Source of the DNA: Folioceros fuciformis
Lineage: Eukaryota
Assembly (NCBI GenBank): GCA_049999805.1
Contig: JBNGIO010006285.1
Coordinates: forward strand, 227,972-291,971
Direction: 5' to 3'
DNA length: 64,000 nucleotides
The translations under genes and the position numbers were made by a program. Numbering within the stretch: the stretch's first letter is position 1; every line of letters begins with the position of its first letter. This document shows positions 1-64,000 of this stretch, one piece after another. A model generated the notes under the pieces. That model did no database searches and was not told where the DNA came from. It worked only from the letters and a program-made list of their open reading frames with translations.

Positions 1-710
1 GGGACAACATGCCAAATGGGACCCTGTATCGACAATGGCAACCCCACAACTGCATGTAGAGAGAGAAAAAGCCAAGGGGTGGGCCAAACCTAAGCGAAAT
101 CTCATCGCGGTGGCGAAAGTTGCTAGTGTCATTCGAAACGCCTGGATGCAAGGTCGAGCTAAAAGCCAAGAGCCTACTCCTTTACCTGAACAAGATCGAA
201 TACGAGCTCGAGAAGACCTAGGGATGGATGAGTCTGAAAGAAGGGCTCTTAAAGCTTGGCCATATTGCTTTTCTAGGAGAGAGGCTTGGAACACCTGAAA
301 TAAAACTTTCAAGAACAGGGGAATCTTGTAGCAAAAAACGAGAGGCCAAAATTGGAGTTGAGAGGGCCCAGCTGCCGAGAAAGGCAGCTGGGGTAGAGGC
401 CTCCATGGCCAAAAGACCAACCCCTCCAAAGGCGACTGGCAAAGAATCCTGCTTCCGAGCCAAATCACCGACAGCACACTCAAAGGTGCTCGGACCTATG
501 ATGTTCCCAAGAGCCTACATAACTTGATTGTCAAACTTCTTGAGACTTGAAAAGAAAAATGGAGAAGGCGTAACAGTTCTAGTGAGGTAACCTGGTCGCC
601 GTGCAAAACAAGAAGAAAAAATACCAAACGCAATCTGAGGATCACCGATTTGTGAGAGGTCTATGATATGAGCCAAATCTTCATCCAACGCTTCATCCAC
701 AAACCTATGA
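1..710 (-). mobile_element. Degenerate non-LTR retrotransposon fragment, RLE-type (CRE/R2-like), post-RT region and CCHC zinc knuckle
   Basis: Minus-strand translation gives 'FVDEALDEDL...RRPGYLTRT', 'LPVAFGGVGL...AAFLGSW' and 'WLLARP...MRFRLG...CSCG...HLACC', a layout typical of RLE non-LTR elements. The frame is disrupted and runs off the window start. Confidence 0.6.
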
Positions 711-879
711 ACAATTTAAACAACAAGTGAGAAATCTTTGCAAAGGTTTTGAAAATCAAATCTTCAAGCATAAGAAGGAAAAGAATATAGAATTATCAAA
801 TTTTACTAATGTTGATATAAGGAGACATTAGATTTTGATACCAGTACCTAGCTCATGTCAAATGCGTGCTCAACCAATT

Positions 880-985
880 AAGCTAAATTTTATAAATTTA
901 ACTTTTTTAAATTAACTTATAACTTAAAAAAATAAGTTATAAGTTAGCTACTTTTTTAAGTTATAAATTATAAAATTAAGTATTT
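880..985. repeat. AT-rich imperfect inverted repeat (foldback/MITE-like relic)
   Basis: Arms TAACTTATAACTTA / TAAGTTATAAGTTA surround an A run at about 913-946, with further copies of the motif nearby. Confidence 0.5.
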
Positions 986-1769
986 TTTTTCCAAGACGCC
1001 ACATTTTGCATATGCTATCCCTTGTTCATTCCCACCCATTTTGTAATACTCCAACACTTATGTGGGCCTTTAGGGTTTAGGGTAGCAAAAATGACATGGT
1101 CAGCCACATCGAGGCCCTCTTACTCTAAATGCCATGCAGAATATGTGGTCTCTTGATTCAACCCTTGATTTGCACACCCACTACTCCAAGGATTGCATGT
1201 CCCCACATTCTTTCCCTTTATGACAAAGTCGTTAGAAACCCTTCCACCATCTCAGATTTGGCATACATGTGCTCTGAGGAGGAACAAGTTGGAAGAAACG
1301 TTCATCTACCTTCACACATGGGCTATGAATCTCATAGTAGACTAGCTGGTGAAGCTTTATTAGGTTTTCCATGTTCAAAATAAAGCAAAGATTAAGGAGG
1401 TTCACGTGAAGGAATGCAGTTTGTGCTCTTTGGTGAGCACATTCACCCCCTCTTCTACCCTCCAGCACATGTATACACACACAAGATGTGGTTTCCTAAT
1501 TATCTATCGGACACATATCTAAGTTTTACAAGGAGATCAAAAACTTGTTGCCCTAAAAACCAAGTCCTTCTTGCTTGCACACAGCCTACACATTGTGCAA
1601 AACAAAACAATTGATTATGTGCAAGATGTTCCATGAACGAAATGGCCCTATTTAGCTTCCCCTTCTTGGCGGAATAGAAGTGGAAGAATTTGATTTAAGT
1701 CCACAAAGAATGGATTTCCATCATGGGATTGAATAGGTGAACTTGGTCGCCATTAGTTGCTTCTTCCAT

Positions 1770-1900
1770 TTCCAATCCATTTAAACCTCCATTGTAACAC
1801 TCTCCAATCCATCTAGACCTCCATTGTAAGGCTCTCTAATCCATCTAGACCTTCATAGTAAAGCTCTCCAATCCACCTAGACCTCCATAGTAAAGCTCTC
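1770..1900. repeat. ~29-bp tandem repeat, about 4.5 copies
   Basis: Repeated unit resembling CTCTCCAATCCATCTAGACCTCCATTGTAA. Confidence 0.8.
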
Positions 1901-2299
1901 ATGAAGCTAAAAGCACATGAATTGAGATGCTTGTGCCATCCGAGGGTGTTGCTTCTTCCATTTCTGATCCATCTTGATCTCCATAGTAAAGCTTTTGGAT
2001 GCTAAAAGCACATCTAATGAGACAATCATATGTGTATTATTGTGACGTTCCAAACTACTAAGACAATAGATTCTAATGTTACCCAATCAATCATTCAATT
2101 TTATTGATATTTACTTCTATGAATGAAATAACTAATTAATTATATTTATGTTCACTAGGGATGAAATCCCAACCAAGTTTTCCATGTCTCATGGAACACC
2201 AAGATAAAGAGACCAAGCCTAGACTTGTGTTCAAATGTCTTAGGCCAAATGGATACAAGTTTATCAAAACTTTGAAATTAAGTTTCCAACGCATACGTA

Positions 2300-2672
2300 A
2301 ATGGGATGCCTAAAACGAACGGTGCCTAAAGGAAAGATGTGAAGTTGGTAGGTGTTCCAAATATCAAATCCCATAACAGTGCCTAAAGGAAAGATGGGAT
2401 GCCTAAAACGAACGGTGCCTAAAGGAAAGATGTGAAGTTGGTAGGTGTTCCAAATACCAAATCCCATAACAGTGCCTAAAGGAAAGATGCGAAGTTGGTA
2501 GGTGTTCCAAATACCAAATCCCATAACGGAAACAAGGTCTCCTATGGTACTAGTTGGTAGGTGTTCCAAATACCAAATCCCATAACGGAAACCAGGTCTC
2601 CTATGGTACTAGTNNNNNNNNNNCAAATACCAAATCCCATAACGGAAACCAGGTCTCCTATGGTACTAGTCC
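2300..2672. repeat. Composite tandem repeat (~57-60-bp units) spanning an assembly gap
   Basis: Repeated GTGCCTAAAGGAAAGATGTGAAGTTGGTAGGTGTTCCAAATACCAAATCCCATAAC. N gap at 2614-2623. Confidence 0.85.
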
Positions 2673-3497
2673 TATGACCGACTCTAATGCAATTATTCTT
2701 ACGTTTCTTCTCTTGCGGGCAGTGTCCAGGGGTTGCATTGTGGCCGAGGGTTACCGACGGTTTAGGTTGAATCAACGCCCGTTCTTGACGCAACGGAACG
2801 GCTGGAATAAGGCTTATCAAGATGACCTACTAATCCTTTCCCGTAGCCAGGCAGCTTTGCTATTGCTCAATCATTGCAGTGGGCCTGATGTGGCTTTCAC
2901 ATCGAAGAAGACAAGCTTCCTCTTCATTGCGCAGTGCACTTTAATGAGATGCATCGTAAACCTAGAATAGAAATACTGTGCAGTTTTTAGCCTTACGGCG
3001 CCGTTCATTACGAACGGCGCCGGGAATGGCGTAGTGCTTGGGCAGGAGCTTTCATAATGAGGGTCCGAAAAGTGCGGAATCAGTCAGCGCTATCTCAGGG
3101 CCGGGTTCCGCCGAGCTAAATAATAAGGTTAATTTATAATCTCATTCTAAGAGAGCATGAGATCATAAGAGATAGGTCTAGAGTCTGGACCTAGACCTAC
3201 ATAAGAAGCGGTGTGTGGTATGTCTTTCCACTCTTCGCATTCTCATGTTAGGGTTTTCATTTCTTGGTTGTCCTCTCGCATTTCCTTCGTGGAGAGGAGT
3301 CTTGTTGGTTTTTGCCAAGTGTTATGTTAGAGTTGTTTTTTTTGTTATTTAGTTTCTTGGTAAAGACAATCCTCTACCAAGGTCTTGGTATCTTGAAGTT
3401 TTGAAGTGCATGATATCTTCATTCTAGTTTTGTATGATATTTTATGCCTTAAAATGATGAATAGGTTTGCAATCTTGTATCTGAAATTTGTGGAACT

Positions 3498-3935
3498 ACG
3501 ATTACGCTATTTATTGTGGGTGATTCTGCGTACCCTTTGATGCCTTTTCTTATGAAAGCTTTTCATGCAGTAGAAAATGATAGAGAAAAGGCTATGTTTA
3601 ATAAGAGCATGCGGCGTGGGTGGGTGAAGATAGAAAATGCTTTTGCACTCTTGAAAAAAGGGGGTCGCATATTGAAAAACCTGAATGTAAGATTGAAATA
3701 TGCCTCTCAAGTTGTAATTGCTTGTTGTGTGTTACATAATTATTGTATCATGACTGGCGAGGCACATCCTCGGGACGTCGATGCGGACCCATATCCTTTA
3801 CATGATGACCAGGAAATAAATATGTGGGAGGATATGTCATATAGACATTTATATAACGAAGCGAAAAAGAGAAGACAAACTTTGTTCAGTACTTGGAGAA
3901 TTTCTGCACAAGGTCCCTTGATAGCTGAAACATAG
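3498..3935 (+). mobile_element. PIF/Harbinger transposase (DDE_Tnp_4), C-terminal fragment
   Basis: 'GDSAYPL', 'FNKSM...KIENAFALLK' and 'IACCVLHNYC' are hallmark Harbinger/HARBI1 motifs. The N-terminal part was not found upstream. Confidence 0.85.
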
Positions 3936-4066
3936 AGTATGGAATGGTGGAAAGTGTTAAAAGAGAAAACATTAAACGTGAAGATGTCATTCACCTTCAG
4001 TGAATACATTTGCAAATAGAAAATTGCCTTCAAATAGCCAATAATATTTCTAAATAAAAAGGACTT

Positions 4067-5330
4067 CTACTCATTTGGGACATTGGGCTTGCTTTTCTTC
4101 GGAGACCGCCCTGCCAAGACTTTTGCCATCTCTAATTGATTCGCAAGAAACAATTTTTGCATTTGCAAGGAATTGGCCATCTTGGCTGACTCTATCTGAG
4201 CGGGGCATTCAGCAAAAGCTACCAAGCCAGACATGAGATCCTTGCCTAAACCGCCTGATGACCTACGTCGCTTTATTTTTTTGGATTGCACTCCATATGC
4301 AATGTGTTCCTCTTTATCTATTTCGGAAGGTGAATGGTTGCTATCACATGGGGTTTTAGGATCATGTGAAACCCTGCCTTCACTGCAAAATTGCCAACCA
4401 CAAAATCTTTAAAATCAGACCAAAATGGAATAGTAGATCCATACAAGTAAGGACTAGCAGATATTTACTTGCTTGGATTAGCATGTAGGCAAGAACTATA
4501 CTAGTACCAAAGAAAATTAGCAGGCACATAAGAGACCAGACTAGAAGACACACCAGACTAGATTGGCAAGCACAGGAGTAGACTAGAAAATTCAGCTTAA
4601 CAAAGCACCACTGTTATCTAGCTTGGTAGATTCCCTCCATCACTCACAAATTTGGCCTAGGCAGGTACCTTAAGCTGGCTCTTGTAGGCAGAGGTGGAGG
4701 GGTCCTAATGTTAGCAACATATATCTCCTCAACTTCAGCAGTGGGAGCAGTAGGTTTTATGGCACCCTCCAATTTTTGGAGCAATCTGCAAGGACAGAGT
4801 GGAAATGGATTTACCTGGGTCTATGCCATTGGGGATTCCTACAAACTTAGAGTTGTTGTCACAAAGTGTTGCCAGTGCAGTGCAGCAAAGTGTGGGCAAA
4901 AGGAATTGGTTTGGCTAGAGCTTGCCTTCATGTCTTTCTCCTTCCGGAAGCGCTTCTTCAAGTTTTCTAACTTATGTTTGCATTTCCTAGCTATGAGGTT
5001 GTCCACGTTGCAGGTGCTGCAGATTTCTTGGGCAATTCGTGTTGAGTGCTTCGTCCTCAAATTCCCGTGCTTGAGGTGCACAATCTGCATCTCTAAGCAA
5101 GCTTCAATGAGTGTTGTTGTGGCCTCTTCACTCAATGCAACAGATTCGGGTCGTTTGCCTTGAGCTTTGAGGAAATCTTTGGCACTTCCAGGCATAACAT
5201 CGTTGTCTGATTCCCCCTTGTTCTCCATGTTGTGCCATAAAATTTCTTCTCCACCAACGGCCTCCTCCATGCTGATGTTCCAAGAATGCAGCACGGGTTG
5301 CGTTCCAAGAGCAGCACAGGTTGCGGGCAC
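4067..5330 (-). mobile_element. Myb/SANT-like (trihelix) DNA-binding partner ORF of the Harbinger element, degenerate
   Basis: 'SEEATTTLIEACLE...NLRTKH...IAQEI...CKHKLENLKKRFRKEK', plus a C-terminal helical/basic piece at 4067-4291. It is convergent with the transposase, as expected for the Harbinger two-gene layout. Confidence 0.65.
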
Positions 5331-5606
5331 GGCTCATTTTGGTAATCCGTGTTTTTGGTAATGGAGTTTAGATCCCAGGATTTGTAAAGGAACCAGGGCT
5401 TGTACCCGACATGCACCCTGCTTAATATGAGGCTATTTACGGGCACACGATGCTCTGAAAGGCTCAATGAAAGCTTGAGTTGGGTGGAGAAAGAAAGCAT
5501 AAAATAAGGTATGAGCGTACTTTTCAGGAGTCACTGCGAACAACGAAGTGACTTTGGTCGGCTTCAATGTGAAAGCATCATGAGTCCATTGCTGTTTTGC
5601 TATGTA

Positions 5607-6671
5607 CAGTCGACCCTCTTTAAATGTGACCTCCCTAAATGTTATACCTCTATAAATGTTACATGTTTGGATACTCCCTAGTTGAGGAGTAAGGCTAAAT
5701 TTTCTTTTTCTATAAATATTATATACTACTTGTTTTATGAAAATAGGCACTCCCAACCACTATAGTCTAATTTTATAAATATTATTTTAATTTTATAATA
5801 TAAAAATTATATATATAAAATGCTTAGAATGGCATGGATAATATAGATATCTAACTTATCCAATCACAATGCGATAAAAAAGCTTGGTGTATCGATGTTA
5901 AAGAGAAAATCACTAGAAATTGTTGGAATCACTCTGCATTATAGCAGGAGAGAGCAAGTAGTAGCGTGTCAGATATAGACTTGAATCAACTTAGTTTTGA
6001 GACATGGAATGCTGACAATGATGATGAGCAACAGCAAGTCAACTAAGCAACATGTGAAGATTTGTTCCAAGCACTTTATGTGGAAATAGAAATGCTTCTT
6101 TATCAACTAATTTGGGACTTGAAACAACAGGATTGACCCCTACTATGTTTGCATAAGAATTTGTTGATTATGAGGTGATAAATGCATCTGCTATCTTTTT
6201 ACTCTAGATGCAGATGATATACAACCTCCACCTAAAAATGAAGTTATCGATGTTGAAAATTCTTCTGAAGAATATTATCAAGAAAAGCTTATTTAAGGTT
6301 GTGTTCAAGTGGAAGATGCACTGGGGGTGATTATGTTTTTGGAGGAATTTGCAACTAAGAAAGAAGTTTTACGTTAGGTCCTCTTTGAAATAAGTAGAAA
6401 TAACCCATTTTTTGAAGTCAATTTGAAGTTCATTTTTATGTTATTTATTATAAATTTATAATAATATTAGGTATTCTATTATAATTATATTTAATAAAAT
6501 AAATAATCATATATAAAATATATTTCATGATTTACATATTTGAAATAAATTTAAATATTTTATTTTTGATAAATACTTGAATCATCTAATTGTCACACCT
6601 CCCTAAATGTTACCCCTGCCCTACTCCCAACAGGTAACACATTTAGGGAGGGTTTTAGAGAGGGTGGACTG
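5607..6671. mobile_element. Non-autonomous Tc1/mariner (pogo/Tigger-like) element with terminal inverted repeats
   Basis: Left end TA|CAGTCGACCCTCTTTAAA. The right end reverse-complements to CAGTCCACCCTCTCTAAA. Subterminal CCTCCCTAAATGT motifs occur at both ends, the interior is AT-rich, and the right flank is TG (possibly a mutated TA). Confidence 0.75.
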
Positions 6672-7318
6672 TGTCCTCGTCTATTGGTTGAAGGAGAAGG
6701 ATCGCCTGCATCTCTGTTCCGGTGAGAGAGCCAGCTGAGGATCGTTACAGATTTCTTGAGTCGAATTGAGTGAATGACTTGTGATGTTGGTATAGAGTAG
6801 GCTTTTTTCTCCTTCTGAAAATCCTACATTGCTATGGACGTTCAACACATTCGAGGGAATTCTCTCCTCGTGCCTTGTAGCTTGCTCTCCTGTTTTCTGT
6901 CGTCACTTCTCTTTTCCTGCTCGACCTGGTTGTTCTTCCGGTTGCGATCTGTAAGTCGTGCAAGGGATTCTGTTGTTCACTTGAGAGGCAACATTTTTCT
7001 GAGCTGGAAGTCTGTCCTGATTGCCTCTTGATTCTAGAATTTCCGCTCCTGGATGTTGAGCTCTCTCTCTGGCCGTGGCAGTGCTTGACAGCGTCCAAGA
7101 AACACCACAGCAGGTTTTCGGAGGGATGTCAAGGCCTTGAAATGCGGCGGCAGCGCCGGAGTGCAAGTTTAGTGCATGACTTGGAATCTGGTGTTTTCTG
7201 TTTTTCCTCCTCGTGTGGAACATCTGACGAGGGGCAAGATATGGTAGACGTCGCGCCATGACTGGCTTTTATGTGCGAGCAGCCCTTATCAACAGCCCTT
7301 AGTGTTTGGTCTAGGAAG

Positions 7319-9121
7319 ATGAAGTCTGGAAGCTACCGTGCCCCTCCTAGAACGCGGAGTGCCAGAGGAGGTGTCACTCCTGAGCACTCGGGAGAGAACG
7401 CTGTGTGGTCCGCTGGTTTTCTATGCCGGATCTTCGTACAGATTCTGGCATGCGTTGCGAGTCTGGTCCTTGGTTTCCGTTTCTCAAGGGAATCTCTTTT
7501 TTTTGCATTTCACTGGAGCCAGCCTGATGTCTCTTACCTAGGTTTGTCATCAACTGAGGTCTCAAACAGAATAAATGACAGTGATGTGGCTTTGCAATTC
7601 CCTTATGTTTTTCACTCGGAAGTTGCTCCACCGAATCACACTTTCGTGGTCAAGGAAATATCTGAGGTTTCACTTCCATTGAACGGCACTAAAAGCAGTC
7701 GGGTGCATGTGGGACGGCATGAGATCCTTGTCCGGCCATGGCCTCATCCAGATCCCTTGCAGATGCTGGTGGCACACAATTTGATTCTTCGTGTTCAAGT
7801 GGAGCAGATGCACTTATATGGAGGCAGGCACAGGCGGAGAATCATTGCTATAACTCCCACTTTTTCTCGCACGTTCCAGACTGTCCATTTATCAGGCCTT
7901 CGTTCCACACTCTCTCATGTCTCCGCTCCATTGACCTGGATTGTTGTTGAGGCCGGGGGCCAGCCTTCTTCAGAAACTGTGGAGTTGCTAGCCAAATCAG
8001 GCTTGGAATTTGTCCACTTAACACCTGATGTACTCCGGCCAAGTTCTTGGGATGAGCAAGCTGAAGTGGAAGCAAGGTTGAGGCTGCTTGGACTGAGGTC
8101 AGTTTCACGGTCTTTATTCCTCCCTCTTTGACTTTTTGTATCAGCTGCACAAGTGCTTTGCCGTTGCGTCCACCAGGATGTGAACCCGATTTTTCCTTGT
8201 TTATGCAGATATGTGCGTCAAAAGAATCTGCCTGGCATTGTGGTGTTTGCAGATGAAAGCAATTCTTACAGCCTTGAGTTCTTTGAAGAGGTGCAAAATG
8301 TCAAATGGATAGGAGCAGTTTCAGTTGGAATACTGCAGGAGCCAAGGATACTTGAGGAGTCTGCATCAGTAGATGCTAGCTCAAAGTTCTATCCGATTCA
8401 GGGCCCTGTCTGTAACAGCTCTGGACATTTGGTAGGGTGGCACACAGTTGACCATTCGCATGGGTCTGTTACGGTGGGATATACAGAGCCTGTGGATGTG
8501 TTCACAGCGCGCAGGAGCCTGGAGTGGGCAGGCTTTGTCATCAATTCGGAGATCCTCTGGGAGAGTAGTTTAAAGCCACGTTGGCTAAAGGATTGGGATG
8601 ATTGGTTTTCTGCCGATGGGGTTGTTGACTCTCCAACAAGTATTGTAAGAGATGAGCACCTGATTGAGCCTCTTGGAATATGTGGAAGCCGTGTTCTTGT
8701 TTGGTGGTTGCGCGCAGAAGCTCGAGCTGACAGCAAACATCCTGATCGGTATCCCATCCCTAACCTGTAGTTCTTTGATTGTTTTGTGCTACGCTTGTAG
8801 GGCTCTTTTGGGCTTTGCAGAGGGTTTTCTGATGATTTTACTCGACACACTCATTTGAGCTCTTCGGAGTTGTTTTGCAGGTGGTTAATAGATCCGCCTT
8901 TGGAGGTTGTGGTTCCCTCCCAAATAACTCCATGGCCTAACCCGCCACCACCACCGCCACCAGAAAGTGACGTTCCGTTGCACCCCAGGGAGAATTCTGG
9001 ACGTGGACACAAGCCTCGGAAACTGGGTGGGAAAGATTCGAAGTCCAAGGCCCGATCACGTCGTGATAAAAGGAAACATGATCAAATGCGAACGGAGAAG
9101 CACGGCTCCAACGGCTCGTGA
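7319..9121 (+). CDS. IRX14: GT43 beta-1,4-xylosyltransferase, IRX14-like (exons ~7319-8097, 8209-8748, 8881-9121)
   Basis: N-terminal TM helix followed by 'LGFRFSR', 'VGRHEILVRPWPHPDP', 'ITPTFSRTFQ', 'WIVVEAGG', 'PIQGPVCNSSG', 'LEWAGFVIN' and 'WWLRAEARADSK..WLIDPPLE'. GT-AG introns keep the frame. An upstream in-frame ATG lies at 7271. Confidence 0.9.
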
Positions 9122-10120
9122 CAATGGAGAAACATCCGGCCAGTCGTCCTTTGGAAGTCAGCCAGCACAAGAATGTGAGTGTGGGCTGATCGGGGACGAA
9201 AGACATTTGCTTGCCCCATGAGTTGGATTCCGATGGACTGGCTAAGCAGCGGAGCGGAATTGGTAGTCTCCAAGTCCTGCTTCACCTCCACGCAGCTTGT
9301 CTGACAGTTGTGCACGTGGTGATTCCTGATTTTTACTTTGAGAGGGGAAACACGCCAACTTTAGTTAAACTCTCTCAGGATGCTGAATAATGAGCAACCT
9401 GGTTTCCGCAAGTTCAACTTTTTGCAGAGAATGCACAATATTCACTCATCAATTCTTACGACTGACGTTGCTTGCCACCAATCGATAGCACCGTGCCCAC
9501 CGTCGCTGCTTTTGACCTAGCGTCGCCTCCTTCTCTAGGACATCGTTAAGGGGATGGACGTCCTTACAACGATGCATAAAACAACAAATCACGATGCATG
9601 CGTGAGAATGGTTGATGCAGTCACATGACTAAAGAGAGTCTGTCAAAACAAACATGTTACAAGGAGTTCGTTGCAGTTACAAAACTGGATGACAAAGAAG
9701 TCTGTTCACCGCTGAACAGTTTACACTAGATTTCACACGCGTACTCTCAAGCTCAGGAATTTATACACTACACAGACGGCCTACGGCAGCAATGCGACAA
9801 CATCGAAACGATGAGTCAACATCTTGAAGCCAGCAGAGTCTGTACAGCATGGCCCAAGGTCTGGACTCGGCGTGATGAACCAAATCGCTCCTCAGCCCTC
9901 CCACCTTGTCCCAAATCCTTTTTGCTCAACTTTCCCAAGCCTTCCAGAACCTAGAAGCGTGTACCCCACCGTGATTAAAAAAAAGCACGCCGTTAAACTC
10001 CGTTGTCACTATGCAGCGATTGACCAGTTCCAGCATGACATTCCACACTTGGGAACTGAACAAGGCCATCATCGAACTCAAGTACACGGGGTCATCAAGC
10101 TTGCACAGCTTACTCAAACC

Positions 10121-13100
10121 TCATACCTTACGAGTTACCTGGCCTTTCCTGCTCGACTTCCGCCTGTTATCTTTCTGTGGAGCGGTCTTGACCTTTGAAC
10201 CCTTCTGTGCCTGCTTTTGCTTCCCTTTAGAGTTGGCCGATGGAGCCGCATCACCTTCATCAGCATCGGCTCGGGTGGACACGCCTCTTCTCGATCCCCT
10301 GGTGGCGTTCTCCGGGGTGACCTGCCTGCCTGGTGTGCTCAGTGACTCCAAAAGTTCAGGAGACGAGTCTGACAGCAGTACAACGGAAGGGATTTCTGCC
10401 ACTGCAGGTGCTTCCTTATCCTTCTCCTTTGCTGGTGCTGTCTTGGTGGATCTCTTGGCGTTCACAGCTTTCTTCCCCCTAACAGACGCTTTCGAGGACC
10501 CGGCCACCTTGGCTTGTGCTCCTGTATTTGATGTACGTGTTGAAGCACCTACTTCAAGATTCTGTCCAACCCCCCTTCTCGCTGTCTCAGGTATGCCAGT
10601 CCCAGGCGATTTTGCAATACTTGCTGGCACCCTGGTCTTCAAAGCCCGTTTGGGTTTTTCCTTTTCAGAGGCAGGTGTCACATTCACTGAGACTGTGTGA
10701 GCACTCTCTTGTTCACCACGTGAAGGTGTCTTCTTTTTTGTTGAGGTCTTCCCGACCACATCCTCAGAGGCTTCAGCTTGCTTCCTCTTCTTTGAACTTG
10801 ACCGAGTATCTTTCCTCTCTTCAGCAGCCCTAACCTCACTAACGGGCTCAGGGATATGCTTCCCAGGTTTGATCACACTTCCCCCCTTCCCACCTGCTCT
10901 AGATGTCCTCAAGCCTTCATTCTTTCCTTTCTCTTTGCTAGGCTGCACCCTGGTAACCTGGGCAGAAACTTTCTGCTGTTTGGCTGGTCTTCCAGCCTGT
11001 AGTGAGTGGAAAGTTCATGGCCAGAGGAGAACCGAAGATCAGATATTTTTAAGTATAAAATGCACACAAGATAATCGCCACAGCAGGCAAAAGTTACCTC
11101 ATCCATGTCCGGCTGAAATTCTTTCCAGTTACCATCTCTCCATACAAGTGTCGGCCTCAAATCCCATGACTTCATTACTGACGTGTCCCCCTCCCCTGCA
11201 TAAAAAGCGACATTACACCAATGTCAGCTGGATGTGAGCTATTCAAAAATATTTCAAACCACAGTAACGCACCTGGAAAGTGGACTGTAATTTTGGTTTC
11301 ATCCTCATTATTGACTGCAGTCACCAAACCTTCCCACCACCTGAGAAGATAGGCAATTGCGCAAATTTTGTAAATACTGTGCATGATTTCCATCACCTCA
11401 GGGATATTGAGGACGTTGACACCGGGTTCGTTTCTTACCCATCACGTATCCAAGCATCAACTCTATCCCCAATGGCCCACCTTCGGTTTCCTCCATCAGA
11501 TCGTCTTCGCTTTCTGGACTTTTGGCTCCCTGAGACACTGACAGGATGTGCCAGGCGCACTCGAGGTGCACCATGCCCTCCATTACCTATGGGCCCCAAC
11601 AGTATCCATTCCTGCAGAGGACCACTTCCTGCAATATGACATGCAACAAGGTCAACAATGCACACAAGCCAAAGTAAAATGCTCACCCTAGGACGAATCA
11701 GAATGTCCCAACAAAAAAGTGAGCTTACCATCATCAGATAATATTTCATCATACTCGACCAACGCTTCCCCAGGCCTCACAGAAACAACTTTGCCTGTAA
11801 ACCAGGCACCCCGGAGGCCATCTTCATCACCAAGAACCTTGAGCAACACATTTTAGTGTTAATCACTCCAAGAGGAAACTATTATCAAAAGCCTTAGGGC
11901 GGGCGAACAGTAGAGAGGCAGGTCACGACCCCATCATCAGACACTTCAAACAAGAGGAAATACACGTAGTAAGGTAGGTAGACCAGACCTCAACAATAGC
12001 TCCTTCATGAATGGAGTCACTCATGCCAGCATCCGGTTGCAATAATGGTGATTCGATCACATCTGCTTGTTTTGCACTCGGCGGATTCTTGGACAAAGGA
12101 GAACTGGGTACTACAGGCTCCTTTGATACTGGGCCCCGTACAGAACCGGCTGACTGCCTGGATTTTGGCGCAGCTTTCACCTTTGCTTGAGGCTTTAGTT
12201 TCATTTGAATTTTCTTCTTAGCAACCCTTAAGCGAGCCTTGATTTCCTTGCTGATCTGTTTCTTTCCTGGACTTCTCGTCTTTGACGTGCGTTTAGTTTC
12301 ATCATCTATTACATCCATCGCCTGTTCCCTTTCTGCAGCTGCTTTTCTCTTAGTAGGTTTCCTCAGAACTGCCTTGGCCTTTGCTCGCTTACCACCAGCA
12401 CTTTCAGGAGGCTTGACCTGCTTCCAATAATTTACAATGCCATCTCGTCGAAGAGTGTCTAATGTGAGGGGAAAGGGGTCCCCCATGGAAATAACCGCCC
12501 CGGTCTGTGCTGCAGCCTCAGTCGCAAGTTCTGCAGCTCTTGCAATTGCATCTAGAGTGTCAGCCCTCCGTTTGGCAGCCACTGCATCCTCAGCTCTTTT
12601 CATTGTCTGTTCTCTAGCCTCATGCAATACACCAAGTCCACAAGGAGCGGAAGCTTCTCCTGTCTCATCTGCAGTGCACTTCACCTGTGATGCGGCCTCA
12701 AATTCCTCTTTCACAAGTGATGCAGCTTCAAATGCCATTTTGGCAATTTCTGCTGCAGCTTTAGCCACCGAAGCAGCAGCAGCTAGGCTGGCAGCAGCAG
12801 ATGCAGCCTGGTGTTCTTGTTCTGACGCAAGCTTTGCAGGGCTCCCTGCCTCCACACGATTCCACACAGCCTGACTCTTATCTGCAGCAGATGCAGCAGC
12901 AACAGCAGCAGCTTCTGCACTGATCCTGGCTTGATCTAACTGGGAAGCGGCCAGATCACTAAATCCACCCCTATCGGGAAGCCTATTCATGGGCCCAGCG
13001 CCAGGAGCTTCAGATGGAGCAGCCAATCTAGGAACAACACCAGGTGGAAGTTGCTGCCTAGAGGATGAGGCTGGCTGTGAGTTTTGAATCGCTGTTAGTG

Positions 13101-16018
13101 GAACAGTTCCAGCTGCTGCAGCCACACCTTCGGCAGTCTGACCTGAGGCTTCCATTCTTCCTACTGCTGCATTGGAAGGGTCTTCAACTGTGTCGTCTTG
13201 CCTGAACGACCCATCTACTCCAGTGGCATCAGCATGATCCTGAGGCCCGGACTCCATGGTCTGCAGAATTAAAGGAGTTGAAGTTTCTGCAACCATAATG
13301 ACACTGGGCATCACTGAGGTTCCTGCACCGCTCATACCCGTCAGTCCAGACCACCCTTGGGTCAAAGAATCTTTCCTCACATGAGAACTATGCATTTCCT
13401 CCAAGGAGAATATCTTGCCTGATGGGGGAGAGCCTAAACGTGACACTGCATTTCCAGCCTCGATGTTTGCATCAGAAGTCTCCGGTTGCTGAGTTGCTAT
13501 CACATCCTGGAAGTTCTCTGCACATGTTAAGGCAGCATGTTCCACTCCACCAGCTGGATAAGAAACCGTTTCTGGTGAAATATTGCCCACGACACCCCCT
13601 ACAGGCCCTGTTGTAACGGTAGTCATCGCTTCTGTGGCCACTATCGGTGTTCTTGTCACAACATCGTCATTGTCGAGGGAAACTACAACAGGAGACAACA
13701 CACTAGAATTCCCACCCGCAGCTGGCGGATGTGCAGATGAAACAGCATTGGATATTCCAGATGGTAACCCTGCAGCAGTTGGTTCAGTGCCAACAACTTG
13801 AGAGGCACCAGAAGACATGAGAGTATCTACAGGATGAGCAAGCTCCTGGGAGGGATGCGCAGGAACATCACTTGCAACGGCGAGGTCATTAATCTGTGAC
13901 AGACGAGAAGACATGATCCCTCTAGAAGTCCTTTGTTGTGCTGTGGGTGTGCTAGAAGCTATTCCTTCAAGAGCGGCTTGAATTCTTTCACAAGCTGTTC
14001 TCCACCTTCCTTCCCATTGTGACCTTCCTCCGTGAGTTTCGTCCTGACCTTCATTTAAAGCTGCATGCCAACACCCGTTTGTGACAGCTGCAACAGACAC
14101 CTAGCATATATGAAATGCATAGGTTGAACAGCAAGAAACACTGTATAGGGAATGCAGGCACGTCAGTAGATACATATATAATTCAAACAAAGAAAGCTAG
14201 TTTGGCACAAACATCGCAAATGTCTGGCTAGGTCCATGGATCCAAGCTCTAAACGAATTCATCGAACTTGTGCAACACAGAAGGACCGTTACCCCCCGTG
14301 GAGGGAGATGCTGCAAAACTTGAAGTGGTACACAGAAGGGTTTTCGCAAGCAATTACTCTACTTCCTGAAACTAGTTGCGCAGCGAAAAATATAGCAGGG
14401 CCACACAACTCATTGGTTCTCACTGACCTGGTATGTCATCCCCAAATGCTGTTTCCATCCATGGCTCATTGATCTGGTTACCATGGCTAGTCAAGCAAAC
14501 CAGACAAGCTGTTGGTTAATAAGCAACACTTGAAAGGCAGACAAACCACCCACTGGAAGACAAATCAGCAGCAGGCCGTTTCCACAAATCACCACAACTG
14601 AAAACGACAGTATGCTACAAATTACGACGGATAGAAGTCACCTACATGAGAGCTCCATAGACAAGTATTTGCGCCCTAAGCTGTGCTTCCTGCAATCTGT
14701 TCAGTTGGGGCTTCAGTGCTAGGGGAGGAGATCCCTCACTTTCGTTCAAATCAGGAAGGGACACAGATTCTCTGGAAGCCCGAGGTTGTCCAAATGGTGC
14801 TGAAGTTGAAATTATCCTTTCCCACCCATGATTAGGGTAAGTGCCAGAATGATATCCAGATGACTCAAACTCTGAAATTGAGTGTTTCTCTTCAATGAGA
14901 GAGGCGTAGGCAACAGGTTCAGTTTTGTCAACAGGCCTCAAGTCATGTAGGACTTCTACCAAGGACTGCACCCTCACATCAGATAGCAACACTTGCTCGT
15001 GAATTCCCTGGATTGACTCGAAATGGCTGCCACTCAGGGACACACTTGGATTGCCGTTAATCTCGCCCTGTGCACCCTGAACAACCCCAGAAACACAAGT
15101 ATCTTTTTTAGAACATGCCATTACTTCAGAAGCCACTGTGTCACACGGTGGAGTCCCAACATTGGCCACAGACCCTGTTCTACCATCCACACCCTCGTGC
15201 CCAGACCTCCTATCACTAGAAGAGGAGGGAGGCCTATCTAATTCAGTACGGACAGTCCTCCCATCAGGTCGTCCATCTTCAGATTCATCAGCGTCAGCTC
15301 TAGTGATTATAATGTTTCTAGTAACTCCGAAAGGGAGTCTATCAACGGGAATCATAGGCCGGTCCACCATCCTCCCAATCTGCTTGGCTGAAGAGCGCAA
15401 GTTTATCTCTCGGACACTTGCAATTCTGTCCCGCAACACCTCAGTGTCAGGCATGTGGTCAGAAATAATGAGAGTTCTGCCCCTCTGATCAGATTCAAGG
15501 GTCAAAGATTCCGAGGACACCCCAGCAGTTGAGGCTGGCATTCCAGCAGAAGCTGGAGATAGACCTATGCAACTTTCATTCAACTGGACCTCGCCAGCAG
15601 GCCTACAGCGCACTGTCTCCACAGTCCTCATGGCTACCGCCTGAGGAAGAGGCCCTTGCCACTCTTCACTTTTTACGGTCACAACATCGTCACACACGCT
15701 GGCAGTCTCCAAGGCAGGACTCTGCCTCCTGTAGTCTTCGTTATTGGACATGGACTTGTGATCCATCGCACTTCCGCTGGTCTGCCATAGGTCGCCCCTT
15801 ATTGCATCAAGAGCTTCAACTTTAACTCTACTTGTTCGAAACTCCATGTTCAATCCACGACCAAGCTGTAGGCCGGGAGGACCAGCACCGGATCCTTGTG
15901 GCGCCCCGGCTATAACATCGCTGTGCTGCTGCGAGCGTTGGTCCATTCCGAACTTCAACCGATCTGGATCAAGGATCCGTCCACAAGCGTCTGATCCGGA
16001 GCAAGGATCTGTCCACAT
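10121..16018 (-). CDS. Large Agenet/Tudor-domain nuclear protein, SWOLLEN1/G2484-1-like (multi-exon; start codon uncertain)
   Basis: 'QLRAQILVYGALM', 'WEGRWRTACER', Ala-rich 'AAAAASVAKAAAEIAK', 'VISMGDPFP', Agenet motifs 'EGAIVEV..GLRGAWF', 'WAIGDRVDAWIRDGWWEG' and 'DLRPTLVWRDGNW', and a Lys-rich tail. Confidence 0.8.
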
Positions 16019-16370
16019 GCGTCTGATCCGGAGCAAAGATCTGTCCACAAGCGTCTACCACGAGGAAATCCCCTCACGAACCTGGCGCCATCCAAAAGCG
16101 ACTGCGTACTCCCATCTTGCGAGCTGGCCCAATGTGCAAGCAACCCTTGTACTCTTATTTTGTAAACTGGTTCAGATGTGCAAGCAAGCCTTGTACTCCC
16201 ATATTGTGGGCTGGCTCAGATGTGCAGGCAAGCCTTCTACTCCCATATAGTAAGCTGGCTCAGATGTGCAGGCAGGCCTTGTACTCCCATACTGTGAGCT
16301 AGCTCAGATGTGCAGACACGCCTTGTACTCACATCTTGTGCTGGCTCAGAGGTGCAAGCAAGCCTTCTTC
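15960..16370. repeat. Two adjacent minisatellites (~29-bp and ~44-bp units) at the 5' end of the Agenet gene
   Basis: GCGTCTGATCCGGAGCAAGGATCTGTCCACA in 2-3 copies, and a unit resembling GCAAGCCTTGTACTCCCATATTGTGGGCTGGCTCAGATGT in about 5-6 copies. Confidence 0.8.
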
Positions 16371-18439
16371 AGCCGCTCGGGGCTTTCACCGGCAACAATC
16401 CTGCCGGATGGTCTTGCCCTTGAGTTGTCCTGGTGCTCCTGGTATTTCGACGGCTGCAGACAATGCCAGGCATGCAGTAGCGAGCCTACAGGTTCTGTTT
16501 ACCACATCTGAATACTTCCGTGACAGGACACTGCTGTTTCCTGCCTACATGTCGCTAACTCACAACCTATATCGACTACATATATTGAATACTCCCTACA
16601 CGTTCTTGGCCACACATGGTGCTTCTTGCGCCTAGCACACAATGTGGCTCAAATACAGATATACCCCAGGGCAGCCGCTAAGGACGCGGATACGGAAAAT
16701 GGAAAGGCCATTAATAACGGGAACAAGGCCCCCCATACACCACAAAAGCCCTCTCCACATACTCATCTACAGCCACTAGGCGCAGCAAGAAAGACAAGCC
16801 AAAAGAAAGGCACGCAAAGCAGAAGACACCTCCTCCAAGCCTCGGGAGCCGTGACACTACGCCTTGCCGAGCTGAGCTGAGACGAGGGAAGTGACAGCAA
16901 CATTGAGCTAACAGGCGCACATGCACAGCAACAACATGCCAGAAGAAGGCAGAGAGCCAGGAAGCAGGAAACATAGGGGGAATAGGGGAAGCGGGGGAGG
17001 AGCAGGGAGGCAACAAACCTGCAACCAGCTAGCTGAAGCAGGCGACGGGTTCTCCCTCCGACTGCTGCACCGTCCGACTCCCTTCGGAAATCGTCCAAGT
17101 CTTCCCGCACCGGCCCATCACCCGCCGCCTACCTGGTCCAACGTTGCAACACTGAGACTGGCTGAGCCCACCATAAACAATCCGGCGACCAGTCAAGAGC
17201 TTCCCACGTCCACAGCGTGATGCAGGGGTCCAGGAAAGGAACTCAAGGCTTGGGGCCATCCAGGAAGGCATCCTATGTGCGAAAAACGGTACGAAACCCT
17301 GGCCCGTTTCAAAACGTCCACAAGAGTTCACGAAGTTAAAAAGGTGGCTCCCGTGGGTGGGTTTCGCCGTAATTCGCCACTTTCCTCCATCGCCCTCTTC
17401 CCAAGGCCGTTTATTCCTCGGGCGCCGGCTGGGTAAGTGGAACGTGAGACGCTCCTGTCCGTCGCCACCGATTTGCAACAACTCATCAGTCACGCACATC
17501 AGGCTGCTGCGACATTTCATCGACGATCAGGGGTTTACCACGAAGCGAAGGTGTTTGATTCACGTAGAGGGAGTCAGAAGCTCTTGCACTCGGCATCAAA
17601 CCGGTATGTACCGACTGTGATGAGGAACGGATCTGTTTCATGAATGGTAGCCTCGGATGTGGGGACAGCGGACGCTGGAATCTGTTGGCTGTCAACTTGT
17701 TTACAAACGATCACCACATGTACAATGAATGGACTGGACTGCGAACCTAAGCGGCAGCATGAGAAACAGAGTGAGGAAAATGACAGCACGCGGGTCTCGT
17801 ACTTCCATGGACGACTCACACATCCAGGAAACGAACCCAGCCGGTGTGGAGGTGCAGCTTTAACATCCAGGACGCACCGGAGACCTCCTGCTGGTTGGTT
17901 TGTTCTGATGGTGGGTCCTCTTCGTACGCCTACCCGATTGCTGCACACCCTGATGGCCTATCCAGACATACATATGATGGTCAGGCTGTGGACAAACTCA
18001 AAACGGACAAGGAATCAGCGCTTTGCGAACCTGCCTAAGCTCGAGGCAAAGTATGGAAACACAATTCACCTCGTCTGCGAAGTGGGCATATGCACGAGAG
18101 CAGGACACGGTAGATGTCGCCCCATTCGTCTACCAGCCCAACTCACAAAGCGACCCCGAGTCACCTGAAGCCGAAGACAATGCTGGATGAAGGTGACAGT
18201 ATACTGTACATGGCAGATCGACTGACACACGACATTCAGAGGCTGGGAGAGCTGACAATATGCCGAGGGTAAAATTTAAGCCAGGCTCCGCGAAGGAGAG
18301 GCAGAACTACTCGATTCAGTGGTGAGGGGCCGGCAAAAAGTGGCGGAAGCCCTCAATTTCACAGCAAGTAGTTGCAAAATTTTGGCTGGCCTCAACAAGT
18401 TGGCGACAACTGGGATTTCATCCCCACTCCTGTCTACGA

Positions 18440-19277
18440 CTACTTGGCAGCAGCACCTGCCGGCCGAGGAGCCCCAGGGCCTCCCGCAGCCGGGCGAGGA
18501 GGGCCGTCCTCCTACACCAACCAGAAACAACAAGACACAGTAAGGCACGACTGCTCGAAAGGCCCCACCCCAAAGCAACTTCAACTCCAGACAACCCCTC
18601 CACCCAGCCTACCTTGCGCCTGTACCGCTGAGGAGGCTCACGAATACGGCGAGCAGACCGTGACCTTACTCTCACGACGTGGGAGTGAATGGCACACGAG
18701 ATGCAATACTGCATCTTCGCATACAACTTGGGGAGCGTGTACGCTGCACAGAGCCAAAACGATTCATCAACATCTAAGCAATAACAAAAACCCTCAATAA
18801 GGCCAAAACCCCTAAAAGCCACATCACCGCCACCACGGTCACAGAGTCCAACAAACGAGGACGAACCCTACCATCATAAACGCAGGCCTCCTGCACGTCC
18901 CGGACGGCCGCTTGCTCCACAATGTTGCGCACAAGAAAGCGCTTGACAGCCTTGTCCTGCGCAATCAACAGAGCCCCATCGTCAACCCCGCTGAGAGCCG
19001 GGCCACGACACCCCGCCGCTGATCCAGGAACCAAAAGCTACACAATCGCTCACCTTGGGGACACAGCGAGCACAATTGGAGCAGCGGATGGGGTTCACAT
19101 GACCCCGCCCGTGCTTGTTCCGACCGCCGCTCCTGCGCTTCACCGTCTGCACATCACCCGCCACAATGAGCTCCGGCGGCAGAGAATCCACAACACCCGA
19201 GCCTCCCCCTTCCACAGGCTTCACACGCGCAACCAACCCTTCCTCCCGCAGACTCGACTCAACCCTCCACTCACCAT
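18440..19277 (-). CDS. RPS26: 40S ribosomal protein S26 (eS26); first coding exon is the ATG alone (19277-19275)
   Basis: [53 protein letters not shown]...|[27 protein letters not shown]...[19 protein letters not shown]...AAK*, joined by GT-AG introns. Confidence 0.97.
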
Positions 19278-20121
19278 GGTTGCTCGAGCGGGCTGCCGAC
19301 GACGCCTTGAAAGGAAGAACGGAGAGAAAGCTTCGCGCTCGGCTTGTGGCTATATTGTACCCAATTTAGGGCTTTTTAGGGCTTCCTTCCCTTGCATACG
19401 AGAGGGCTGATCGGAGATATCATGAAGGGTAGCAGTGGGGCCCGCCGTGGTGTTCTTCACAAACTGCAGGTCTTGCTAATGGACTGCTAATGCCCTTGCG
19501 CTGCTTTGTGGAGGGCTGGTGGAACTTCGGGTTTGGGATAGAGCGCATAATGAGGTGCAAAGCACACAGCATGGCCGGGTTAAATATCGTTTTTCAGTAA
19601 AGTGTTAGTTTCTGTTTCAAGCACACAAAAAAACTGGTTTAATGGTCAAACTCAATCAGATCTATATAATAACTTGAAATTCTTATCGAAGTGACCCTAC
19701 ATGGTCATTGTAAGGGTGACCCTTCATAAGCAAGACCTGGTCTCACCGTACTTGCAGCCATCACAAAGATGGCCACATCTTAAAATGCTCCTCATGGGCC
19801 TAGCAGTACGCCATGTTTGTGATAGCAAATCCTTCCTCAATCTTAGAGGATAGTTTCCAACACACACATGAGGCTTGTGGTAGGATGTAGGTGATGCACT
19901 CAAGGTACTACAAACAATAGTGATGCAACCAAAGTACCACAAATAATGGTGGAGGGCAAGAGACAATATAGGAAGGGGAGTTAGGGCATGGCTCACACTT
20001 CAATGTCTTGAGAGTGAAGCAGGTGTACCAAAGGAAGTGGAAGCTTTCCAACTTTAAGGCTCTTTGTATCTTTGTACTAGAGAGGAGGAAGATGATGCGT
20101 TCCTATTTTTAGGCACTTTGT

Positions 20122-21135
20122 CCTATAGAGCATGATGATGACACATTTCTGTGCCGACTAGGTGTGCCAAAAGTGCTATAGAGCATGATGATGACACATT
20201 TGTGTGCCGACTAGGGTGCGAGACACAGACACAGGTGTGTTCAATTGGGAATAGACCAAGGTGCATGACATAGGAGTGTTCAATGTCAATGGGGCATAGA
20301 CCAAGGTGCCTGACATAGGAGTGTTTAATGGGGCGTAGATTGAAGTGCCATGGGTGTAGACTAAGGTGCCTGACACACGAGTGTTCAATGGACTGACACA
20401 AGAGTGTTCAATGGAGCATAGATGAGGTGCATGACATAGCAGTGTTGAATGGACTGACACAAGAGTGTTTTTAATGGAGCGTAGATTGAGGTGCCTGACA
20501 TGAGTGTTCAATGGACTGACACAAGAGTGTTCAATGGAGTGTAGATTGCGGTGTCTCACACAAGAGTGTTCGATAAGGTATAGTCTAACATGCCTGACAC
20601 AGGAGTGTTCAATGGAGTGTAGATTGCGGTGCCTGACACAGGAGTGTTCAATGGACTAACACAAGAGTGTTCAATGAAGTGTAGATTGCGGTGCCGGACA
20701 CAAGAGTGTTCAATAGGGTGTAGTCTAACATGCCTCACATAGGAGTGTTCGGTGGGGCCATAGACTAAGGTGTTTGATACAAGAGTGTTCAATGAGGTGT
20801 AGATTCAGGTACATGACATAAGTGCGGNNNNNNNNNNAAGAGTGTTCAATGAGGTGTAGATTCAGGTACATGACATAAGTGCGGCCATAGACTAAGGTGT
20901 CTGATATAAGAGTGTTCAATGAGGTGTAGATTCGGGTACATGACATAAGAGTGTTCGGTGGGGTATAGATTGAGGTACTTGTTTGGTGGGGCGTAGACTA
21001 AGGTGCCTGACATAGGAGTGTTTAATGGGTTGCAGACTAAGGTGCTTGACATTTGATGGGGTGCACACTAAGGTGCCTAACACAAGAGTATTCAATGGGG
21101 TGCAGCAAAACACAAGAGTGTTCAATGGGGTGCTG
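20122..21135. repeat. Degenerate satellite/minisatellite array (~39-bp units with ~22-bp subunits)
   Basis: More than 20 variants of GAGTGTTCAATGGRGTGTAGA(C/T)T..GGTGCCTGACACAA. N gap at 20828-20837. Confidence 0.9.
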
Positions 21136-21429
21136 TAGAAGAAATAATCTGCACAATTTGATTAAGAAGCTTACGAACATTTGTACACAATAGTCTCACT
21201 GTGTTATAGACATTTGTATGACAAACTCACCCATGGTGGTGTGAGAAGCTTTGGGATATTTATACAACAATCTCACCATGGTGAAGTCCCTCTAGGGAGA
21301 GCTAGAGAAGTTGAGGGCTACCACATGGCAATGTGCAAAGAAATGTGGAGCCTACCTCTCAAGTTAATTGGAGGGTTGGATTAATTGGCTAAGTTAATAT
21401 GCATAGGCCTAGGCCTTTGCTTGTATGCC

Positions 21430-22130
21430 TGATGCCTCTAAGGTAGTGATGTGGTAGCTCTAGAGTTATGTTGAACCTCATTTTGTTTGTTGAGGTTGAT
21501 GGAGGTCATGTTTTGGTACGATGTCCCCATGGAGTGTGGCAAAGCCTTGTTGAAAGAGATGGCTGCGGCAAGGTACAAGATTATCCAGCTCAAGTAAGGT
21601 CCAGGTCTTCGCAGCTGAACTTTAGAATGGGATGTCTTCATGGACAAAGAAACAAGTTTGTAGATAGACAAGTTTGTCCGGACCGATGGGTTCACAATCG
21701 AGGTGGTGTTGGAAGCAAACAAAAAAAAAATCTAGGCGAATAATGTAGTGTGTCCCTCGGGTGATAAGGAGACGTGCAAATATCCAAGAACAGGATACCA
21801 GGGCACATTCCATAGAAAAGTTCGGAGAAGAAGATCCAGATGTCAGGACTGTGCCCATCGGTATCCCATAGTATCGATATCGTCACCTTTGTTATGTTAG
21901 GAAGTTTTCGTCTCGATCTGTATGTTGTGAGACCATGGCTGGCTTTAGGGTTGGGGTTTCACAAAGCTATGGGCTTTGCTCTCCTGAAGATGCAAGTTCA
22001 GGAGAAGACGAGGACATACGCCATACGGATGGCAATAGATGGTGCCAGCAATCTCAATGAGAAGGTAAATGGGACGTGGTGTAAGATGTGCACTCCATGG
22101 TCAATGGGCTGGAGACCGGGATGGAAGGGT
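21430..22130 (-). mobile_element. Possible highly degenerate retroelement relic
   Basis: Stop-riddled frames with an 'LQESK' string resembling the LINE APE-endonuclease 'LQETK' motif. No other diagnostic motif was seen. Confidence 0.25.
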
Positions 22131-22795
22131 TAGAGAAGTTGATGACTGGTACGAGACAGTTTGTAGCAGATGGACGCTATCCTCCGATGCACTCGATGGA
22201 TTGGTGTAGGGCTGCTCAGGACTACATGTAGGGATGCTCCATCTTGCAAGGGAAGGGATTCCTCTAGCTGTAGAAGCGCCTGTCGATCTCCTTTTTTCTG
22301 CCATGGAGTCACTTTCCATGCCGGACGTTCTTCCGGGAGAAGTTCAGTTCGAAATCCAAGACAGCAGCTTGTTAATCGATGTGGCAAGTTGCATCCAAGC
22401 CAAGCACCATTCTTGCCTATCCCTCCCTTCTCGGGATGTGGCTCTTCGCTAGCTCGCCTGTTGGCCGCTGCGTTCTTGCTAGCTGGATTGAGAATAATAG
22501 AGCTGGTGATGGGTGCGTGAGTGGCGCAGAAAAAACTGCGTGTTTCCAGAAACTTCCACAGCCATCGCATGGTGCAAAGATTGGAAACAGCAGCGAGTGA
22601 TGTTGGCAGCCGTGTGTGACGGATGAGGGTGATTGTTGAACGAGCTGAAATCCGCGTCTACGACATGGCATGATTGGGACAGCCGGAAGGCATACTTGGT
22701 TGCGGAAGGCACCAGATTAGCCTGCCGGTGCCAGGTTACGGGCCAAACCAGGATGAATGCTGGCATGAATCGTGTTGCTCCGCCCCAATTTCAAC

Positions 22796-25126
22796 ATGTC
22801 GAGAGGGCTTGTGCATGGATTGGATGGTGGGTGCTGGAGCAAGGTGTGGGAGGAGGGTCACCTGAGGGAGGTGGTGGGGAGGTTGGGCCTCCTAGTGCAA
22901 CAAGGGCTCTATACTCCTGCAGTCCTGTTCCACCGTTTGCTCACCAGCTGCATTGCACACACGCTTGTGGGTCACGGCCCGGGCGTCCATGCTCTTGCTG
23001 TGGACAACGGGTACCAGGGGAGCCTGCACTTGGCCAGCCACCTCATCCGCATGTATGCTTCGCATGGGAGGGTGCAGGCAGCGCTTCATGTTTTTACCAC
23101 AACGACCACCACCACCCTGGGAGCACCACATGCCTTGCTGTGCAACTCCATGATTCTAGCCCATGCCCAACACAGGCAGCCTGAGCGTGCTATCAAGCTG
23201 TACAAGGAGATGAGGGAGGCGGACGTGAATCCCAGCGTGCATGTTCTTGTGGCAGTCCTGAAAGCATGTGCATGTGTTGCGGACCTGGTGTCCGGGAGGG
23301 AGGTTCACGCTCACGTGTTGTGGAGTGGAGTTGAGGCTAACGTTATTCTGGGCAACTGCCTGGTGGACATGTATGCAAAATGTGGCAGCTTGAGTGATGC
23401 TCGCACAGTGTTTGACACATGGCCTGTGAGGGATGTTGTGACATGGACTGCCATGGTGTCAGGGTATGCCAAATCCGGCAGCCTAGAGGCTGCCCGCAGC
23501 TTGTTCGAGGCCATGCCGGCCAGGAATGTGGTCACATGGACTGCCATGATTGCAGGCTACGCTAACCGAGGGCTCGGGGAGGAGGCTCTTGATCTGTACG
23601 CCAGGATGCAACAGGAAGGAGTGACCGTGCCAGATGACTTCACATTTGCCTGCCTCTTGAAAGCATGTGCCACTGCCAGAGCTTTACACGACGGGAAACA
23701 GATCCATTCCCAGATTCGAAACCGAGGTTTCGAATCAGACATGGTGATCGCCAGCAGCCTGGTGGACATGTACTCCAAGTGCGGGAGCTTGGAGGATGCA
23801 CGGCGGGTGTTCGACAGCTTGACTACCAAAGATGTGGTGTCGTGGAATGCCTTGCTCGCAGGGTATTCCCAGCATGGGCTCGCCCGAGACTGTCTCCTAC
23901 TGTATGCAAGAATGCAGCAAGAGGGCGTCACGACACCAAACCATGTCACATTCACATTGCTCCTGAATGCCTGTGCCAGCATGGGAGCTCTGCAGCACGG
24001 CAGGGCACTGCATTGCCAGGTCTTGGAAAGAGGCCTGCAAGATGCAGTCATGGTCGGGAACAGCCTGGTGGACATGTATGCCAAATGCGGCAGGCTGGAC
24101 GAGGCTCGCAGCTTGTTTGCTGCCATGCCCACCAGGGACATAGGGACTTGGAATGCGATGATGTGCGGGTACGTCCAGAATGGGCTCGGACATGAATCCC
24201 TCTGCCTCCACACGAGGATGTTGCAGGAGGGCATGGTGGATGAAGCCAACCAGGTTACTTTCTTGTGCCTCCTCAAAGCATGTGGCAGTGTCGGAGCCTT
24301 GCATGAGGGCAAGGAGCTCCACTCGCTCATCAAGGAACGAGGTCTGGAAGGTGATCCAGGCGTCGGCAACTGCCTGGTGGACATGTATGCCAAATGCGGG
24401 GACCTGCAGGAAGCTCGCAGCCTGTTCTGCAATTTGCACACCAGGGATGTGGTGGGATGGAATTCAATGCTGGCAGGTTATGCGCAGCATGGGCTCGCTC
24501 AAGAGGCCCTGGAATGTTATGACGAAATGAAGATAGCAGGGATCAAGCCAGATGAGGTTACTTTCCTTGCCCTCCTCTCTGCCTGTAGCCATGCTGGGCT
24601 GGTGGACCAGGGTGTGGCACACTTTGAATCTATGAGAAGCGAGCATGGCATAGCTCCACAGATTGAGCACTACTGCAGATTGGTGGATCTGTTCGCCCGC
24701 GCTGGATGCTTCAGCCGGGTGGAAGATGTTGTGGCAGGAATGCCCATGGAGCCTGATCTGGCTATCTGGTTGTGTGTGCTTGCTGCCTGTCGGAACCATG
24801 GCAACCTGCAGCTAGGAGAAAAGGCCTTTGGTCGCGCCGTGCAACTTCAACCAAGGCACACAGCCGCTTACGTTTTGATGTCGCACATCTATGCCGACGC
24901 AGGCTTCCTGGACCTCGCAGGGGACGTGCAGTCTATGCGACAAAACTGGTTGGCATGGAAGAGACCTGGCCACAGCTGGGTTGAACTCGAACAACAAGCG
25001 CACAGCTTTATGGTGGGAGGCGGCAAGTGTTCCGAACATGGCGAGCTGATTTGCCCTGTTGTAGGGGAAGTGAGCTTGAGATTAGAGGAGGAAATCACAC
25101 AGCAGGGAAACCGTCTTCAGGGATAA
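22796..25126 (+). CDS. PLS-class PPR protein ending in E1-E2-E+ (PG box, no complete DYW); intronless; candidate organellar RNA-editing specificity factor
   Basis: Repeated P-L-S triplets ('LVDMYAKCG', 'DVVSWNA', 'TFLALLSACSHAGLV'), one SS-type motif, E motifs, then 'WKRPGHSWVE...HSFMVGG' and a stop with no HxE/CxxC. The first ATG is at 22796; the ORF track opens at 22772. Confidence 0.95.
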   Translation: MSRGLVHGLDGGCWSKVWEEGHLREVVGRLGLLVQQGLYTPAVLFHRLLTSCIAHTLVGHGPGVHALAVDNGYQGSLHLASHLIRMYASHGRVQAALHVFTTTTTTTLGAPHALLCNSMILAHAQHRQPERAIKLYKEMREADVNPSVHVLVAVLKACACVADLVSGREVHAHVLWSGVEANVILGNCLVDMYAKCGSLSDARTVFDTWPVRDVVTWTAMVSGYAKSGSLEAARSLFEAMPARNVVTWTAMIAGYANRGLGEEALDLYARMQQEGVTVPDDFTFACLLKACATARALHDGKQIHSQIRNRGFESDMVIASSLVDMYSKCGSLEDARRVFDSLTTKDVVSWNALLAGYSQHGLARDCLLLYARMQQEGVTTPNHVTFTLLLNACASMGALQHGRALHCQVLERGLQDAVMVGNSLVDMYAKCGRLDEARSLFAAMPTRDIGTWNAMMCGYVQNGLGHESLCLHTRMLQEGMVDEANQVTFLCLLKACGSVGALHEGKELHSLIKERGLEGDPGVGNCLVDMYAKCGDLQEARSLFCNLHTRDVVGWNSMLAGYAQHGLAQEALECYDEMKIAGIKPDEVTFLALLSACSHAGLVDQGVAHFESMRSEHGIAPQIEHYCRLVDLFARAGCFSRVEDVVAGMPMEPDLAIWLCVLAACRNHGNLQLGEKAFGRAVQLQPRHTAAYVLMSHIYADAGFLDLAGDVQSMRQNWLAWKRPGHSWVELEQQAHSFMVGGGKCSEHGELICPVVGEVSLRLEEEITQQGNRLQG

Positions 25127-25267
25127 GCTTGACATAAATTTGAACAGGTTCCGTTCACCCGCTTATATTATTGCAACTCGAAGTGTCAAACAAGAAAAGG
25201 ACCTAATGAGGTCAAATTACCACATTCCTGATCAAAGGGTAAAATTCAAAACCTGAAACCCCATGGG

Positions 25268-27742
25268 CTAGTGCAAGCTCCACCCTTTGGCAGCAAGACG
25301 CTGCCTAACCTGATTGGCTGCTTCCAGGTTATCATTCAGAGGCGGATAGCTCCAGCTCTCCCTCATCTGTTACAATGGCAAAACATAGAGTGTCAAACCA
25401 GCGCTGAATGCAGCACGCACCATACCCGCGCTAAATCAACAACACGCCACAGCACGGGATGGTGATAGAAGCTTACATCTTCTGCCCCAGTGAGAGATCT
25501 TATAACTCCCTTTTGCCGCAAATTTCTCTGAAACTCCGCAAACTTCCATGTGCACCTCTCTGATCCTACTACATACACCGGTTTCCTGCAAACTCAACCA
25601 TGCACTTAGGCATGGCCCCATCTTCTATGCAATCATCAACTTTTGCAGACAAGATGGAGAGGGAAGATTGCAGTACCCTGTGCTGCATGCCTCACTGAGC
25701 ATACTGATAGAATCGGCGGTGACAACAAAAGCATCTCCCCAAGCCAGATGGCCCAAATGTGGATTCGTACCTACACAAAATTTAAGAGGTTCCGTAAGAC
25801 TCCTGACCCACCTTTGGAGAGTTATCACCAGCAAACGAGACGTGGACGCTAGTTACCTCTGCCGTCCCATATGTAAACCTTTGGATGATCCCCTAGCTCT
25901 TGCAAAATTAGATTAGAAACCTAGCAATGTACCATATGAACGGATGTCACCGTAACCACACAATTGCTTACTTACAGTGAAACACAAAAGGGTAAAGCTG
26001 GAATGTAGGAAAAGGCTGGAATCTAGAGCCACTCCTGTGGAGCATGCACGGTTAACACCTTACCGCCACAGGTGTGCGCTTAGAGAAGCTGATCCGTACA
26101 CTCCCACAAGTCACTAGAACCCGCTTCAAGGCAGTAACCAATTCCAGACTCAAATCTTCACCATACCTGCAGTGTCCTAATACACAATGAAATTCTCTCA
26201 ATCAGTGGTTCACAAACACGATCAAGTGTTCCAGAATGGCTGCCTCAGGATGTGAAGGAGCAAAAACACAGAGAGTAAAGTGTAGATTTACTTGCAGGGC
26301 CCCCCACATTCACTATTAGCAATGGTTTTGGAAGTGGAGCCAATTCATCATGCCAAGTGCCTGCAGCTGCACGAAGTGTTGCAGCATCCGCATGGTGAAG
26401 AGCTCCCGTCGTGAGAACCTGCACAACACCAACACACCCCAGTCATAATTCAACCTTTTCCAAGTACTTCGATGACAATGTGGTTTCAGCCTGTGTTCTA
26501 ACCACATGTTTCTCAGGTGGCTGGCTTGGAGTAAGCCAGGGAAGTAGTGCTGGGGGAACTTCGTTGCGTGCACTAGGTGTCAACGCATAATAATCGTGGG
26601 ATGGCGTGATCACCATATCAAACTTATCCAGCCGACACTTCGGATGTTGAATCTTTATAACATTCCAATCCCACAAACACGTAAGTGAGTAGTCATCGGA
26701 TCTTCGGATCCATAATTCAAGGGCCTTAAACAATCTCCCAAACATTTGGAAAAAGTCTGCTTCACCAACCAGAGTAGTACCTGGATAACAAAAGTGGCCT
26801 TCGGAGCCAGCCTCTTCACCTCTGCAGCCACAGACACTGTATCCCGTCCAGAAGCCACTACTAACAACGGGCCCCCTCTACACGCATACACAAAGCGCCA
26901 GTAGTTAGGAACCGAGACTACTTGTATCTACGTATGAGCCTTACCACCAGCAACCACTTCTCAACAGCACCAATTAGAACAAACCTTTCAAAGCCGTCAT
27001 TAGCCAAAGCTGCAATTCTGACTGCATCCGCTTCTGGTGCAGACTTTAATGGAACAGGAACGGCACTGTCTTGAAAAACGTGGCCATCATCTTCCTTTTT
27101 GGGTACAAGGTAAGACAGCGGCAGGCGTCTCCAGTCTGATTGGATGTGTCTCAGCAGACAATCTACTTTCTTGTGTATTGGGACTGGAAGCCATCTCAAC
27201 CACAAGTTGTAGCCACCCTTGGGTCGGAGAACGCGCTGACAAAAGAAAATCCACAGACACTGTCAAATCACAAGTAACCTTGGAGACTCTGAATAGCAGA
27301 GGCACAGGCTCTAGTGTTTCCCAATTCTAGAGGTACAAAACGCCGTCGCCGAAAACAGGATTTGAAATCAAGCACTCCACTCACAGGCAGTACTGCTCTA
27401 ACAAGGGAGGACCCGTAGCTTCTTGTCGTAAAGCAAACACCAGATCCCACACATGCCCAGATCCACCAAGTCCATAGCTATCCTACGATAGAGAAAATAA
27501 GCAACCAGCAACCCTACTCCTAGGAAAATCCACAAGAGATGTGAAGAAGGGACACATACAAATATGTCGAAGGCGTTCCCAAATCCAAGGGCCCTCACAA
27601 GGCCGATGCACTGATGCTCTGCTCCAGCAGCTCCATTTCCAATCACCAAAACTCGCCGCACAACGCAGGAAAACCCCCGGTCAAAAATCTCTGGCACGCC
27701 AGAAGTTGCACCTGGTGGTTCCGGTAGTTTTATCGGCCTCAT
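25268..27742 (-). CDS. ELM1: Mitochondrial fission protein ELM1 (multi-exon)
   Basis: 'MRPIKLPEPP...PEIFDRG...RRVLVIGNGAAGAEHQCIGLVRALG', 'PLLVVASGRDT', 'IQHPKCRLDKFDMVITPSHDYY', 'NPHLGHLAWGDAFVVTADSISMLSEACSTG' and 'SWSYPPLND'. Confidence 0.93.
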
Positions 27743-28589
27743 GTTGAAAACAACACATCCCCTCCCCTCCCACCGCCGCCAGAAACTACACTCCCCAAAT
27801 TCCACCACTCGACTCCTCAGCAACAGCTACTGCCGATCCTGGCAGCCATTATTCCGAGCTCAGTCCAGCTGCCTTAAAAGCCACAGACAGGCTCTTCCCG
27901 GCCCCAGCCGCTTTGCGGTGCACACCAATCCAGCAACTGCTGTAAGCAAAAAACGCTCAAGCAACCTCCAGACGCACCAATCCCGAAGTCTGCCGTCCTT
28001 TTCCGGTGCGGCAGGAGGGAAAACCAAGCCTAACCGTCCGACACAGAGACGGAACCAGCCGGTCCTCAATCTCTGCGACTCGGCAGCTCCTGCTCTTCCC
28101 CTAAGGATTCCACAGAAGCTGGAATTCCCTTGACACCACCACCCCACTGTCATGCATAGAGCCGCTGCTTTTCATTCACGTAACTGCAAAATCTACATCT
28201 TCCAAGAAATTAGGCCTGCTGAGAAGCAAGCGAAACCAGGCCTCTATCAATTCCAGAGCACCACAATCGCTAGGACATGTAAGCAAAGGCGACGACGCGG
28301 CAGGGGGCAGATTGTTCGGACAGAAGACGGGACATGTGGCAAGGCAGCCCAGTGGCTTGCCTTTGGCATTGCATTGAACCACCGGACTCTGAACCGGCCG
28401 GACTATATATGCACACTGGATTACCCAAGCTAGACGAAAAGTCGGGCGAAACTGGCAAAACGTTGTCTACCGGAGGCGCACTGGAATCGTGTGGGAGCGT
28501 TCGTCTGCCTGAACGTGAAGCGGCCGGCAAGGTAGAGGCTGAGGGATCGATCTGGAGAGCCCGTTGTTGAGCATTTGCGAGGCTGCAGA

Positions 28590-29063
28590 ATGTCGGGGGA
28601 GGCGGCGCTAGCCCTGGGCGTGATCGGCGTCATGATTGTGGTGATGGGGAACTCCCAAGCGCTGATGCACAAGTTGATGCATGGCAAGGTGCGATGTCCT
28701 CAGTCTCTCCATCGGAGCTCGGTGGTTTTTTCTGTGTATCGCCCTTTTGCTCCTGCGCATGCACTGTGTGGATTTCTCAGTGTCATGGATGCAGTTGTCG
28801 TTGCTGCTGCTGGATTGGATTGTGTGCGCAATTCTCTAGGGTTGCTGATGCTCTGCTTTGCCGATTTCTGTTATTTTGGAGTGTTGCAGCCGAAGCATCC
28901 CTGTCACGATGCTTGGGACAGGGCTATGGAGGAACGGGACAAGCGAATATTGGACGAGGCGAGAGCGAGGGTGAGCTATCCGTGCTCTGATCATTTGTGT
29001 GACTCAGCAGAATTCGCTTTGTTGCTTAAATGGTGTCATGTGATGCGATCTGTACAGATTTGA
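28590..29063 (+). CDS. NDUFA1: NADH dehydrogenase complex I MWFE subunit (exons 28590-28688, 28890-28970, 29058-29063)
   Basis: MSGEAALALGVIGVMIVVMGNSQALMHKLMHGK|PKHPCHDAWDRAMEERDKRIL... matches the plant MWFE pattern 'MGNSQ...HG.PKH..HD.WD.AME.RD'. Confidence 0.88.
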   Translation: MSGEAALALGVIGVMIVVMGNSQALMHKLMHGKVRCPQSLHRSSVVFSVYRPFAPAHALCGFLSVMDAVVVAAAGLDCVRNSLGLLMLCFADFCYFGVLQPKHPCHDAWDRAMEERDKRILDEARARVSYPCSDHLCDSAEFALLLKWCHVMRSVQI

Positions 29064-29267
29064 GGTGAAAATGGCGTTTTGGTTGATTAGAATTGGAGCT
29101 ATGGAGCAATGTGTTCAAAGTCGCTGTGGTGCTGTTCAAATCTGCTAGGACTATTTCGTATCTTGAGGTAGATCCAGAGACTCTTCTGCGCTTGAAACGT
29201 GTCAAGGCGCAGGATAGCCTTGCTGCTGTACTCTCCTCGAGGAAATAGCTGCTATCGCGTTTTCATT

Positions 29268-29861
29268 TCATCTTTTTTGAGGTGTCTCACCTTCGAGAGG
29301 AAGGCGTCGAAACTTCAGCCTCCTCTCCAGACGGCACACATCCTTGATGTCCTTCGAACTCTTATTTGGCTCCTGGGTATTTCCTGTGTCTGCAATGAAC
29401 TTACTCTGTGGTCAGCATCAGCAGCAGCTCAAGTTTGTCCAAATACTTTGCTATGCATGCCTTGAGCACACACCGCGCTCGGAGAAGACGAAGCAAGCAC
29501 CGACCGTCTCTTGATACTCCCCGATCTGCGAAAAACACCACAGTCCTTAGCGGGAAGACATTGCTTTGTACCCGATACGCTGAGAAGGTGCGAGAATTGG
29601 ATTGTAGCAACGATTTGCGAGAAGGTCCATCCTGCTTACCAGCTTGTGACTGCCTATGGTCAGAACGGGATTAAGAGTGTCCAGACCCTGCCAGCATCCC
29701 AGCGTCAGCAACCGAAACAGAAGAGGGAGTTGAGGCGTTCTGAAATAATAACTCACGGTGATGGTGTAGGGAGTGTTGGGAACAAGGGCCAAGCCGTGCA
29801 ACGCGTCGTCCATATCCAGGAGCACGTACTCGGAACCCGCCTTGTCGTCAGACTCCGCCAT
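29268..29861 (-). CDS. TFIIIC subunit 6 / tau55-related small protein (4 exons)
   Basis: 'EYVLLDMD...PNTPYTIT|GLDTLNPVLTIG|IGEYQETVGACFVFSE|...VCRLERRLKFRR' resembles the TFIIIC_sub6 family. Confidence 0.8.
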
Positions 29862-29893
29862 GGTCGCTCTCTCGGCCTGTTTTCGAGCTAGTT

Positions 29894-29902
29894 AAACCCT
29901 AG
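29894..29902 (+). promoter_or_regulatory. Telo-box (AAACCCTA) in the 67-bp gap between divergent start codons
   Basis: AAACCCTAG lies between the ATG at 29861 (minus) and the ATG at 29929 (plus). Telo-boxes are typical of plant translation and RNA-processing genes. Confidence 0.6.
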
Positions 29903-29928
29903 AGCTGTGGGTACTCCAAGCGGTGGCT

Positions 29929-31560
29929 ATGGAGTTTGTGACCCAGGAGGGTCTGCGTGTGGATGGGCGCCGAGCCCCCGAGATGCGACAATTATATGCA
30001 GAAATTGGAGTGATTGAGAAGGCCAGCGGGTATGTAGAACCTGGTATAGAAGTTTCGCCTTTTGGAGCGATGCTTGCGGACTGAGATGTGTGGATTCAGG
30101 TCTGCACTGTTTCAGATGGGCAACACAAAAGTGATAGCTGCTGTATATGGTCCTCACGAGGTACGGTGGTTGAACCCGCCGGAAGCATTTTCTGCGTGGT
30201 GATGTGTGGAGGGTGTATTCTGAATTGGCGTTGTGGTTTGCGGCCCAGGTTCAAAACCGAAGTCAGCAGCTACACGATCAGGCCTTGGTAAGCTCACTTC
30301 ATACAGGCACGGTTGCCCGATTGCCTTCTCATGGTGATGGGGTGCCTGTGTGTTTGTTTGTGACGAGATGGCAAGGCCTTGGCAAAGGGCTCTGCACATA
30401 GGTTTTTGCTAAGTTTGTTTCGTGCCTGTTCGATGTGGAGAACTACTGATGCTCTTCTTCGGTCAGGTTAAATGCGATTATAGCATGGCCACTTTCAGTA
30501 CAGGGGAGCGCAGGAAACGAGGGAAGGGTGACAGGTTCGGCTAGTATGTGGGTTCCTTGCAGGTCTGTTTCTCATTGTGCAAACATTCGTATATTCCTGG
30601 GTCATCGTCATTGGTTGTGGCAGACGGGCTATGGAGATATCGCTGGTAATTAGGCAGACGATGGAAGAGGCAATACTGACAGAGCAAATGCCTCGAACAC
30701 AGGCCAGTGCAACTCTGCGTCAATTTTTTGGGGTTGGTGTTCGATGTCTGGTGATTGACGTGACAGGACAATCCCTGTTTTGCAGATTGATATTTACGTG
30801 CAAGTCTTGCAAGCAGATGGAGGTAAGTTTCAGTTTGGGCATTGGTCACCGAGTACAAACAGGCATTGACTCTGGCAACATGGAGCCAGTGAGACCATGG
30901 GTGAGATGATGCGCAGGAACAAGGTCCGCTTGCATCAATGCTGCAACCATCGCTCTGGCAGATGCGGGAATACCCATGAGAGATCTTGCTGTGTCATGTT
31001 CTGCTGGCTACTTGGATAGCACTCCTTTGCTAGGTGCAACTGCTGGTCCATCATTCTCCATCGTGCCCATTCCCTTTGCCGAGTGCGAATCTTACGTTCC
31101 CTGCTGGTGTCCACAGACTTGAACTACCTCGAAGATAGCGGAGGCGGTCCTGATGTTACAGTGGGGCTCTTCCCAAAACTGGACAAAATCTCACTCCTGC
31201 AGGTTCGCTCATCTCTGTCATTGGTTCGAGTGTTCATGCCGTTCTGAATACGGAATCCTCGCTCTCAAACCTTGTAAATCCCGCAGATGGACTCCAGATT
31301 GCCAATCGATGTGCTGGAGAAGGTGGTGCTGTTAGCATCGGAGGGCTGCAGGGCTGTAGCTAAGTACATACGAGAGGTAGGAGTCTGTTGCAGGACGCAT
31401 GCCTCCTCGTACACCGACTCCCCCTTTTTTTTTGTCCTGCATTTTTTAAATAATTATAATAGTAGCTCGGAAGCTCAGAGCCACATTGTGTGTTTTTGGC
31501 TTGCAGGTCCTTTCCGCCCAAACACAAGCACTTGCTTACTCCAGGGGTCCTGTGAAATGA
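29929..31560 (+). CDS. RRP41: Exosome complex component RRP41 (RNase PH family), ~10 exons
   Basis: '[14 protein letters not shown]', '[15 protein letters not shown]', '[11 protein letters not shown]', '[33 protein letters not shown]', 'DLNYLED' and 'MDSRLP'. Confidence 0.96.
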
Positions 31561-31744
31561 CGTATAGTTCCTTTTTGTGGCCCAGTTGTTGGAGGCATGT
31601 GACAAGGGGTTGAAAGGAATTCTGGACGTACGGATACCTTCGTCACTTTAATCAAAATGGTAGACTTATGTTGCCGCTACATATACATTCGTTGTGCTTA
31701 GTTAGTAGATGTGATGTAAGTGAGAAGAGAGGAGAAAGAATCAT

Positions 31745-33045
31745 TCATGCCCTGCCTTGGGTTTGTTTCAGAGCTCTGTTCACAGCTTCTTCCTCCTCCA
31801 CTACAGACTGGAACAAGTCCTCCTCATCTATGGCTTCCAGGACAGCCTGGTCGTCCAGGAGATCATCGTCCGCGATAGTGAGACGGCCCGTGCTCGGGTC
31901 CACGCAGGCCACAAACATGAGCGGGTCGAAGGGAGTGTAAACAAGGTACTCGGCCTGGCGGAAGAAGAAGGTGGTGATCTCCACACCCTCGGCCAGGGAC
32001 CCCCCCAGAGCTCCCCCGTACTCCGTGTTGAGGTCGATCACGTCCTCGTCCGTAAAGCAGAATCCTCCGCGAGCCGTCAGGCAGAAGCCGGTGTGCATGA
32101 GATGCAGGCGGATCTTCGCAAGCGCGTAGGAGGCGGTGGGAAGCACCTGCTCCAGCTCCTGGTCAGTGAGGTCTCTCAGCCCCAGCTCCCCCTCCCCCTC
32201 CTGGAACTTCAGAATCTGCAGAGCCATGTCCAGTGGCGTGAGCAGCAGGCACTGCACGCCATCCGAGCTCTGGAACGCGCGCCTCACCACGCACTCCAGC
32301 GGAAGCCCTGTGCCTGGTTCCACCAACGTCACCATGCGCTTGTTGGCCGGCGCCATGAGCACGACATCCCCCGTGCTGTCCAGCACGAAGCCAGCCGGCG
32401 GCTTAGGAAGAAGGGATGGCGGCAAACCGGCGTCGTCCACCACCTCCACGTTACTGGATGCGGTACTTCGCTTCTCAGCCTGCTGCAGCTGCTGAAAACA
32501 TGATCGGTTGACAACGTCACGCAGGTGAGAACATCATCAGACAGCAGCAACAAGGAAGAGGTGGACGGGATGAACAGCAAACAGCGCAACGACGATGAGA
32601 GGACAGAACAAGTGAAAAGTACGTGCAGACGAGCATATCAACCAACAACACAGCTACGGTGACAGGGCATGATCACCAAACAGCACAGTGCAGATGAGAA
32701 CATCGTCAACAAACAGCGCAACGTAGACGAGGACATGACCAGCAAACAACTCAATACAAACACAAAACACCAGCACCATCACAGGAGCATCAACACACAC
32801 TCTGATGGAATTTATTCACAGACAACAGACATCTCACTTACATTCTTGTCCTGCAGAGGAGGAGCAGCTTGCTGTCTCTGGTTTTGCTGCTTCTTCTGGC
32901 TGCCACCGGTCGTCTGCTTGTACGAGCTTTGCTTTGCAGCTCTGCAATGGAAGCGGGATCCTCCGCAGCAGCCTAGCCTGAGTGCAGGATCGGCTACCGC
33001 AGGACGGAAGGTGCACGCAAGCACTGCGTGCATAGAAGCCGCCAT
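31745..33045 (-). CDS. DUF3727/DUF1292-like, probably plastid-targeted protein (2 exons)
   Basis: Transit-peptide-like exon 1 (MAASMHAVLACTFR...). Exon 2 has 'LECVVRRAF..DG..CLLLTPLD', 'YALAKIRLHL', 'RGGFCF' and 'YLVYTPFDPLMFVA'. Confidence 0.7.
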
Positions 33046-33369
33046 GGCCGCGTACCCTGCTACCGCTCTGTCTTCCTACTCCATGTTGTTGCTGCTCCTC
33101 CGCGTTGCATTCTTTCCCCCTGCTGCAGCAATCCGAGGCCTTGCTATGGCATAGATCGTTTCTGGGTTGATTGGAAACTATGTATGTAGTATGTACTACA
33201 TACTTCTAGGGCCTGGCACCGGGACAGCAGGGACGGGACCGTGGTGCGGTGGAGTTGCCGGAGAAGATGGAGCTGGATGCATAGCACCGTGTGTGTAGCA
33301 GGTCCATGGCTTGAATCAAATCGTATCGAATCGCAAGGGCCGGCCGCAGGACGGGCCACGGCTGCCGCC

Positions 33370-34840
33370 ATGGATGCGGCGAGGAAGAAGGCGCTTGTAC
33401 GGTCCCGCATGAAGCAGGCCGCGCAGCAACGGGAGAAGCGGATAGACTCCCCTCTCGTGCGGTGCGTCTCTGCCCTGGCTGGTGGAGCCTGGTGATTCTA
33501 TTGCTTGTGCAACAAAATTTTGCTTCATACTGCTTCTTGAACAATTGTCTTGCTTTGACTGCTTGCTTGATTGCCACAGATACAACGAGCTAGGGCAGCC
33601 TGTGTGCAAGGTCTGCAATGTGGCAGTGAGGTCAGAGTCTTTGTGGCCTGCTCATCTCGTCTCCCGGCAGCACAAGGAGGTGAGGTGACGTGCTATTTGT
33701 GGACAAGAAAGGTCTTCCTTGATGGACTCGGCATGTCGGAGGTGAACTGACTGAGCTCAGGCGTGCAGGCCGCGGAGGACATCAAGGCAAGGGCCAAGGC
33801 TGCAGGTTTATCTTCAGGAGCACAGCCACCAATTCCTGCCGAGCCTGTTAGGATTGCTAAGGTCACGCCTCCTGTAGCAACAGCCGCTCCTGCTGGTAGT
33901 GGTCCTCCAGTTCCAGGCACCCGCACTTCCTCAGCTCTCCCGGTAGACTTTTTCGATGCTCCAGATGCCAAGAGGATCCGCTCATCAGGTATCAGCTGCT
34001 TCTGTTTTCTAACTTAACCAGCTGCTCCTGTGGAGTTGAGCCGTAGTGATTGACAGCTTCTCATCACGGCACCTTCATGTCCTTGTCTAGGACAGGAAGG
34101 ATCGAGAAAGGTGTAGCGGTCCCCCAAGAGGTGGTGGCAGTAGCCAATGAATCACCACAGGCTGATCCTGTTGAAGGGAAGGGTTCTCTGCCTGAAGGAT
34201 TTTTCGACAGTGTCCCGGCTGATCACAAGGCCCGCGGAAAAGAACCTCCCAAAGCTGATTTGAAGTAAGTTCGTTTTCCCACTGGCCTTCATCAGCCGTC
34301 CGAGAATGAAGTCATCCTTGTAAGGCTCCTCTAATCACATTGGCTCCTCAGCGACGAGTGGAAGGAGTTTCAGAAATCCATCCAGGACGATCTGAAAGAG
34401 GTGGATTATCGTCAAGAAGAAGAGGAGGTAAAGTCACCTTACCATGCACAACACTACGCCATAGTCGCTTCCATCGTGGCGGCTTCGTTAGGTAGTGACG
34501 CTCACGCGCTGTTTCCTTTGGGCCTACAGTATGACGCTGCTGAGGAAAGAGAAGCACGGGAAGAGCTTGAGCGAAGGTAATCCATCCACCTCTTTTGTCT
34601 CTGGGCCACACATTTGAACCCTGCAGTCATCTGAAACATTCTGTTCGTTCCGTGCACAGGACCTTGATGCTCAAGGTAGACATGTTTCGGAAAAAGCAGG
34701 AAGAGAAGGCAGCTGCTTTGGCTGCTGCGGTTGCCAAGGAGATGGACGCAGTGCAACCAGAGGAGGAGGATCCGTCGGGTAGCGACGATGACAGCGAGGA
34801 GGACACTTACTACGTGGATTGGCGAGCCAAACATCTGTAG
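33370..34840 (+). CDS. ZNF830/CCDC16-like C2H2 zinc-finger protein (ARS1-like), multi-exon
   Basis: 'KRIDSPLVR|YNELGQPVCKVCNVAVRSESLWPAHLVSRQHKE', 'ALPVDFFD', 'SLPEGFFD...D.KARG', 'DEWKEFQKSI' and the terminal 'VDWRAKHL'. Confidence 0.88.
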
Positions 34841-35652
34841 CTCACTGAAGCAAACGGCTTAGCTTGTAAGCTTTGCAACTCGTCGCCCACATGTAGCGAT
34901 TTAGTGCAGACACTTTGACACGATGTTCAGAGAAATGTCATCACCACCGTCATACCTTGATACGCGTACAGGTGATTATTTCTTTTCGATTATTCGTACA
35001 TTTGACTATGAATCACTGTGAAGTTGCGCGAAATCATGTAGGGCATGGCCTGTGTCTTTTTCATCTTACGATCGAGGTAGTTATCTCGATTTATTTACCT
35101 AGCGACGTGCCGTGTGTGTTCATAACCTCTGTTTATTCTGTAGTAGACGGTGTGTACATGTGTGAGCCTGACACATCGCCATTATTAACATGAGTTATAT
35201 ACCCGCGAGCTTCTAGGTCGCAGACAATAAGACAGGCGAGGAATTAGTATCTCGCTAGCAGAACTTTGGTGCCGCCTCTCCGCACCGCCGCCTTGAGAGG
35301 AGTCCCGGGTTGTTGTTGTGACAATTCCTGAATTCGTCGTGCATAGTGTCGGTGTGCTGTGGAGTCTGAGGCGGCAGCATCGCTATCAGCACGTAGTGCT
35401 GTGCACAGGAAGCCGAGAAGAATTGGTCCTGAAGCGGGAGCGCTGGGCTTTGGCTGGTCGCAATCCGTGCGGGCGGGGTGACTGTGTGGAGAGGGCGTAG
35501 AGACCGGCGGCGGTAGGGTTTCGGGTGCTGGATCGTGAATGTGCCGTGACGGGGTGACGGGAGTCAAGGGAAGGGAAGGCTAGGATTTGCCTTGACGCTG
35601 TTGCCAGTGCTTGCGGCACCAGTAGCGCGCTGCTATCCCGTACGCAGGGAAA

Positions 35653-37833
35653 ATGGTGTCGGACGCGAGCAAGAAGAAAGCTGCCGCTAAGAAGGCTGCA
35701 GCAGCTGCGAAGCGGGGTTCCAAGTCTACATCCGTGCCGAAGTTGGAGGATGCTGTCGAGAATGGCAACCTACAGAGGGCTGCCGATGAATTGATTGCTA
35801 TGCAGATCACGGATCGGACGTGCACGGGGGTCTTGGCATCGCACCCGCAGTCGAGGGATATTCATGTGAGTCGTCCTGAGCGATAGGGTTTAATTGCGGT
35901 CTGGCTGAGGGCTAGGAGCCGATGAGCGGTAGTGATTTGTATGCTGTGAACGATGGCCTGTAATGCTTTGGTTGTTTTTGCTGTGCTTTAGATTGAGAGC
36001 TTGTCTGTGACATTTCACGGTCACGAGCTGGTGTCCGATTCTACGCTTGAGCTCAATTATGGGAGGTAAGTTTCGCACTGGCGGCCTTGTTTTTTTCTGA
36101 GCGTGGGAACGTTAGTTTGTCGACGCTGAATGGCTTCGTCTGTCCTAGTACAGGCGCTATGGATTGTTGGGATTGAATGGTTGCGGAAAGTCGACGCTGC
36201 TGACCGCCATAGGGTGTCGGGAGGTTCCCATACCGGATCATATGGACATCTACCATCTGACCAGGGAGATTGATGCCACGGACTTGACTGCGCTAGAGGC
36301 TGTAATGAACGTCGATGCTGAGCGGCTGAAACTTGAACGAGAAGTTGAGAGGCTTGCAGCTCAGGTTTGTTCTGGTCGATGGCGATGAAGTATTTCGCAG
36401 TTCTAGTACTACGCTATTTTGGAGACCGTGAGATCCACCATGTTGTTTGTCTTTGCAGGATGATGGTGGGGGAGAAGCTTTGGATCGCTTGTATGAAAGG
36501 CTTGAAGCCATGGATTCTTCCACAGCAGAGAAAAGGGCTGCAGAAATTCTGCATGGCCTTGGTTTCACCAAAAAAATGCAAGCGAAGAAGACACGGGACT
36601 TCTCTGGAGGATGGAGAATGAGAATTGCATTGGCTAGGGCCCTGTTCATGAACCCCACCATTCTTCTCCTGGACGAGCCCACCAATCATTTGGGTAAGTG
36701 TAGACAAAAATGGAGCCCTCGGGTGCTAGCTTTGTCACTCAAAGGTGCTGACAGAGCATTGGTGTTGTTTGCTTTTGTCAGATTTGGAAGCCTGTGTGTG
36801 GCTGGAAGAAACTCTGAAGAAGTTTGACAGAATTCTAGTGGTGGTCTCGCACTCCCAAGATTTTCTTAATGGAGTTTGCACGAACATCATTCACATGCAA
36901 AACAAGAAGTTGAAGTTCTACTCGGGCAATTATGATCAGTATGTGCAGACGCGATCAGAGTTGGAGGAGAATCAGATGAAGCAGTACAGGTGGGAACAAG
37001 AACAGATTGCCGGTATGAAAGAATATATCGCAAGGTTTGGCCACGGTTCTGCAAAGCTTGCACGACAAGCTCAAAGTAAGGAGAAGACTTTGGCGAAGAT
37101 GGAAAGGGGGGGTCTGACGGAGAAGGTTTCCAAAGACAAGGTTTTGGTTTTCAGGTTCACAGATGTTGGCAAGCTTCCTCCGCCAGTTCTCCAGTTTGTG
37201 GAAGTTGATTTTGGGTATACAGCCGATTCTTTCATATACCGGAAGATAGACTTTGGTGTGGATCTCGATTCACGGATAGCACTTGTTGGGCCTAATGGTG
37301 CTGGCAAAAGCACTCTGCTGAAATTGATGACCGGAGAGCTCGTGCCAGTAGATGGCATGGTAAGGCGTCACAACCATCTGCGTATAGCACAGTATCATCA
37401 GCACTTGACAGAGACCCTGGATTTGAGTATGTCAGCCCTGCAGTATATGATGAGTGAGTATCCAGGACTTGAAGAAGAGAAGATGCGTGCAGCCATTGGT
37501 AAGTTTGGATTGACGGGTAAAGCCCAAATAATGCCTATGGGAAATTTGTCCGATGGACAGAAAAGTAGAGTCATTTTTGCCTGGTTGGCGTGGAGACTTC
37601 CTCATCTGCTTCTGCTGGATGAACCTACCAATCATCTTGACATAGAGACTATCGACTCTTTAGCTGATGCGTTGAATGAGTGGGATGGCGGTTTGGTGCT
37701 TGTCAGTCACGACTTCAGACTCATTAACCAAGTAGCCAAGGAGATTTGGGTTTGTGAGAACAAAGCAGTCAGCAGGTGGGAGGGTGACATTATGGACTTC
37801 AAGCAACACTTGAAGAAGAAAGCAGGTCTCTAA
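35653..37833 (+). CDS. ABCF1: ABC-F family ATPase (plant ABCF1; ARB1/ABCF2 type), 5 exons
   Basis: '[14 protein letters not shown]' N-terminus and two NBDs ([23 protein letters not shown] and [24 protein letters not shown]), with no TM domains. Confidence 0.97.
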
Positions 37834-39386
37834 GTCCGCGGGATGTCTCTTGTTGGGATTGGTACTGCGGGATGTCTATTCTGGCAACCTAGGAACCGAA
37901 TGGATGTTGGCACTCCGTGGAGACAATGAGACGGGTGTCTTAATTCTGTAGGTGCCTCATGTTGTTCTGTGATTGTGATCTCCACTTGGCGAAAAGCTGG
38001 TCTTAGCAGGCTGTCATGTAAGAGTAGTGCGCGGAGGGGAAATGTATGTTGGCGAGGCGGGATGTAGGAGTGTGGCAAGTTTTTCCCATGCCGAGTAATG
38101 TCTAGTCACTGGCGCTCTAAGCAAAGCCGGTGGCACCCATTGGTTGTCCCGACTAATTTTTATGAAGCTCTAGTAGGGTCTCTTAACATCTTTGTCGAGT
38201 TACTTAAGTATGTCCGGACAATGTCGTTCATATATTGAACGTTTAGTCGTTCATTGTGATTTGACTGATATATCATATTTTACCTTCACGGCACCATATA
38301 CCACCCCTTGGTATGGCGTACCGAATGCACGCGGGTATGACCAAGATTTTTCCCGCCCTAGTCTTCCGTACGCCGTATTTATTTGGTGTCTCTTAAATAT
38401 ATTTTAACTCGAGTATGTTTCTACGCTACACGCCTCTAGCAATGCCATTCTGTGCCCACTCTCAGACTCTCCTCCCGCATGTCTGCCCTCCCTCCCCTAC
38501 ATCCCCCCAACGATTCTTTCTGCCTTCCACCTCCGTCCTGCGTGCCACATGTACGCTGTTTCCCTCCCCGAAGGCCCAAAGGACTTCTTCCCCGCATGGA
38601 CAGTCTGAAGAGCGCCTGCCTCCGCTCCCCCTGGCTGCTTGGACGCTCTAGTTTTTGCAGAGCGCCGACGCCATGGTTGGACGGCCACCACGCCCCTAGC
38701 CTCCGTATCTTTCCCTTCCTCCTCTCCTCTGCGTCACGAAGAGGTATGAAATATATAAAATATTAATATTGCGTACGAAGTTTAGAAACACTTTTTTTCA
38801 CTCCCGCGCCTTTCTGATCGCGGTACCTTGCTGTCAATTCATCCTACGTGTCCTACCATCGGGTTTACGAAACAAGTTTCTCCGTCCCGTGTTCCTTCAC
38901 TTACTCGTTCGTGTGGTTCGTATGATCACAAGTACTTACTGTTTGTATGTACACCATCCATCTTACGTCGCCAAACCTGGGAACATTACAGATATTGTGG
39001 ATGATGTGAACCGGAAATGATATGGGTCCGTGTGGAATGGGTTCATGCGCGGTTAATATTCAAAACCCTAAACCTGAGGCTATGAAGGTTTTGGAATGAT
39101 TCGCCGCGGCTTGGTGAGGAGGCAGTGGAGGAGGATGTCGTTAAGGATGCAGAAAGCGTTCTGCCTCTAAGAAGCAGCTGATGGCCAGAATGGAGTACCG
39201 AGCTTGCCTCCTCTTCTGATTTCATCCCAGGTGCTCCTACAGTGGAGTGTGCGCTATTCCTTGGTAGCATGCCATTTTGCTGCACATCCACCCATGTACT
39301 TAAAGTGATCTGCAGCGACGTTCCCTGCAAGCTTCTGGATATGAATGAAAAGGGAGGGCAGTGACTCTAACTCAAATAACTTCAAT

Positions 39387-42300
39387 TCATAAAATCAAAA
39401 ACAAGGTCTCAAAGTCATCACAGAGCGCCCTTCCTATAAAAGTTCGGAACTCTGTGATAGACAAGTCATAAGTATGACAATACCCCTGGTAGACTGTGAG
39501 CAGTCTCAAGAACGTGTTTGAAATGAGAGGATTCAGTGGTAATTGCTTCAGCAGGCTAGTCAGTTCAAGCACTCCTGTCACAACTTCTTCTTCCTCGCCG
39601 AGGGGGCCTGCCAGCGTGAGAAGGCCAAGCAAGCTGCGATATAGGCCTTTGAAAGCGTCTTGATGATTGGTTACACCTCCTAGCCAACGCATGTTCACCT
39701 GTAGCTGCACAGCAGACCTTGCAGAAGCCAGGGCTTGTAACAAGAAGCGCTGTCTCCACAGTCTCATCCACTCTTCCATCTGCCTAGCAACTACTGGTTT
39801 AGTGTCTTGCCCAGCCTCGTGAAGTATATCGATGCCACCAAACAGGCCTTGGCCGCCGTCTTTCAAGAAACGCAATAAGCCACGCTCACCACTGATCACC
39901 GACCTCCCATGACCTTGTAACAGTATTTGAAGGTGGTAGCTACTGAGCTGTACAAAGAAGAATTCTTCCTCATGGTGGTTGTCTAGCTCTTTGTCAAACA
40001 GCCGCCGAACCAGATCCGTGCAGTGATAAACATCACTGCCGTTATCTGTTCCTATCATCAGCCGGGCAAGATAATCCCAGTACCCCATCCAAAACCCAAA
40101 ATGCTTTGTAAGAAACGAAAAACTCAGCTGCACAACTCTCTCAACCTGAGCAGGGATGGGCTTGACTGGACCCTTAGATTTTCCTCTCACGGCTATAATT
40201 TCCAAAACTGACAGAGCAAGATTTTGCCGAAGTTCCTGATCTTCATCCTCCAGAAGCTTAATAGCAATGGACCAGACAGTTAAGATGGAGCTTGCGTACC
40301 ATTCTAAGGCTTCCACGTTCTTGCCTTCTAGTACCCTCGCTTTCAGTACATGCCCAACCCATACGGCCTCTTGTAAGAGCCCACAAGCTGCAACAGCCTC
40401 AGCTGTGGCACGACGGAATTTCACTCCTTCACTTGCTTGGCTATGCATTATCAGCAATTGAAGGAACTTATCAATTCTTTCTTGAATGCTCTTGGAAAGG
40501 AGGAGAGAAGATGGCGCCACAGTTAGATCTGTTTCACTTCTGCTCCGTTCCGCAGAACAGGCAAGTTGGTCCTTGTCACCATTCCTCATACGGTTGGCTA
40601 TTGTTGCAACAGAAAGGTTTGTAGATTGAGGGACGGTAACAAAAACGGTTGGACCGGGGAACTTGACTGCTTCCTGCTGATCGTGCCGTATCTGGAGAAC
40701 TAATTGCCCTAGGCACCCACCCAGACATCGTACAGCTATCTCTCTGGTCTTGCTGTGTCTTGATTTTCCATAAACTATTATCAATCTGTCCAATAATTGG
40801 AGCACAGACGACCCTTGGCCCCACACAGAATCTGTGCATAGGTCTTTGGCCGTGTCTTGCCCCTGAGTCCCTTCCACAACACTTCTCAGAGCATAGATCT
40901 TACTCCAACAGAAGAAGACACCTAGAATGCTCCGAACGCAACCGGGATGACTCTCAATGTCTAACCGATCTAAACACACCGGTTGCAGTAGTTCGACAAC
41001 CAGGGTAAGTAGTTTACTCAGCCTTTGGGCACCATGTACCAACTGAAGTTGTTGATTGTTCACGAGAACATGTTGGAAAAACTTTCGCAAGACCTTCAGA
41101 GTTGCAAATCGGATTTCATACTTATCATCGCAAAGAGCCTGACTCAATTGCACTTTCAACATACTGTAAGAAAAAGCACCAATGGAGTGCCCAGTAGATC
41201 CACCTTGTGGAGGCCTGGCAACCGTCCCATCTGCCCCGGAGACAGCGGTATTACCCCAATATCCATCCACCCCTTCGACATTGTCAAGCCAATTGCGCAG
41301 ACCAATTCTAAAATATACAGAGGCTGCTATTTCCCGCAAAATAGTGAACGAAGAGTCGTCTATGGCTTCTGCTCTCCTTTTGTACTCAGTTAGGCATTCC
41401 ATACACAAGTGTACCAGAGACGATTCCAGGCCATAAAAAATTTGACATGCTTCGATTTGCAACATGTGGCACGTCCTCCCAACCTCCAACAATCCATCTA
41501 ACAATTGTAAAAACCCCCCAACCACCATGTGGCAACGACAGAGCTCCACAGAACCAAGCCACAAGAATCTCTCAAGAGTCATAGCAACCATGGTAACAGT
41601 TTTGCATCTCTCCTCTACGTCTGGAATACCTGCACAATTGGAAGTCAAAAGAATGTGCATTTGCAACACAATGCCGTGGACAGCATTAAATGATAGAGTT
41701 TTCCTCTGTTGTTCAGGCAAGCTCCCTGCCAGCCCGACAAGCACACTACACAAATGCTCCTTAGAAACAAGCGGTGCTAATGCCCGAGATGCAAGGACCC
41801 GTACGTGTTGATTACGCTGTGTAGCACATCGAGTTACATACGGCATGAAAGCTGAGGGACTTAGCCAATCTTCACCATCATTATTTATCAAAGATGGTTT
41901 AAGCCGTGATAGAATAATTAGAACTGGGCCCAAACTTGGGTGCAGCCTGTTTGCCACCCCTGCACCCTCATTTAATCCACCACCCGTCCCATGCTCTAAC
42001 TGAAAAGTTGCAGACTGCAGTTCTTCCAATAAAAATGGATGCAGAGCTGGATACCTACAACCGAAAGAGACCGTGGTTACTAGAATGAGGCAGGTCAGTT
42101 TCCGAATACAACTTACTGCCAAGTATCACCATGTCACTCGGATGAATAAACAGCTGTTACCTGTGGAAAAACTCAAATCCAGTGATGGCTCGACGTGCTG
42201 ACTCCCGTTTGTATGCATTCAAAAATCCAATCGTGCGATGCACAAGTGCAGTAAACGCTATAGTTGCACTATTCCTCACTTCCCAATGTCGGGACGAGAA

Positions 42301-45300
42301 TGCTCTAATGGCAACAATTAGTCCCTCTGCACAAAATCCCGAAGTATCTGTTGCCAAATTCGTGTCATGAAAGGCTACTCTCATAACATTAAAGCAATGA
42401 ACGGCTGGAACAACTCCATCATCACGTGATTTGAGAGCCCCAGGCAAATCCTTTTCCACATTCTCCAAACCCACATCACCACCAGCCATGCTTTCCCTTT
42501 TCAGTACTGCCGACATGGCATCATTTTCTTTTCCTGCCTCTGACAGAAAGTTATTTGCCGTATTCAGTATCCATCTCATCGCTGCAGGAAGGAGCTTCTT
42601 AGGTGCACCATCAGGCTCCGACAGAAACAGGGCAAGAAATGCTGCAGGGATCCCAGCACTCCTCCTGAGAAGATCATCAACAGTCTGCCCCTCTGCACCA
42701 GTATGTTTCATAAGCTGCTCCAGCCAAGCTTCTGGCATGGCATTCAACCTGACAGCAGAAATCCATATGGTGAGACAACAAAACTTAAATAATGAGTACA
42801 ACAGAGGGTGCCTGAGCACTACGTCAACCACTAAATTTCCTTTGGAAAGCCATACAAACGGCAATACAAAATGAGGTTAGGGAGGTTTGCATACCGTGGA
42901 TCATTCGACCGCAGAAGACGGTCACAAAGCGCTGTGAACCCAGCCCTAGTCTTGTCGATTGCACCATTATGCTTCATTGATAAAAGGACTTGCAGAAAGT
43001 GCTCACCAATGTTCTCAAGCTGCTTTGTATCCAACAGGATTCCTTCATCATTTGAAATGTCTCCTGTAAGGGAAGCCTCCAACAAGAACCCGTGGCCATC
43101 ATCAGTAGTTGAGTCAGCACTCTCAATGGTAGACCCTGGTAATGGAACTCTTCTGGTGATTGTGCCAAGTAGAAGACTAACCTGCGAACGGGTTCAAGAT
43201 TTGCACTGCACATCAGCACTCACACTAACAGCATCCGAACGGTTACCACACACATGCCACGATACTTTCCATTCTTTACCTCCTTCATTGAAAGCCAGCA
43301 CCCAACCATCACCATCTGCTCCACGGGTGCTAGGCCTTCCTCATCGTCACTCTCTTCCATGTACCCTGCTGCCTCTGCATGGATGCCAGCTTTTGGACCG
43401 TCCCCAGCATGATCATCCTTAATTAACTCATCTGGGCTCAGTCCAAACCTTTCCTGAATATTCAGAGCATCAGCTGATACAACCCACAGGGCAAGGGTGG
43501 TCACGTGCAATAGGAGACTAAGAAGCCTCTCCAGAGCAGTCCGAATGCATGAGGAAGCCATTCGGATGGCTGTAGATGAGAAATCAATCTCATCCATTGT
43601 GTACCGGAGGACCAGCAAAACACCATGCACAAAACTCTGCTCGCATGCTTTCACAAGATTCCGATCTCCTTCACCAACACCCCATTCTAGCCAGTTATTA
43701 AGCGACTCTATGTAAGCACCAATAGCTGCCCCGATTCGATGCATCTCAGAATTTGAATTATTCTCGGACTGTCTGGACTGCTTGACTACATGGGGCTCAG
43801 GATGCATTTCCACAGTCCATCCGAGGTGGCAGACATACTTTTGAAAGATCAGACGTAGAGCTAAGGCACCAGCATCACTTTCTCTTACACGAGGGCTTTG
43901 CACCAATCCTTTCACCCAAACCAAAACTTTCTCAACTTCCACTTCTGAATCCAGGCCAGGCAAAGGAGTCGGAAACCTTGTCAGAACCTTAAAAGCACCT
44001 TCTCTCAGCCTATCCCAGCTATCAACAAGGGAACCGAAAACAACAGACGTTGACTCAGGAGAGAGTAGTCCTTTGTTGTATGGGGAGAAGTCATTTGAAT
44101 CCAGAAGCGGAGAAGAGCTGTAACGACCAGACCTTTTGGCGCAAGGATCAGACAAGTCCCAGACCTCAATAAGTGCGTTTAAAATCTCCATAGCCATGTT
44201 CTTGCGCTCATAAGGAGCAGAAGGATAAAGTGAACAGACAACGAGCTGACTCAACCACTGCATTAAATGCTGCATATCCTCCACACTAACAACAATACTG
44301 TTCTGGTCAACTTCAGGATCGGCCATTGCCAAGTGCTGCAACTCTTCAGATGATAAGTGCTCACTTCCAGTCCTGTTGGGGAAGTAGTTGCTTTGACTGC
44401 CGTTCACAGCTCTTTTGCAGCGATCAAACTGAAGTTTCTTCTCTCTCTCCACAGCAGTTCGTACTCGTATGAAGAATTTCTTCAACAGGCTTATCCACTT
44501 CATACGAAATCCTGTAGATGAGCACCGCATATTCAGTGGTAGAGCGATATGCAATAACCTCAATTCCAAGGGAGATGGCATGGATGCTGTCTTCGGGCTT
44601 AGGCAAATTAATTCAGCAATATCCACTCTGACCCCATCTTCCATGTGGGTTACAGCTGCTTCCAGCAAAGACATGGGCACTGAGATTGGCTGCCCCCTTA
44701 CCAAGAAAACTGCCGATGTCTGTGTAAGGGAACCAAACGTGCTCTCTTTCCCACAAGGAAGTTCACCACAGTATGTAATAGCTCCATCCATAAGCGCCGC
44801 AGACCGAGCCACCTTTAGAATTGAGATGAGAGCTGCTACCTGTTGTTCACTTGTGATACTCTCTGGTAATCCGGCTGCTCCTTCAAGCTCATTCCAAGAA
44901 AAGCTACTTGTATGCTCATTGGAGTCCATGCCCGAAATGCAAGATTCAGGGCCAGTGGAAGAGTCTGACTTGGCCTCATTCAGCACAAAGGCAAGCATGG
45001 GCAATAGGGCATCAGGATCAATTTCCAAGGCCACAGGAACAGCATAGATGTTCAGATTGTTGCGCAACCTGGTGTTCCCAGCAACGAGTCCAGCTAACAA
45101 GGCAGGAACCCAGAGTCTTCTGAACGTCAGGCTGCCCACCGTTACACCCTGGGAGCTCCAATAGTCCTCCCGTAACCGCTCAAGAAAGGATTTTAAAAAC
45201 GAGCTGACAGAGCAGCAGACATCATCATCCTGAAGAGCAAAGATAGTCTCGTGCAGAAGATTAGGACTCATTTCCAGCAGCCTTTTCGCTCCAAGTCGCA

Positions 45301-47041
45301 AAGATAAAGAGGCAAGAGGCACATACCGGCCCTTCCTGTGACCCCCTACTGATAGCAGATCAGTTGCAAGATCCAGGAGAAACTGTTCAGTCGCGGACTT
45401 GGTAGATTTGATACACTGTTCTTCACTATCGCTATGTGGGTGGTGGCCCAGCTGCATCTCTGCAGATAAAGTCGCCAGCGGCAAGTCCTCATATGCTTGT
45501 GGAGCCAGCGAGTGAGTCAAGGCACCAGTTGTTTTCATAGGGTCATGAACGGACTGCACATCAATCAGCAAATCGAAAACGATCTGAACCTGCTTCACTG
45601 TTTGCGTGAGAGGATCCTCCCAGTTGTTCCACACAATCTGCAGCACCTGCTTAATCATGGAGACCGGGAGCGGATTATAAGCCTCGAGAGACAATTGATG
45701 CTTTGCGGCAGCCTGTGAGAACTCTACAGCCGAAATACTCGTCACATCTCCAGTGATGGACGCTTTGATCTGCTGCAGGCACATCTGAGCAGCGGTAATG
45801 GTATGAAACTTGAAATGGCTGTCGATAGCCCTCTCGCAAAGGCTGCACAAGGCAGGAAGAATTCCATCGTACAGAAGCGTCCATACTGTCCACGTCCGAT
45901 CCGCCACTGGTGGCATCGATGCCAGCTCTCCTGGTGTTTCCTGAGGAACACGGACGAGGTGAGCATTCAGAGCAGATCGTGGTATACCAGTGAGCAGCCC
46001 ACGGTAAACGCAAAGCTTTCCGAAGTCGGAGAAGCTCCCAATCTCCGTCGCAAGAGTGCTCCCCCGTTTCGCATGAATAGCAACCTCCAGCATCCCCCGG
46101 TGCCCCTGCTCAAACAACAAACCGTGCTCTTCAGAAAGGAGAGCGTAACGGACACTTGTCGAGCGAAAAGCAGCGCTGGCAAACATGAAGGCAAGAGACT
46201 GAGGACACATCCCGATCTGGGATGCAGCACACAATGCCACTCCTGCGCCTACTACACAGTCACGAGACAAGTGCGTGCATTGCAGCACAGACAAGATGAC
46301 TTCTACTGATGCCAGATAAACTTCATCAAGGTCTCCTTGCAAACGCTCCTGAGAATCAGCAGGGCACCTGAAACTCCCGGAGAACCCCTGCAGTAAATAG
46401 TACAAAGCAGACATGGAATCCTGGCATTCCTCCATTGTCTTGGGAGTCGGCCGCCCGCCCTGCCTGGCATGCGCAAGAACGTCCTCCACATTGCGACACA
46501 GAGAAAGTACGATGGGCTTCAGGCAGTGTTCGGTGACTCTCCGCACCAGCCCGGACCTCTGCGGTAGGGTTGCCAGGGAGGTGGCCAGCCCGGTGAGAGC
46601 GAACTTGCGCTCCTTGCAGCCCCCGGCACCGTAATCCTGGCAGCCCTGGTAGAAGGCATCCTGCACCCAGCCGACTCTCTCAGCCGGGAACTGGTGGAGA
46701 AAAACGGTGAGCAATCCTTTGTGCAGGGGTCGGGAATTCTCCCCGAATACCAACTCCGCGTACAAGCTAAGGGCCCGCCTCGCATCCGGTTCCAGTTCCT
46801 GTTCCTCTTGGCCCGCTCTGCACAGCCCCACCAGCTGGTCTGACAGCCGCTTCACAGCAGCAATCTGCGCAAACGTGTTGGCCATCTGCACGAACTCCCT
46901 CAGAGCTGCCCCGAATGAACTCACTTCGGGAACATCCGATGCTGCAAGTGCCAGCAAATCCTTGTCCGCGGAAGGGGGCAATGTCAAACCCCGGTCCGTC
47001 CAGCGCTTTCTCCTCTGCTGGGCTCTCCACTTAGCCGCCAT
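39387..47041 (-). CDS. THADA: THADA / Trm732 (DUF2428) ARM-repeat protein (exons ~47041-43280, 43181-42895, 42748-42161, 42054-39387)
   Basis: 'MAAKWRAQQRRKRW', 'WNNWEDPL', 'SLYPSAPYERK', 'SPRVRESDAGA', 'VGCWLSMKEVSLLLG', 'KHNGAIDK', 'RRSAGIP' and 'WEVRNSA...EFFHRYPALHPFL'. Confidence 0.93.
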
Positions 47042-48055
47042 CGCAATTCACGACCCACACGGCCGACACAGGCACAGTTTCAGTCCCTACAGCTGCACCA
47101 CTCTTTCATTTTCTGTGGCATTCATGATCCAATGGCCCCCGGATGGAGTTGTCTTGATCGGAGAAAAAGGATCTGGACATTTAACCCTTCACAACAGCAG
47201 TAAAGCAGGTTTGCATTCTGTCCACTCCAGTTCCTCACTCGACGAATAGCTTTACATTTTTAACACCTTCCGATTGACAACTGTCATCCATCCTCGCTCG
47301 CATTCATGTCATCAGAATCCAAAATACTTTCAGTAAACCCCTTCGTAGGGTTAGGGCTCGCAACAGCGGCTTCTGGGCCTCCGAGGCTTGTTACTTAGCC
47401 GGTTATACTTGTTATTATTAGTGCGGATGATTGAAGTGGTGGGGTGTGTGTCCTCAGGAACGGAGCTATTGCCAATTCCTCTTGAAGGAAGAAGCAACAA
47501 AACCTACAGGATCAAATCATGTTGCTGCTGAAAGCAAGGTCTGAACGCAAGGTGAGATCAGAATTCTGCTGACACGGAGTTTTCACGTCCGGTTAGTCCT
47601 GGAGGCCGTTACGCCAGCTAGTGGGGATAGACTGCTTAGACCCTTGATAGTGGTAACAGTCATTGCATCACTCACCAGCGGTGCTCTTCCTTATTAAGCA
47701 AGACTTAGGCGCCCAGGTCGAATCTTAATTCACCACACGCCCGGCGCTGCAACGATAGCATAGCTGTCGTCCGAAACACGTCACAAGCACTTACATGCAT
47801 GGTTTTAGGTGTTCGCTCTATTCGCTCTACAGTTCAATCAAATGAAGACACCTTCCAGGCTCATGGACTACTCCAAACTAAGATTGCCCCACACCCCCAT
47901 TAGCACGTAGTGTTGTCGGTAGTTCGCCATTGTTGTTCCGTTCTTTTGATCTGGTCTCGTGCAGAATGGTCTCGTACGTGTCGCTTGCACGGGCCCTTGC
48001 AAAAGAGCAAACATATGATGTAACCTGCAGGACATAACACTTAACCAGCAGGACA

Positions 48056-49010
48056 TCACAGGTCAGGCGTCTCAGGGGCAAGCTCAATCTCGGGAACCAG
48101 AGACTCGGTCTCAGGGGCAAGAAGCTCTGTCGCGGTCTCAGGGGCACGAATCTCTGTCTCGGTCTCAGGGGCAAGGTGCTCTGTCTCGTTCTCAGGGGCA
48201 GGAGGCTCTATCTCGTTCTCAGAGGCAAGAAGCTCAGTCTCGATCTCAGGGGCAAGAAGCTCAATTTTGGACTCGGGGGCAAGAAGCTCTGTCCCAATCT
48301 CAGGGGCATGAAGCTCTGTCTCGGTCTCAGGGGCAAATAGCTCTGTCGCGGTCTCAGGGGCATGAAGCTCTGACGCGGTCTCAGGGGCAAGTAGCTCTGT
48401 CGCGGTCTCAGGGGCATGAAGCTCTGACGCGGTCTCAGGGGCACGAAGCTCGGTCTCGGTCTCAGGGGCAGGAGGCTCAGTCTCTATTTCAGGGGCAAGA
48501 AGCTCAGCCTCGATCTCAGGGGCATGAGGCTCAGTCTCGATCTCAGGGGCAAGAAGCTCAGTCTCGGTCTCAGGGGAAAGAATCTCAATTTCGGTCTCAG
48601 GCGCAAGAAGCTCTGTCCCAATCTCAGGGGCACGAAGCTCTGTCGCTGTATCAGGGGCAAGAAGCTCTGTCTCAGTGTCAGGGGCATGAAGCTCTGTCTC
48701 TGTCTCAGGGGCCAGCTCGGTCTCAGGGACAAGGAGTTCTGTCTCGGTCTCAGGGGCATGAAGCTCAGTCTCGGTCCCAGGGACAAGAAGCCAGTCTGTC
48801 TCGGCCTCTGGGGCATGGGGCTCTTTCTCGGTCTCAGGGGCAAGAAGCTCTGTCTCAGTCTCAGGGGCAAGAAGCTCTGTCTCAGTCTCANNNNNNNNNN
48901 GGGGCAAGAAGCTCTGTCTCAGTCTCAGGGGCATGAAGCTCTGTCTCTCTCTCAGGGGCATGACGCTCCGTCTCAATCTCACGGGCAAGCTCGGTCGGCG
49001 CCTCGGCCTC
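48056..49010 (-). repeat. 27-bp coding-type minisatellite encoding an 'APETETELL'-like 9-aa acidic repeat (~30 copies)
   Basis: Repeated CTCAGGGGCAAGAAGCTCTGTCTCGGT on the plus strand, with an open minus-strand frame. N gap at 48891-48900. Confidence 0.9.
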
Positions 49011-49661
49011 AGGGGCAGGTTCGGATGCTTCACTACGACGGCTCCGGCTCTCCATGCGTGCAAGGGCGACACGAATTCGAAGTCGCCAGAACGCCCCCGA
49101 AGAAGTTGAAGCATTGTTGCCGTAAGGCACTCCACGATGAACATGCATGGCATCCCTCGCTTGTTGATACTTTTGTAACCACAGGAGACTGGTGAAACAA
49201 TTAGAGGTGAGCGCTGCTGCTGCTTCTGAGCAGAAAATGAACAGCACGACGTACATTCTCAAACTATCGGGTCTGCCAAACACGGTAATGAAGAAATTCC
49301 TGCAACCGAACATGAGCTGTGTTACTGTACAATTTCTAGCGGAAGCTGGTGAGGACGTCTTCCTCAAGCTTCACTAGAAACCAATTTCTGGCGAATTCCT
49401 GAGGACCTCACGCTGAAACATGCCGTGACAAGGTTACCTGATCTGAAGTGCGAACATAATAAACCAAACCGCATTCATCGTTGTTAAAGACGCCGAAAGA
49501 GCCGCATATGTATGAACAAAAGCCGGGATGGCAATGTCTCTCATAGCTAACACAGCTAGGGCCAAGTTTATCACTGAGAACCCGAAATACATTGATCCAT
49601 TTGATCCTATCATGGCGCAGTCCAGGAAACATTCACAACTCGACATACTGTCAGTACAGAC
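48056..49661 (-). CDS. Hypothetical membrane protein with a long acidic repeat tail (gene model uncertain)
   Basis: Hydrophobic segments in ORFs 49434-49922 and 48888-49367. The second ORF runs in frame into the repeat before the gap, and the frame stays open to the stop at 48056. Confidence 0.4.
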
Positions 49662-50177
49662 TGGTTCACTCCTGAGAGACACGAACGTGTGCGTAGAGGA
49701 AGAGGACGACAACGGTTTGTGAAGGATACAAACCGGACCTAAAGTGATTATGAAATGCAAACCCCGTGTCCTGTTCCCTCTGACTACGATAGATAGCGGA
49801 GAGAATATAATGGACGCGCTCGCTTTGTTGTGTTTGCTGGCTTGAGAGAGCCTAACGTGTCCTTCAATCTGAAATGTATACCATGAGAAAAATGATAAAA
49901 CATTGGAAAACAGACAAGCCAAAAATCAACGCATTCAAACCGTGTTTCCATGCGTCTTATTCTTTTTTCGTGCGCGGTTCGTTAGGAGTCGTGATTGTTT
50001 ATGACCCCGATTTGTGCCAAGTCCTATGGTTATGAGGGGCCCTTCTTAGAATGAACCATGCCTTATAAACCATGATATTTTGAGCGACACTTTTCACAAA
50101 TAGATAGGAGAAGGGAAGGAAAGAGGATGGGACTAAGAATCCTGGTGATGGCTAATGCTGAAACGTTGTAGTTTAGA

Positions 50178-50830
50178 GTCTCCCCCTCACAATGGAGCTA
50201 AGGAAGTTTAGCGTCTATCTCCCAAGTGAGCTTCCTTGCTAATGAGTCCAATGTTGCGAACGTGCTTCTCATGCAAGGGCTTGAGCAAACCCTTACTCTA
50301 GAGGTCTGATGTGTTGTCCATGGTGTTCACGTACTTCACTAGGACTTGTTTGTTTGCTACTACCTAACCAAAGAAATGATACTAAATTTCCAAGTGTTTT
50401 GTCTTGGTGTGGAGAATAGGGTTGTGGATCATGGCAATTGCGGATTGATTGTCGAAGAGCAGCTCGGTTGGTTCATCACCAATGTCCTACAGGAACTATT
50501 GAATCCACATGATCTCTTTAGCTGCAAGTGAAGTGGCAGCATACTCTGTTTCGCTGCTTAACAGAACAAATTGTTTGCATCTTCCTCAAGATATGGATGA
50601 GTAATTGATAATCATGTAGTTTGAAGCTGTGGATTTCCTTGCATTTAGATCTCCTACTCAATCTGCATATGAGAATGAGGTCAACTTGAGCTTGTTTCCT
50701 AGTGTTATCTGTTGACTAATCCCAAGGACTTCGTACCCTTCAAATAATGAAAAGTCACTTAACATAGGTTTAATCGATACGTCCAAGATTAGACAAATAT
50801 CTAGAAGCAATGTTCATGGGCCTAAGCTAC
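50178..50830 (-). mobile_element. Ty1/Copia relic, RT/RNase H end and polypurine tract
   Basis: Minus strand reads 'VKYVNTMDNTSDL*SKGLLKPLHEKH', similar to the Copia 'ADIFTKxL' RNase H end. A PPT-like GAGGGGGAGA lies at about 50178-50189. Confidence 0.6.
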
Positions 50831-53415
50831 GTCGGCGATGTGTGAGAAGCTTTGGGCTAGGTAACAACTTTTGTAGATGGATTGCAATGCTTTGTGAGGA
50901 TGCAGGTGCAATGGTCTCTATGAGCGGATCCTTTACCGATAGGATTGATATCAAGAGGTCGGTACGTCAAGGATGCCCTCTAGCCCTGTTCATGTTCATC
51001 ATTGTCACTGACTTTCTTCTGCAAGCAATTAAGTAGGACTTAAGGATTGAAGGCATTCAGAATCCCGACGACTCGCAGCTATGCATCTCGGCCTTTGCTG
51101 ATGATACCCTGTTATTCTCATCTGCAGATACGACGTCCTTAACGGCCTTGCTCTCCAAGGTTCAGATTTTTGGTCAGCTATCAGGGTGCAATGTGAATTG
51201 GAGCAAGATTAGGATTATGTGCGTTAACATGCAGGAGGAGCCACCCGACTACATTAGACACATTATGCGGGTCCAGCCCAGCTCGTCACACAAGTACCTA
51301 GGCCTGTCATTCCAAGAAGAGGATGAGAATGCTGAGATTGGTAAATATGTCTGCCTCAGGTTCATTCAGAAAGCAATCAGCTTATGCCTTTTGGATCTTA
51401 GTCTTGCAAGCAGAATCGTGGTCATAATCCATATTTTGACCACTTCCTTGTGGTACTATTTGTTCTTATGGGCCCCCAGGAAGGTGGACCTGATAAGGCT
51501 GCAACAGATTATTTCCAACTTCTTGTGGAGTAAGTCGAAGGAGCTGCTCTCCCCTTCCCATGAGATGGTGTGGCATCATATAATACAGAGCAAGCGTTTG
51601 GGTGGGCTTGGACTAGTGGATCCCACTTGCAAAATGAAGATCCTTCATGCGCAATGGGTTCTGAAGGCAGCTGGCCCAATGGGCTACCCCCGGAAAAGTT
51701 GGTTAACCCAACACTTGCAGCAAACTCAAGCGGTGGTCCCGGGGTGGAGGTCTATTGACAACTTATTGGCGAATAGACCCTTGCTTGACACTAGGGAGTG
51801 CTCTCCACTCTTTATCTCAATTTGGCGCAGCTTCTTGGAAGTTAAAACCTTCCTTAACTCAGTCCTGCCCAGGAATAGGGATGATGCACTGGGCCTCCCT
51901 CTCCAAGGGTTCAAGGGGCTTTGGTCATAGGAATTCCGTTCGCGGGTGTGTCGATCCCAGATTTTTGTTTCCGCTGGTAGAAGAGGCATTGTGCAACTCG
52001 GGCACCTATGGAACCGAGTAGAAGAAGGATGGAAAACAGTGGAGAAGGTTCGAGAAGAGTTTGGGACTCCGGTTAGACATGTGAGACTAATGCTTTCATG
52101 GCTACAAAAAGGGATGGCAGAAGAGGTGAAGCAAGCGTTATTACGGCAGGCCCAGGTGGGCATTCACACCCTATGGAAGATAGGCTGAGAGATTCCGACT
52201 AGAAGGGGGATGCAGCCATTCCAGACTTTGACAGGGCAGTGCTTGTATCATCTCTGACAGACGACAATGGGAATCTATCCTACAGGACTTTGAGCACAGA
52301 GGGGCTTCTGGAGGTTATAGGCAGAGAAGAAGGTATGATCGGTGGAGTGTGCTTGAGGGGGATTACCACGCTTTACAAGGCGAGGCGAGCGGGTCATTGG
52401 CTTACCCAAGAACAGCATGATAGCAAGAAACAACCTCCGTATCGAAGTCCTGTAAGATGTTGGTTTCGCTTGACGGAGAATTGGAAGTTAGTGATGAGAC
52501 ATGACCTCTATACGTGGCTTGTGACCTCTGGAAGTATACAGAAGAATGCGAGGTCACTCTTCAACTTTCCTTCGAGCACCATCTACCTTTGGTTGGTGCG
52601 CACACAAAAATCTCCTTAGCGAGGTCAACTGGCTCCTAGGTTGAGGCTCTCCTAGTGTCGCCAAAGGGCAACGATCAAACTCTTGTGGTCGACCATTGGG
52701 TTAGTCCCCAAGGTGCGGATTACCATCAAGTGTTTCTTCCAAGCTTGTTTGCCTAACGTGGATCGCCGGGATGGGTTGTTGGCGGCCACGGGGGAGGAGT
52801 AGTGCAGGCTTTGTACTGTTGACGCCCCGCACAAAAGCCAACATATCTTCTTCCAATGTGACTATGCCCAAGGTGTCTAGATTGAAGTTGGCAGATGGCT
52901 CCAAAGTCTTCTCCCGGAGAGAACCATTGTGGTTGCAAAGCAAACTGCCCTATTCGGGCTACATGCGCTGACAGGAGAGCCGCTCGTTCAGAAGCAATGG
53001 TGGGGAGTGGTGTGGTCTCTATCTCTTTGCGCCCTATGACAAAATTGGACAGCTATGGTCTATGGCGGGAGTAACCCGATATCAAGGAAAGCTCTGCTTT
53101 GGCATATCTGGGAACAAGTCCTAGTGATGGCGGAGAGCATTCGTACTTCCGCTCCCAACAAGTTCAGACGGACAGAGTGGAAGGCAGCTGGATTCCTCAG
53201 GCATAATGGCCAGTGAAATCACTCCTGCCCGTGGGAAAGGTAAGCCACACATTGACGAGAGATCTCTCGCTTGCACGATAGATCAGATTTGTTCACCTCT
53301 GCAGTCTAGAAATTTGCAAATAGACTAACGCCTTACACAATTGCGCGTGCAAGCGCTGTACTCTGGATGTAGCTTGAGCTACGGATAATCAAATTTTTTT
53401 CTTCGCGAAAAAAAT
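50830..53415 (+). mobile_element. L1-type LINE relic (5'-truncated RT plus zinc-finger region)
   Basis: 'RSVRQGCPL', 'AFADDTL', 'SGCNVNWSK', 'KYLGL' and 'KRLGGLGL', with stops and frameshifts. An A-run lies at about 53408-53414. Confidence 0.85.
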
Positions 53416-53459
53416 TAAGCTATGTTAGGTCATGTCCAGATTATTAAGAGATATACAAC

Positions 53460-55580
53460 ATTGCCAACTACTTCATTGTAAGGTACTTGCTGCATCTTCT
53501 TTACTTCCTCGAGAAGCGTTAGTTTTCTCCAAAAACTTTTTCTCGTGTAGCAATACAAGTTGATACTGGTTTGGTGTACTTTAGATTAAACCTATCCCAT
53601 TGATTATTTACTTAGTGTTCTTGATGAATAAGTATGAATGATTTGTAGGGTATATCGATGTCATATTTAGTGGCCATCTCCATGTGAAGGGAGGATACAA
53701 TAGTAGAGTAGTCGTGGATACTAGGCATAGGTTAGGGGTTATCAATAAGAGTGGCGTGGTAGATAGATGTAAAGGGGGTGAGCTTGGTTAAAATGGACAT
53801 TGTGAGAGAAGAGCGTGTGAGATTTCTTATGGTTTTATTAGCAATGTGGGAAAAAGCCAGACTTTCGAAGATGCAGAGATGAAAAATATTAGGTTTATGT
53901 CTACTCCAATGCTCAAAAGGAGTGGTATTAGGCAAGTCTTTTGTAGGAAGTCAGTTCTTCAAGTAATTAGAGGTAGACAAACGCAGCTTCTGCATAGTAG
54001 CCTTTGGAGAGGTCGGCTAGCTTGAGCAAGAAGTAGGAGATTTCTTGCAAAAAGTGGTTAAGTCATTCGGCAAAGGGATTCTGAGAGGGGTACTGAACAA
54101 TGAGTTGTTATTGACTACCTTTGGATTTGCAGAAAGTAGTGCTAGTACACTTACCCTTGTTGTCTGTTCGTAGGGCGGTAACCTGAAAACTGATGTGGTG
54201 TTCTATTGTAAGGATGAAGTCTTGGAACCATAAAAGGACTTCATCTTTGTGGCGTAAGAAATAGAAATGATAACAATATAAGCTCCACTCATCTAGAAAA
54301 TTGATGAAATATGATTGACTACCAATAGATATAATATTCATAGGGCCATACATATCAGAATGAACTATCTCCAAAAGTCAAAGGGTATGAGCTGATGAAG
54401 AGTCGTTGAAGGGTGATTAATGTAACTTAGTGTATTTGAAGATTTCGCTAAAGACATCATGTGTACCTTGACTTTTATTAGATCTCGACACCTGTTAGGG
54501 CTACCTAGTATGTTAAGGTACGTAGGATTCATGTCTTACTCTCTAGTGCTAAAGAAGTGATTCATTTGCTGAAATATGTTGGAAGTAACCCCGTTAGGGT
54601 TAGCTTCTTATAAACGTTGCAGCTGTTAGGTGGTTTAATAGCTAATTATGAAAGGTCATGACTCTTGGAGAGTTTTTTTTGTATATAAGCACTTTATTAT
54701 TCATAAATAAATATAACATGAGAACAACTTTGAGTATGTTAGATCCTCAAATGTTTCACAAAATAAGAGGGGTGCTATCATCGAAGAGAGGATGTAGACT
54801 AGATAGTAAGGAGGTACATGTCGTTGAAAGGTAGACCATGTGTTAGGGTTGTCTGGCTAGGGTCCTTAGAGTGATTGATAATGTAGTGAATTATGATGTT
54901 GAGCATCATTCATGTCTTATGTGTATTGAAGCGTACTTTTGTCCAGTGCATAAATCTAGATGAGAACATTGTGTGCGCACTTATCCCTCTTGTTCTAGGC
55001 TGTGATTGTGTTAGATGTTCCAATGAGATTGGAAGTAGGCCCTGGCACTAGGAGTATACCATCAACAATCTCCATTAGATCATGCTCTTCTAACAAAGCT
55101 ATGACCCTCGTGTTCCACACAACAAAATCAGTTTTGTTACACTAGTCTCAATTACAAAACTTAATATGGGTGGTATTGACTACAATGAGGGCTAGCATAC
55201 CCATGATTGATGGTGTCTTAGTTTTTCTCTTATAGTTCTTAAGAGAATCAAAATCTAACATACATGTCTTCTAAGGGCCATGGATGAGATGGTAATGATG
55301 ATGGTCCTAAGTAGATTACACAACATGTTGGAGTGAGTGCATGTTGAGGTTTGAATCCGATGCGACACATCATTTCTCAATGACTTGCCTTGGAAATGAG
55401 GGTCGGCCCATAAGTGAGTAACATGGAGAGGTATGCTACCTAGCCATATTGTCCATTTCAAGATCATTGGTGCTGATTGCCTTTCGTTTTGTGCAACGCC
55501 ATGACGACTAATCCTGAAAGACTGGATGTAAGGCGCACTCGATGCACCAAACGGTTGAGAGCATTTAGGCTTTGATACCA
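53460..55580 (-). mobile_element. Ty1/Copia relic (gag-integrase) with tRNA-iMet primer-binding site
   Basis: Integrase motifs 'IVHSDMYGPM...YFINFLDE...LRTDNKG' and 'TPFEHWS..KPNI.HL..F', gag-like 'FVVWNTRVIALLEEHDL', and PBS TGGTATCAAAGC at 55569-55580 (minus). Confidence 0.85.
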
Positions 55581-56977
55581 TAAAGCGAGGGCCAGTTCAA
55601 GGATTAGTATTTTATTAATAGAGTGCACGGGTATTTATACATATAGATTATTTGATTCCAACAACCTAACAGCAATTTTGTAGTTTTTCTCTAATGGCCA
55701 TAGTTTTAGATTAGGTTAGAACTCAAACTCTATTTAATGCGAAACGTGCCTTAAAAACACAACATCCACGAGCGCTAAGACACGTGATGCCGCAACACCT
55801 ATCCCCAACGACAAGATTGTTGGTCTTGCCCTTTCGGTATTCTGTCTTTTGTATGTTGTCCATGAGTGCACAATGCACCAACTCCTCCTCGTTGCATTTA
55901 GGCTATGAGTTTGAGTGTTTCTATAGCCAAGCTCTTAAGCGGATATCCATGACACCTCCTAGGCTTAGAAGTCATTTGATCTCAATAGAGACCTAGGCTT
56001 AGAANNNNNNNNNNTCTCAATAGAGACCTAGGCTTAGAAGTCATTTGATCTCAATAGAGACTTTGAGAAAATACATGTCTTATCGTGATTGTGTACAACC
56101 CAATTCCTAGCCATGTTCGTATTTGTGTCTTCTTCGCATGTATGTCAACTTGTGTGTCTTTAACTATGTCACCTTGAGTGTGGTTGTTGGTACCAAAAGA
56201 CCATCAAAGGATACCATTCAAAAGGCAAGAAGTATTATTGAATAACTCCCATGGCATCATAGGTGGTTGTGTGGATAAGTAGTTCATAGGAGTCACAACT
56301 CCTAACAGGCTCTTAGCATAAGTTGCAGTGCATGACAATGGACTATGGCTCTTCTTAGCTTTGTCTAATATGACTTCTATGATAGTGCTTTGTAAGGCAT
56401 GATGAAGACAACAAAAGCTGGCTACCTTCTTTCACAACACAAACATACACAACTTTTGTTGGCTCCAGTGCTAGAAGGAACTATACCCCTTAGTAAAGAG
56501 AACATATTGTTGGAAGGGCAAACAAGCGAATGTTTACAAAACACTCTCTACTCTTTCATACGCGAACGACATTACTCAACTCCCTCGCTGCTTTTACTTG
56601 CTAAACTAAGCATCCTACATACTAGGCACACATAGGCCCTCATTCTCACATGTGCCTCTTGCTCACTTTGGGCTAGAGGTGCCCATGAGGGCTTGCACAT
56701 AGGCACCTATAACCTGAAATTGGCTAGAGGCATCAACACAATCACGTACTCATCCCAAGTATCTTCAGCTGAGCTCTGAAATCTAATCAATGCTTCACAC
56801 TATAGGCCCTAACATAGCTATGCCCAAGCTGTCACCCTCATGAGAGCCTCTATCTCATTTCGAGGCTGTAGTTTGCATGTGAAATTTTCCGGCCACCTAT
56901 AGCCCATGCAATCACTTATTCATCAAGGATCCTCAGCACTGCTTCAAAATATGCTCAATGCTTCATGAGACAACTCA

Positions 56978-57126
56978 AAGACACTGGGTTGCTAGCTTTG
57001 CATGTGAGCCCTTCTTCCCCTAAGTGTGTAAGAAGAATGGATCGTAAGGTAGTAAGACACTGGGTTGCTAGCTTTGCATGTGAGCCCTTCTTCCCCTAAG
57101 TGTGTAAGAAGAATGGATCGTAAGGT
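56978..57126. repeat. Direct tandem duplication of ~73 bp (period 76)
   Basis: AAGACACTGGGTTGCTAGC...GGATCGTAAGGT occurs at 56978 and 57054. Confidence 0.9.
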
Positions 57127-58137
57127 GGTAATCGGTGAACAAAAACAGTATAGGTGATAACAAGCCAAAGGTTGATGATTCACACTACAACGTTGTTGAT
57201 CATGAAAATTTTCGAGAAGAATCAATATTTCGAGTAGACAGGAAGGGGGCTAGAAATAAGTGCTGATGGCAGCTCTCTACATTGTGCACACCCTTAACAC
57301 TGGTGGCTTTATACAAAACAACATTATGGGCTTATCTCTTGGGCTAAGTCACTTTTGTGATTTTTTCTGGATTTGCGCTTAGATGTTCTGGTTAAGATTT
57401 GGCTTTGATGATTATTTTCATAGTAGTACAGTAAAATAAAAATTTAATGTATGTGTTTCTTCCTAAACCCTAATTTGATACATACAATTATTTTATCAAA
57501 AGTTTTCACCCTGCGACAAAAGTCTCACTGACCTGCTGAGAACCTTGGAGAGAGTTAGCATCATAGCAATACTTGAAGCCTCTCCGTCTAAGAGGTTATG
57601 CTGCAAGTCAGGCCCTGATGGTGAAATAAGAACGACCTTATATATAGGCATCGTTGTCCAAGAGTGACTTTTGCACTTACCACCGTCCGTTCACTCCGTG
57701 GGTGAGTATCATCTTGCTTCACTGATTTGCCCAGAATGATCCTGCTCCATTCCCTCGACGGATGGGCCAGCATACTTAGGTAACTGCGGATGGAAGCTCC
57801 AGCTGCATCGCCGTCCTGACCAATTTACATCCACGTCTATACAATTCAGACACAGACCAACCACAATGAGCTTTATCTGGCAGCGAACGCGATCAAAATT
57901 TGTGATTGAATCACATGCCTGTGAGTGTCCTACAAAACAACCATGGACTTGAGATGAACATGGGGAACTAACCCACAACACTTATGCTGTTGAAGCTGTT
58001 GGCGGTTCAAAAGATGCACATGTTGAAAGTTTTTAGTCAGCTTGAACGTCCTGCAACAACTTGAGAGTGTGTGGCACAAGGTCCACGCCTTTGTTTCGAC
58101 CAGAAGATCCCGTAACTTCACATATGTATCTTGGCTG

Positions 58138-61100
58138 TCACAATGTTTTCTGATCCCCAACAACGAACACGTGTGCATTTCCATTCAAGTCCATCCACCA
58201 GGTGCGTCCTGCTTCTTTCCAAGCTTGTGACTCTACTCTCATTTCCTGAACCTTCTTCGCCTCCTGTGGAATGTGAGCAGCGGCATAGATATTTGACATC
58301 AAAATGTATGCTGCAGCGTCACTTTTGTCCAGCTTCACAGCGAATTCAAATGCCTGCCTCCCAAGCTCCACATTGCCCCAATTTCGACAGGCAGCCAAAA
58401 GGCATTTCCACACTCCACTGTCAGGTTGGATAGGCATTGTCTTCACCATGTCCATTGCATCATGGATTCTGCCCGCACGGCCAAGAAGATCAACCATGCA
58501 ATTGTAGTGCTGCATCGTTGGGGTAATGCTATACTCCCTGCTCATGGCCAGAAACAATGCCTGGCCCCTGTCTACTAAACCACCGTGACTGCATGCGATT
58601 AGGAGACCAACAAATGTTACGTCGTTTGGCTGCAAGCCTTGCTTCTCCATCCTCCTGAACAGGTCAAAGACAATTTCACCCTCCCCTTGACGGGCGTATC
58701 CCCCTAGCAAGGCATTCCATGCTGTAATATCTTTACTGGGCACTCTGTCGAACACTTGCTGTGCATCCACCATGCTTGAACATTTGCCATACATGTCAAT
58801 CAGACTGTTGGGTATAAATGAGCCAAGCTCTAAGCCAGCGTTCAAAATCTGGCCGTGAATCTCTCTCCCTTTCTCCAGACCGGCTACATTGCTGCACGCG
58901 TTGAGTGCACCAACATAGGTTCGCTCGTTAGGGATGACACCCTCCTGCTGCATTCGTGTGAACAACTGCAAAGCCTCTTCACCCTTGTCCATTTGAGCAT
59001 ACCCCAAGATCATGGAATTCCACGACACCACGTCACGCCTGGGCATTTTCTCAAACATCTCCCTGGCATCTTCCAGACTGCCACACTTTGCATACGCATC
59101 GACAAGCATGTTCCCTACAAACAGATTTAACTCAAAGTCGTCCTTTCTGACATTCGCATGGATGGCTCTCACAGATTCCAGACACAGCTTTCTAAGCTTT
59201 ATCAAATCACCACCATTTCTCTCCGCTGACTCTACAATGGCAGTGCAAGCTTTAATTGCACCAACGTATGTTCGATCATTTGGGACTACCCCTTCCTCTT
59301 GCATACGCGCATACAATTGCAAGGCCTCCTCACCCTTCGCCATCGTGGCATACCCCAAGACCATGGAGTTCCATGACACCACAGAACGAACAGGCATATC
59401 TTCAAACACCTTCCTGGCATCCTCCAGGCTCCCACATTTCGAGTAAGCATCTACTAGCTTATTCGCCACAAACAGGTTCCCTTGAAAATTCCCCTTGACA
59501 ACATTGGCATGGATGGCTCTCACAGTTTTGAGGTACTGTACTTTGTCCCCATCATCGTTGTTTCCTTCTCTGAGTTCTCCAATGGTACTGCAAGCTTTCA
59601 GTGCGCCAATATACGTTCTACTATTTGGCAACACACCATCCTCTTGCATCTGTGCATACAATCTTAGAGCCTCCTCACCCTTCTCCATCTCAGCATACCC
59701 CAAGATCATTGCAGTCCATGACACCACATCCCGATCAGATAGATTCTCAAACACGTGCCTAGCATCCTCCAGACTCCCACACTTCGCATACGCATCCACA
59801 AGCATTGTCCCCAAGAATCTATCCAACGCCTTCCCCCCCTGTCCAATATCTGTATGGACGCTTCTGACAACCTCAAGGCATCGCTCTTTCCCACGTGTTC
59901 CATGACCAACATTTATGTCCACCAGTTCTCCGACAATACTACAAGCTTTGAGCACAAGAAGATGCGTCTGGTCGTTCGGAACCGTACCAACCTCCCTCAT
60001 CTGTGTGTACAACTGCAAAGCCTCTTCAGACTTCTCCGTCTGGGAGTGCCCCGAGATGATGGAATTCCACGAACCAACATCCCGACGAGGCATTTCGTCA
60101 AAGACCCGCCGAGCGTCCTCCAGGCTCCCACATCGTGAGTAAGCTTCTACAAGCATGTTCCCCACAATCACACTTGATGAAACGTTCCCACCTCCAAAGT
60201 CTGTGTGTATGGCTCTCACAGTTTCCAAACACTGTCTGCTAACAGCTACCACGTCACACCCGTTTCTGTGCCCCCATTCCGCAACGGCAATACAAGCCGT
60301 AAGGGCACCAACACAAGCTCGCTCATCGGGAAGCACACCTTCCAGCCGCATTTTCCTGAACATAAGCAAAGCATCTTCAGCCCTACCCATCTGAGCGCAC
60401 CCAAATATCATGACAGTCCAGGAAACCACAGTACGAACAGGCATACGCTCGAAGACCAGTCTAGCATCCTCGAAGCTTCCACAGTTTGAATACGCATCCA
60501 CCAACGTGTTTCCCACAAACACATTCCCCTCACAGTTCGACTTCCTCACATCCGCATGGATGGCTCTCACGGTGTCGAGGTATCGTCCTTTGGCAACACA
60601 GTCATCACCATCCACCGATCCTAAAACAGCAGTGCAAGCTTTGAGTGCAGCCACGTACACCCGATCGTTAGGAACCACACCCTCCTGGTGCATGCGTTTA
60701 TACAATTCCAAGGCCGCTTCGCCCTTTCCCATCTGTGCGTAACCCGAAATCATGGAGTTCCAAGAGACAACATCCCGGTGAGGCATCTCCTCAAACACCC
60801 TCCTAGCATTATCCAAGCTCCCACATTTCGCATAAGCGTTCACAAGCATGGTTCCCACATAGATATCAGTCTCCAAGCCATTCCTAACCACTTCTGCGTG
60901 AATATACTTGGCAGTACTCAGGTCCTGCAGGCCACTGCACGCCTTCAAGAGAAGGACAAAGGTATGTTGCCCTGGTTCCACCCCATGCTCCCGCATATCC
61001 TGATACAGCTTGAGAGCCTGCCTACCGTGCCCAGACTTGCTTTGCTGCGCTATCAATGTCGTCCAGGAACTTTCCCCTCCCTGGTGTCTGAACTGCCCAT

Positions 61101-61263
61101 CACAACTGGAGCTACTTGTCCAGCTGCCCCTGCCAAACAGTGCGTCCTCCCGCAGAGCATTTGTCACACAATTCAGCTCCCTGACGCCCTCAGTGCTCGA
61201 TCTAACGACTCCCACAGGACATTCTAATCCAAACAAGCCAGAGACTCTGTGAGAGGTGAGCAT
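58138..61263 (-). CDS. PLS-class PPR protein with elongated L motifs and a WW-type PG box, truncated in E+; intronless
   Basis: About 8 P-L-S triplets, E1/E2, then 'WKEAGRTWWMDLNGNAHVFVVGDQ'. The first ATG is at 61263; the ORF opens at 61314. Confidence 0.95.
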   Translation of the reverse strand: MLTSHRVSGLFGLECPVGVVRSSTEGVRELNCVTNALREDALFGRGSWTSSSSCDGQFRHQGGESSWTTLIAQQSKSGHGRQALKLYQDMREHGVEPGQHTFVLLLKACSGLQDLSTAKYIHAEVVRNGLETDIYVGTMLVNAYAKCGSLDNARRVFEEMPHRDVVSWNSMISGYAQMGKGEAALELYKRMHQEGVVPNDRVYVAALKACTAVLGSVDGDDCVAKGRYLDTVRAIHADVRKSNCEGNVFVGNTLVDAYSNCGSFEDARLVFERMPVRTVVSWTVMIFGCAQMGRAEDALLMFRKMRLEGVLPDERACVGALTACIAVAEWGHRNGCDVVAVSRQCLETVRAIHTDFGGGNVSSSVIVGNMLVEAYSRCGSLEDARRVFDEMPRRDVGSWNSIISGHSQTEKSEEALQLYTQMREVGTVPNDQTHLLVLKACSIVGELVDINVGHGTRGKERCLEVVRSVHTDIGQGGKALDRFLGTMLVDAYAKCGSLEDARHVFENLSDRDVVSWTAMILGYAEMEKGEEALRLYAQMQEDGVLPNSRTYIGALKACSTIGELREGNNDDGDKVQYLKTVRAIHANVVKGNFQGNLFVANKLVDAYSKCGSLEDARKVFEDMPVRSVVSWNSMVLGYATMAKGEEALQLYARMQEEGVVPNDRTYVGAIKACTAIVESAERNGGDLIKLRKLCLESVRAIHANVRKDDFELNLFVGNMLVDAYAKCGSLEDAREMFEKMPRRDVVSWNSMILGYAQMDKGEEALQLFTRMQQEGVIPNERTYVGALNACSNVAGLEKGREIHGQILNAGLELGSFIPNSLIDMYGKCSSMVDAQQVFDRVPSKDITAWNALLGGYARQGEGEIVFDLFRRMEKQGLQPNDVTFVGLLIACSHGGLVDRGQALFLAMSREYSITPTMQHYNCMVDLLGRAGRIHDAMDMVKTMPIQPDSGVWKCLLAACRNWGNVELGRQAFEFAVKLDKSDAAAYILMSNIYAAAHIPQEAKKVQEMRVESQAWKEAGRTWWMDLNGNAHVFVVGDQKTL

Positions 61264-61777
61264 ATCGCCACAAAGGTCAGACCAAGCCACATAGCAGCCC
61301 AAATCTACCGCCAAGGAACCGAATGCTTCAAAGATTTTTCAGTCACCTCCATCTCTTTTCAGTGTTGGCCGTAGCTCCAAATTCTCAGGGTCTCAAAAAA
61401 AAGATCGCTCCAGAATGCCTGCAGCATCACATGACAAGAGGACATGCAACGCATTATCCAACACTACATGACCTTGCTACCTACATAAGCACACCTAACC
61501 TACCATACATGAACTGACATATATTTATAATGCTCAAATAAATATAATAATATCAATCAATATTTTATTTAAAATTTTACAAGCTTCATGTAATCATTTT
61601 GGTGTAACCTTTATAAATTTTTTATTAGATATTTCAAACTCATATGTGTTATTCACATTTTTAAAAGAGACTCTATGCATACTTTGATTAGAAGCTAGAA
61701 AGATCCAACTATCCACCTTCGTAGTATTACCATACCCTAATATTTTGCTCTAAAGTAGAAGCTTTACGTCTACTTAA

Positions 61778-62899
61778 TTACTTACTGCTATAATACTCTA
61801 ATATTCTACCATAAAGTAACTGCTTTAATTCATGTTGGGACAAATCGGCTAATCCAAGAATCTCAAACTGGGACCACACCTTGGACCAAGCATCTACACC
61901 ACAAGTTTTTTGTTCTTGAGCTCCCACTTCAAAACAAGATTGTAACAAAACCTCTTTAGCTATGATGACTAAGTTGGAACTACAAGTCTTCAGTCCTTCC
62001 TTCTTTCCAAAAAAGGGATGTCTCAAAGCTTCTTCAGCTGTGATAGCTTTTTGCTTACTTTTCACAGAAAGAAGATGGAGTAGTGATACAACCATAGGAT
62101 CAGCTACACGACATCTATCTTTATGATATCTTGTAATGTTTGTCTTCAAATCTACTTCAACTGGATATGCACTTGATAATATTTCCTCGAAGATGCTAGC
62201 TACATCCCAAATATCAATGAAGGAGTGTTTTAAAGACGTCTTTGGCACACCATAAGCTTGAGGTCCTAAGTGAAAATCTAGTGATGGATGGAGATAGTAC
62301 CCATTAGTTGGCATGGCTCGAGCTAACCCAAAATCACATATTTTAAGTAAACCGTTAGAGTTTACTAGTATGTTGCTGGACTTCAAATCTATGTGGACAA
62401 CATTCATGGAATGCAAATACTGTACTCCTGAAAGGATTTGGTAGAGGAAATCTCGTTGTTCATCTGTAGATAAATTTGAGTCGTTTAGCACTGCAGAAAG
62501 ATCATTAGCCATGAGTTCCGTCACTATGTACACATCATCAAAATCTTCGTTTGGTGGAAGAAATACATCTTTGAATTGAACAACATGTTCGTGTCTTAAT
62601 GATTGAAGTAAGGCTAGTTCTCGGAAGGTGCTTAGAATTATGTCTCGATTGTTGAAGAGATGTATGCGTTTGATGGCCACATTTTCTCCTCTTGTCAAGT
62701 CTTCAGCAGCATATACCATTCCGAAAGCTCCCTGACCTAAATATTTCATCACATGGTATGATGATTGAATACCATAATTAGGAAAATAAGAACCAATTGG
62801 TTCGCTGTAATTACTCATCACCTTTCCAGTAACAAGCATATGATTAAGAAAGAGTGCAGTATATGCAATAACAATCGTCAGCATGTAAAAACCCTTCAT
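61778..62899 (-). CDS. Divergent MAP-kinase-like protein with a hydrophobic N-terminus; intronless
   Basis: GQGAFG, VAIKRI, TFREL, 'DFDDVYIVTELMANDL', 'FLYQIL.G..YLHS.NV.HIDLKSSN', 'LKICDFGLAR' and 'ITAEEALRHPF'. No TxY or APE motif. Confidence 0.9.
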   Translation of the reverse strand: MKGFYMLTIVIAYTALFLNHMLVTGKVMSNYSEPIGSYFPNYGIQSSYHVMKYLGQGAFGMVYAAEDLTRGENVAIKRIHLFNNRDIILSTFRELALLQSLRHEHVVQFKDVFLPPNEDFDDVYIVTELMANDLSAVLNDSNLSTDEQRDFLYQILSGVQYLHSMNVVHIDLKSSNILVNSNGLLKICDFGLARAMPTNGYYLHPSLDFHLGPQAYGVPKTSLKHSFIDIWDVASIFEEILSSAYPVEVDLKTNITRYHKDRCRVADPMVVSLLHLLSVKSKQKAITAEEALRHPFFGKKEGLKTCSSNLVIIAKEVLLQSCFEVGAQEQKTCGVDAWSKVWSQFEILGLADLSQHELKQLLYGRILEYYSSK

Positions 62900-62944
62900 T
62901 TTAATAAGTGAACTTTAGACTTGAGAAGACAAAGTTTTAACTAG

Positions 62945-62954
62945 TTTTATATAA
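62945..62954 (-). promoter_or_regulatory. Putative TATA box of the MAPK-like gene
   Basis: TATATAAA on the minus strand, about 50 bp upstream of the ATG at 62899. Confidence 0.45.
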
Positions 62955-63084
62955 AGGGATTCAAGCGAGGTAGGAAACGGCACAATACCAATGGGCCATA
63001 TATACTATACACCAATGGTCCATATATAGTATATAATAATTCTTGAATTCGAATGATTTGTATAGGCAGGATTCACGCGATTTC

Positions 63085-63116
63085 CAACCCTAAACTCTAA
63101 ACCATAAACCCTAAAT
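63085..63116. repeat. Short degenerate plant telomere-like tract (CCCTAAA, ~4 units)
   Basis: AACCCTAAACTCTAAACCATAAACCCTAAA. Confidence 0.6.
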
Positions 63117-63193
63117 TCGAGCCTGTGCCTTTATGGCTTCCTGCGCCTAAGGAGTCTAGCAGAAAAGCAGTTAAGTGGATTTGAGGACTGTCT

Positions 63194-64000
63194 TCAGTGC
63201 CGGTCCATACAAGAACAGAACCCGCCCAGGAATCGATGAACTCGATGTGCATCCCTCACTATGATCTCCCGCTTCTCAAGCCGTGACATGATCTTGGTGC
63301 TGCTATGGCAGTCATCACACATGCGAAGATTTTTGGTAACTAGTAAAGTGGCGCCGTCTGCTGTATGCAGCAGGCCGTACGCCAACGCCAGTTTCTCGGC
63401 ATGTCCACAGAGGGCATTCTCCTTTACCTGCTCACACCATGCGTTCAACACTAGCTCTGTTTGTGGCACATGGCCTCCTTCCTCCTTCAGCCTCGCATTC
63501 ACACTCCTCGACTTACACACAACGTCAGGCCTTCCTTCTCCTACTGTGAACTCATGCACCTCGTTCTTCACTTCGATGCATGCCTTTGCAGGCTTCTTCA
63601 TGGCACCTGCCGACTTTCTCAAGCTCTCTATCCTTTCTGCATCGTGCCACCTGCCTGCTCTGGCATAGATGCTCCCCAGTAGGATGTACGCACTCGCATC
63701 ATCTGCTTCCAGTTCTACAAGACGGTCGAAGCATCGTCTTCCACGCTCTACATCACCGTAGCTTTTGCAAGCACTCAGCAAAGCTGTCCAGGCAACAACG
63801 TCGTTCACAAATAGCCTGCTTCGCACCATGTTTTCAGCCTCACGCAGTTTTCCTGACCGCCCAAGAAGATCAACCATGCAGCTGTGGTGATAATCAGTAG
63901 GCACAATCCCGCCGCGTTCTACCATCATCTTGAAATAATGCTGGCCTTCGTGCACCAGGCCCGCGTGACTGCATGCCACAAAGAGACAGATGTAGGTAGT
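63194..64000 (-). CDS. PPR-E-DYW:KP ('KPAxA...DRH') protein, 3' part only; candidate U-to-C RNA-editing deaminase-family enzyme
   Basis: L2-S2-E1-E2, then 'KKPAKACIEVKNEVHEFTVGE', 'LCGHAEKLALAYGLL', 'KNLRMCDDCH' and 'DAHRVHRFLGGFCSCMDRH*'. The gene continues past the window end. Confidence 0.95.
   Translation of the reverse strand, partial: TTYICLFVACSHAGLVHEGQHYFKMMVERGGIVPTDYHHSCMVDLLGRSGKLREAENMVRSRLFVNDVVAWTALLSACKSYGDVERGRRCFDRLVELEADDASAYILLGSIYARAGRWHDAERIESLRKSAGAMKKPAKACIEVKNEVHEFTVGEGRPDVVCKSRSVNARLKEEGGHVPQTELVLNAWCEQVKENALCGHAEKLALAYGLLHTADGATLLVTKNLRMCDDCHSSTKIMSRLEKREIIVRDAHRVHRFLGGFCSCMDRH

Follow-up and report, generated by a model that had tools for sequence, protein, structure and literature searches.

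The open reading frame (ORF) described here encodes a strongly diverged member of the MAPK family (CMGC), which is full length from the N-terminal pre-domain motif to L16. It lies on the minus strand of the window, i.e., the whole stretch of 64,000 nucleotides that was analysed. The explanation considered best, with a likelihood put slightly above even, is that of a strongly diverged single-exon MAPK-family gene in a land plant of the seed-free type, with the origin and mechanism proposed below. As judged from alignments, decay of the protein is one-sided, with the N-lobe and catalytic core spared and the region past DFGLAR eroded. The interest of the gene lies in this combination: the switch was removed along with the arginines that read it, the P+1 pocket, and the elements for docking and insertion, and the ATP site and catalytic residues are tightly constrained.

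The reading frame and its family

The ORF (P0001; Table 1) is intact and consists of a single exon. An earlier, sequence-only reading had described it as uninterrupted, intronless, 373 amino acids long, more AT-rich than the flanking PPR genes, and preceded by a TATA-like box; all of this was borne out, including the exact coordinates. A splice donor scan (AG/GTAAGT, at least 7 of 8 positions) gave no match within the ORF. When eight MAPKs were compared by tblastn with positions 61300-63300, significant HSPs fell in the ORF frame only (all others E ≥0.1), so hidden frameshifts are absent, and every indel that sets the ORF apart from MAPKs preserves the frame. As to splicing to a normal TEY exon, which that reading had also raised, no spare TEY exon or other MAPK-like piece in another frame was found over 61300-63300. 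The other five frames across the ORF each contain 18-37 stops, and in 2000 shuffles of the ORF the longest open frame was 154 codons, against the 373 of the real sequence. Because an in-frame stop lies six codons 5' of Met1, this Met is the earliest possible start. The GC content of the ORF is 0.373, and its GC3 is 0.313 versus 0.54-0.56 for the two PPR genes. The homologues of the PPR neighbour share at most ~50% identity with it, and those from lycophytes and ferns 36-41%.

With regard to copy number, the ORF itself was the sole match when the whole window was searched by tblastn with the protein, and a DNA contig of 6181 nt spans the ORF and a PPR gene with 0 differences. In DNA runs at 80% likeness, the sole extra cover within the ORF was a short bump at the catalytic-loop/DFG region. 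Judged from the window and the DNA contigs, the ORF is probably, though by a modest margin of confidence, a real, single-copy gene integrated in the genome.

Table 1. Positions of the ORF, its domains and motifs, and the elements around it (numbering of the window)
Feature	Position	Strand	Details
Single-exon ORF, diverged MAPK-family kinase	61778..62899	-	373 codons + stop
Hydrophobic N-terminal segment FYMLTIVIAYTALFLNHMLVT-G, residues 4-24	62828..62890	-	KD19 1.72; AF2 helix 2-26
Protein kinase domain, residues 48-297	62009..62758	-	Pfam PF00069, E 1.3e-42
Catalytic loop H-I-D-L-K-S-S-N, residues 169-176, non-RD	62372..62395	-	Alignment; Asp, Lys, Asn kept
DFG motif, residues 189-191, intact	62327..62335	-	Alignment
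Degenerate activation segment and P+1 loop, residues 195-220	62240..62317	-	Alignment; pLDDT <50 at 205-222
Short remnant in place of alphaG and MAPK/CMGC insert, residues 244-266	62102..62170	-	Alignment; pLDDT <50 at 251-264
Lineage-specific insertion of ~30 residues between HPFF and L16, residues 298-345	61865..62008	-	Alignment; pLDDT low at 309-333
MAPK L16-like C-terminal helix (…LSQHELKQLLYGRILEYY), residues 346-371	61787..61864	-	L16 HMM; AF2; group-D HSPs to 61790
TATATAAAA box, 46-54 nt 5' of Met1	62945..62953	-	Sequence only; putative function
Two tandem 24-nt units with CCAAT and TATATA-like motifs, 5' of ORF	62987..63034	.	88% identity
Diverged 35-nt duplicate of last coding segment (61793-61827), directly 3' of stop	61732..61766	-	77% identity, spacing 61 nt

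The assignment as a MAPK derivative, already made by the sequence-only reading, is carried by several searches. Besides the Pkinase match (Pfam PF00069, E 1.3e-42), all 60 of the 60 best PDB sequences were MAPKs, with ERK1/2 first at 5e-40, and the top Foldseek matches to the modelled structure were ERK2/Fus3 (E 4e-19, TMq 0.61-0.67). In the AF2 model, the core (residues 50-200) has a pLDDT >90. At the C-terminus, the L16 HMM scored 5.1 bits on the last block, a value matched by 7 of 2000 shuffles, and AF2 predicted a helix at residues 355-367, with means of 91-92 for 10-residue blocks across residues 351-370. No MAPK was retrieved from the PDB with the C-terminal 76 residues alone, the sole match being an ABC transporter (E 0.37). 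The protein has a kinase domain nearest to MAPKs in sequence and structure and a C-terminal L16, and it lacks T-x-Y, the RD loop with its arginine network, P+1/TRWYRAPE with the APE-Arg(XI) pair, and alphaG with the insert.

Within this family, the protein is an orphan. A collection of 1.84 billion representative sequences yielded 542,411 matches, and among the best 150 of these the top identity was 49%, in the N-lobe only; another protein search gave identities of 31-48% among the 120 matches listed. The best matches mix plants, fungi, chytrids, and protists at similar identities of ~33-39%. The JGI metagenomes contained one locus at 25% identity (L001), the IMG/VR viral scan no relatives, and the ESM Atlas only generic CMGC clusters. 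A family closely resembling the protein was not found in the literature searched either. Across these databases and this literature, no described or sequenced family closely resembles the protein, in agreement with the earlier statement that no such plant family was known.

Catalytic core, switch and C-lobe

Alignments with MAPKs show that G55/G57/G60, K77, E94, H169, D171, K173, N176, and D189-F-G are kept, and hence the VAIK lysine, alpha-C glutamate, catalytic aspartate, and DFG noted earlier. HRD has become HID (R170I), which makes the kinase non-RD, as had been seen before. The T-x-Y columns hold D208-F209-H210 (T208D, Y210H). The earlier reading was right that TxY and VxTRWYRAPE are lost, but its description of the replacement as unrelated sequence was wrong: MAPK T-E/D-Y-V-x-T-R-W-Y-R-A-P-E aligns without gaps with D-F-H-L-G-P-Q-A-Y-G-V-P-K, a degenerate copy in which Y216 and P219 are the sole survivors of the TRWYRAPE block and APE reads V-P-K (E220K). 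The phospho-loop is read by arginines whose role is known from ERK2 structures; of these, R93 is retained and the others are altered (R90S, R170I, R214Q, R217G). S90 aligns with residue 84 of the 379-residue ERK1 chain, i.e., the ERK1 R84/ERK2 R65 position. Two further changes that had been claimed were also found, namely loss of the subdomain-XI arginine (R285A) and shortening of the CMGC insert, ~35 residues of alphaG and MAPK insert being absent between residues 243 and 267. The AF2 model is uncertain in the three segments with low pLDDT listed in Table 1.

Among 77 positions with ≥90% conservation across a set of 49 MAPKs, the query retains 41 of 45 up to DFGLAR versus 10 of 27 after it, with 5 more deleted (Fisher p 1.7e-6). 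The earlier claim that the protein may be a pseudokinase would require the VAIK Lys, the catalytic Asp, or the DFG Asp to be lost. As K77, D171, and D189 are all kept, along with E94, K173, N176, and the Gly-loop, a pseudokinase is not indicated by the sequence. MAPKs normally stay inactive unless T-x-Y is phosphorylated by an upstream kinase. Since the query has lost the two phospho-acceptors together with their reading arginines, switching via T-x-Y is impossible here, as the claim of MKK independence had it. D208 was considered as a phosphomimetic and rejected, the arginines needed to read it being lost.

In the explanation favoured here, selection has kept the nucleotide-binding lobe and catalytic machinery nearly intact (Gly-loop, K77, E94, D171, K173, N176, DFG), and the traits of a regulated, proline-directed, docking-dependent MAPK have been dismantled, i.e., the T-x-Y acceptors, the reading arginines, the APE-Arg(XI) pair, alphaG, and the MAPK insert. 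If expressed, the protein would be predicted to bind ATP, and no MAPK kinase could switch it. It may then work as a non-RD kinase that is either constitutive or regulated in some other way and that presents a new substrate surface; alternatively, it may serve as an ATP-binding scaffold. We read the sequence as that of a non-RD kinase independent of MKKs, or of such a scaffold, with a confidence slightly above even. The protein may also be unstable or inactive despite its catalytic residues, as 17 of the 27 conserved C-lobe columns are changed and alphaG is absent. Should it be both expressed and active, it would illustrate how small a part of a MAPK suffices for function.

Maintenance, origin and the N-terminal segment

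In a substitution-only neutral null, 0 of 1000 runs remained stop-free at 80%, 60%, or 40% identity, which means that the ORF has been held by selection. We infer, solely from the integrity of the ORF and the asymmetry of its decay, that it was kept open in this way and not by drift. The earlier proposal of a repurposed copy stands in this respect, by virtue of the neutral null and the conserved core columns, and its pseudokinase option is not indicated by the sequence. It was also considered whether the ORF is a dead or dying relic, i.e., a once-constrained copy that is now a silent pseudogene in which the stop codon is still to come. Its third-position composition is identical to that of non-coding DNA, its C-lobe is eroded as described, and it is an orphan without close relatives among the best 150 matches; furthermore, directly past the stop there is a degraded copy of its final codons, which reads by eye as L-K-L-L-L-stop-S-K-I-L-G-Y. 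Such a relic is nevertheless judged unlikely, as no neutral simulation stayed open even at 80% identity, the conserved N-lobe and catalytic columns are nearly all kept, the indels are in frame with no MAPK-like piece in other frames, and the other five frames are full of stops. A GC3 equal to that of non-coding DNA also fits a gene that is expressed weakly or was silenced recently. A run guessed to be RNA contained identical contigs on both PPR genes (3704 nt, to 61225, and 304 nt, 63286-63589) and none at 61226-63208, and is uninformative on expression. If silent, the gene would be a well-preserved, fast-evolving orphan copy of little wider interest.

For the selected gene favoured here, the likeliest source would be an RNA-mediated or other intron-less copy of an ERK/TDY-type MAPK, followed by very fast evolution. 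Of the earlier claim of retro-copying, the lack of introns stands, but the surroundings of the ORF yielded neither a poly(A) tract nor a target-site duplication or flanking direct repeat; survival of such marks is not expected at this divergence.

Alternatively, the ORF might be foreign, i.e., not a host MAPK copy at all but an AT-rich gene that was acquired from a fungus or protist by horizontal transfer or brought in by a mobile element or virus. Its GC3 is that of the adjoining non-coding DNA and unlike that of host genes (0.45-0.645 in six neighbouring ORFs), and a reverse-transcriptase fragment is located 10 kb away. However, the flanking intergenic DNA is just as AT-rich (GC 0.25-0.37), so local mutation pressure can account for the composition. 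Mobile-element genes do not flank the ORF, and no convincing repeats, whether terminal and inverted or long and direct, were seen at its borders. The mixture of plants, fungi, chytrids, and protists among the best matches would suit a foreign donor, yet no donor-like sequence above 49% identity occurs among the best 150 matches, and the viral and metagenome searches yielded nothing closer than the 25%-identity locus. A tree was built from 52 rows, picked from two match lists (31 and 20 rows) of proteins of up to 650 residues, with the top multi-kinase proteins excluded; here the query branch was 3.4, against a median of 0.29. In AU comparisons, a clade with fungal Hog1-type MAPKs was left standing (lnL +0.87, p 0.536), but the best likelihood was obtained with the query held with group D (lnL +1.51, p-AU 0.564), and placement with plant TEY MAPKs gave p 0.341. 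BLAST and phylogeny, which had been suggested as a check, show an orphan by identity, and none of the three placements, plant or fungal, was rejected. Discrete features appear to lean toward the plant TDY type: YFPNYG..SSY and LLYGRILEYY are nearest to FFTEYG..SQY and LIYREILEYHP of plant TDY-type MAPKs. Overall, a foreign origin seems improbable.

The weakest step of the proposed picture concerns the N-terminus, where a hydrophobic extension may tether or route the protein to membranes. The hydrophobic segment reported earlier exists, with a Kyte-Doolittle 19-residue maximum at residues 6-24, and goes weakly beyond chance. Equal or greater hydrophobicity was found in 561 of 20000 random stop-free 27-mers of ORF composition (2.8%), and in 1510 of 20000 of flank composition (7.6%). 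Of 300 actual stop-free stretches of AT-rich DNA in the window, 13 reached it too, and the chance rate in such stretches comes to 3-8%. Residues 4-24 may serve as a signal peptide or anchor, or T-rich DNA may have given rise to them by chance. In a secretory or membrane version, translation would start at Met1, the segment would be a cleavable signal peptide (possible V-T-G/K site) or an anchor, and the protein would act in the secretory pathway, at the membrane, or in the apoplast. This would suit the single Lys ahead of the hydrophobic run, the small residues at -3 and -1 of K26, the predicted helix, the A at -3 of Met1, its rank as first possible start, and the TATA box at -54 to -46, which would place Met1 within the mRNA. 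N-x-S/T sequons are present as well, and number four (NYS, NLS, and NIT, as listed before, and NDS). By contrast, the N-terminal helix has a pLDDT of merely 56-63, and Met28 (gtgATGa) is an alternative start, from which ~20 residues would precede the kinase domain, the usual N-terminus of a cytosolic MAPK. Given near-chance hydrophobicity and this second start, the protein is at most a candidate for secretion, and we regard the secretory reading, including its place of action, as doubtful. Fainter still is the prospect of the full claim, namely that the genome of a land plant codes for a kinase derived from a MAPK and independent of MKKs, whose translation starts at Met1 and which passes into the secretory pathway, to be secreted or signal-anchored. 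If true, it would be a host MAPK-fold kinase at a membrane, cell-wall, or symbiotic interface, for which no described example was found, and, if secreted or membrane-anchored, a new cell-biological class for plants.

Comparison with known systems

The nearest known proteins are group D (TDY) MAPKs, e.g., Punica MPK9-like (P0013) and P0005/P0006/P0105, among which P0005 comes closest in identity (40% over 306 columns). Both share the N-terminal motif F-x-x-Y-G..S-x-Y, the L16 sequence LIY.EILEY, and a long activation loop, which from DFGLAR to the T-x-Y position counts 16 residues in the query, 15 in group D, 11-13 in plant TEY MAPKs, and 9 in Hog1. The acidic segment that follows HPY in TEY types, which we take to be the common-docking motif, is absent from the query as it is from group D. 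However, group D has TDY where the query has D-F-H; the query is non-RD and lacks alphaG, the MAPK insert, and the long C-terminal tail, the ORF ending six residues past L16; and its tree branch is >10 times longer.

Atypical MAPKs without a full T-x-Y are also known, i.e., ERK3/4 (SEG) and NLK (TQE), and the query resembles them in having a MAPK fold free of canonical dual-phosphorylation control. Unlike the query, they retain a single phospho-acceptor as well as the RD arginine, and their P+1/APE block and C-lobe are still present. NLK was a weak match (P0089) and stood apart from the query in the tree. A secretion signal combined with a kinase domain occurs in Fam20C/VLK and in the Toxoplasma ROP kinases. 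The same arrangement, with the signal placed N-terminal to the kinase domain, is described for the Phytophthora effector CRN8 (PMC3426532). These kinase families are unrelated to MAPKs and come from pathogens or animals; a plant-encoded, MAPK-derived kinase with a secretion signal was not found in the literature searched.

According to Mohanta et al. 2015 (PMC4363184), group D genes have 7-14 introns against 0 in the query, seven plant MAPKs are intronless, and eight variant loop motifs occur (TQY, MEY, TEC, TVY, TEM, TSY, TQM, TRM), so exceptions to T-E/D-Y and to the intron pattern are already known. Whereas the variants listed there have one phospho-acceptor changed and the rest of the segment kept, the query has lost both acceptors, TRWYRAPE, the HRD Arg, and alphaG together. 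That a MAPK can act without MEK or TEY phosphorylation is documented by ERK1(R84S)/ERK2(R65S) and yeast Mpk1 variants (PMC4791124 and PMC5007096). The natural Ser of the query sits at the ERK1 R84 position, the same change as R84S/R65S. These engineered variants are otherwise intact MAPKs, and R65S acts largely via autophosphorylation of the loop, whereas the query is without loop acceptors. If expressed and active, it would be a natural counterpart of the engineered TEY-independent ERK and Mpk1 variants.

The kinase locus and its neighbours

The sequence-only reading had placed an intronless, AT-rich kinase gene exactly where the open reading frame (ORF) lies. An in-frame stop is found 6 codons 5' of its Met1, its other five frames hold 18-37 stops, and the longest open frame among 2000 shuffles of its own bases was 154 codons, as compared with the 373 observed. 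Intronlessness was borne out, as neither a strong splice donor within the ORF nor a MAPK-like piece in another frame around it was found. The ORF is an AT-rich island (GC 0.373; GC3 0.313 versus 0.45-0.645 in six neighbouring ORFs), and its short intergenic flanks are equally AT-rich (0.25-0.37). It is flanked by two PPR genes on its own strand; the window further contains a third PPR gene, a GT43 fragment, an ABCF-type ATPase, and a Trm732/THADA-like gene. Among named proteins, those closest to the PPR neighbour come from lycophytes and ferns (36-41% identity), so the host is a land plant and probably a seed-free one. A 6181-nt DNA contig, from a run that may be the assembly's own source, connects the ORF with the PPR gene at 0 differences, which shows the ORF to be part of the genome rather than contamination.

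Coordinates of the kinase ORF and other features in the window
Feature	Position	Strand	Remark
Kinase ORF	61778-62899	-	373 codons + TAA
PPR gene	58138-61314	-	neighbour of kinase ORF
DYW-type PPR gene	63194 to beyond 64000	-	neighbour of kinase ORF
Trm732/THADA C-terminal and central TPR regions	39387-42122, 43220-47041	-	ORFs of 911 and 1273 aa
Reverse-transcriptase fragment	51037-51930, with 50716-51036	+	Pfam RVT_1, 2.6e-07, 31 bits; F-A-D-D box

Several other features of the region were observed. Just 3' of the ORF stop, 61732-61766 is a 35-nt duplicate of 61793-61827 (77% identical, spacing 61 nt), reading in register L-K-L-L-L-stop-S-K-I-L-G-Y versus L-K-Q-L-L-Y-G-R-I-L-E-Y in the ORF; the pair has the appearance of an ancient tandem duplication at the 3' end of the gene, with decay of the copy beyond the ORF. 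On the 5' side, 62987-63034 holds a tandem pair of 24-nt units, both with CCAAT and TATATA-like motifs, and 63086-63118 holds two telomere-repeat/telo-box-like AACCCTAAA copies 21 nt apart, a motif whose repetition in the genome is suggested by raised DNA-run cover at 63056-63149. Where the DYW domain ends its PPR gene (63209-63600), the sequence is matched by 150, 149, and 135 same-species contigs in the sequencing runs X1, X2, and X4 (the last RNA by guess only), about three quarters of them <90% alike, with an X4 word depth of up to ~5000, a sign that DYW-PPR genes form a very large family in the host genome. A 3704-nt X4 contig covers 57522-61225 with 0 differences to the other PPR gene and stops ~90 nt short of the upstream end of its long ORF, so that the true start codon may lie downstream of the listed TTG. 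The two Trm732/THADA ORFs are probably one gene with few introns, and no Pfam family at E ≤ 0.01 was found for the minus-strand ORFs 11923-14100 (725 aa), 14642-16048 (468 aa), and 48056-49153 (365 aa).

Family membership and loss of the activation switch

The ORF protein matches Pfam Pkinase over residues 48-297 (1.3e-42; numbering from Met1), and all of its 60 best-matching solved sequences are MAPKs, ERK1/ERK2 first (5e-40). With an AF2 model computed on a 50-row alignment (mean pLDDT 76.7, pTM 0.77, residues 50-200 >90), Foldseek retrieved ERK2 and Fus3 as its top matches in the PDB (E 4e-19, TMq 0.61-0.67). The L16 helix, a MAPK-specific C-terminal element, can be recognised: the C-terminus scored 5.1 bits against an L16-block HMM of 49 MAPKs (shuffles -0.7 ± 1.1; reached by 7 of 2000), and this region is modelled as a helix (355-367; 10-residue block means 91-92 across residues 351-370); the last 76 residues alone found no MAPK in the PDB. 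The ORF is thus a full-length MAPK derivative, not a fragment. It is also a real and unusual gene, and a single orphan. Searching 5.8 billion proteins by word index returned 886 matches, the 120 listed being 31-48% identical and mixing plants, fungi, chytrids, and protists, and its own product was absent from that collection. Exhaustive HMMER on 1.84 billion representatives gave 542,411 matches at E ≤ 0.001, with no identity >49% among the best 150, where the top identities cover the N-lobe only. JGI metagenomes yielded one locus (25% identity), IMG/VR no match, and the 64-kb window no second copy; extra DNA-run cover inside the ORF at 80% likeness was confined to a short rise at the catalytic-loop/DFG codons.

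Divergence is concentrated in one part of the protein. Among 77 alignment columns, each ≥90% conserved in 49 MAPKs, 41 of 45 up to DFGLAR are kept, versus 10 of 27 past it, with another 5 deleted (Fisher p 1.7e-6). The Gly-loop, K77, E94, H169, D171, K173, N176, and D189-F-G are retained. In ERK2 structures, R65, the HRD arginine, and the two TRWYR arginines read the phospho-Thr and phospho-Tyr. Alignment confirmed the earlier claims that T-x-Y is lost (T208D and Y210H, giving D-F-H), that HRD has become HID (R170I), that the subdomain-XI arginine is gone (R285A), and that the CMGC insert is short (~35 residues of alphaG plus MAPK insert absent). In addition, both TRWYR arginines are replaced (R214Q, R217G), APE is VPK through E220K, and ~30 residues are inserted ahead of L16. 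The disappearance of the phospho-reader arginines along with both acceptors is coherent, the switch having been discarded as a whole. R90S (codon 62630-62632) aligns to ERK1 residue 84, the ERK1 R84/ERK2 R65 position, where Arg-to-Ser is reported to render ERK1/2 intrinsically active (PMC4791124), and the ERK2 R65S structure (4s33) is among the Foldseek matches.

Maintenance of the frame and the N-terminus

Maintenance was judged by two indirect tests. The regional asymmetry of conserved-column loss differs from the expectation of uniform neutral decay, and a substitution-only neutral null, seeded with the ORF and drawing on local base composition, kept the frame free of stops in 0 of 1000 runs at 80%, 60%, or 40% amino-acid identity (mean stops 6.2, 12.0, and 17.7). 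From these results, with all indels relative to MAPKs being in frame in addition, we conclude that selection has held the frame and the ATP/catalytic core through most of the gene's history. A dying relic is an unlikely description; with odds slightly better than even, the ORF descends from an ERK/TDY-type MAPK and is maintained as a non-RD kinase independent of MKK or as an ATP-binding scaffold.

The proposed hydrophobic N-terminus is present (residues 4-24, KD19 of 1.72), modelled as a low-confidence helix (residues 2-26), and Met1 would fall inside the mRNA given a TATATAAAA box at -54 to -46. However, random stop-free 27-mers are equally hydrophobic by chance in 2.8% of cases under ORF composition and in 7.6% under flank composition, as are 13 of 300 real AT-rich stretches without a stop in the window, and a start at Met28 would yield an ordinary MAPK N-terminus, so that a secretory version of the kinase is a minority possibility.

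Origin and known MAPK variants

In a quick ML tree (52 rows, LG+C20), the end branch of the ORF protein is 3.4 versus a median of 0.29; it sits on the side holding the TDY-type clades, nearest by path to plant group D (TDY-type MAPKs). AU tests rejected none of three placements, i.e., with group D (lnL difference +1.51, p-AU 0.564), fungal Hog1 (+0.87, 0.536), or plant TEY types (-5.0, 0.341). Among discrete characters, the balance tips towards the plant TDY type. These are the pre-domain motif (YFPNYG..SSY versus FFTEYG..SQY in the TDY type), the loop length (16 residues; group D has 15, plant TEY types 11-13, and Hog1 9), and the C-terminal motif (LLYGRILEYY versus LIYREILEYHP). A foreign origin, as a placement with Hog1 might imply, seems improbable. 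Group D genes are reported to carry 7-14 introns (PMC4363184) and the ORF none, which suggests retroposition; of the retro-copy claim, the intron-free state stood, but no poly(A) tract or target-site duplication was found at the ORF. The reverse-transcriptase fragment is probably a non-LTR retroelement remnant, pointing to past retroelement activity near the locus.

Lastly, no plant family of this kind had been known to the sequence-only reading, and a full-text literature search, beside which supplementary tables might list outliers, agreed: it returned no plant MAPK in which both acceptors, the RD arginine, the P+1 block, and alphaG are all missing, nor any that carries a secretion signal. 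ERK and Mpk1 mutants that do not depend on TEY have been described (PMC4791124, PMC5007096), and one survey reports seven intronless plant MAPKs as well as single-residue activation-loop variants (PMC4363184). In the plant variants reported there a single loop residue is altered, whereas in the ORF both acceptors are altered.

Follow-up and report, generated by a model that had tools for sequence, protein, structure and literature searches.

To our knowledge, no protein module other than the DYW:KP domain has been linked to U-to-C change at specific sites in RNA. Two reports characterise the class by a KP in place of PG, an Ala or Cys in place of the Ser in the HxE motif, a retained HxE...CxxC arrangement and a variable end that is not DYW (PMC11845758, PMC9478123); most such domains lack the xHP residues and are 133 aa long (PMC9478123). 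The hornwort DYW:KP proteins form two subgroups, DRH and GRP, each named from its last three residues, and a tracheophyte KP cluster stands apart from them (PMC9478123). Lineages in which the class occurs are those that edit U to C in their organelles, namely hornworts, lycophytes and ferns. Hornworts carry over 1400 PPR proteins, according to a review.

A review of December 2025 cites synthetic proteins alone as proof of U-to-C editing, and we found no assay of a native DYW:KP protein, or of any DRH-type protein, in the literature consulted. Seven consensus DYW:KP designers have been assayed, and three of them edited U to C in both E. coli and HEK293T cells: KP2 and KP3, which are of the GRP type, and the fern-type KP6 (PMC9478123). 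Designer KP1, mainly DRH-based, is not named among the three. In the same report, HAA and AxxA mutants of the KP designers are dead, and changing HAE to HSE mostly lowers activity. KP6 is described as catalysing both U-to-C and C-to-U change, in human cells, and KP2 and KP3 as having no C-to-U activity. The second report makes Lys88 of the KP designers essential for U-to-C editing, its replacement turning them into C-to-U editors; an equivalent lysine is also kept in the PG type, such that it is necessary for U-to-C change and not diagnostic of it (PMC11845758). A lysine Schiff-base crosslink is the proposed intermediate, at which the designers are said to stall in bacteria, and native fern RNAs are described as not crosslinked.

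The window considered here is the whole stretch of DNA that was analysed, 64,000 nucleotides long, and its last portion on the minus strand (63194-64000) is best explained as the 3' part of a PLS-class PPR gene that carries a DRH-subtype DYW:KP domain and comes from the nucleus of a seedless land plant, most likely a hornwort. The frame is stop-free, comprises 268 codons followed by a TGA stop (63194-63196, minus strand), and is open at its 5' side where the window ends. It has Pfam matches to PPR, E_motif and DYW_deaminase, and its parts follow the order L2 (partial), S2, E1 and E2, then a 133-aa DYW-type domain. DYW_deaminase is matched over residues 176-266 (E = 4e-32) and E_motif over residues 81-142, covering E1 and E2 (E = 1.3e-16), and with such E values the motifs in this frame are far beyond chance.

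Boundaries of the repeat motifs were inferred by counting motif lengths back from the KP box, using 36/32/34/34 aa for L2/S2/E1/E2, which we take to be the canonical lengths; the partial L2 and the three complete motifs fit these lengths in frame. L2 is represented by its positions 2-36 (residues 1-35, 63896-64000, minus strand; Pfam PPR at residues 2-30), with I at position 5 and T at the last position. S2 follows (residues 36-67, 63800-63895, minus strand; Pfam PPR_1 at residues 31-60) with S at position 5 and D last, then E1 (residues 68-101, 63698-63799, minus strand; Pfam E_motif) with T at position 5 and D last, and finally E2 (residues 102-135, 63596-63697, minus strand), which has two helices in the structural model and leads straight into the KP box. 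The window stops short of the P2 motif and of the entire PLS array, which are on the far side of base 64000, and it contains neither the start codon nor the transit peptide. Target prediction was considered and set aside as not feasible: S2 (S/D) and E1 (T/D) are the only readable motifs, too little for a site, and for them the PPR code as we assume it would predict a preference for G at -4 and -3. The first-pass annotation had likewise judged the target unreadable from the window, the PPR array lying past 64000, and we agree.

The DYW:KP domain occupies 63197-63595 on the minus strand and is exactly 133 aa long when counted from the K of KP, an assignment that draws on motifs, length, tree and fold. 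It begins with the KP box KPAKACIE (63572-63595, minus strand; K1-P2-A3), which replaces the PG box (x-P-G-x-S-W-I-E) and lies within 2-3 bases of where it had first been noted (~63575-63597). The HAEK motif sits precisely where the first-pass annotation had placed it in lieu of HSE[K/R] (63392-63403, minus strand) and supplies the zinc-binding His65, Ala66 (Ser in the PG type), the catalytic Glu67 and Lys68. The codon of Lys88, the K of TKNLRMC, lies at 63332-63334 (minus strand), and this residue corresponds to the lysine that designer KP proteins require in order to edit U to C. CDDCH (63305-63319, minus strand) contains Cys93 and Cys96, ligands of the catalytic zinc, and His97; the C-terminal HRFLGGFCSCMDRH, followed by the stop (63197-63238, minus strand), forms the second-zinc ligand region, and here the DRH end replaces DYW. 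CDDCH and the terminal ligands, noted earlier as intact, and the DRH end are indeed present in the open frame, and the ligand columns are invariant in 44 domains: the invariant columns among these aligned KP and PG domains include H65, E67, K68, K88, C93, C96, H97, H120, C127 and C129.

The shortened segment after VGE that had been pointed out earlier corresponds, in the alignment to the PG consensus, to a 4-residue gap opposite the PG-type 'SHPQ' (at 63526-63527, minus strand), where the gating domain begins: the window reads VGEGRP----DVV against VGDRSHPQsekIY in the consensus of 59 PG-type domains. One residue is gained at EEGGH, giving a net length of 133 aa against 136 aa for the PG consensus. 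Among the aligned rows, 133 aa is the length of 17 of the 46 KP domains and 136 aa that of 58 of the 59 PG domains. The window domain matches the KP consensus (46 relatives) at 95/133 positions and the PG consensus at 61/133. The residue after the zinc-binding His is Ser in all 59 PG rows, which holds by definition of the label, whereas HA prevails among the KP rows and a few of them show HV or HC. Taken together, the domain shows the KP box, HAE, HxE...CxxC, a non-DYW end, 133 aa without xHP, and Lys88, and none of the four features of the DYW:PG type (PG box, HSE, 136 aa with xHP, DYW end). A tblastn search with the DYW:KP domain found no second DYW domain within the 64-kb window.

We placed the domain among its relatives using the best 120 of 1971 protein matches with E <= 1e-10, of which 115 DYW domains were retained, giving 116 rows with the window; five were dropped for BLAST matches starting after query residue 5 (P0005, P0010, P0052, P0040 and P0073). 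Rows were labelled by two columns, yielding 59 PG, 47 KP (window counted) and 10 mixed. In the maximum-likelihood tree of the 116 domains, the window falls in a branch of 53 rows (47 KP, 6 mixed and no PG; SH-aLRT 99) and also in a 19-row subclade (SH-aLRT 96). The label columns were also part of this first tree, and the tree was therefore rebuilt without the diagnostic columns (positions 1-3, the middle residue of HxE and the C-terminal end), which recovered the same 53- and 19-row sets (SH-aLRT 96 and 97). Constraining the window to the 59 PG rows cost 107 lnL units and was rejected (p-AU 0.0032). These domain trees are quick-search trees on 129-136 columns, and many of their inner forks are unresolved. 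A DYW:PG/KP phylogeny had been set in advance by the first-pass annotation as the test on which its classification could fail; the window groups with KP, and grouping with PG is rejected.

Within the 19-row subclade, the window lies among rows ending in DRH, and a starred foursome of GRP rows is separate (P0014/15/16/26); fern rows form a clade of their own elsewhere in the domain tree. A subclade of DRH and GRP rows fits hornworts, since these are the two hornwort subgroups reported in the literature. The window protein ends in DRH and is placed outside the GRP foursome, and we regard it as nearly certain that its domain is a DYW:KP domain of the DRH type. The earlier claim of an intact DYW:KP domain is thus borne out by motifs, length, tree placement and fold.

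The closest relatives among the matches listed share 60-68% identity over 268 aa and up to 81% in the domain, and they too have the KPA box, HAEK, the 133-aa length lacking xHP and a CSCxDRH terminus. The protein atlas gives the lineage as Streptophyta. Named KP-type relatives among the matches listed are from the lycophyte Diphasiastrum and the ferns Ceratopteris and Adiantum (~50% identity), and the PG-type matches listed include Cryptomeria, Ginkgo, Sphagnum and others (~40-47% identity). No exact copy of the window protein occurs in the protein collections searched. At E <= 1e-30, 1815 cluster representatives match it, and 150 representatives were classified as 87 PG, 18 KP, 40 unclear and 5 without a DYW match; none of the cluster representatives is a full-length copy, the closest being a 194-aa fragment (72-73% identity).

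An AlphaFold2 model of E2 plus the DYW:KP domain, built from 44 aligned sequences, has a mean pLDDT of 91.4 and a pTM of 0.83. Its top match among PDB structures is 9kfx_A, a synthetic PPR-DYW-RNA complex (E = 3.3e-18, TM 0.88), followed by the DYW domain of OTP86 (7o4e/7o4f, E ~1e-10) and by DYW1 (7w86, TM 0.92, target-length normalised); a sequence search of the PDB agrees on 9kfx, OTP86 and DYW1 (2.6e-44 for 9kfx, 4e-29 for 7o4e and 4.1e-28). The window domain is accordingly modelled with the fold of the solved DYW domains. In the OTP86 structure paper, Zn1 is bound by H892, C920 and C923, and E894 is catalytic. The spacing between H892 and K915 of OTP86 is 23 residues, the same as between H65 and K88 in the window domain, and the xHP missing from the window domain falls at the start of the OTP86-type gating domain (H837-G891). 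The same paper suggests that U-to-C editing may not need strong autoinhibition.

The visible 268 residues appear free of decay. At 82 columns, a residue is common to at least 19 of the 20 closest relatives; the window differs at five of them (Y/F, F/L, H/Y, A/G and V/S), all conservatively and none at a catalytic position, and this gives no sign of decay because the 20 relatives themselves differ at 1 to 9 of the same columns. The visible part could nevertheless look intact and yet belong to a broken or truncated gene, a pseudogene upstream of 64000. This reading draws on the position of the start and PLS array outside the visible stretch and on the other two PLS genes of the window, whose DYW regions are decayed or truncated, so that PPR genes do decay in this vicinity. 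We consider it very unlikely, given 268 codons without a stop, conservation within the family range, and a contig identical over 63761-64000 that extends 784 letters upstream in a run with spliced transcripts.

That run, X1, includes a contig of 3704 letters that matches the window with 0 differences over 57386-57836 and 57973-61225, joined across 57837-57972. The gap of 136 bases starts with GT and ends with AG on the minus strand, and because a contig with 0 differences spans such a GT..AG gap, X1 contains spliced, RNA-derived contigs of the same genotype. The end of the PPR gene is present in the same run: 63249-64000 is tiled by four X1 contigs that show 0 differences. The last of them is 1024 letters long, and its additional letters beyond the window end lie upstream in the gene. 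We take these contigs as a reasonable hint that the PPR gene is transcribed and continues upstream, X1 being guessed to be RNA, since none of the listed runs that contain the stretch is recorded as RNA; the tiling is not proof of transcription, because this part of the gene has no intron by which RNA could be told from DNA. X1 cover is absent at 56100-57155 and 61380-63227 (the kinase ORF described below included), which is not evidence either way. Runs X2, X6 and X11 gave diverged pieces only, at 90-99% likeness, representing relatives or paralogues. An exact 40-base scan of metagenome contigs for the gene's upstream continuation returned 0 matches, and the first 80 residues as a protein query found no identical fragment, the best of 483 matches reaching 65%. 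Completeness of the gene upstream of the window is plausible.

Besides the KP-type gene, the window contains two other PLS-type PPR genes, both of the PG type and truncated. The adjacent one encodes 1058 aa (58138-61314, minus strand) and ends AGRTWWMDLNGNAHVFVVGDQKTL at a TGA; past this stop, within 57386-58137, the same frame reads QPRYICEVTGSSGRNKGVDLVPHTLKLLQDVQAD and then TAA, which looks like a decayed DYW start. The intron at 57837-57972 (136 bases, GT..AG, crossed by the 0-difference X1 contig) lies in what would be the 3' UTR of this gene. The third gene encodes 784 aa (22772-25126, plus strand) and has a PG-type box (RPGHSWVE) with a short non-DYW tail, E+-like and truncated. Between the adjacent PPR gene and the KP-type gene is a protein-kinase ORF of 373 aa (61778-62899, minus strand; Pkinase E = 1.3e-42). 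Plant telomere-type TTTAGGGTT motifs are found at 63086-63094 and 63107-63115 (minus strand), ~80-110 bases downstream of the stop of the KP-type gene; the window contains 5 such motifs, where shuffled sequence would be expected to give 0.4, and those downstream of the KP-type gene may be telo-box-like regulatory elements.

Further away, a THADA/Trm732-like gene (39387-47041, minus strand) consists of three long ORFs of 1273, 235 and 911 aa, presumably exons split by short introns, with Pfam matches to TPR_Trm732, DUF2428 and TPR_Trm732_C; its best relative shares 59% identity, with Selaginella at 47% and Ginkgo at 43%. Four long ORFs match no Pfam family at E <= 1e-5: 11923-14100 (725 aa, minus strand), 14642-16048 (468 aa, minus strand), 48056-49153 (365 aa, minus strand) and 51148-51930 (260 aa, plus strand). 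Four runs of exactly 10 N (2614-2623, 20828-20837, 48891-48900 and 56005-56014) look like assembly gap markers.

By analogy with the designer proteins, we think it fairly probable that the full gene encodes a functional U-to-C editing factor; the U-to-C activity and targeting to an organelle are both plausible. The unseen PPR array, together with L2-S2-E1-E2, would attach to an RNA of the organelle immediately upstream of a single uridine, and the zinc-dependent deaminase-like domain would convert that U to C. The residues in play would be His65, Cys93 and Cys96 with Glu67 and the active-site Lys88, the lysine attacking C4 of the uracil if the published model of the designer proteins applies. 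The first-pass annotation had inferred a native site-specific reverse editor and a candidate programmable editing module. As written, that claim is weaker for the DRH subtype: the active designers are KP2, KP3 and KP6, not KP1, and KP6 is bidirectional.

The direction of editing is not readable from the KP, HAE and DRH motifs, because KP6 edits both ways and single residues switch direction. According to the designer work, substitutions in KP6 toward the 133-aa KP consensus raise U-to-C editing in five cases (L6C, V17T, D47E, D116A and I119V) and C-to-U editing in three (E64G, L113V and F133H), the three together making KP6 edit C-to-U only. The window domain has C6, T17, E47, A116 and V119 at the former positions and G64, V113 and H133 at the latter, and so equals the 133-aa KP consensus at all eight, where the equivalence of positions between KP6 and the window rests on their equal 133-aa length and on the coincidence of Lys88 and residue 133. 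A C-to-U or bidirectional editor carrying KP-type motifs would fit the last three residues, the dual activity of KP6, and the C-to-U editing that follows replacement of Lys88, by which the KP fold is competent for deamination. Such an editor is nonetheless improbable in our assessment, as the window domain has all five residues favouring U-to-C and keeps Lys88, KP2 and KP3, GRP designers that belong to the same hornwort clade, are described as lacking C-to-U activity, and the substitution effects come from the fern-type KP6 background only.

A U-to-C editing factor remains our preferred reading, and the combination in one domain of the KP6 residues favouring U-to-C and those favouring C-to-U is the reason for putting forward a more specific version of it, argued from the designers and in our opinion unlikely to be correct: the native DRH enzyme might be an aminase with true turnover, or an editor whose direction can be switched, and might carry the reaction to its end past the crosslink at which the designers stall. 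If native DRH enzymes did so, this would also explain the failure of consensus KP1. That failure, together with the stalling, can also be taken to mean that the window protein binds RNA and is not an autonomous catalyst, being inactive alone, dependent on a partner, or engaged in protecting or stabilising a site: the DRH-based KP1 is absent from the 3/7 designers named as active, and the designers' arrest in bacteria, at a crosslink between protein and RNA, suggests that the reaction is finished by native factors which are missing there. We assign this a low probability. The catalytic and zinc residues, Lys88 and the residues invariant in the subclade are conserved as in the relatives, which argues for selection on the active site, and a consensus design may be inactive for reasons that have nothing to do with the natural proteins, a point that the authors of the designer study make themselves.

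For the U-to-C factor that we favour, the value of this locus is that of a catalogue entry, one truncated example; the point about unassayed DRH enzymes concerns the whole subgroup. Assays in the literature consulted concern consensus designs only, none active from the DRH subgroup, and a verified natural gene of the DRH type could test how native enzymes complete the reaction and could supply a natural sequence for editor design.

Compared with canonical DYW:PG domains, which edit C to U (OTP86, DYW1 and the synthetic PPR-DYW protein; 7o4e/7o4f, 7w86, 9kfx), the window domain is alike in its modelled fold, its zinc ligands, the Glu, the Lys and the gating insertion, but it is without the PG box, HSE, xHP and DYW end, and it lies outside the PG group in the tree. 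With the designers KP2 and KP3 (GRP) and KP6 (fern) it shares the domain class, HAE, CxxC and Lys88; unlike the window gene, these are designed from the consensus of other KP subgroups and do not exist as genes in nature. The nearest likeness is to the hornwort DRH subgroup (Gerke et al. 2020, cited in PMC9478123), which has the KPA box, HAEK, 133 aa without xHP and a CSCxDRH end, and which is the basis of designer KP1. The DRH ending pointed out by the first-pass annotation is not a novelty and already names one of the two hornwort DYW:KP subgroups described in that source. The residue before DRH is M in the window, whereas it is G in most DRH-type relatives; in kind, the gene end is not new and is a typical member of the described DRH subgroup.
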